A stretch of DNA of 20,000 nucleotides from IMG/VR virus record IMGVR_UViG_3300028805_000099. One strand, given 5' to 3'. How positions within the stretch are numbered: position 1 is the stretch's first letter; each line of letters starts with the position of its first letter. The stretch is from an uncultured virus (IMG/VR IMGVR_UViG_3300028805_000099). Its lineage: Duplodnaviria > Heunggongvirae > Uroviricota > Caudoviricetes > Crassvirales. Positions 1 to 20,000 of the stretch are shown here, piece after piece. Under the pieces are notes generated by a model. It saw only the letters and a program-made list of their open reading frames with translations. It was not told the origin of the DNA and did not search any database. The position numbers were made by a program, and so were the translations under genes.

Positions 1-299
1 CATAATCATACCTTGCAATCACATAATATTCATTGTCATAATATTCCTGTCGAGTAAGAACATATTTACTATAATTCTTGTTTTCTATTTTTTTTTGGCA
101 ATGCTTCATCAACTGAAATCCATTTGTTTTGCAATGCAAAGGATATTCCATGCTCAAAAAATACACTTCCTGCCTTCTCAAGGAAAATCTTAATAGCAGG
201 CTCTAACTCCATACCGTTTTCATATCTAAATGATTCGACATATTCTTGAATTATTTTCTTTTCTGTTGCCTCAATCCGTTTTTGTAGTATTGTGTTCAT
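1..299 (-). pseudogene. Hypothetical protein with DUF551-like C-terminal part, frameshifted in an A9 tract; runs off the window edge
   Basis: ORF 69..299 reaches WISVDEALP then an A9 run (plus-strand T 88-96). Removing one A gives KKIENKNYSKYVLTRQEYYDNEYYVIARYDY, open to position 1. Confidence 0.55.
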
Positions 300-568
300 A
301 ATGTTACTTCAATTTCTGTTATATTTCTGTGATAATTGTTTTCATCTTCATTGTAAGACTTGCAATATTCTTCGGCTTTGTTTTTATCGAAGAATACTTT
401 TTCTACTTCATCGTAGTGTAAGTCACTTCTTGTTACAACATAAGCTGTTTTGTATTGTTCATCTTTCCATTGAGCCATTCCCATGCAAGCTGTTAAAATG
501 TCCAATGAATCACATTCATCGTCTTCATAAGAATTGGAAATCTCTTTTGCTTTCTCTAAATCGTTCAT
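296..568 (-). CDS. Hypothetical phage accessory protein (KAKEI...AC..MA.WKDEQ module)
   Basis: 90 aa ORF, ATGA-coupled to neighbours; N-terminal module shared with 565..843. Confidence 0.8.
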   Translation of the reverse strand: MNDLEKAKEISNSYEDDECDSLDILTACMGMAQWKDEQYKTAYVVTRSDLHYDEVEKVFFDKNKAEEYCKSYNEDENNYHRNITEIEVTL

Positions 569-843
569 TTTATGTAAGGATTTGAATTTGGCATTTCTTC
601 ATTGAATAGTTCTCTGTAAATTTCCTCAATGGTGCAACGTCTTATTGAATCCTGTGCTGCTGATGAGGATAGAAGTTTTGTTTTTTCAATTAGGAGTTGC
701 TTCACTTGCTCGTCTTTCCATCGAGCCATATCTAAACAAGCATCACTAATGTACTTTCCTATGTTTAGGTTTTGCTTTTTGCTTTCTTCAAAGTCACTCC
801 AAGTAATCATTAAAATTTCTTGGGCTTTCTCTTTGTTTGTCAT
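565..843 (-). CDS. Hypothetical phage accessory protein, paralog of 296..568
   Basis: 92 aa; MTNKEKAQEI...ACLDMARWKDEQ. Confidence 0.8.
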   Translation of the reverse strand: MTNKEKAQEILMITWSDFEESKKQNLNIGKYISDACLDMARWKDEQVKQLLIEKTKLLSSSAAQDSIRRCTIEEIYRELFNEEMPNSNPYIK

Positions 844-844
844 A

Positions 845-1054
845 TCAAATCAAGTTTTGAATTTGTCCAAATACTTTTTCTCTAAATCTTTCAGCTTCTT
901 CATCTTTTGCTTGATAATAAGCATATAAAGCAACATCCATTGCAAGTTGATAAGCTGTTTGATTATGTTGAATCCAATTTTCAGCATATTCAACTTTTAC
1001 TATTCTCTTCACAGATTCTAATACAATCTCCTTTGCTTTGTCTGATGTAATCAT
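845..1054 (-). CDS. Hypothetical protein
   Basis: 69 aa, ATGA-coupled; DKAKEI N-terminus. Confidence 0.75.
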   Translation of the reverse strand: MITSDKAKEIVLESVKRIVKVEYAENWIQHNQTAYQLAMDVALYAYYQAKDEEAERFREKVFGQIQNLI

Positions 1055-1422
1055 ATCAAGTTTTTCAAAACATATAATAACGCTGCTTCAATAGCTTCTT
1101 CTGGCTTATCAAAACTAAGTTTTTCTAATTCTTCAAAGTATTGAATATCCCAAGATTCTTCCGTCATTGTGTAAATCGCAGGATAGAAACAATGTTTATC
1201 GTTTATATCTGGTTCAGATGTGATATAAATACTATGCACTTCCCTCAACCATTTAAGAGCAAGGGATTGTGAAGGACAATCAAGAAGTTCTTCATCACAA
1301 AAACCATACATAGTGTAGTCAACAAGCGAACCATTAAAGTAAGCTTGCCTACAAGGTATATCAAACCCTTTCTCTTTCAAGAGTTCGGCAATTTCAAAGC
1401 TGCAATAGTCCTCGGTTATCAT
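1051..1422 (-). CDS. Conserved hypothetical Bacteroidales-phage protein
   Basis: 123 aa; MITEDYCSFEIAELLKEKGF...LALKWLRE pattern recalled from Bacteroidales phage accessory proteins. Confidence 0.8.
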   Translation of the reverse strand: MITEDYCSFEIAELLKEKGFDIPCRQAYFNGSLVDYTMYGFCDEELLDCPSQSLALKWLREVHSIYITSEPDINDKHCFYPAIYTMTEESWDIQYFEELEKLSFDKPEEAIEAALLYVLKNLI

Positions 1423-1488
1423 AGCTCAATAGTTTTTTCAATTCCACAAAGTTTTAATGCGTGTTGTAATAATGTTATCTGGAATCAT
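1419..1488 (-). pseudogene. Internally deleted gene remnant
   Basis: ATG (1488) overlaps the upstream TGA. In a different frame, LLQHALKLCGIEKTIEL* ends in a TGA overlapping the next ATG. Confidence 0.45.
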
Positions 1489-1703
1489 AATTCTTCCTCC
1501 ATGTAGTTTTTGAAATCTTCTACTGTCCAAAACATTGGTCTTGACATAGGTTGCTTAGATAGCCACTCACAAGCCTTATCCAAGAAGTCTTGCATGGCTT
1601 GGTCGTAACCTTGGACATAACCTTTAAATATAGAACCTGTATCCCAAGGATAATCATATTGCTTTACAATTTCCAATGCTTTTTGTTCTGCAATCTTGCT
1701 CAT
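1485..1703 (-). CDS. Hypothetical protein
   Basis: 72 aa, coupled; GY..GY...KACEWL motif. Confidence 0.8.
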   Translation of the reverse strand: MSKIAEQKALEIVKQYDYPWDTGSIFKGYVQGYDQAMQDFLDKACEWLSKQPMSRPMFWTVEDFKNYMEEEL

Positions 1704-2350
1704 TGTTGTTCAGTTTTAACGATGATTATTTTTACTTTATCACCAAATTTAATATCTCTGAAAGCATCATTTAATGGTTCTGATTTTACACTTAATTGGT
1801 TATGAATGTCTTTAACAACTTCACCCCCAATCAATGCTTTCATCATCTCCTCTCTCATATCAAACCTACCTTTTTCATACTCAGTTTGGAGAGCTTCTTT
1901 CATCTGCTGTTTCTGCCATTCACAGGCTCTTACCCATGCTAATGCTGCACTTGTATTATCTTGAGTAGACTTCCATCTATTATAAGCATCCTTACAATCT
2001 TTTAGGTTAAGAAAACCAAATTGTTTGTTATGATTTTCTTTTTGCCATTCAGCACCTGCGATAAAGGTTTCTTTACTTTCAGACATTTTATGTAGTATAC
2101 CTTCATCCCACCAAGATGATTTTGCTAGATTACAGTTGTTGTAAAACGCCTCTGCTGCTTCCTCCAAATCCTTGTTTGCGGGTTCTTCCGTAAGGGAGTC
2201 AATGAATTTAAGAAGACTTTCTAATGCAGTATATTTTGGATGTTGGTCAGCCCATTTTGCTCCGTCCTTAAAACCTTCATAAGATTTTTCAGAATCTAAT
2301 GACGGATAGTTTTCATTTGCTGCTTGTACTATTTCTTCTTCTCGTGTCAT
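1700..2350 (-). CDS. Modular hypothetical protein
   Basis: 216 aa with repeated GA.W/ACEW modules (FKDGAKWA, FIAGAEWQK, RACEWQK). Confidence 0.85.
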   Translation of the reverse strand: MTREEEIVQAANENYPSLDSEKSYEGFKDGAKWADQHPKYTALESLLKFIDSLTEEPANKDLEEAAEAFYNNCNLAKSSWWDEGILHKMSESKETFIAGAEWQKENHNKQFGFLNLKDCKDAYNRWKSTQDNTSAALAWVRACEWQKQQMKEALQTEYEKGRFDMREEMMKALIGGEVVKDIHNQLSVKSEPLNDAFRDIKFGDKVKIIIVKTEQQ

Positions 2351-2354
2351 AGTT

Positions 2355-2510
2355 TTATTCTTCTTTTGGTAAGGTTTTCAATATAGACAGTACCGTACAA
2401 TCTTTTATTGCTGAATCATCTTGTATCCGTTTAACAATCCTAGCTTTAACGCCATACGGCAACCTTGCGCAAATGTCTTTTAATAAAAGTTGTTTTTCTT
2501 CTTGTGTCAT
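2355..2510 (-). CDS. Small (51 aa) hypothetical protein, possibly truncated; not in ORF track
   Basis: Manual translation MTQEEKQLLLKDICARLPYGVKARIVKRIQDDSAIKDCTVLSILKTLPKEE*; fills the gap between neighbours. Confidence 0.7.
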   Translation of the reverse strand: MTQEEKQLLLKDICARLPYGVKARIVKRIQDDSAIKDCTVLSILKTLPKEE

Positions 2511-2513
2511 GAT

Positions 2514-2747
2514 TTATGCAAATTTTACTACCTCACATAAATTATCATATGTTTCCCAATCCGTATCCAGAATTTCTTTTGGATTAGGGTTCGTCAGGTC
2601 TTCTGTTACACACAACCAATATCCGTCAAAGTCTTCACCTGTATTGCATAAGAAAAACTTGAACAGTACTTCTTTTTCTTCGCCGTTGATTTCAGTTCTT
2701 AAGATTGATTTTCCTGGTATTAATTTTCTAAATTCTTCTTGTGTCAT
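2514..2747 (-). CDS. Hypothetical protein
   Basis: 77 aa ORF starting MTQEE, abutting neighbours. Confidence 0.75.
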   Translation of the reverse strand: MTQEEFRKLIPGKSILRTEINGEEKEVLFKFFLCNTGEDFDGYWLCVTEDLTNPNPKEILDTDWETYDNLCEVVKFA

Positions 2748-2748
2748 A

Positions 2749-3921
2749 TTAAAGTTTTTTTAGGTCGTTGTAAAGTGATTCTAATGAAATTTGCTGCCTA
2801 CAAGTCATAGGGACGGTTTCAATGACATCTTTTAACCATTTCATCTGTTCCTCGCTTGGCTTCCAACTGTTATACTTTGCAGCAGAATAACCATCGTTAT
2901 AACCTTTATCATATAGACTTGATTGTGGCTTGAGCGATTTGAGCCAATACCCAAAATGCCTTTGTTTGTCAATCGTCGTGCATCTTGTTTCATAGTCACC
3001 TAAAAAGAAATCAAGTATTTCATTATAGATTCTTTCATCCTCTTCACTCCAATCTTTCTTATGTTGTGGTTGTACTTTGTCTTTTAGTGATTTGAGCCAA
3101 TCAATTTCTCTTTCATAAACAACTTGGTTGACTTCGTGATTATGAGCTTTCTGCGTAAATTGTATATCAGCAATAACAGCGTCAAACATTTCTTCATCCT
3201 CTTCACTCCAATAGGCGGATGGTTGTTCAATCTTAACAATATCTTTTTCGGCAGCAATTCCTATTGCTGTTTTTACTTCTTCTGGGTCAGATGGCTCACC
3301 AATTATAGATACATTATAAATGAAATTATTTCCACATTTTTCAATATTTTTGATTTTATAATTTTCACCTTTATATCTAATATAGTCCCCAGATATAAAT
3401 TTCGGCTTTACTTCATCAGTGACTTTCTGCTCACCTTGCTCTTCATTATCCTTTGGGCAATGTTGGTGTGTGAAAAGAGTGAACAATTGTTGAGGTGTGA
3501 TATGAAATCTTTGGTTCAAAATGTTATCACTTCTACCGATGTAAGTATCGTCTCCAACATATTCAAACCAATAAGACCCGAATTCTTTGAACTCATTAAA
3601 TGATTTTCTACACTCAATGAATTGACCACTGACAAAATCATTCTTTTCTTTTTCTGCCTCTTCAAAGTTTGCAGTATTTTGCTCACCTTGCTTTTCAAGC
3701 CAAGCAAGTATTTGTTCCCTTGTGAAACCATCAGCAGTAGGAAAATTACCTGAATGTTGATTAGTAAAGTTTCTAATGAGAGCTTTTCTTATTCTCTCAT
3801 CCTCTGATTCTTTGAGTTCTGGGAAGAGTTTTTCCAATATCTGAATTGCCAGGTTGTTATTGTTCTCTTTTGCAATTGCGAGCCATTCCTTTGCTGATTC
3901 TAAATCTTCTTCGTAATTCAT
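2749..3921 (-). CDS. Mosaic repeat-module hypothetical protein
   Basis: Start placed at ATG 3921 (ATGA overlap with upstream TGA). Modules KESEDERIRK, QGEQ x2, WSEEDE..WLKSLK x2, WKPSEEQM. Confidence 0.85.
   Translation of the reverse strand: MNYEEDLESAKEWLAIAKENNNNLAIQILEKLFPELKESEDERIRKALIRNFTNQHSGNFPTADGFTREQILAWLEKQGEQNTANFEEAEKEKNDFVSGQFIECRKSFNEFKEFGSYWFEYVGDDTYIGRSDNILNQRFHITPQQLFTLFTHQHCPKDNEEQGEQKVTDEVKPKFISGDYIRYKGENYKIKNIEKCGNNFIYNVSIIGEPSDPEEVKTAIGIAAEKDIVKIEQPSAYWSEEDEEMFDAVIADIQFTQKAHNHEVNQVVYEREIDWLKSLKDKVQPQHKKDWSEEDERIYNEILDFFLGDYETRCTTIDKQRHFGYWLKSLKPQSSLYDKGYNDGYSAAKYNSWKPSEEQMKWLKDVIETVPMTCRQQISLESLYNDLKKL
3034..3212. repeat. 20-bp exact direct repeat TTCATCCTCTTCACTCCAAT (3034-3053, 3193-3212)
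   Basis: Read directly; encodes WSEEDE. Companion 13-bp repeats at 2936-2948/3089-3101 and 3428-3440/3680-3692. Confidence 0.9.
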
Positions 3922-4295
3922 TTTATTTCTCCTTGTTCTAAAAGCCATACTATTGTTTTTATAGCTGATTCTATTAAAGTATTTTCTTCTTCTTTGTGGA
4001 GAGCATTTCCATTAAATGTCCACTGATCTATTAATGCGTATATAATTTGATTTCCAATAATAATTAAGGAATTCCAATTTAATGATTTTGGCATTAATTC
4101 AATCAATGTTCCAATACTCCAACAAGGAATAGCCTTTTTAGGTTGATTTATTCCTTCTTGTTTTACTTCTACATAATATTCAGTCTCTTGCCAATCTAAT
4201 GCAACCAACCACATATCAGCAGTATTTGGGTCTAATCCTGCTTTAATAAGTTTTTCAGACTGTTCAATTGTAGTATATCCTAATTGTTTTTTCAT
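3918..4295 (-). CDS. Conserved hypothetical Bacteroidales-phage protein
   Basis: 125 aa; TTIEQS.KL...G....TADM...PCWS...L.ELMP pattern. Confidence 0.8.
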   Translation of the reverse strand: MKKQLGYTTIEQSEKLIKAGLDPNTADMWLVALDWQETEYYVEVKQEGINQPKKAIPCWSIGTLIELMPKSLNWNSLIIIGNQIIYALIDQWTFNGNALHKEEENTLIESAIKTIVWLLEQGEIK

Positions 4296-4312
4296 AATTT
4301 AAATTCTAATTT

Positions 4313-4337
4313 AAAAAGCCCTCATATAGAGGGCTTT
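4313..4337 (-). terminator. Rho-independent terminator after the PNK gene
   Basis: Inverted repeat AAAGCCCTC-5 nt-GAGGGCTTT ending in a U5 run on the minus strand. Confidence 0.8.
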
Positions 4338-4341
4338 ATTA

Positions 4342-5244
4342 TTAAAAGTCACCATAATAGACTTGACAACATAAGATACCTAAATCTCTCCACATCTTCA
4401 CTACTTTATCCCTGTCATCAAATACACACGCTACATTGTATTTAGGTTGTATGTATTCAAAATACATTTCCTTCTTTACAATATCATCAGACCTAAAGTC
4501 TTTAGACTTTCTCATATAAAGTTGGTGTTCTCCAAAACCGTTGTCTTCCAACCACTTTTGAGTAACATCACGAGAATCTTCGCTTCTTCCTGAGAAGAAG
4601 ATTATCTTATAACATTGTGATAGACTGTTAAGAAAAGATTTCATTCTAGGGTCAAAAGTATCTTCTGATGCTTTATCATAATCAAATGGATTTCTGCCAT
4701 TATGTAATGCTATAGTACCATCTATATCACATAAAATTATACTTTCTTTATCTATACTAGGCAAAGTTATAGGTCTATCATCTGTATAATTATAAAGAAG
4801 TTCTGGAAAATAAGCTATAAAGAATTTTCTTATTATATTTTTTCCAACCTTGTCTTCTCTATTATTATCTCTTTCTATAGCTTCCTTATAAGAGATTTTA
4901 AATAACTTAAAGTCTATTTTAGAAGCAGCAATATCAGCAATTTTATTCCACTTTTCTATAGTCTTAGGATTAAGGTTAGTTGCATCTATAATAACATTCA
5001 AGTCAAGTTTCAATGCAGATAAAATTGCATTTTGTTCCAATTCATCTATATAATTTTCTTGGCTTGGTAGCCAATAGGTACCCCTAGCTTTATGCATAGA
5101 GTCCCTATTGACTATCACCCAATTGGTATGTTCAGTAGCCAGCTTTCTAGCAAAAGTGCTTTTACCAGATGCTGGCACTCCCTGTAAGACAAGAATTTGT
5201 CTCTTACCATTAATATCTAATTTTCCTAAATTAAATGTTTCCAT
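4342..5244 (-). CDS. pseT: Polynucleotide 5'-kinase/3'-phosphatase (T4 PseT-like)
   Basis: Walker A GVPASGKST, NRD, IIDATN; HAD motifs DIDGT, SGR, DDR; ends QVYYGDF. Confidence 0.93.
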   Translation of the reverse strand: METFNLGKLDINGKRQILVLQGVPASGKSTFARKLATEHTNWVIVNRDSMHKARGTYWLPSQENYIDELEQNAILSALKLDLNVIIDATNLNPKTIEKWNKIADIAASKIDFKLFKISYKEAIERDNNREDKVGKNIIRKFFIAYFPELLYNYTDDRPITLPSIDKESIILCDIDGTIALHNGRNPFDYDKASEDTFDPRMKSFLNSLSQCYKIIFFSGRSEDSRDVTQKWLEDNGFGEHQLYMRKSKDFRSDDIVKKEMYFEYIQPKYNVACVFDDRDKVVKMWRDLGILCCQVYYGDF

Positions 5245-6650
5245 TAGTTATTGTCTTCAATGTTTGCAATTCCTTTATCAAGTTCTTCACTTTCTTTTCC
5301 AAGAAATCTAAAGCTCTTAAGTTTAACTGCGTTAGGTGTCATATTATCTACTTTAATCACTATACCTTCATGAGGTACTTTATTCTTACAATCAGGAGAA
5401 TCAAGTTCCATATAGAAGTTCTTGTCATCTGCTAATTTGTCTATGAATGCATCATTCCAATTCTCAGAATCCTTAATATCTGGATAAAGGTCTGATGCTT
5501 TTCCATAATATAGTTCAACAACAGGCTCTAAACCATTGTTTTTACACCAATATTGTACTTCCTTTGGAGATAATTCAAATACTTTACCATCAGCGTTAGT
5601 AATGGTAATTCTGTATACCATTATCCTAAAATGCTTATTTATGGTATATTTCTCTCCTTCTTCAGGTGGTAAACATCCATAGTCGTAATCCTTTTGTATA
5701 TAACCCCCAGTAGGAAGGAATCCTATTATCTCATAATACAAACTATAACCTTTTGGAATTAATGAAATGAGGATTTTATTAGCTTCTCCCCATACATCGC
5801 AATTATAATATCCAGGACCTACAGACTTATTATAATATTTATTCTTTACAACAGTTCTTGAAGCATAGACATTATCATACCTATAGTTATTGTTTACATC
5901 TGCAATCTTATTTTCTTTATTAAACAAATTGTGAATTCTGCATACAATCTTATCTATCCAAGACTTAGGAAACTTACATATAACATTTGCAGAAATTGCA
6001 GATGTACCATGAAACTTACTACTAATATGAATAATATCATCTTTTTGGATTGCATAAGGATTCTTTCTTAGCTGCTCTGTGTCATAATGGAATCTAAACT
6101 GTCCTTCAACAAGTTTATCATATTTCTTTACGTTGGCCCTTTCTTTAGGTTCATTTGAACCATGAGTTCTTTGCTCAATTATGATATACTTCTTGTTAAT
6201 CCAAATCTCTTTACCATTATGTTCTACAGCATCAAACTCTTTATTTATACAAGATTCCTTGTCGTCAATTTTCTTATTTACAGAATCCATTAACCAGTTC
6301 TGAAGAACTTCAAAAGGCAATAAAAAACCTTCAGATACCATTCCCTTAAGTTTTATTGCCTTTACTCTTCCATTGTCTTCAAAGAATCCTGTTTTCTCTG
6401 GATTTGAGTTTAAGTTACCATGTCTATATAGATTTGCATAAGATAGTAAATTAGAATTAATTTGGCTAAGAGCAGGAAAATAAATATATACACCTTCCTT
6501 CTCATTAATGCCTACAATCATATTGTAACCATCTACTTTACATACCTTAAGCTTGGTTACTTCTGGATTAGGATGTGGAAAAAATTCCTTTATCTCAACA
6601 ACCTTCGCCAAGTAATTCGCACTGGCATTCTTTGTTTGGATTAATCTCAT
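5244..6650 (-). CDS. RNA ligase (Rnl2/DRB0094-like) with N-terminal OB-like domain
   Basis: Nucleotidyltransferase motifs KFHGTS, YYEIIG, EGIVIK, KLKS; N-terminus I...PHPN...L.V..V.G; TAATG-coupled to PNK. Confidence 0.85.
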   Translation of the reverse strand: MRLIQTKNASANYLAKVVEIKEFFPHPNPEVTKLKVCKVDGYNMIVGINEKEGVYIYFPALSQINSNLLSYANLYRHGNLNSNPEKTGFFEDNGRVKAIKLKGMVSEGFLLPFEVLQNWLMDSVNKKIDDKESCINKEFDAVEHNGKEIWINKKYIIIEQRTHGSNEPKERANVKKYDKLVEGQFRFHYDTEQLRKNPYAIQKDDIIHISSKFHGTSAISANVICKFPKSWIDKIVCRIHNLFNKENKIADVNNNYRYDNVYASRTVVKNKYYNKSVGPGYYNCDVWGEANKILISLIPKGYSLYYEIIGFLPTGGYIQKDYDYGCLPPEEGEKYTINKHFRIMVYRITITNADGKVFELSPKEVQYWCKNNGLEPVVELYYGKASDLYPDIKDSENWNDAFIDKLADDKNFYMELDSPDCKNKVPHEGIVIKVDNMTPNAVKLKSFRFLGKESEELDKGIANIEDNN

Positions 6651-6954
6651 TTTTGTATATGTTTATTTCTTTTACAAAATCTTCTACTGAGTTACATATA
6701 ATTACTTTTTCTCCTTGCTTAGCTATACTAATAATTTCTTCCTTTAATATTTTTATAGGAAGTGGGTTAAATCCTGCATTATGACCTACTCCAGCTCCAT
6801 GAATGTCAGTTGACATTCCATTAAAGTATAGCCAAGGATTATTTTCAAATTCAGTACAAATACAAAGATGGAAACCCAAATCCTTGAGTTTCCCCCTGAT
6901 TTCTTCACTATTATTACTTAAATAAATAGTCTTTGTTGGTTTAAAATAACTCAT
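6595..6954 (-). CDS. Hypothetical protein
   Basis: 119 aa, ATGA-coupled. Confidence 0.75.
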   Translation of the reverse strand: MSYFKPTKTIYLSNNSEEIRGKLKDLGFHLCICTEFENNPWLYFNGMSTDIHGAGVGHNAGFNPLPIKILKEEIISIAKQGEKVIICNSVEDFVKEINIYKNEINPNKECQCELLGEGC

Positions 6955-7247
6955 TGTTCTTTGAATTTAATTTTAAAACCTTCTTTTGTAGATTCAATAC
7001 TTTCTACTACATAACCTTCAGTGATTTTTGACCCTATTGAGATATAAGGACCTCCTGATGGATCTATAGCTGTGATATTGTTAAGGTTATAATGAAAAGT
7101 TACTCCTACTGCCATTAAAGCTTCTTCATCTCCTCTTAGATAATAGATATTGTTTTCTTTATGTTCTAAAAACACTTTACTTCCATATCTATTAAATAGA
7201 GGAATTTCATTCTCCCATTCTTTCGTCATAGTCTTTTGTTTCATCAA
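6951..7247 (-). CDS. Hypothetical protein
   Basis: 98 aa (start uncertain); IDPSGGPYI motif. Confidence 0.75.
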   Translation of the reverse strand: MMKQKTMTKEWENEIPLFNRYGSKVFLEHKENNIYYLRGDEEALMAVGVTFHYNLNNITAIDPSGGPYISIGSKITEGYVVESIESTKEGFKIKFKEQ

Positions 7248-7788
7248 TCCAAGAAATTGTTTGTACAGAGATTTTTGAAATTTCCAATAGACAGCTTTTT
7301 AATGTTTCATAATATTGGTCATCAGCCATATCTGAATAACAAGCTTTTTTGAAATTCTCAAAACCTCTTGTCAATTCTATCAGAGGATAATTCAATCCAA
7401 AGTCTTTTAATAACAAGTCAAAAGTAGTTAAATCTTCTTTAGAAAGCTCTTCAACTTTAGATAAGACTTCTTTTATTTTGTTGTCTTCCTCCTTATTATC
7501 CACTAATTCTTCCACATTTTTGTTTTGTGCATATACTCCAAAGCCCCTTACTACTGGAGAAGCAGAGGGGCTAAATTCAAAGTAATCCATACATATTGAT
7601 ATGTCAAGAGGATAAGTTTTGTCTGGATATCCTACTTCACAAACAATAACTCTTCCATCATTTACATTGACTACTTCATATTCAGTATCTACCTTAAAAG
7701 GTAACAATTCATATTCTCTGACACACTTAAGTCTGTGTCCAACTCTAAGTTCACTAAAATCCATATTAATTAAATTTAATGTATCCAA
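7207..7788 (-). CDS. Hypothetical protein
   Basis: 193 aa acidic ORF overlapping the polA stop. Confidence 0.8.
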   Translation of the reverse strand: MDTLNLINMDFSELRVGHRLKCVREYELLPFKVDTEYEVVNVNDGRVIVCEVGYPDKTYPLDISICMDYFEFSPSASPVVRGFGVYAQNKNVEELVDNKEEDNKIKEVLSKVEELSKEDLTTFDLLLKDFGLNYPLIELTRGFENFKKACYSDMADDQYYETLKSCLLEISKISVQTISWIDETKDYDERMGE

Positions 7789-9815
7789 TGGTCTCCAACA
7801 GATGCTTCTGCTGGAATAGGCAATTTATGGTAAAATTTAGCTGCTGCATCTTGCATTATTTTTGATACTATATTTGGATAAGTATCTTTCAATTCTTTTG
7901 GAAATTCAGTATTGATTTCATCATGAGTAAAATTACAAAACAATATTTTATTAAAATAATTGTTATCTATAACCCAGTTAAAAAGATTTATTATAGCTGT
8001 CTTAAGGACAATGGCTCCTCCACCTTGTGTTGGGCTGTTTAAAGCAGCTCTATCCCAAGAAGATGCAGCTTTAAAATGATTTTTAACCATTATAGCAACA
8101 TCATCATTTGTTCCTTTATGATTTAATTTATAATCTTCCCAAAATTCTGGAGTAAATGAAGCTTGTCTTTTTTTCCATTCCTCCCAATCCCACCAATATT
8201 GTTTATGCCCAGTATCTTTCATTATAAGGACATATCCTTTATTTCTTACTTCTTTGCTTCCTCTTATTTTAAAAGCCGCTAAACCTGTCATTCCACTAAG
8301 CAGATTTGTAACTAATGTTCTTGCTTCTTCAACAGGTATACCTAATTGAGGAGCTACAGCAGTACCATCCGAACCAAATTGAACAGCAAATTCAATACTC
8401 TTCACTTTATTTCTTAAATCAGGCCTTTTGCTTTTTACATCCTTAGTATCAATATCTTTTAGTTCTTCAGAAAACACAGCTTTAGCATAAGCAGCATGAG
8501 AGTCACCTGAGCCATAAATGAATTCATCAAGTAATTTCTTTTCATTATATACTTCGGCACCTATTCTTGCTTCCATAGCACTATAATCACAACTACAGAA
8601 TAAATTTCCCTTTTCTGCAACAAAACATGCTCTGGTTTCTTCATCATGTGGAAGTTGTTGCATATTAACCATTTTAACTTCCTTTAGTTTCTTATACTTT
8701 GCTAAATCAGTATCTTCACCTGAGCCTGATGACATTCTTCCAGTTGAAGTACCTATTTGCCAATAACTGGTATGAAGTCTTCCTGTAACAGGATTAATTA
8801 AGTTCAAATGACCTTGACCAAAAGAAGTAGTAAGTTTATAATATCCTTGATAATCAAAGTATAAACTTAAAAATTTATCATCTATTCCTTTTTGAGTTTT
8901 AAGGTTCTTCTCTTGCACAGAGTCAGCTTCTTTATTTGTAACTTTGCTAACTGCAACTAAATTGAATCCAAGAGCTTTAAATACTTGCTTTGCTTCATCT
9001 TTTTGCCAATCTATTCTAAACTTTGGTGTTGGGTCAAATTCAGCAAATAAATCAAGCTGATTATCTACATATACCCACTTTTGTAATTTAGGATTTGATA
9101 TACAATAGTCATTCAAAGCTTTCAAAGACTTATCAAGATTCTCTTTGTCTTTTTGCATCTTGGCTTTCCATTTTGTTTCATCTAATTTTATTCCACACCA
9201 TTCTAGATAAGCCATTGCAGGTACTACATCACACTCTAGTTTAGCTCCAACTAAACATTCTTTTTCTTTGCATTCTTTTATTTGAGATTGCATTATATCA
9301 TAAAGAGGAACTACATCATTTGCAGCATATCTTATTACACTTTCATCTAGGCCTCTCCATATAATTTGGCCTCTTATAGACTTATCTATATTTTTATTTA
9401 ATCTTCTTAAGGCTACTGCTTGAAGACTATAAGATATTTGTCCAGGAGGAAACCCTAAATGCAGTACTTGCTCTACAGTCATAGTATCATATACCTTTCT
9501 TGGTATAATACCATAATTATAAAGAAACTGTAAGTCAAATTTAAGATTATGTCCTATTATATATTTATTCTCTAACAATTCTTTATACTTTAAAGGAGAG
9601 ACAGTGGTAGTATCAACTACCACTTGGTCTCTACCTTCAGTATCTCCAAATTGAATACAAAGCAAATTGCAAAGATGAGGATTCTTTCCATCAGTTTCAG
9701 AATCAAATTGAACCATAAGCCACTTGCTTATTTTATCAATAGACTCTTCTACTGAGATATTTTTTATCCCATCTAATTCAAAAAGACTTTGTTGTCCAGA
9801 TACCAAATAAATCAT
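7776..9815 (-). CDS. polA: Family A DNA polymerase with 3'-5' exonuclease domain
   Basis: ExoI DSET, ExoII HNLKFD, ExoIII YAANDV; TGRMSS; motif A DYSAMEAR; motif B R..K...F...FG; motif C HDE. Confidence 0.96.
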   Translation of the reverse strand: MIYLVSGQQSLFELDGIKNISVEESIDKISKWLMVQFDSETDGKNPHLCNLLCIQFGDTEGRDQVVVDTTTVSPLKYKELLENKYIIGHNLKFDLQFLYNYGIIPRKVYDTMTVEQVLHLGFPPGQISYSLQAVALRRLNKNIDKSIRGQIIWRGLDESVIRYAANDVVPLYDIMQSQIKECKEKECLVGAKLECDVVPAMAYLEWCGIKLDETKWKAKMQKDKENLDKSLKALNDYCISNPKLQKWVYVDNQLDLFAEFDPTPKFRIDWQKDEAKQVFKALGFNLVAVSKVTNKEADSVQEKNLKTQKGIDDKFLSLYFDYQGYYKLTTSFGQGHLNLINPVTGRLHTSYWQIGTSTGRMSSGSGEDTDLAKYKKLKEVKMVNMQQLPHDEETRACFVAEKGNLFCSCDYSAMEARIGAEVYNEKKLLDEFIYGSGDSHAAYAKAVFSEELKDIDTKDVKSKRPDLRNKVKSIEFAVQFGSDGTAVAPQLGIPVEEARTLVTNLLSGMTGLAAFKIRGSKEVRNKGYVLIMKDTGHKQYWWDWEEWKKRQASFTPEFWEDYKLNHKGTNDDVAIMVKNHFKAASSWDRAALNSPTQGGGAIVLKTAIINLFNWVIDNNYFNKILFCNFTHDEINTEFPKELKDTYPNIVSKIMQDAAAKFYHKLPIPAEASVGDHWIH

Positions 9816-10327
9816 TTGTCCTTTTGTTTTGGTTTAAATACCATCATTTTATCGTAGTCTATAACATACTTACTTGCTTGAAGGAAATTATTTCCAAGCA
9901 ATCCGTGTATTTCAATACCACTTTCTTCCTCTATTTGAGAAAAAGCGTGTTTGAAGTTAGCCAAAGGAAGTTCTATTTCAGTTACAGTTGTAGGAGTTTC
10001 AAGTTTTACCTCACAATATTCCGTTATTTCTTGATTTCCCCCTAAGCCAGTAACAGATTCATTACAGTTTTGGAATTTACATCCTAACTCAATAGCTGTT
10101 TGGGCATCTATATAAGAAATAGTACTTCCTGTATCCAATAAAAAATTAAGTTCTTTTCCATTACAAGTGAAAGGCACATATATAAGTCCAGTTTTACTAA
10201 TCTTTGTCTTAAATTCAGTTATATCGTGATAGTTGTTTGTTTCTTTAAATCTTAGCTTTCTATAATAAAATATTGTAGCTAATTCACAAGTAATTAATAG
10301 AAGACATACTATTAATAAAACTATCAT
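9812..10327 (-). CDS. Retropepsin-like aspartic protease with N-terminal hydrophobic anchor
   Basis: FLLDTGST catalytic motif, GLLGNNFL C-terminal motif, hydrophobic [12 protein letters not shown]. Confidence 0.85.
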
Positions 10328-10516
10328 TTAACACCTGTGCTTCCAAATCCCCCATCACCTCTATCAGTTGACTGTAATTCACTCACTTCTTCAAACTCAG
10401 CTTTCTCCACCTTTGCAAACACCATTTGTGCAATTCTATCTCCATGATTTATAACGTAAGGCAGTGGAGAAGTATTATAAAGACATACTTTTATTTCGCC
10501 TCTATAATCTGCGTCT
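10324..10516 (-). CDS. dut: dUTPase exon 2
   Basis: Manual translation (I)[10 protein letters not shown]...GDRIAQMV...[12 protein letters not shown]: motifs III-V; missed by the ORF track. Confidence 0.95.
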
Positions 10517-10561
10517 CAATTTTATTATCGTATAAGTTCTTTATCTTATACTTCTACATCT

Positions 10562-11383
10562 TCATTTTGTTATACATGTAGTTTGGACTATATCTTCACT
10601 ATCATTATTGATAGGCAGGGCACTCGTGTCAACATTACTGTCCTCAGCATTATCTGTTAGGACTCGGTTGTTAGTCTCTGAACCCACGTAAATATTTCTA
10701 TAAACGCTTGGCTGCTGATTGTCCTCTTCAGGAGTTTCCAGCAATTCACCCTGTTTTACCACGACTTGACGCGTAATATCTAAATCTATAATTTGTTCAT
10801 AAAATTCTTTTTGTTCATTATTGCATAAGTCAAAAAACTATTCTCTTGATAATTTACCCGTATGCAATGCTGAAATTAATACATTTCCAAAAATTCTATG
10901 TATTAACATATGTGCATCTTTAGGAAGTAAAACTAAATTGTGTATATCATTGTTTGAATGATTTGCGTCTTTGTGGTGTATATGATAATTCTTTGGAAGA
11001 CTCTTTAAAGTTTCAAATCCAAAATATTCTTTTACAATATGTTTATGTAAATCTTTATCATTATCTTGAACACCGCATTCTTTTAATTTTTCTGCAACGC
11101 TTTTATAATTAGGATTACCTTTTCCAGTATTATTAATTGAACGCCATTTACTACTACAACTTGTATTACCACACGTTCTATGTTTATTTATATGGCTTTT
11201 CTTAACAAGATATTTCTTTCCACAAATTGGACATTCTAATTCAACTTTCTAATTATAACGCTTAGAATTATGTTTTCCTAAGCAGTTTCTACTACAACAT
11301 ACATATTTTTTAGCTCTACTTGGAAATACTAATTCGTGCTTTCCACATTCTGCACAAACAACTTCAACTAATTTACTTTGCAT
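10562..11383 (-). CDS. Intron-encoded Zn-finger/HNH homing endonuclease with two in-frame TAG codons (273 aa if read through)
   Basis: Manual translation: CAECGK..CCSRNC, CPICGK..CGNTSC, GKGNPNYK, IHHKDANHSNNDIHNLVLL...H...H. TAG at 11249-51 and 10838-40; no frameshift. Confidence 0.8.
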
Positions 11384-11417
11384 AATATACTTTATTTTAC
11401 AATAGATATTTACTGTG

Positions 11418-11449
11418 CAAAGATACAAATTATTTTAGATATTTACAAA
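11418..11449 (-). promoter_or_regulatory. Bacteroidetes primary-sigma promoter inside the dut intron
   Basis: TTTG (11449-46), 20-nt spacer, TATCTTTG (11425-18), matching the TTTG/TAnnTTTG consensus, about 35 nt upstream of ATG 11383. Confidence 0.75.
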
Positions 11450-11459
11450 TTTTTATTTA

Positions 11460-11719
11460 ATCGTGCCTGGAGTGTTAAGAACAGTTATTCCATGCTTTAC
11501 TGCCAATCCACTTCTTGGCCTTACTTGTCCTTCATATCCTACTGGTATTTCCATACTTATTCCAGTAGGAAATAACCAACGCTCATTAGGTTTAAGTATA
11601 ACACTTTGACACCCTTCTAAATAAGCATATAAATCTACTCCAGAACTCCCTTCTGTAGCATATTGAGGTACTTTACTGTCCTCATATAATTTCTTTATTT
11701 TAACTTTAATATCTTTCAT
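11460..11719 (-). CDS. dut: dUTPase exon 1
   Basis: Motifs I-II and start of III: SSGVDL, PRSGLA, LNTPGT(I). Confidence 0.95.
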
Positions 11720-12065
11720 AAAAATCTTCTAATCCTTTCTTATTTAAAATAAATAGTTTAGCATAAACGGTTGTTGTATTATCCTCTGGATTAAATTTGC
11801 TTGTAAGTTTAATATTGTCTCTAAATACCACATTTTTAGCAAGTTCATTATAAAGTGCATAATTAATATAGTCTCTTTGCCTAAACTCACTCTTAATTTG
11901 TCCAATATACTCACTCTCTGGTACTTTTATTGTACAAGATAATTTTGTAAAATTCCTTGGAGTGATATATACTGTTTTAGGTTCTAAATAAAAAGCAGTA
12001 TACCCAAATTTACAAGCTAACTTAAACAACCATTTGCTAAATTTATTGTTTGTTTTTAATTTCAT
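11706..12065 (-). CDS. Hypothetical protein
   Basis: 119 aa ORF overlapping both neighbours. Confidence 0.75.
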   Translation of the reverse strand: MKLKTNNKFSKWLFKLACKFGYTAFYLEPKTVYITPRNFTKLSCTIKVPESEYIGQIKSEFRQRDYINYALYNELAKNVVFRDNIKLTSKFNPEDNTTTVYAKLFILNKKGLEDFYERY

Positions 12066-12534
12066 TTTCCAACATTTCTATTTTATCATTAATATAGAAT
12101 ATTGCTTTTTTCAAATCTTCAATTGTCTTTTCCCCTTCAGTCATTGAAATATCTTTCTTATGTCCTGCTCTTAAGATATATTTCAATGTATTCCCCAAAT
12201 CAAAATCAAGATGCCTGCAAATATCAATAGGTTCTACACCACACAAATCTTTCAACCAAGTATAATGTGAAGGATGGTTTACATTATCTTTAATCTCAGA
12301 TTCTTCATTTGCACTTGAAAAATAAGTTATTTTATCTGGAACATCCTTATCTGTAAAATTATTTTTAACTGTTTCTTCAGTAAAATACTCAAGTACTCCT
12401 GCATCATTAACTATTGAGTATTTATATCCATCAGTATGTTCAAAGTCTTTACTTATTACCCTGTATAAATTCCCTTCAATAAATCTCGGTAATTTATTTG
12501 TTGTACATCTTACTACGGAATTCTCATCAATCAT
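12043..12534 (-). CDS. DUF3310 family protein (T7 gp1.7-like putative nucleotide kinase) with N-terminal extension
   Basis: VNHPSHY...E.ID...F.LGN.LKY..RAG.K...EDLKKA.FY signature. Confidence 0.85.
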   Translation of the reverse strand: MIDENSVVRCTTNKLPRFIEGNLYRVISKDFEHTDGYKYSIVNDAGVLEYFTEETVKNNFTDKDVPDKITYFSSANEESEIKDNVNHPSHYTWLKDLCGVEPIDICRHLDFDLGNTLKYILRAGHKKDISMTEGEKTIEDLKKAIFYINDKIEMLENEIKNKQ

Positions 12535-13027
12535 TATTATTTCCTTTCCAAAATTTATAAGTTATGTCTTCAAATTTAACTGGTTTTTTAGATATTTTCT
12601 TATACATTCTTTGATTTGTGGTCTTTTTGTTTAATGGCCCTAATGATTCTATATAGGGGCCAGTTTTAATATAATCAAACGAATTTGTTACTATTGGTCT
12701 GACAACAACATCCCCAAGACTATCTAAGCCAAAATACAATCCTGTATACCAAGCTGTCTTCAAACCAAATTTATGTACTGTAGTTGATAGTTCATATAAC
12801 TTCATTAAATCATTATCTCCTCCCATAAAACATACACAAGTAATTCCTTTGTTTTTGTCAATAAGCTCCTGCAACTTATCAACAGTAAGTTCTTCTCCTA
12901 CATCTTCCTGCAAATGTGGAGAATGGCATCCTTTACATCTATGATAACAATTACTAAGATTGATACATAAACTTATCTCATCGGGTACTTCGCTAAAAGT
13001 TACTTGAGTTTCTGTATATTTAATCAT
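12527..13027 (-). CDS. nrdG: Anaerobic ribonucleotide reductase activating protein (radical SAM)
   Basis: CYHRCKGCHS (CxxxCxxC), FMGGD, WYTG, KTGPY, TTNQR. Confidence 0.93.
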   Translation of the reverse strand: MIKYTETQVTFSEVPDEISLCINLSNCYHRCKGCHSPHLQEDVGEELTVDKLQELIDKNKGITCVCFMGGDNDLMKLYELSTTVHKFGLKTAWYTGLYFGLDSLGDVVVRPIVTNSFDYIKTGPYIESLGPLNKKTTNQRMYKKISKKPVKFEDITYKFWKGNNND

Positions 13028-13304
13028 AGTCTGAAATGTATTTTGAAGAGTTCAATTTAATTAACTTTCTTCTTTCACTTACTGTCATACCACACCACTT
13101 TTTGCAATGTTTAAGTGTTGTTTTTGAATAGTCATGATATCTTGTGAAGAAATAACCTTTTCCTTTAATAAATACACCTATTAAAGAGTTATAAGACATA
13201 CAAGTATTTCCATGTTCATAATAATCTATTTTATAGCTATTATTATAAGATGAGCTTGTAAACTTTCCTAAATTATTTAACAGGTCTTTAAGTTTAGTCT
13301 CCAT
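13020..13304 (-). CDS. Hypothetical basic protein between nrdD and nrdG
   Basis: 94 aa; SY....YSKTT.KH motif; overlaps the nrdG start. Confidence 0.75.
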   Translation of the reverse strand: METKLKDLLNNLGKFTSSSYNNSYKIDYYEHGNTCMSYNSLIGVFIKGKGYFFTRYHDYSKTTLKHCKKWCGMTVSERRKLIKLNSSKYISDYD

Positions 13305-13314
13305 AATATATAAT

Positions 13315-13342
13315 AAAAGCAGGAGTATTTCTACCCCTGCTT
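13315..13342 (-). terminator. Rho-independent terminator after nrdD
   Basis: GCAGGGGUA-GAAA-UACUCCUGC-UUUU on the minus strand. Confidence 0.8.
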
Positions 13343-13366
13343 GTTTGTTCCTTTTCTATATTTGAA

Positions 13367-14486
13367 TTAGAGTTTAATATCTTCTTCTTTGGTGTAGACT
13401 CTAGTCTTTTGTTCTATCTGTCTACCTTTTGACCAATTGTCTACGGCAGTAAGGTATCCAATTATTCGCGTCCAATACCTTATATTATTAGAGCCACATA
13501 TAGGACACTTATCTATTGGTGAATTTACTGTATGACCACAATCCTTACATTCACTCATTGGGATGTTGAAAGTAAAATAATTTGTGCCATTTGCTAATGC
13601 AAAATCCAGTATCTTAAGATATTGCTCCTTAGTCAAATGAGCATCCAAATTCACATGACAAGCTTGTCCTCCATCACTGAATTTGTTTATATCTCTTCCA
13701 TGAAGAGCTAGTTTATCTAACACTGATGTATTATCCCAAGGATTGTAAAAGTAACAGTTATATAGATTTTGGTCTTCTGGAACATAATAACCTTCCTTCT
13801 TATCTTTATCATAGAAACGAATGGCTGTTTGTTCTCCTGGAATACATTCACTATTGAATAAGAATGGTCTTTTCTTATCATTAATTGAATGTATCTTATT
13901 TTGTTCTTTGATAGTACCTAAAATAATAGATAAAAACTTCTTATATTCTTTATTGTTAGAAGTTTCTATTCCTAAAAACTTTGCTGCTTCAAAATATCCA
14001 ATTACTCCTATGGTACTATATAGTTTTTTCATATAGATATATCCTGCATTTGAAGCAGTAAACATTCCTTTGTCTTCATAATCATAAAGCATTGTTTTAA
14101 ATGCAATATGATATTTATATACTCTTTTAAGTATATTTATAAGATATTCTTTAAATCCTGACTGAGGAGCATAAAAAGTATGTAAATCAGCATAATCCGT
14201 TCCATTCATAGACTCTTTATACTCTTTACTCCAATCTTGAACAATTCTATTGATATTAAGAGTAATGACATTACAACTACCAGTCATAATACCAGTCATT
14301 CCTGTAGTTGAACTAAAAGTATTATCACTTATTTCATTCAAGACTCTACAACAACTTGCCAAAGACGATGGATTATCACTATTGTAGCAGAAGAAGCTTC
14401 CTCCTTTAGCCCATTCTTCAGCACATAACTCCTTATATTCCTTATCAAGGAATTCTTTGTTGTTATGTACCATTGCCATTGTTGTT
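13367..14486 (-). CDS. nrdD: Class III (anaerobic) ribonucleotide reductase, exon 2
   Basis: LASCCR, STIGVIG, IPGE, CxxC-CxxC Zn ribbon, glycyl radical TRIIGYL. Confidence 0.95.
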
Positions 14487-14639
14487 CATTTGTATTCCAC
14501 ATGAGTCGCTAATTCATATGCGTTCTCTTATGAACTGCTATATATTACTATATAGATTAGACTATATCACCTTCCATTTCTGGAAGCCTCCCATTTCCAC
14601 CCGCTTGAGTGTACTCCCTTTCGGGATAGTCGTTGAACC

Positions 14640-15188
14640 TTAGTTAATAAATTCCCATCTAAATCCAAAAGCTTTTCCATTTCTTTTTATTGCTCTACTT
14701 AAAGTAGATATGCTGCTATTTGTTTTTCCAAGATGTTTAACAGCTTCGTACATTGAAATGAAAATTTCTCCAGTGTCAATACATTTTACACCTTTTGAAT
14801 TTGATGGATGATGTTTGGAAGTATCATATAAACCTGTTTTAATAGCATGAATTGTGTTTTCCGAATATGTACACCATTCAAGATTTAAAACATTATTATT
14901 GCTTTTATTACCATCTATATGGTTTATACACGGTTTATTATCAGGATTTGGTATAAAAGTAATTGCAACTAGTCTATGAGCTTGGTATCTTTTCTTCACT
15001 CCATTTTTCATTAAAACAATTCTTTGGTAATTATCTTTTGTTGTTTCTGTTAAAAGATACTTTGCTGGATATTTCCTAGTACCATTGCTTTTATATTTAA
15101 TAATTCTTGGCAAACTTCTAAAATTTCCAAAATTACTTACTTGATAATAACCTTCATAAGAAGGAATGTCTTTCCAAATTTCATTCAT
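14640..15188 (-). CDS. Intron-encoded NUMOD4-HNH homing endonuclease (I-HmuI-like)
   Basis: EIWKDIP.YEG.YQVSN.G, HRLVA..F, INHIDGNKSNN...NLEW....N..HA; C-terminal NUMOD1-like domain; lies between Q and R (L6). Confidence 0.93.
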   Translation of the reverse strand: MNEIWKDIPSYEGYYQVSNFGNFRSLPRIIKYKSNGTRKYPAKYLLTETTKDNYQRIVLMKNGVKKRYQAHRLVAITFIPNPDNKPCINHIDGNKSNNNVLNLEWCTYSENTIHAIKTGLYDTSKHHPSNSKGVKCIDTGEIFISMYEAVKHLGKTNSSISTLSRAIKRNGKAFGFRWEFIN

Positions 15189-15212
15189 AACTCTTGGTTG
15201 CTAATTGTCCTG

Positions 15213-15244
15213 CAAAAATACAAAATTTTTCTTACATTTCCATA
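15213..15244 (-). promoter_or_regulatory. Putative Bacteroidetes promoter in the P5 region of the nrdD intron
   Basis: TATG (3/4 match to TTTG), 20-nt spacer, TATTTTTG (15220-13), 24 nt upstream of the HNH ATG. Confidence 0.6.
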
Positions 15245-15320
15245 CATTTGCATAGGATTTTTCAGCAGTTAAGGAGGTTTTCTTAATAAATTACTTTATT
15301 AAGCCGCAACTTTTATTTTT

Positions 15321-16438
15321 ACGGGAAACGTCAATGGCTTTATAAGCCTTAGTTCTCTATGTAATTCCATAAACATTCTTTGAAGAGTGTCAATGGCTTT
15401 CCATTCAGGTTGAGTACCATCAGGATAATAAAAGTCTCCAAATAATGCTTTGAAATATACTGAATCGTAGTAACTTACATTTGTGAATGGTGAATTATAA
15501 CTCCTATTACCAGCTGGCTGGTTCACCCCATATATGAACTGTTTCATTCCTTTACGAATGAAATATTTTACATCATGGTCTTTCTTTAAGTTTTTGGTTA
15601 CAATTTCATCCAATCTTTCATACCAATTCTCTCCGAATTCAGAAACTACATAATAATTAAGTGCAACAAAGTAATCTCCAAGAGCTACAGCACCTTTACA
15701 TTGGGAACTTAATAAAAATACAGCATTGGTAACTTGTCCACTGAAAGATTCAATATCGTTAGGAGCAGAAGGAGTGACTTTATCAAGATTGCCTACACCT
15801 TCAGTCATTAATGGATACAATGTAACTGCCTTACAATAATACTTAAGTACTGGAGAAGATGCTTCATCATGCACATAGATAATTCCATCTTTTAAATCTT
15901 GAGCATATTGGGAAGCTACCTCAGGAAACATCTTATTAAGTTGTTCCTTCATTCTATACCTTTGAATGGCCCTATTTGTTTGTTTATAGACTTCTCCTTC
16001 AAGATTGGCAACATTCTTTGTAGTTACATTGGAATTTGCGTCTGTTTCACTTGCAGAAGCTGCATTAGTGTCAGAATTACTATATTCATTCATATAGTCA
16101 ATTCTTTCTTTTAAGAATCTGACATTTTTATGCTCTGACCTATATAAGATATAGGCTTTTGCAGTTTTCTTAAGATTGAAATCCATTAATACATCTTCAA
16201 CACAATCTTGAATAAACTCAATTCCAACAGTATCTATATCAGTTGTAGGCTGCAATTTATTTGCTTTCTCTTCAATTTCACATTGTATCTCCTTAACAAG
16301 GTCATCTATGTCAAAACACTGTGTTTTCCATTGTGGTTCATTAACCTCGTTAAGGGCTTTTAAAAGTGCTGTTTTAATCTTCTCAATTTGATACTCTTGG
16401 ATAGTACCATCTCTTTTCTTTACTTTCTTAATCATCAT
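15321..16438 (-). CDS. nrdD: Class III ribonucleotide reductase, exon 1, with N-terminal ATP cone
   Basis: VKKRDG...IQD.VE..L...AKAYILYR ATP cone; IYVHD, YC, SPFTN, LTFPV. Confidence 0.95.
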
Positions 16439-16441
16439 ATG

Positions 16442-17464
16442 TTATTTATTTAACCATTCTATAATATCATTAGGCTCATCTAATTTTATTCCAATAGGGA
16501 CTCTTGGTTTTTCACTAAGATAATACCAAAGTTCAGTTGCAAGCTTTCTCCAATTAGGTAACTTGTATTCTCCATAATTACAATCTGTAACATCCTTAGT
16601 TCCTTTAAATTCCCAAACAAGAGGAGTTCTTGTACCATTACAAATTACTATGAACTGATAGTCTGCAATCTTGAAATCCTTAAAGTAATCATCCTTTTCA
16701 ATATTTTGCTTAATTAATTCATAGTAGAGCTGGGCCTGTATAGAGTAATTCCAAGCAATAAAGCTCTTATAAAACTGATGCTCAGGATGTCCTGATGTCT
16801 TAAGGTCATAAGGATAAATCACTTTATTCTCATAATCCGTAATTATCAAATCAGCCATGCAGCGCAAAGGAATACCATTATACTCTCCTTTAAATTTCAA
16901 CTGATAATAATGTTTGAGAGTGTCAGTATCTTCCCCAAACAACAATTTAGTATTAGGAGAAGTCTTTAATATTCTTACACAATCAAAAGCATCATTATAC
17001 TGTAACTGAGTAACAGGAGTCTTTCCATCTATTCTCTTTAGTTCATCATAATAAGGAGAACACTCTTTTATCTTCTTAACTCTTACATTATAGTACTTTG
17101 CATCAGTATAATATCCACAATTTACTGCTACATCTGAAAGTATTTGGTCAGGAATATCTTCTAAGCTATTATAAAATCCTTTATATATATCATATAAATT
17201 CTTTGTAATTTGTCTTAAGGTATCACTAAAACCAAAGTCTTGTACCAAAATAAATCTTTTGTTAAACTCTTCGATACTTCCAGTAAGTAAAGTATCTACC
17301 ATACTTCCAAAAACCAAAGAAGGAGTTTCTATCTTTTCAAATAATTTGTTTAACCCATCAAATCCTTCTCTTTCAAATCTGGATAGTGTAGAATATGAAA
17401 GTGCAGGGTCTGCCCTATATTCTTCTTCTGTAATGTTTAATGCTATATCTTTTAATTCTTTCAT
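16442..17464 (-). CDS. PD-(D/E)XK exonuclease (RecE/ExoVIII-like)
   Basis: LSYS.L, FGS.VD, ADLI...DLKT, Y..QAQLY. Confidence 0.8.
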   Translation of the reverse strand: MKELKDIALNITEEEYRADPALSYSTLSRFEREGFDGLNKLFEKIETPSLVFGSMVDTLLTGSIEEFNKRFILVQDFGFSDTLRQITKNLYDIYKGFYNSLEDIPDQILSDVAVNCGYYTDAKYYNVRVKKIKECSPYYDELKRIDGKTPVTQLQYNDAFDCVRILKTSPNTKLLFGEDTDTLKHYYQLKFKGEYNGIPLRCMADLIITDYENKVIYPYDLKTSGHPEHQFYKSFIAWNYSIQAQLYYELIKQNIEKDDYFKDFKIADYQFIVICNGTRTPLVWEFKGTKDVTDCNYGEYKLPNWRKLATELWYYLSEKPRVPIGIKLDEPNDIIEWLNK

Positions 17465-17718
17465 ATACTAAATTCTTCGTCACAAAAATCATTGATATAA
17501 CCATATCCAACATTAGTTTCTTCTTCAATATCAGGTAATGAATTAGCATTTGCATACTTTGCAACCATGTCGGATAGTTCTCTAACCTTGAGTTCAAAAG
17601 ACTCTACAATTTCCAATAGTCTTTCAAAATCTCTTTGTTCTATACACATTTGACAAATTTTTTTATCCTTCTCAGGCAGCAACTTAAGTTGCTTCTAAAT
17701 CTATTCAAGCATTTTCAT
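17461..17718 (-). CDS. Hypothetical protein, 85 aa if two in-frame TAGs are read through
   Basis: ATG AAA ATG CTT GAA TAG ATT TAG AAG CAA CTT AAG TTG... is in frame with track ORF 17461..17682; ATG 17718 overlaps the upstream TGA. Confidence 0.7.
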
Positions 17719-18197
17719 TCTGTATAATTTTTAATAATGTTAATAGCTTCAAGTGTTTCTTTCTTTGTTCTTACTACAAAATAGAAAGTTTTGGACATCT
17801 TCTCCAATAAGCTTACAAATAACTTTTTCTTTAATGGGAAAGTCTCATTAACTTTTCCTTTGGCTTCTATTATGACAGTAATGCCATTATAATCAAAGAT
17901 AAAATCTGGGGTATATTTTATATCTATGATTTTATCAGTTTCTTGATGAAAAGAACCTGATTCTGTTTTATTTTTCCTGTCATACACCTTAGATGTAGGT
18001 TTAAAGCCTTTCCACAATACAAAAGTTGTAGGTTCATATTTAGGATTCATTCCATTTTTTACTAGGGTTTCATATACCATTACTTCAAGCTTTGATTTGA
18101 AATGTATCCCATACTTTACTATCTTTGTAGCATTCTTTATTTTCTTATTTTCCTGCTTGTCCTCTTTTTTCTTCCTATTGTTTTTTCTAACTACCAT
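17715..18197 (-). CDS. PD-(D/E)XK endonuclease (T7 endonuclease I/DUF1064-like, possible resolvase)
   Basis: FKSKLE...YEP...YTPDF...IEAKG. Confidence 0.8.
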   Translation of the reverse strand: MVVRKNNRKKKEDKQENKKIKNATKIVKYGIHFKSKLEVMVYETLVKNGMNPKYEPTTFVLWKGFKPTSKVYDRKNKTESGSFHQETDKIIDIKYTPDFIFDYNGITVIIEAKGKVNETFPLKKKLFVSLLEKMSKTFYFVVRTKKETLEAINIIKNYTE

Positions 18198-18829
18198 ATT
18201 AATTCAAAATTTCTATAGTCTTTAAGAATTGTTTCAGTCTCCCTAAACACTTTATCAGGCATATCAACATTATTTCTTGCATACCAAGAAGGATGCTTTT
18301 CTTTTAATATAAAGTTTCCTTCTTTATAAATTACATTCTCAAATGATTGAGCATCATTACCTAAGAGAATGAAAACCAATGCTCTGTCACTGATGGAGAC
18401 CTTATGCAAGAGTGAACTTACAAAAGGTCTCCATATCCAGCTATGAACTCCAGTCTTTCCTACCATAGTAGTTAGACTAGCATTTAATGGTAATATACCT
18501 TGATTACACCAATTAACTAAATCATAAGGAGGTTTACACTCTTTTCTAGTACTCTTTAATAGTACTTTAAGTGAAGGAGATACTTGTTTCACATCGTTAT
18601 TATTAGCAAATGCTATCCCAGTGGAAACTCCTCTTTGCGGATAGGGGTCTAATCCTAACAGAATAACCTTCAAATTATTATAATCACATAGATTAAATGC
18701 TTTGAAGATATTCTTATAGGAAGGACACAAATCCCTGATATTCAGTCTTTTTATTTCATCAAGTGCTTTATGCAAGAGATTGAAGTCAATTACCTTAGAC
18801 CAGTTGCAAAAATACTCAATCTCTGTCAT
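18191..18829 (-). CDS. ung: Uracil-DNA glycosylase (family 1)
   Basis: KVILLGLDPYP, G.AF, SPSL, W..QGI..LN..LT, LLG..A, HPS. Confidence 0.92.
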   Translation of the reverse strand: MTEIEYFCNWSKVIDFNLLHKALDEIKRLNIRDLCPSYKNIFKAFNLCDYNNLKVILLGLDPYPQRGVSTGIAFANNNDVKQVSPSLKVLLKSTRKECKPPYDLVNWCNQGILPLNASLTTMVGKTGVHSWIWRPFVSSLLHKVSISDRALVFILLGNDAQSFENVIYKEGNFILKEKHPSWYARNNVDMPDKVFRETETILKDYRNFELIW

Positions 18830-18841
18830 TGGAAATTTAAA

Positions 18842-19927
18842 TTAATTGTTATTTAATGTTTCCAACCTCTTAAGAATACTGTCATATGTTTGTTCCCTAG
18901 TAAGATGTGTTTCAATAATTGTATATCTATCAACATCTTCATTATTGATTTCTCCTTCATATGTAAGTTGTTTAAGATAAGCAACATCATTATATAAAGA
19001 ACATTCAGGTTCAATGACATCTCCATTTTCATCAAAATCAATCAATGCCACAGGGAAGTATTCACAGGTTCTCATCTTGCCGTATTGGTCTATAGTCGGC
19101 GTTGCAACCACGTTAGCAGGATTTACTAAAACTTGTAATCCAACAGCTCCATAATAATTGTTTTTAAGCCAACCTTTGGCCCCCACGTGCAAGCCTGATG
19201 AGCAGCTATGTTCTTGATTATCATCAACTTGCGCTCTAGGCATTCTTACAGGTTGTCCTAACTTAATTATAGTGGAATGACTATGTTGGTCAGTATACAC
19301 AGGAGAACCCGCTCCTTCATTAACAATTTCATTATAGATTTCTTCAAGGGTTTCTCCGTTGTTGATAATAATTTCCTTTGGGTTTGAATCCTTTACATAC
19401 TTTTCTTGATAGTAGGAATTAATTATAAACTTAACAAATTCAGTAGAATATTTTGATTCTTCCTTAATGTCTGCGTTTCTATATGCAATAATAAGACCAG
19501 CCTCAGTAAGTTTCATATCCCACTTTCTGATAAACCAGAATAAATTATTTCTTACCCTAGAGTCAGGATTCAATGAAACCAAAGTCCAGAAGTTCTTAAA
19601 CTTCTTAATTTCAGCTTCATTGCCTTCTTCTTCTGCTTCAAGAATCTTCTCAACAAAGTCGCTTGGAATACTTTGTTCTGAAATATCCAACATATACACA
19701 GAGTTTCCTCTTAATGTAAGGATGTTTGAATATTTCACTCTATCAGCTATAAGTTTTCCTCTCACTTCTTCTTTAGGAAGAAGTTCTTTTTTCACAGCCT
19801 CCTCATCGTTTTGGTTAGTAATAAGGAAGTTCCATAATTCATCAGTACAATCCCTAATTATTTGTGTACCATCAGAAAATATTACCTGTAAATTCCCATC
19901 TTTGCAAAATGCCTTAAAATTACTCAT
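18842..19927 (-). CDS. rIIB-like protein
   Basis: FW..L.LNP, G..IAYR, G..V.MPR..VD......CS.GLHVG, VNPA.VV..P......KMR.CEY. Confidence 0.8.
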   Translation of the reverse strand: MSNFKAFCKDGNLQVIFSDGTQIIRDCTDELWNFLITNQNDEEAVKKELLPKEEVRGKLIADRVKYSNILTLRGNSVYMLDISEQSIPSDFVEKILEAEEEGNEAEIKKFKNFWTLVSLNPDSRVRNNLFWFIRKWDMKLTEAGLIIAYRNADIKEESKYSTEFVKFIINSYYQEKYVKDSNPKEIIINNGETLEEIYNEIVNEGAGSPVYTDQHSHSTIIKLGQPVRMPRAQVDDNQEHSCSSGLHVGAKGWLKNNYYGAVGLQVLVNPANVVATPTIDQYGKMRTCEYFPVALIDFDENGDVIEPECSLYNDVAYLKQLTYEGEINNEDVDRYTIIETHLTREQTYDSILKRLETLNNN

Positions 19928-20000
19928 TATTTTCTTTGTTTAAGTTTGGTAATTGTTTTAAATCTAATCCTATTCTTGGGTGTTTACCCATCTTTTTATA
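19920..20000 (-). CDS. 3' end of upstream gene (possibly rIIA-like by position)
   Basis: One open frame YKKMGKHPRIGLDLKQLPNLNKENNE* overlapping the rIIB start; identity inferred from position only. Confidence 0.4.
   Translation of the reverse strand, partial: YKKMGKHPRIGLDLKQLPNLNKENNE

Follow-up and report, generated by a model that had tools for sequence, protein, structure and literature searches.

Does a homing-endonuclease reading frame that carries two in-frame TAG codons, and that lies inside an intron of a phage dUTPase gene (dut), represent a gene in decay, or an intact gene whose full-length product is made only when TAG is read as a sense codon? This question is raised by a stretch of 20,000 nucleotides from an uncultured crAss-like phage, hereafter the window, for which a first-pass annotation made from the letters alone had claimed that amber readthrough acts as a timing switch for the nuclease. 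The endonuclease frame, the intron and the code of the phage lineage are considered in turn below, together with the relatives of the endonuclease in other phages.

The split dUTPase gene and its group I intron

The genes of the window, all encoded by the minus strand, make up a block devoted to phage replication and nucleotide metabolism, in which Pfam profiles identify a family A DNA polymerase (PolA), an aspartyl protease, a dUTPase, a radical-SAM protein and an anaerobic ribonucleotide reductase. The best named matches of PolA belong to crAss-like phages (Kolpuevirus, 41.8%; crAss001, 34.6%), a search of the named phage collection for near-identical DNA gave no match, and the public runs containing the stretch derive from the gut metagenomes of sheep and cattle. 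A viral contig of 72,385 bp, G002, shows ~91% nucleotide identity to window positions 4335-20000 and 96% amino-acid identity in PolA.

The interrupted gene had been named as dut in the first-pass annotation, and this assignment is borne out by the dUTPase profile, which is shared between the two exons (Table 1), and by the joined exons, which encode a dUTPase of 150 aa collinear with the dut of G002 (128 of 150 residues identical, 0 gaps). In G002 the gene is uninterrupted, window positions 10448-11460 corresponding there to 69 bp, and the alignment to this contig indicates that exon 1 terminates at 11460 (…CACGAU) and that the intron extends down to position 10517 (…AAAAUUG). The frame of exon 1 meets a TAA two codons inside the intron. 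The ribozyme core matches the Rfam family RF00028 at 10572-10811 of the minus strand with 59.5 bits (gathering score 50) and an E-value of 3.7e-14, a match which was missed by the whole-window gathering scan with the Rfam fast filters.

With respect to splicing, one contig (depth 9) of the RNA library X15 joins position 10516 to position 11460 and skips the 943 nucleotides of the intron, with 165 nt of exon 2 showing 0 differences and 28 nt on the other side of the joint. The DNA runs X3, X4 and X8, which come from other studies, contain the intron, and the 10516/11460 joint was not seen in them. The X15 joint, which is read from contigs and not from reads, may point to splicing in vivo, but it could equally stem from carried-over DNA or from an allele devoid of the intron. 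Gaps in the X15 RNA cover of the stretch carry no meaning, and the RNA runs X16-X20 contain under 0.1 of the sampled words.

Judged from its presence in the window and its absence from G002, at a site of dUTPase that is conserved, the intron is a mobile one; the same dUTPase motif (..GT[IFV]|D) serves as the insertion site in all seven intron-borne relatives inspected. A candidate sign of recent homing, namely that the window and the locus L001 agree at 1,500 out of 1,500 bases surrounding the intron, was rejected: all 132 differences between the two sequences fall within window positions 4283-5782, and not one occurs in the other 8.8 kb, so that no signal specific to the intron could be retained.

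Table 1. Coordinates of the features discussed in the text (positions in the window).
Feature	Position	Strand	Remarks
dUTPase (dut) exon 1	11460..11719	(-)	260 nt, ends in U; Pfam dUTPase profile 3-64 of 129
Group I intron	10517..11459	(-)	943 nt, last base G; absent from G002
dut exon 2, including stop codon	10324..10516	(-)	Pfam dUTPase profile 69-129 of 129
Ribozyme core	10572..10811	(-)	Rfam RF00028 (Intron_gpI); wholly within the ORF
Internal guide sequence GUCGUG (3' strand of P1)	10760..10765	(-)	In the ORF, codons Q-V-V; complementary to CACGAU
HNH homing-endonuclease ORF	10562..11383	(-)	273 codons + TGA, TAG read as sense; HNH_3, PHROG, 111 homologues, fold
In-frame TAG, codon 45	11249..11251	(-)	Linker between the two Zn-finger-like repeats
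In-frame TAG, codon 182	10838..10840	(-)	After the HNH motif, ahead of the conserved C-terminal helices
Bacteroidetes-type promoter-like motif, TTTG-N20-TATCTTTG	11418..11449	(-)	35 nt upstream of ATG; pattern match
HNH/NUMOD4 ORF in the nrdD insertion	14640-15188		0 TAG

The endonuclease frame and its two TAG codons

The minus-strand frame that occupies most of the intron extends over 273 codons, from the ATG at 11383-11381 to a TGA at 10564-10562. The first-pass annotation had described this frame as a single one, devoid of frameshift and interrupted solely by the TAGs of codons 45 and 182, containing two Cys-rich Zn-finger repeats, a GNPNYK motif and an HNH motif, and reduced to a 44-aa peptide under the standard code; all these points agree with what was found. 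The only internal stops are the TAG codons at 11251-11249 (codon 45) and 10840-10838 (codon 182), and the scan of the 273 codons revealed 0 internal TAA, 0 internal TGA and no frameshift. The product that starts at ATG 11383 consists, under code 11, of 44 aa, and just fragments of 59 and 66 aa are obtained across the ORF region. When TAG is read as sense, the protein matches the Pfam family HNH_3 (PF13392; E 3.3e-8, 33.5 bits for a cut-off of 24.8, residues 129-159) as well as PHROG families of HNH endonucleases, and the search of a large protein collection yielded 111 homologues at E<=1e-3 among 212 candidates. Owing to these 111 homologues, and to the length of the spurious TAG-read-through frames occurring elsewhere in the window, the longest of which measure merely 81-111 aa, the 273-codon frame represents more than a chance opening.

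The family alignment comprises 33 sequences, the window and 32 homologues, and the residues of the motifs occupy invariant or nearly invariant columns: C10, C13, C29, C30 and C34 in the first Cys-rich repeat, C51, C54, C71 and C76 in the second, the G87-N90-Y93 motif, and H136, H137, N149, H158 and H162 of the HNH motif. All 22 of the invariant family columns are retained in the window ORF. In the predicted fold, residues 1-210 form a block with pLDDT values mostly of 80-92, and the values decrease to 27-56 in the last ~65 codons. This tail, with its conserved stretch VVKQGELLE…DNQQPS…DTSALP, is encoded by the ribozyme core and, taking into account both this overlap and the low pLDDT, its conservation as protein mainly reflects the conservation of the RNA. 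A search of the solved structures by sequence with the family profile gave a best E-value of 0.15, and Foldseek comparison of the whole model with the PDB gave none at E<=0.001 (best E 0.2). HNH domains and zinc fingers occupy the weak top rows of this comparison.

The HNH motif itself is that of intron-encoded phage endonucleases of the HNH_3/PHROG type, such as I-HmuI of the Bacillus phage SPO1, which is an HNH homing endonuclease. The present enzyme differs from this type by its N-terminal tandem CxxC...CCxxxC repeats and by its C-terminal helices, both specific to the dut-intron family.

One complete Cys-rich repeat is contained in the 44-aa peptide, which might thereby be functional under the standard code, for example as a DNA- or RNA-binding regulator, as might a fragment produced by re-initiation. 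Such a reading is very improbable: codons 46-159 contain no ATG, GTG or TTG start codon (no ORF of at least 40 aa is listed there), the conservation of the family spans both TAG positions, and nothing was found that favours a function of the peptide. The reading of the frame as a full-length, predicted endonuclease is retained in what follows.

Upstream of the ATG, the first-pass annotation had announced a consensus promoter of host type. The pattern TTTG-N20-TAnnTTTG, which we take to be the -33/-7 promoter pattern of Bacteroidetes, is matched 5 times in the window for 1.69 expected, a count of 5 being reached in 3 of 200 shuffles, and the match at 11449-11418 is the sole coding-strand one located outside any gene of the window. 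Among nine loci inspected, the strict pattern also precedes the start of the homing-endonuclease gene (HEG) in L005 and L008 and is nearly matched in L003, and the sigma-70 scan near the ORF start reached 9/12 at best. What stands of the announced promoter is this Bacteroidetes-type match, a putative promoter at most; the motif may be a promoter or simply a conserved segment of the intron.

Depending on the TAG considered, the alignment with homologues leads to different indications. The column of codon 45 contains, in the 32 homologues, K 19, Q 5, E 4, T 2, M 1 and a gap in 1, whereas that of codon 182 contains Q 8, L 7, T 4, E 4, I 3, V 3, M 1, F 1 and D 1, with Gln in the closest homologues and a true Gln codon in L003, L004 and L008. 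The alignment proposed by the first-pass annotation as a check sets codon 182 opposite Gln in the closest homologues and gives, at codon 45, a K/Q/E column in which Lys predominates. Because 19 of the 32 homologues possess Lys there and AAG is separated from TAG by one step, codon 45 is equally compatible with a nonsense mutation and with Gln. In P0001, a 99%-identical database protein of 273 aa, Q occupies the two TAG sites, as seen at the protein level, and the exact pattern around codon 45, with the codon itself left open, gave no match among metagenome contigs.

Contigs from three other DNA runs, belonging to as many studies, provide at least 10 strain differences within the ORF, among those listed. 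In codons 1-181, six of the seven listed differences are synonymous, including all three located between the TAGs; past codon 182, all three listed change the residue, two of them in the RNA-constrained tail. Neither TAG is altered by any of these differences, and both are identical in the window and in L001.

TAG as a sense codon in the lineage, and the in-frame stops of the endonuclease family

The genetic code of the lineage is most readily deciphered in the structural block of G002 (positions 1-31956). Under code 11, the plus strand of this region contains no long ORF and the minus strand four ORFs of 217-359 aa, which all end at TAG. Reading TAG as sense opens six ORFs of 1574, 1157, 632, 2406, 3419 and 1390 aa, containing 33, 33, 23, 69, 65 and 30 TAG codons, respectively, that is 253 TAG in 10,578 codons; one of the six is a virion structural protein. 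In this late block TAG accounts for 253 of the 552 TAG, CAA and CAG codons (46%), as compared to 2 of the 11 Gln-type codons of the HEG. The residue most commonly aligned with TAG in the G002 late proteins is Q (18 of 129 aligned sites), in alignments with standard-code relatives at just 22-44% identity.

The early genes offer a distinct picture. The other 25 ORFs of the window (of at least 80 aa) contain 0 TAG in 5,707 codons, as opposed to 2 in the 273 codons of the HEG, the sole ORF of the 20 kb with an internal TAG, and their terminators are TAA in 13, TGA in 11 and TAG in 1. Similarly, the ORFs of at least 150 aa in the replication block of G002 (32-72 kb) are devoid of internal TAG, save one intron endonuclease. 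Comparison of the coding under codes 11 and 15, which the first-pass annotation had called for, accordingly yields a structural block that is open solely with TAG as sense and early blocks that are TAG-free save for intron ORFs. These sequences indicate that the lineage reads TAG as sense in its late genes, the code of the window being deduced from the ~91%-identical G002, and TAG would most likely stand for Gln in this late code.

Recoding is patchy among the relatives, since G003 and G004 (PolA 69%) use the standard code and G005 (PolA 55%) is TAG-recoded and carries a tRNA with the anticodon CUA. The search for such a suppressor tRNA nearer to the window was negative: none occurs in the 20-kb window, and none in the 72 kb of G002 (CheckV 56% complete), which contain tRNA-Met only, so that the tRNA-CUA for which the first-pass annotation had advised a search is found just in the distant G005. 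An exact search with the tRNA-Met gene of G002 for a longer contig returned G002 alone. The tRNA-CUA of G005 has the same length as phage tRNA-Gln genes and a similar D-arm, a comparison which says nothing on its charging identity.

Other intron endonucleases of the lineage complete this picture. A second insertion of the window, in nrdD (~14470-15321), is absent from G002, contains the HNH/NUMOD4 ORF listed in Table 1 and shows a weak group I match of 33 bits, under the gathering score. The early block of G002 contains two more group I introns, one with a LAGLIDADG ORF containing 0 TAG and the other with a GIY-YIG ORF whose codon 6, which precedes the GIY motif, is TAG; among the ORFs of at least 150 aa in this 40-kb early block, the GIY-YIG endonuclease is the sole one with an internal TAG. 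TAG is therefore found in two of the lineage's four intron endonucleases, and internally in no other frame of the early blocks examined.

The dut-intron endonucleases occur in phages with three different codes. In L003, L004, L005 and L008, the HEG contains in-frame TGA and the loci require TGA as a sense codon, the ORF cover increasing from 0.26-0.65 to 0.68-0.90 under code 4. The TGA of L003 and L004 is located in the W80 column (W in 30 of the 33 sequences), that of L005 in an I/Y/W column, and the HEG of L008 has two TGA. The genes neighbouring the HEG in the TGA-recoded loci also carry TGA, so that the HEG is nothing special in this respect.

TAG is the only internal stop of the L176 HEG, where it occurs 7 times in 344 codons; three of the five aligned TAG fall on columns with Q in 25-26 of the 32 homologues, and one is found in the column of codon 45 of the window, in spite of an identity of 35%. 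The HEG of L179 contains 1 TAG, opposite a Q in L177. Three of the four neighbours in L176 and L179 are devoid of internal TAG and a 201-aa ORF in L176 retains one, the HEG being far richer in TAG than its neighbours at both loci.

Amid standard-code flanks, no internal stop occurs in the body of the HEG (L006/L171, L007/L166, L167, L009, L010/L170, L011/L173, L159/L160, L162, L163, L164, L168, L169, L177 and L178), and likewise in L175 and the partial copies L172 and L174. The standard-code copies read through the ribozyme core without any internal stop; gating is not required by the family, these copies traversing the core ungated. The sole frameshifted locus is L165, whose HEG is surrounded by standard-code flanks, and this frameshift indicates that ordinary decay does occur in the family but has an appearance different from that of the window ORF. 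Varied stops or frameshifts in relatives, which the first-pass annotation regarded as the mark of ordinary decay, were looked for: the stops match the resident code, and just L165 is frameshifted. With stops that follow the resident code at one dUTPase site under three codes, the family provides a natural experiment that argues against a pseudogene and supports the reading of TAG as Gln and of TGA as Trp.

Knock-out after fixation is the usual fate of homing endonuclease genes, and two nonsense mutations might have killed the endonuclease once the intron was fixed, the ribozyme alone remaining functional. The polymorphism of the intron in the lineage (absent from G002), the frameshift of L165 amid standard-code flanks and the single AAG to TAG step within a mostly Lys column at codon 45 would all suit such a history. 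However, both stops are TAG, the one codon that the lineage reads as sense, no further defect occurs across the 273 codons, and six of the seven strain differences listed in codons 1-181 are synonymous. Moreover, both TAGs are constant in the window, in L001 and, among the differences listed, in three other runs, and the stops of the family copies match the code of their phage. Decay is consequently held to be improbable.

The code-15 signal of G002, the TAG-free early ORFs, the code-matched stops of the family and the synonymous strain differences together argue that the two TAGs are most likely sense (Gln) codons, and not products of decay. We consider it likely, with good confidence, that the window contains the intact gene of a predicted HNH homing endonuclease belonging to a mobile dut intron, in which the TAGs are sense codons of the late code and full-length synthesis is amber-gated. 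The full-length enzyme is probably made late in infection only. As for amber readthrough as a timing switch, the code-15 lineage, the non-decayed frame and the code-matched stops are upheld; the late timing, the residue inserted at TAG, and the TAG arrangement as a selected switch rather than a by-product, are what we infer.

Overlap of frame and ribozyme, and the proposed timing of expression

The ORF starts 76 nt past the 5' splice site and ends 45 nt short of the 3' splice site, and both the guide sequence and the entire catalytic core are located inside it. The guide GUCGUG lies just upstream of P3. The P1 helices pair as CACGAU/GUCGUG, AACGAU/GUCGUU, GACGAU/GUCGUC, AACCUU/GAGGUU and AACGGU/GCCGUU, with full complementarity and a terminal U-G, and the guide covaries with the end of the exon, 5 different exon hexamers occurring over 7 loci with related introns. 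Owing to the start of the ORF 76 nt after the 5' splice site and to the guide inside the ORF, the first ~205 codons are accommodated in the P1 loop. The TAG at codon 45 occurs ~480 nt upstream of the guide, and that at codon 182 occurs 73 nt upstream.

Since the ORF covers the guide and the whole core, a translating ribosome and the ribozyme would exclude each other on the same molecule. Translation into a group I intron reportedly disturbs splicing. As long as TAG is still a stop, ribosomes starting at ATG 11383 would release the 44-aa peptide at codon 45 and would never reach the guide or the core, leaving the intron free to fold and to excise itself, so that dUTPase could be synthesised. 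With the onset of phage-directed amber suppression, readthrough at the two codons would give the complete Zn-finger/HNH protein, and translation would then proceed across the guide and the catalytic core. That the ORF overlaps these two elements, with TAGs that may shield the ribozyme from ribosomes in the early phase, may be a new point. Extended to its full form, this proposal becomes a toggle between splicing and homing operated by the code, with codon 45 as the stop, codon 182 as a back-up, and late read-through both making the endonuclease and halting new dut splicing; in this complete form it is put forward tentatively and remains unlikely. If it were true, the TAG of L176 in the column of codon 45 would represent a convergent placement of the gate.

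Delayed expression is reportedly a property of the T4 enzymes I-TevI, I-TevII and I-TevIII, and the T4 intron endonucleases are said to depend on late promoters and on RNA structures hiding the ribosome-binding site. The present system resembles that of T4 by its group I intron in a nucleotide-metabolism gene and by an endonuclease kept from the early phase, sparing the splicing of the host gene, but differs from it in that the barrier proposed here is the genetic code itself.

With respect to recoded phages, Yutin et al. 2021 (PMC7886860), in the sections of that paper available to us, describe crAss-like phages that reassign TAG to Gln or TGA to Trp, mostly in late genes, and that possess many group I introns, with intron and intein ORFs containing recoded stops. 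In the examples given in those sections (TerL with inteins and PolB with introns; PMC7886860), the host gene is recoded too, unlike the present case in which dut and all its neighbours are TAG-free and the intron ORF alone has TAG. A closer parallel is found in the TGA-recoded Agate phages, where, according to the portion of the preprint by Borges et al. (bioRxiv 10.1101/2021.08.26.457843) that was accessible, an early gene is interrupted by a group I intron whose endonuclease prefers TGA (p = 1.32e-3), and where in-frame stops should block endonuclease production until late. Both systems, as far as that portion describes the Agate one, share a HEG that contains a stop reassigned late and that is carried by an intron of self-splicing type interrupting an early gene with the standard code. 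They differ by the codon, which is TAG (to Gln) here and TGA (to Trp) in the Agate phages, and the present one is found in a crAss-like phage, in dut, with two recoded codons. In addition, the ORF spans here the guide and the whole core, which introduces an aspect of ribosome versus splicing that is absent from the same portion of the Agate account. In line with the arrangement that these authors propose, the window has a recoded stop that is avoided by dut and its neighbours (0 TAG in 5,707 codons) and present in the endonuclease (2). In view of what that text already proposes for the TGA-recoded Agate phages, namely the gating of an intron endonuclease by recoded stops, the present case is an independent addition.

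The TAGs could also be sense codons without forming a switch: as neutral Gln codons, they might have drifted in under late expression, or have been imported with the intron from a TAG-recoded phage, late-only translation being then a by-product. The low density of TAG in the HEG (2 of its 11 Gln-type codons, compared with 46% for the late genes), the two of four lineage intron endonucleases without TAG, the standard-code relatives that need no gate and the TGA-recoded loci with TGA in the neighbour genes as well are all in keeping with this explanation, which we regard as possible, if doubtful. It accounts less readily for the confinement of internal TAG in the early blocks to homing endonucleases (the window HEG and, among ORFs of at least 150 aa, the GIY-YIG enzyme of G002), for the TAG of L176 in the codon 45 linker column at just 35% identity, and for the preference of the Agate intron endonuclease family for its recoded codon (p = 1.32e-3 in the portion of Borges et al., bioRxiv 10.1101/2021.08.26.457843, cited above). 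The amber-gated synthesis of an intact endonuclease accordingly remains the preferred reading.

A full-text literature search on the combination returned just the two papers cited above and reviews, and retrieved no published description of this dut intron family. The features that the present case adds include stops matched to the code in one endonuclease family under three codes and the exact anatomy of an intron whose ORF extends over the guide and core, to which the sequences add an exon junction in an RNA library and an apparent natural target, the intron-less dut allele of G002. In annotation under code 11, intron genes of this kind will be mistaken for broken ones, even where the surrounding region has a standard appearance. 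For the biology of these phages, the locus represents an independent case, with TAG, in a crAss-like phage and in dut, for the reassignment of stop codons as a clock of gene expression, and the overlap between the ORF and the ribozyme offers a concrete, testable reason for such gating to matter.

Stop codons and a terminator-like hairpin in the window

Among the 25 ORFs considered in the window, a single one uses TAG as its terminal stop codon, and readthrough of this codon would add 18 codons to the protein, running into the next gene. The counterpart of this ORF in G002, a closely related 72-kb viral contig, is terminated by TAA. A terminator-like site, built up from a hairpin and a T-rich stretch, also occurs within the HNH endonuclease ORF inserted in the dUTPase gene. 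Scanning of 1.8 kb flagged two such sites for 0.5 expected. This hairpin may be a chance occurrence.

Features of the window and of related sequences
Feature	Sequence	Position	Strand	Remarks
Sole ORF with terminal TAG	window	18191-18829	minus
Terminator-like site	window	11259-11284	minus	9-bp hairpin, then T-rich stretch ending with the TAG of codon 45
Insertion splitting nrdD	window	14470-15321		second insertion; absent from G002
HNH/NUMOD4 endonuclease ORF	window	14640-15188	minus	inside the nrdD insertion; without TAG
GIY-YIG endonuclease ORF	G002	65336-66127 (L100 5336-6127)	minus	overlaps group I intron
LAGLIDADG intron ORF	G002	63238-64056		in the neighbourhood of GIY-YIG ORF; without TAG
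Endonuclease copy	L176	2052-3086		35% identical; 7 in-frame TAG
Endonuclease copy	L165	4001-4793		frame lost after ~53 codons; flanks standard-coded

TAG codons in other endonucleases and tRNA genes of the relatives

The GIY-YIG endonuclease of G002 contains a TAG at codon 6, upstream of the GIY motif, and the early block surrounding it is TAG-free. Of the in-frame TAG codons of the copy located in L176, one shares an alignment column with codon 45 of the window endonuclease and another one stands in place of a Gln codon within the conserved P3 sequence (VLK#GE, # being the TAG). Most of the genes around this copy are devoid of internal TAG, with the exception of one ORF of 201 amino acids which contains a single TAG. 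The frameshifted copy found in L165 is an instance of ordinary decay within the endonuclease family, or of an assembly error.

With respect to tRNAs, the complete, standard-code genome G004 (104 kb) possesses about 25 tRNA genes, with a cluster at 66.8-69.5 kb (L123, L106), among which no tRNA-CUA was found. The TAG-recoded relative G005 yielded 20 tRNA matches, one of which corresponds to tRNA-CUA.

Distribution of the insertions and left end of the window

The endonuclease family is also carried by very large phage contigs, namely L006 (344,580 bp), L009 (392,823 bp) and L010 (207,929 bp). The insertion site was identified in L006 and L009, where it occurs at the same motif of the dUTPase superfamily (..GT[IFV]|D), and in both contigs the guide sequence is adapted to the respective exon. 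For the insertion in nrdD of the window, the group I intron match at 14538-14711 is weak, its 33 bits falling short of the gathering score (50).

Positions 1-4335, which form the left end of the window, have next to no equivalent in G002, the match being limited to 66 bp, and the divergence between the window and the near-identical contig L001 is confined to 4283-5782. Taken together, these two observations suggest a boundary prone to recombination near this end.

Follow-up and report, generated by a model that had tools for sequence, protein, structure and literature searches.

A group I intron in the dUTPase gene of a ruminant-gut crAss-like phage carries an HNH endonuclease frame that contains two probably recoded TAG codons and crosses the ribozyme core

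The stretch of DNA analyzed here, hereafter the window, spans 20,000 nucleotides of an uncultured crAss-like virus (IMG/VR IMGVR_UViG_3300028805_000099). All its substantial open reading frames (ORFs) are located on the minus strand, as are the features described below, and they constitute a replication and nucleotide-metabolism module including a family A DNA polymerase, a dUTPase (dut) and the anaerobic ribonucleotide reductase proteins NrdD and NrdG. Among named phages, the closest are members of the Crassvirales, with polymerases of Kolpuevirus and other crAss-like phages 35-42% identical to that of the window, and the sequencing runs containing the window DNA came from sheep and bovine gut metagenomes. 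A 72-kb record, G002, estimated to be 56% complete, showed about 91% DNA identity to the window and a polymerase 96% identical at the protein level. A further 10-kb fragment, G001, has the same sequence as the window at each of the 1451 nt compared in the intron region and hence gives no information on conservation.

The dut gene is split. Exon 1 (11460..11719, minus strand) corresponds to positions 3-64 of the Pfam dUTPase profile and ends with ...GGCACGAT, while exon 2 (10324..10516 including the stop codon, coding to 10327) corresponds to positions 69-129 and begins with AGACGCAG... The two are separated by a 943-nt intron (10517..11459) running from UAAAUAA... to ...AAAAUUG, with its terminal G at 10517. 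The frame of exon 1 (ORF 11453..11719) is closed two codons inside the intron by an in-frame TAA (11453..11455), so that ribosomes arriving from exon 1 stop there.

Three lines of evidence support the intron ends. Joining the exons at 11460|10516 restored the reading frame and returned a dUTPase of 150 aa that contains the GTIDADYRGE motif, and this protein was collinear with the uninterrupted dut of G002, an intronless allele in a relative about 91% identical to the window. The third line is RNA run X15, a sheep gut metatranscriptome, which yielded one 193-nt contig of depth 9 in which the exons are joined and exactly 943 nt are skipped: the contig matches exon 2 from 10352 to 10516 (165 nt) without a mismatch and continues from 11460 onward. 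The exact exon joint was absent from DNA runs X3, X4 and X10; X10 DNA does contain intronless dut alleles, but with 3-8 letters replaced at the joint. The RNA evidence comes from one contig in one run of one study, and an RNA library may contain DNA; the contig gives moderate support to splicing at the predicted sites, DNA carry-over being possible. The intron is present in the window and missing from G002, i.e. it differs between phages that are 91% identical, and the synonymous differences between the two dut genes concentrate at the insertion site.

A local Rfam search matched RF00028 at 10811-10572 on the minus strand with 59.5 bits (gathering score 50, E 3.3e-14). The whole-window scan at the gathering threshold reported nothing, presumably because of its speed filters, and local scans were needed to return both this intron and a second one in nrdD. 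The ribozyme part is 78-81% identical to those of crAssphage, cr50_1 and cr1_1. The P1/P2 hairpins that the Rfam model itself places on 10811-10780 were discarded as a model artefact. The internal guide sequence, GCGTC-AA-GTCGTG, was located at 10760..10772 and consists of the P10 strand GCGUC (10772-10768), AA, and the P1 strand GUCGUG (10765-10760). Read by eye, CACGAU, the last six nucleotides of exon 1, serves as the 5' strand of P1 and pairs with GUCGUG, U.G falling at the 5' splice site; GACGC at the start of exon 2 pairs with GCGUC. Across related loci (L026, L028, L087, L088/L098, L091 and L095, also by eye), both helices covary with the exon ends: P1 occurs as AACGAU/GUCGUU, GACGAU/GUCGUC, AACCAU/GUGGUU, AACCGU/GCGGUU and AACCUU/GAGGUU, and P10 as GAUGC/GCAUC, GAUGA/UCAUC and GACCAG/CUGGUC.

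From the Rfam alignment, the 5' strands of P3 and P4 were assigned to 10754-10747 and 10743-10738. The conserved elements Q, R and S lie at 10718-10710, 10684-10671 and 10596-10585, the 3' strand of P3 at 10621-10616 and P8 at 10614-10599, followed by the P9 (10582-10554) and P9.1 (10552-10530) hairpins. The minimum-energy fold also gave P3-P9, with a z value of -2.66. The covariance score, the P1 helix with its U.G pair, P10, the terminal G and the restored frame identify the intron as group I. The guide sequence lies about 690 nt 3' of the 5' splice site, and this interval, which corresponds to the P1 loop, is filled by the ORF of a putative homing endonuclease; in L098, where the same intron has no endonuclease, the P1 loop is only 7 nt long.

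With TAG counted as sense, the ORF comprises 273 codons (10562..11383, minus strand), from an ATG at 11383 to a TGA at 10564-10562 located in the loop of P9. Its product has two zinc ribbons, an HNH_3 domain and a helical segment toward the C terminus, followed by a ribozyme-coded tail. The HNH_3 assignment (PF13392, residues 129-159) scored 33.5 bits against a curated cut-off of 24.8 (E 3.3e-8). No significant hairpin was detected over the start codon (z -0.36). Two in-frame TAGs interrupt the ORF under the standard code: the first, codon 45 (11249..11251), falls in the linker between the zinc ribbons, and the second, codon 182 (10838..10840), in a helix predicted at residues 180-185. Read in this way, the ORF breaks into pieces of 44, 136 and 91 codons.

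The initial annotation, made from the sequence alone, had placed an amber codon just upstream of the guide sequence and had described the frame behind it as open through the ribozyme to the TGA. Both observations hold: the second TAG precedes the guide sequence by 66 nt, and from 10837 the frame runs for 91 codons across the guide sequence, which encodes residues T204 to V208, and P3-P9. The other two frames contain 6 and 16 stops over the same stretch, and mononucleotide shuffles were open with a frequency of 0.0006 when any stop was counted and of 0.0046 when only TAA and TGA were. The endonuclease ORF lacks a stop of its own ahead of the ribozyme, and the frame therefore continues for about 210 nt over the guide sequence and P3-P9.

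A protein search returned 380 homologues of the endonuclease, and query cover was at least 92% in 97 of 120 among the matches listed; homologues found in this way are biased toward those that keep the frame. The tail reads VVVKQGELLE..QQPS..GSETN.RV..DSN.DTSALP in 16 of the 24 homologue sequences read, and this motif is the translation of the guide sequence, P3, P4, Q, R, P3' and P8. Eight homologues retain the preceding ..FF..CN.EQK.FY..IIDLDITKQ segment and then continue into unrelated short AT-rich tails. The point at which the ORF ends differs among family members, falling after the 5' strand of P8, right after S, or in P9, and residues 205-209 vary in step with the P1/P10 pairing. The annotated HNH genes of crAssphage (gp35), cr50_1 and cr1_1 cross the same core in the same frame and use the standard code. 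Judged from these sequences, the read-through frame is a trait of the whole intron family, including standard-code crAssphage.

In the structure predicted by AlphaFold, most of residues 1-208 had pLDDT values of 71-94, whereas residues 209-273 stayed below 50 and residues 211-273 reached only 26-34. On this basis the tail was rejected as a folded domain, and we conclude that the folded enzyme is predicted to end at about residue 208 and the ribozyme-coded tail to be a disordered by-product.

The genetic code of the lineage was investigated in G002. With TAG translated as sense, late ORFs of 1574, 1161, 634, 2407, 1394 and 3434 codons were obtained, containing 254 TAGs in 10604 codons (23-69 each), and the early region (32-72 kb) has about no in-frame TAGs. 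In alignments to the standard-code records G004 and G006, which are weak (mostly only 20-33% identical), 18 of the 148 residues aligned with a G002 TAG were Gln; relative to its 3.2% background this is a 3.8-fold enrichment (p 1.7e-6), the highest of any residue. These sequences indicate that TAG is translated in this lineage, most likely as Gln, and in late genes only; the evidence comes from G002, and we infer the same for the window phage, in which only one gene terminates with TAG. Late-gene-restricted recoding of TAG as Gln is described for crAss-like phages in the relevant part of Yutin et al. 2021 (PMC7886860), which also notes that the match between recoding and detectable suppressors is imperfect. 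No suppressor tRNA with a CUA anticodon was found in G002 (72 kb, only a tRNA-Met), G004 or G006, and no tRNA at all in the window.

The interpretation in the initial annotation is supported in part: the lineage is TAG-recoded, and the endonuclease is the only ORF of the window with in-frame TAGs (2 of 273 codons, against 0 of 5769 in the 25 other genes). Its glutamine codons are 6 CAA and 3 CAG, and the TAG density of 0.7% is below the 2.4% of the late genes of G002. Codon 45 corresponds to K, T, E or Q in homologues. Codon 182 is CAA in L026 and CAG in L084, the two closest relatives at the DNA level, and T, L, D, E, V or A elsewhere. TAG occurs at codon 182 in 0 of 14 other loci and at codon 45 in 0 of 11 of these. 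Related loci were few: 7 came from viral contigs and 17 from metagenome contigs, and none of them is another TAG-recoded carrier. The conservation expected by the initial annotation is therefore found family-wide for the open frame and not for the TAGs. A translation of the window ORF exactly matching TAG as Q is present in the protein collection, either because a gene caller read TAG as Gln or because a Gln-codon variant exists; a protein database is blind to TAG versus CAG, and Gln in database homologues is thus uninformative on the codon.

Parallel cases were found among carriers that recode TGA. In L026/L027 the same endonuclease has a single in-frame TGA, which takes the place of the near-invariant Trp80 codon; in L028 the single TGA is at a variable site. 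The L028 record, G010, shows ORFs of up to 3387 codons only when TGA is sense. Given the Gln codons in relatives, the lack of any TAA, TGA or frameshift and these TGA-recoded parallels, both TAGs of the window are best read as recoded sense codons, neither marks of decay nor a positioned gate.

The initial annotation had given the second TAG a special role, as a gate purpose-built to protect the ribozyme, read-through of which would lower dut splicing and make dUTPase output track the state of the code. Its underlying idea that termination at TAG keeps ribosomes off the ribozyme stands insofar as none starting from the endonuclease ATG would reach the core without TAG decoding; it is codon 45, though, that stops them first, about 560 nt earlier. 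No start codon occurs in the 113 codons that follow codon 45, and under the standard code no startable ORF of at least 30 aa lies between the TAGs. The location of the second TAG, 66 nt ahead of the guide sequence with the frame then open to 10562, fits such a gate, and the codon is retained in a strain variant about 1% divergent (one X10 contig) in a lineage that is TAG-recoded. However, it lies in a confidently folded helix (pLDDT about 90), in a family-conserved segment (pLDDT 80-90) also conserved in homologues without the ribozyme-coded tail, the closest relatives have CAA or CAG in its place, none of the 14 other loci has TAG there, and the standard-code members of the family have no gate whatever.

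Ribosomes on the core of the T4 td intron impair splicing (Gibb and Edgell 2010, as presented in the part of Edgell, Chalamcharla and Belfort 2011, PMC3073962, that deals with it), which speaks for a gate, yet the endonuclease could be translated from the excised intron, where ribosomes cannot affect dut. The endonuclease of the nrdD intron, whose ORF ends before P7, has no TAG, in agreement with a gate where the core is crossed; this amounts to one case on each side. Taken together, we regard a purpose-built gate at codon 182 as unlikely.

Somewhat more improbable is that the endonuclease gene is a pseudogene in decay that carries two nonsense mutations, so that only the ribozyme is kept and the frame behind the second TAG is a leftover. 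Decay does occur in the family, L089 being frameshifted and L098 and L099 having no ORF; the middle piece of 136 codons obtained under the standard code has no usable start, and G002, G004 and G006 provided no suppressor tRNA. Against this, both interruptions are TAG, the sole codon decoded by the lineage, and they fall at variable positions where relatives can have Gln. No TAA, TGA or frameshift occurs in 273 AT-rich codons, a result equalled by 0 of 5000 shuffles. Moreover, 63 positions are identical across 16 aligned endonucleases, the window ORF included, and strain variants keep the 273-codon frame.

That residues 209-273 form a selected functional domain, e.g. maturase-like or DNA-binding, with protein selection keeping the frame, is very improbable: the tail is highly conserved, length differences among members preserve the frame, and no endonuclease-bearing locus read has it closed, but the conservation tracks the RNA elements (IGS, P3, P4, Q, R and S), residues 205-209 change with the P1/P10 pairing, pLDDT is below 35, the ORF end varies by member, eight homologues have unrelated tails, and the protein search favours frame keepers.

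The reading that we prefer, and hold to be fairly probable, is that the phage is a TAG-recoded crAss-like inhabitant of the ruminant gut whose dUTPase gene carries a mobile group I intron, and that the TAGs of the intron endonuclease are recoded codons read late in infection. The HNH_3-type endonuclease gene is inserted in the P1 loop of the dut intron, and the TAGs would have arisen by changes of the CAG-to-TAG type, tolerated or favoured in a late-translated gene. While TAG is a stop, ribosomes from the endonuclease ATG end at codon 45, and no endonuclease would be produced; the guide sequence and core would be free of ribosomes, and the intron would splice and allow dUTPase to be made. Once TAG is decoded, full-length endonuclease would be made by ribosomes crossing P1 and P3-P9. 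Their presence on the core would matter for dut only on RNA still unspliced, not on the excised intron, and the second TAG would add nothing beyond the first. As TAG appears to be read as sense only in late genes, endonuclease production is probably restricted to late infection.

A stronger version, which we put forward only tentatively and consider doubtful, starts from a conflict: in this intron family, translating the endonuclease would oblige ribosomes to unwind P1 and all of the catalytic core. In recoded phages the in-frame stops, TAG in the window and TGA in L026 and L028, would then serve to keep the ribozyme free of ribosomes while an early gene must splice, the code switch releasing the endonuclease and ending further dut splicing. 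If this were true, whether an early gene is spliced would depend on which code is in force, and code switching would provide a new layer of control.

Several features of this locus recall the td intron of T4 and its endonuclease I-TevI as treated in the sections of PMC3073962 concerned with them. Both are phage group I introns in nucleotide-metabolism genes with an endonuclease ORF overlapping the core, and the delay of endonuclease translation to late infection in T4 is the same as that proposed here. The two differ in the site of the ORF, P6 in td and P1 here, and in the extent of the overlap, 20 nt (P6a/P7) versus about 210 nt from the guide sequence through P9. They would differ also in the means of the delay, achieved in T4 by a late promoter and a hairpin at the ribosome binding site and, in our proposal, by codons readable only after the code switch. 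Table 1 of the same review gathers endonuclease ORFs that extend into the core via stop-codon loss, termed 'core creep', two of which are located in P1 as here (the Synechocystis tRNA-fMet and Physarum LSU introns). The maximum overlap given there is 81 nt, whereas in the window about 210 nt and every core helix are crossed, and relatives whose ORF ends in ...EDKELLG reach about 250 nt. The dut intron family is an extreme form of core creep and, at about 210-250 nt across every core helix, the most extreme overlap of a protein frame with a group I ribozyme that we found.

Another close counterpart is the dut intron of crAssphage with its endonuclease gp35 (BK010471), which shares the intron family, host gene and motif, and the core-crossing frame. 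The two endonucleases are homologous (41% identity), but gp35 uses the standard code, has no TAG and lacks a segment of 27 residues around codon 182, and the crAssphage insertion site is, by eye, a few nucleotides off that of the window. This intron is annotated in BK010471 and discussed in Rossi et al. 2020 (PMC7551546), whose passages on it make no mention of the overlap of gp35 with the ribozyme.

Recoding of intron endonucleases has also been reported. According to the relevant passage of Borges et al. (bioRxiv 10.1101/2021.08.26.457843), a group I intron in an early gene of the TGA-recoded 'Agate' phages carries an endonuclease with recoded stops, which are proposed to block the endonuclease until late infection. 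The resemblance lies in an early-gene intron endonuclease with in-frame recoded stops; the 'Agate' phages belong to another clade and read TGA as Trp, while in this crAss-like phage the codon is TAG, probably read as Gln. That passage is silent on any overlap with the ribozyme and on an effect on splicing, while the ORF described here covers the whole core. In the portion of Yutin et al. 2021 (PMC7886860) on the Zeta-group crAss-like phages, recoding is again restricted to late genes and PolB intron ORFs contain TGAs needing suppression. There, however, the host gene is recoded too; in the window dut and its neighbours are TAG-free and only the intron ORF has TAG.

The statement of the initial annotation that no such case had been described was too strong, in view of the late recoded intron endonuclease proposed in that passage of Borges et al. 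In the literature searched, supplements aside, we found no description of whole-core overlap in this intron family or of splicing coupled to recoding. The proposal that recoded stops delay an intron endonuclease is therefore already in print, and the unusual features of this locus are the ORF spanning the whole ribozyme, common to the family, and the possible link between code and splicing.

With an overlap of this extent, these introns represent a natural system for the conflict between ribosomes and ribozymes in abundant gut phages, crAssphage included. Because the same ORF contains codons that would be readable only after the switch, a small construct could test the late-timing hypothesis of Borges et al., and the same construct could test whether recoding protects the splicing of an early gene. 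As for annotation, endonuclease ORFs of this kind come out fragmented or mis-called when the standard code is applied, and the conserved 'C-terminal motif' of these proteins is the ribozyme read as protein.

Finally, nrdD is also split in the window: positions 14471-15320 are absent from G002 and include a weaker RF00028 match at 14711-14538 (33 bits, E 2e-6). The ORF of this second intron (15188-14640) encodes NUMOD4 and HNH_3 domains, contains no TAG and ends with a TAA immediately before the R element. As this endonuclease is free of TAG, recoded stops are not general among the intron endonucleases of the phage.

One in-frame TGA per endonuclease was found in three related loci of the dut-intron endonuclease family, at codon 80 in L026 and L027, where it occupies a near-invariant Trp position, and at codon 156 in L028. 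The phages carrying these TGA-containing endonucleases (genome records G008, G009 and G010) appear to decode TGA as a sense codon, and G010 contains ORFs of up to 3387 codons that are open only if TGA is read as sense. The lineage formed by the window and G002, a relative about 91% identical at the DNA level, is instead TAG-recoded, while G004 and G006, whose polymerases are 69% and 55% identical respectively, use the standard genetic code. The comparison of G002 with G004, G006 and G010 therefore shows that the genetic code changes over a short distance among relatives defined by polymerase or endonuclease. Separately, at 57597-57672 of the standard-code relative G004, ARAGORN called a tRNA whose anticodon has four bases (tttg); this tRNA adjoins a tRNA-Thr and lies away from the main tRNA cluster.

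The intron-bearing dut of the window was compared with the intronless dut of G002, and the synonymous differences between the two alleles were concentrated round the insertion site (window 11440-11470 and 10490-10520, G002 50239-50308), as expected under co-conversion or divergence of the endonuclease target. Several variants of the intron itself were identified among the related loci. L098 and L099 are endonuclease-less versions of the same dut intron, with a P1 loop of 7 nt in L098, while L089 is a copy of the dut intron in which the endonuclease is frameshifted; taken jointly, these three loci show stages in the life cycle of a homing endonuclease. Eight endonuclease homologues (P0090, P0098, P0100, P0102, P0112, P0120, P0122 and P0123) retain the helical C-terminal segment as far as ..IIDLDITKQ, after which short AT-rich tails replace the ribozyme-coded tail, an arrangement also represented by locus L094. 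The 150 nt read 3' of the endonuclease ORF of L094 showed no evident dut exon or ribozyme. The homologues with AT-rich tails may be free-standing copies or copies with a decayed ribozyme.

On the minus strand of the window, nrdD is likewise interrupted by a mobile group I intron, the second in this stretch (14471-15320, with a match to the Rfam group I intron model RF00028 at 14538-14711), which divides the gene into exons at 15299-16438 and 13367-14479. Its endonuclease ORF (14640-15188, minus strand), bearing NUMOD4 and HNH_3 domains, contains no in-frame TAG and is terminated by a TAA that directly precedes the R element. The entire nrdD insertion (14471-15320) is absent from G002.

In the sheep gut metatranscriptome X15, RNA contigs of very high depth (about 1000-fold) at window 10701-10759 have only a stretch of about 50 nt of the P3-P6 core in common with the window and diverge from it beyond that stretch. 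This metatranscriptome is rich in other group I introns that share this core. The same endonuclease and ribozyme family is carried by two contigs of 345-393 kb, L030 (392,823 nt) and L091 (344,580 nt), whose size is in keeping with that of the huge 'Jug' phages of the gut, in which group I introns are reported to be numerous (PMC12363816).

Directly 3' of dut, the window encodes on the minus strand a 171-aa protein (9812-10327) that has a hydrophobic N-terminus and shows matches to PF13650 and PF13975, both families of retroviral-type aspartyl proteases; such a gene is unusual in a phage replication module. Finally, the gene at 18191-18829 (minus strand) is the sole TAG-terminated gene in the window (1 of 25), and readthrough of this TAG would extend the frame by 18 codons into the next gene.

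Follow-up and report, generated by a model that had tools for sequence, protein, structure and literature searches.

The stretch analyzed here, which we call the window (20,000 nt), is, to judge from its sequence, the replication and nucleotide-metabolism block of a crAss-like phage (Crassvirales, nearest to Steigviridae). Its GC content is 31.5%, and its credible genes all lie on the minus strand, covering approximately 95% of its length under table 11. The products named by PHROG and Pfam are an rIIB-like protein, a uracil-DNA glycosylase (UDG), a DUF1064/resolvase-like nuclease, a PD-(D/E)XK exonuclease, NrdD in two pieces around an HNH gene, NrdG, a nucleotide kinase, a dUTPase fragment, a family-A DNA polymerase, an RNA ligase, and a polynucleotide kinase. 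All 44 phage records matched by the window in a blastn search are crAss-like by name or annotation, with identities of about 69 to 77%, in pieces. Furthermore, the order rIIB-like gene, UDG, DUF1064, small gene, exonuclease, and NrdD is common to IAS virus, cr112_1, and cr111_1 (Steigviridae). The capsid, portal, and terminase genes fall outside the 20,000 nt, and the window contains no late genes. No host genes were seen in it either; the preliminary description of this DNA had spoken of a resident phage, but prophage status is not borne out, the whole window being a segment of a crAss-like phage genome.

The small gene of this series (17461..17718, minus strand) comprises 85 codons when TAG is counted as glutamine, from an ATG at 17718 to a TGA at 17461-17463. 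Its codons 1 to 13 are ATG AAA ATG CTT GAA TAG ATT TAG AAG CAA CTT AAG TTG; that is, the leader reads M K M L E TAG I TAG K Q L K and is followed by TTG. The two in-frame TAGs, codons 6 and 8, occupy 17701..17703 and 17695..17697 on the minus strand. The TTG, codon 13 (17680..17682, minus strand), is the start called by the ORF track, and table 11 alone yields a 73-aa ORF from this position (17682). Upstream lies the gene of the DUF1064/Holliday junction resolvase-like nuclease (17715..18197, minus strand), and downstream that of the PD-(D/E)XK exonuclease (16442..17464, minus strand), both named by PHROG and Pfam. The small gene is joined to each neighbor by an ATGA overlap: the TGA of the nuclease gene (17717-17715) overlaps its ATG (17718-17716), and its own TGA (17463-17461) overlaps the ATG of the exonuclease gene (17464). 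The sequence confirms the earlier observation of an ATG that overlaps the upstream TGA and is in frame across two TAGs.

The 30 other credible table-11 genes of the window end in TAA (15 genes), TGA (13 genes), or TAG (2 genes), the last two being, as previously described, only the UDG gene (ung; 18191..18829, minus strand) and the ORF at 69..299. These 30 genes comprise 6052 codons, with 204 CAA plus CAG, and are free of in-frame TAG by construction, having been delimited under table 11; their completeness is backed by 16 PHROG family matches and by the whole-length alignment of PolA with its relatives. With TAG as a sense codon, an in-frame start located upstream, beyond one TAG, would likewise become available to two of the 30 (11706.. 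and 14640..). The chance of finding at least two TAGs and no TAA or TGA in 12 random codons of the window's composition is roughly 0.7% per gene. By itself, the pattern of a start lying across TAGs is not beyond chance, and the observation counts as real because of the homology and the substitution pattern described below, not because of the bare pattern.

Recoding of TAG in the lineage

The recoding of the window's own phage is inferred from relatives with approximately 90% nucleotide identity. One of them, a 72-kb contig (G002), encodes a PolA that is 96% identical to that of the window and shows about 90 to 91% nucleotide identity over the shared parts. Over its first 30 kb, ORFs of at least 100 aa cover 15 to 38% under table 11 versus 93 to 100% with TAG as a sense codon, and reading TGA as sense in the same contig did not rescue the coverage. 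A second contig (G003) behaves in the same way over positions 0 to 15 kb (30 to 35% under table 11 versus 97 to 100% with TAG as sense), and a third (G009), which overlaps G003, displays the same TAG-recoding pattern as G002. The six giant late ORFs of G002 contain 252 in-frame TAGs beside 240 CAA and 57 CAG (297), the TAG share of Gln-type codons in its late genes being approximately 46%. The use of TAG as a normal stop genome-wide, which the preliminary description had named as the outcome that would speak against recoding, was thus not seen in the relatives.

The identity of the amino acid was addressed by aligning late ORFs of the recoded lineage to three non-recoded relatives (G005, G006, and G008). 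At 471 aligned TAG positions, Gln is both the commonest partner (68 positions) and the maximum-likelihood identity, 66.9 log-likelihood units above Glu; at TAG positions in a conserved context, Gln is found in 29 of 99. These alignments, and the CAA present at codon 6 of the small gene in one relative, support the earlier assignment of TAG to Gln. From these comparisons, the lineage of the window's phage most likely reads TAG as glutamine. Further away, the G011 copy of the small gene has TAG in place of a Glu codon and continues in frame to the conserved acidic EEY tail, while G007, a more distant recoded relative, has no small gene. IAS virus had been considered as a TAG-recoded genome and was rejected, the IAS-like contigs G010 and G012 being readable under table 11.

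The window contains no tRNA gene. The Rfam tRNA model and ARAGORN, at default or relaxed thresholds, detected no tRNA(CTA) in G001, G002, G003, or G009; the tRNAs of the last three are tRNA-Met, tRNA-Ile(tat), and tRNA-Leu(taa) only, in records that are 33 to 56% complete. Walking toward the missing part of the genome with three proteins added no more than one overlapping contig and otherwise led back to the contigs above. Two more distant recoded relatives, G007 (125 kb, complete, PolA 55% identical) and G011, do encode a tRNA with the anticodon CTA. The suppressor tRNAs of these two genomes are too unlike for a shared search pattern, and comparing the G007 CTA tRNA with other tRNAs gave no indication of the amino acid it carries. 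ARAGORN labels the CTA tRNAs "Pyl"; the alignment evidence favors Gln over pyrrolysine. No gene with an RF-1 domain was found in any of the five records searched. In crAss-like phages, code reassignment and a detectable suppressor can occur one without the other, and some recoded genomes have been described in which no suppressor was detectable (Yutin et al. 2021, PMC7886860).

TAG as a stop and as a probable sense codon in the early block

IMG/VR and metagenome scans provided six further close copies of the small gene, which together with the window represent five distinct haplotypes (the window, identical to L139; L140; L141, identical to L004; G002; and G003), with nucleotide identities of 91.5 to 97% over the first 200 nt. 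The UDG gene stops at one codon position in all haplotypes, and the stop used there varies: it is TAG in the window (18191-18193) and in L139, whereas L140 and G002 have TAA and L141, L004, and G003 have TGA. Since relatives have TAA or TGA at that position, TAG acts as a stop for UDG. This termination takes place approximately 480 nt upstream of the small gene, so suppression is not constitutive or complete. Within about 500 nt, TAG is therefore exchangeable with TAA or TGA at the end of UDG and with CAA at codon 6 of the small gene.

A further ORF of the window, encoding an HNH homing endonuclease (10562..11383, minus strand), has TAGs at codons 45 (11249-11251) and 182 (10838-10840). The ORF lies within 943 nt (10517-11459) inserted into, and splitting, the dUTPase gene of the window; G002 does not have this insertion. 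Under table 11, no start codon allows the HNH domain (residues 129 to 159) to be made. An alignment spanning 97% of the protein pairs it with an HNH protein annotated as encoded by an intron of the Carjivirus communis (original crAssphage) dUTPase gene, and the C terminus past the second TAG is strongly conserved in this alignment. As read from its sequence, the HNH gene is the second case in the window of a gene readable only with TAG as a sense codon. A local tblastn search of the relatives' genomes with the HNH protein found only itself, and no Rfam family reached the gathering score in the window, so its two insertions are unconfirmed as group I introns.

In G002, 60 of the 69 naive ORF calls in the 32- to 72-kb block are without TAG. 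The nine TAG-bearing calls include four short opposite-strand ORFs, one call with a TAG at the penultimate codon, one 51-aa ORF, and one artifact (71543..71869, whose "TAG at codon 6" is spurious, the call overlapping tRNA-Met). The other two are the small gene itself and a GIY-YIG-like ORF, identified by eye from its GIYKI...YIGSS motif, with a TAG at codon 6. Mobile genes aside, no early-block gene of the window or G002 other than the small gene was found with internal TAGs. The proposal that the replication operon is otherwise TAG-free consequently holds in part: the homing-endonuclease genes located there do carry TAGs, but no other non-mobile gene with them was found.

The leader in distant and close relatives

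Counterparts of the small gene are found between the DUF1064 nuclease and PD-(D/E)XK exonuclease genes in IAS virus (YP_009981778.1), cr112_1 (YP_010111469.1), and cr111_1 (YP_010111330.1). When the 85-aa form is used as the tblastn query, the matches in these three genes start at query residue 1 or 3; their E values are weak (0.03 to 0.5), and their genomic position is identical. The Steigviridae proteins resemble that of the window in position, orientation, start, conserved residues, and acidic C-terminal tail. They differ from it in sequence (approximately 32 to 38% identity), in some 20 residues after helix 3 that the window protein does not have, and in the Arg or Lys codons that they present where the window has TAG.

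A profile-guided scan of IMG/VR extended the family to 32 small-gene loci, 3 close and 29 distant. In all 29 distant loci, a Met start lies 13 to 15 codons ahead of the invariant Leu-Pro, and for the window's ATG at 17718 the distance is 13 codons. Homologues extend N-terminally over the TAG positions in 29/29 cases, in favor of the earlier reading, and none begins at the TTG or LPEKD position, all of them starting at the equivalent Met. The residue facing TAG-6 is Arg in 24 loci, Lys in 4, and Ile in 1, and that facing TAG-8 is Arg in 22, Lys in 6, and Glu in 1. Each TAG position is thus held by Arg or Lys, rather than by Gln, in 28 of the 29 distant homologues. The small gene adjoins or overlaps the exonuclease gene in 12 of the 13 distant loci examined, the 13th being cut by the contig end. 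In the non-recoded IAS-like contig G010, a single TAG occupies a Trp position of the small gene, so the family is not free of ordinary nonsense mutations.

Ten residues (L14, P15, D18, R29, D30, F31, L34, V38, S40, and L48) are invariant in the 18 aligned small proteins, and the family motifs, LPxxD, RDFxxL, V..S, and the acidic C-terminal tail, are all intact in the window copy. PHROG has no family for the small protein, Pfam gave no match below an E value of 0.01 in the 18 members, and Foldseek found no match at an E value of ≤0.001 in the PDB or BFVD, with weak matches to its own crAss relatives only. AlphaFold2, supplied with the 18-sequence alignment, gives a model with an overall mean pLDDT of 74.6 and with helices at residues 2 to 11, 16 to 27, and 31 to 59, the block of residues 1 to 60 reaching pLDDT values of 83 to 93. 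A disordered acidic tail with an aromatic final residue follows (residues 60 to 85). According to this model, a start at TTG-13 would delete helix 1 of a three-helix domain.

Among the five haplotypes, TAG-8 is kept in all and TAG-6 in four, L140 having CAA (Gln) instead. Across codons 1 to 13, six synonymous site changes stand against two non-synonymous ones (K2N and M3I), counts that are small. The synonymous changes concern codons 4 (CTT/CTG/TTG), 10 (CAA/CAG), 11 (CTT/CTA), 12 (AAG/AAA), and 13 (TTG/CTG). In codons 9 to 13, four changes out of four are synonymous, when approximately 18% would be expected for random single-base changes, as counted from the codon table. These codons can be translated only by passing TAG-8, because there is no start codon before codon 13 in that stretch. 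The only starts present in all five haplotypes are ATG-1 and ATG-51: TTG-13 is CTG in G002, and ATG-24 is replaced by ACG or ATC in three haplotypes. Since it is CTG in the G002 haplotype, TTG 17682 is most likely an internal Leu codon 13 and not a start, in line with the doubt previously cast on the called start. Over the whole small gene, most changes among the five haplotypes are synonymous, and the reading frame and both ATGA overlaps are kept.

At the level of sequence comparison, the 12-codon N-terminal leader is shown to be ancestral coding sequence still under purifying selection, and the haplotype data speak for translation continuing through both TAGs. The product of the small gene would therefore most likely be an 85-residue protein with the N terminus MKMLEQIQKQLKLLPEKD..., in which codons 6 and 8 are decoded as Gln.

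One alternative assumes the standard code throughout: the N-terminal helix would have been lost by two nonsense mutations, translation would start at TTG 17682 (73 aa) or later, and the 12 upstream codons would be a dead remnant or a 5-codon mini-ORF. Table 11 does provide this 73-aa ORF, TAG does end UDG in the same operon, a nonsense TAG is found in the small gene of the non-recoded G010, and no suppressor tRNA was found in the fragments of the lineage. Nevertheless, the haplotypes fit this account poorly, with TTG-13 changed to CTG in one of the five, no other downstream start conserved before codon 51, only synonymous changes (4/4) in codons 9 to 13, and CAA in place of TAG-6 in one haplotype. 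Moreover, both lesions would be TAG, with no TAA, TGA, or frameshift, and the late genes use TAG for close to half of their Gln-type codons. We consider it improbable that the standard code explains the leader.

Two products might also be made from the gene, an early short form by reinitiation at TTG-13 after the ambers and a late 85-aa form under suppression. The TTG is located 12 nt past TAG-8 and is present in four of the five haplotypes, and both meanings of TAG coexist in the operon. However, G002 has lost TTG-13 without any compensating start, and the short form would be deprived of helix 1 of the predicted domain, making the dual-product scheme no less improbable than exclusive use of the standard code. 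Finally, we give very little credit to the small gene being a decaying, untranslated pseudogene in this lineage: although it is small, has no assigned function, is absent from the more distant recoded G007, and has a C-terminal region that diverges from those of the distant homologues and includes a large internal deletion, its changes are mostly synonymous gene-wide, its frame and the ATGA overlaps at both ends are kept, and LPxxD, RDF, L34, V38, and S40 are intact.

A possible code-switch gate and known recoding systems

We favor, with good confidence, the reading in which translation of the small gene begins at ATG 17718 and yields 85 residues, TAG codons 6 and 8 being read as Gln in a recoded lineage. 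The decoding of these two codons would depend on an amber-suppressor tRNA made during infection. Early ribosomes, working with the standard code of the host, would stop at codon 6 and yield a pentapeptide, and synthesis of the 85-aa protein would have to await the code switch and active amber suppression. In this operon, whose other genes suit the standard code, the pair of ambers might thereby act as a tight gate. With two ambers to pass, the yield would vary approximately as the square of the suppression efficiency. Active suppression would also lead UDG to gain 17 residues and, more speculatively, readthrough of the small gene could feed ribosomes to the exonuclease start via the ATGA overlap.

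From conserved synteny only, our guess is that the small protein could be an accessory of a recombination/repair module consisting of the resolvase, the small protein, and the exonuclease. We tentatively propose, as a possibility about which we retain more doubt than conviction, that the double-amber gate ties a protein of this resolvase-exonuclease module, and maybe the translation of the exonuclease, to the switch from the host code to TAG=Gln, a single polycistronic operon then using TAG with different meanings as infection proceeds, as a stop for UDG and as Gln for the small gene.

TAG-to-Gln ("code 15") recoding, mostly of late genes, is established in crAss-like phages (Yutin et al. 2021, PMC7886860; Borges et al., bioRxiv 10.1101/2021.08.26.457843), and a further study is described as its metaproteomic validation (Peters et al. 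2022, PMC9523058). In the published model, early genes are written in the host code, and a suppressor made in infection later turns TAG into Gln (Borges et al., 10.1101/2021.08.26.457843; Yutin et al., PMC7886860). The coexistence of a TAG stop in UDG and TAG as Gln in the small gene fits this mid-infection switch. The lineage shares several features with the code 15 crAss-like phages: late structural and transcription genes dense in TAG, replication genes that the standard code can read, the alignment of TAG with Gln, a low GC content, and the presence of tRNA(CTA) in related recoded genomes. Unlike in those cases, the TAG pair (codons 6 and 8) lies here in a small core gene amid a replication/recombination operon and, in contrast to the code 15 cases with a suppressor, the incomplete contigs of the present lineage yielded no suppressor tRNA.

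A precedent for timing may be the recoded intron homing endonuclease located in an early gene of the TGA-recoded "Agate" phages, which was read as delaying production until late (Borges et al., 10.1101/2021.08.26.457843). The HNH gene in the dUTPase intron of the window (two TAGs) and the GIY-YIG gene of G002 (one TAG, codon 6) are TAG counterparts of this endonuclease. Unlike this endonuclease, the small gene is not mobile: it is inherited vertically, keeps its synteny, and belongs to the resolvase-exonuclease module. The arrangement is also reminiscent of classical supE-type suppression, in which a Gln-inserting tRNA reads UAG in competition with release factor 1. By analogy, the full-length product would depend here on a UAG-reading tRNA, although the present arrangement is natural and conserved, unlike the supE-type laboratory mutants.

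The finding is a well-supported new example of the established TAG-to-Gln recoding of Crassvirales, and existing knowledge of recoding is unchanged by it. The small gene is unmentioned in the literature searched on crAss-like recoding, a limited search that does not show the case to be unpublished, and the recoded genomes listed by Yutin et al. may already include this lineage. A modest twist is the tandem-amber start region in a core gene of the replication block, beside a gene still stopped by TAG. An operon using TAG as a stop and as Gln within about 500 nt offers a compact natural test bed for the idea of code-switch timing. The gate reading, if true, would make recoding a translational timer in core replication/recombination genes, beyond the lysis, structural, and homing-endonuclease genes. 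In practical terms, standard-code gene callers start the small gene falsely at the TTG, miss the HNH gene of the intron, and would shred the late genes of this lineage.

HNH genes inserted into the dUTPase and NrdD genes

The dUTPase gene of the window is interrupted by a 943-nt insertion (10517-11459, - strand), with the end of exon 1 near 11455 and exon 2 at approximately 10520-10331; the close relative G002 lacks this insertion. Within it lies an ORF for an HNH endonuclease (10562-11383, - strand), which contains two in-frame TAG codons. This protein is a homologue of the annotated intron-encoded HNH protein of the Carjivirus communis dUTPase gene; the alignment spans 97% of the window's protein at 36% identity. 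A search of the window against Rfam identified no group I intron at the gathering score.

A second insertion, of 836 nt (14485-15320), splits the NrdD gene into two pieces encoding 379 and 370 aa, and is common to the window and L004, one of the close copies of the small-gene locus. It also carries an HNH gene (14640-15188), which is TAG-free. In the close relatives G002 and G003, NrdD is intact (745 aa).

Regions flanking the dUTPase gene

The insertion in the dUTPase gene adjoins a segment (11460-13027) containing dUTPase exon 1, a 119-aa ORF, a kinase gene, and NrdG. Since this segment is only 76% identical to G002, compared with about 90% elsewhere, the alignment suggests that it is a recombinant or fast-evolving patch. 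The gene immediately downstream of PolA (9812-10327) encodes 171 aa and matches the retropepsin-like aspartyl protease domain PF13650 (E value of 2e-10); its product is conserved in G002, G003, and the more distant recoded relative G007.

TAG codons within and at the ends of genes

The early block of G002, otherwise TAG-free, harbors a GIY-YIG-like homing endonuclease ORF (65336-66127, - strand; L014:5336-6127) whose codon 6, ahead of the GIY motif, is an in-frame TAG; no counterpart was found in the other fetched genomes. TAG codons also occur in two homologues of the window's small gene (17461..17718, - strand). In the recoded, tRNA-CTA-carrying G011 (locus L095), the TAG occupies a Glu position and is followed by the conserved tail. 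In G010 (locus L075), an IAS-like contig that is not recoded, it falls at a Trp position and is probably a plain nonsense mutation.

The stop codon of the uracil-DNA glycosylase gene is TAG in the window (18191-18193), whereas two relatives have TAA and three others TGA at the identical position. Readthrough of this TAG would extend the protein by 17 residues, the extension overlapping the next gene. At the end of ORF 69..299 (66-71), the TAG stop is directly followed by an in-frame TAA, and in G002 and G003, too, a number of early genes have a TAG one or two codons ahead of TAA or TGA. In such paired endings the second codon could serve as a back-up stop against late readthrough.
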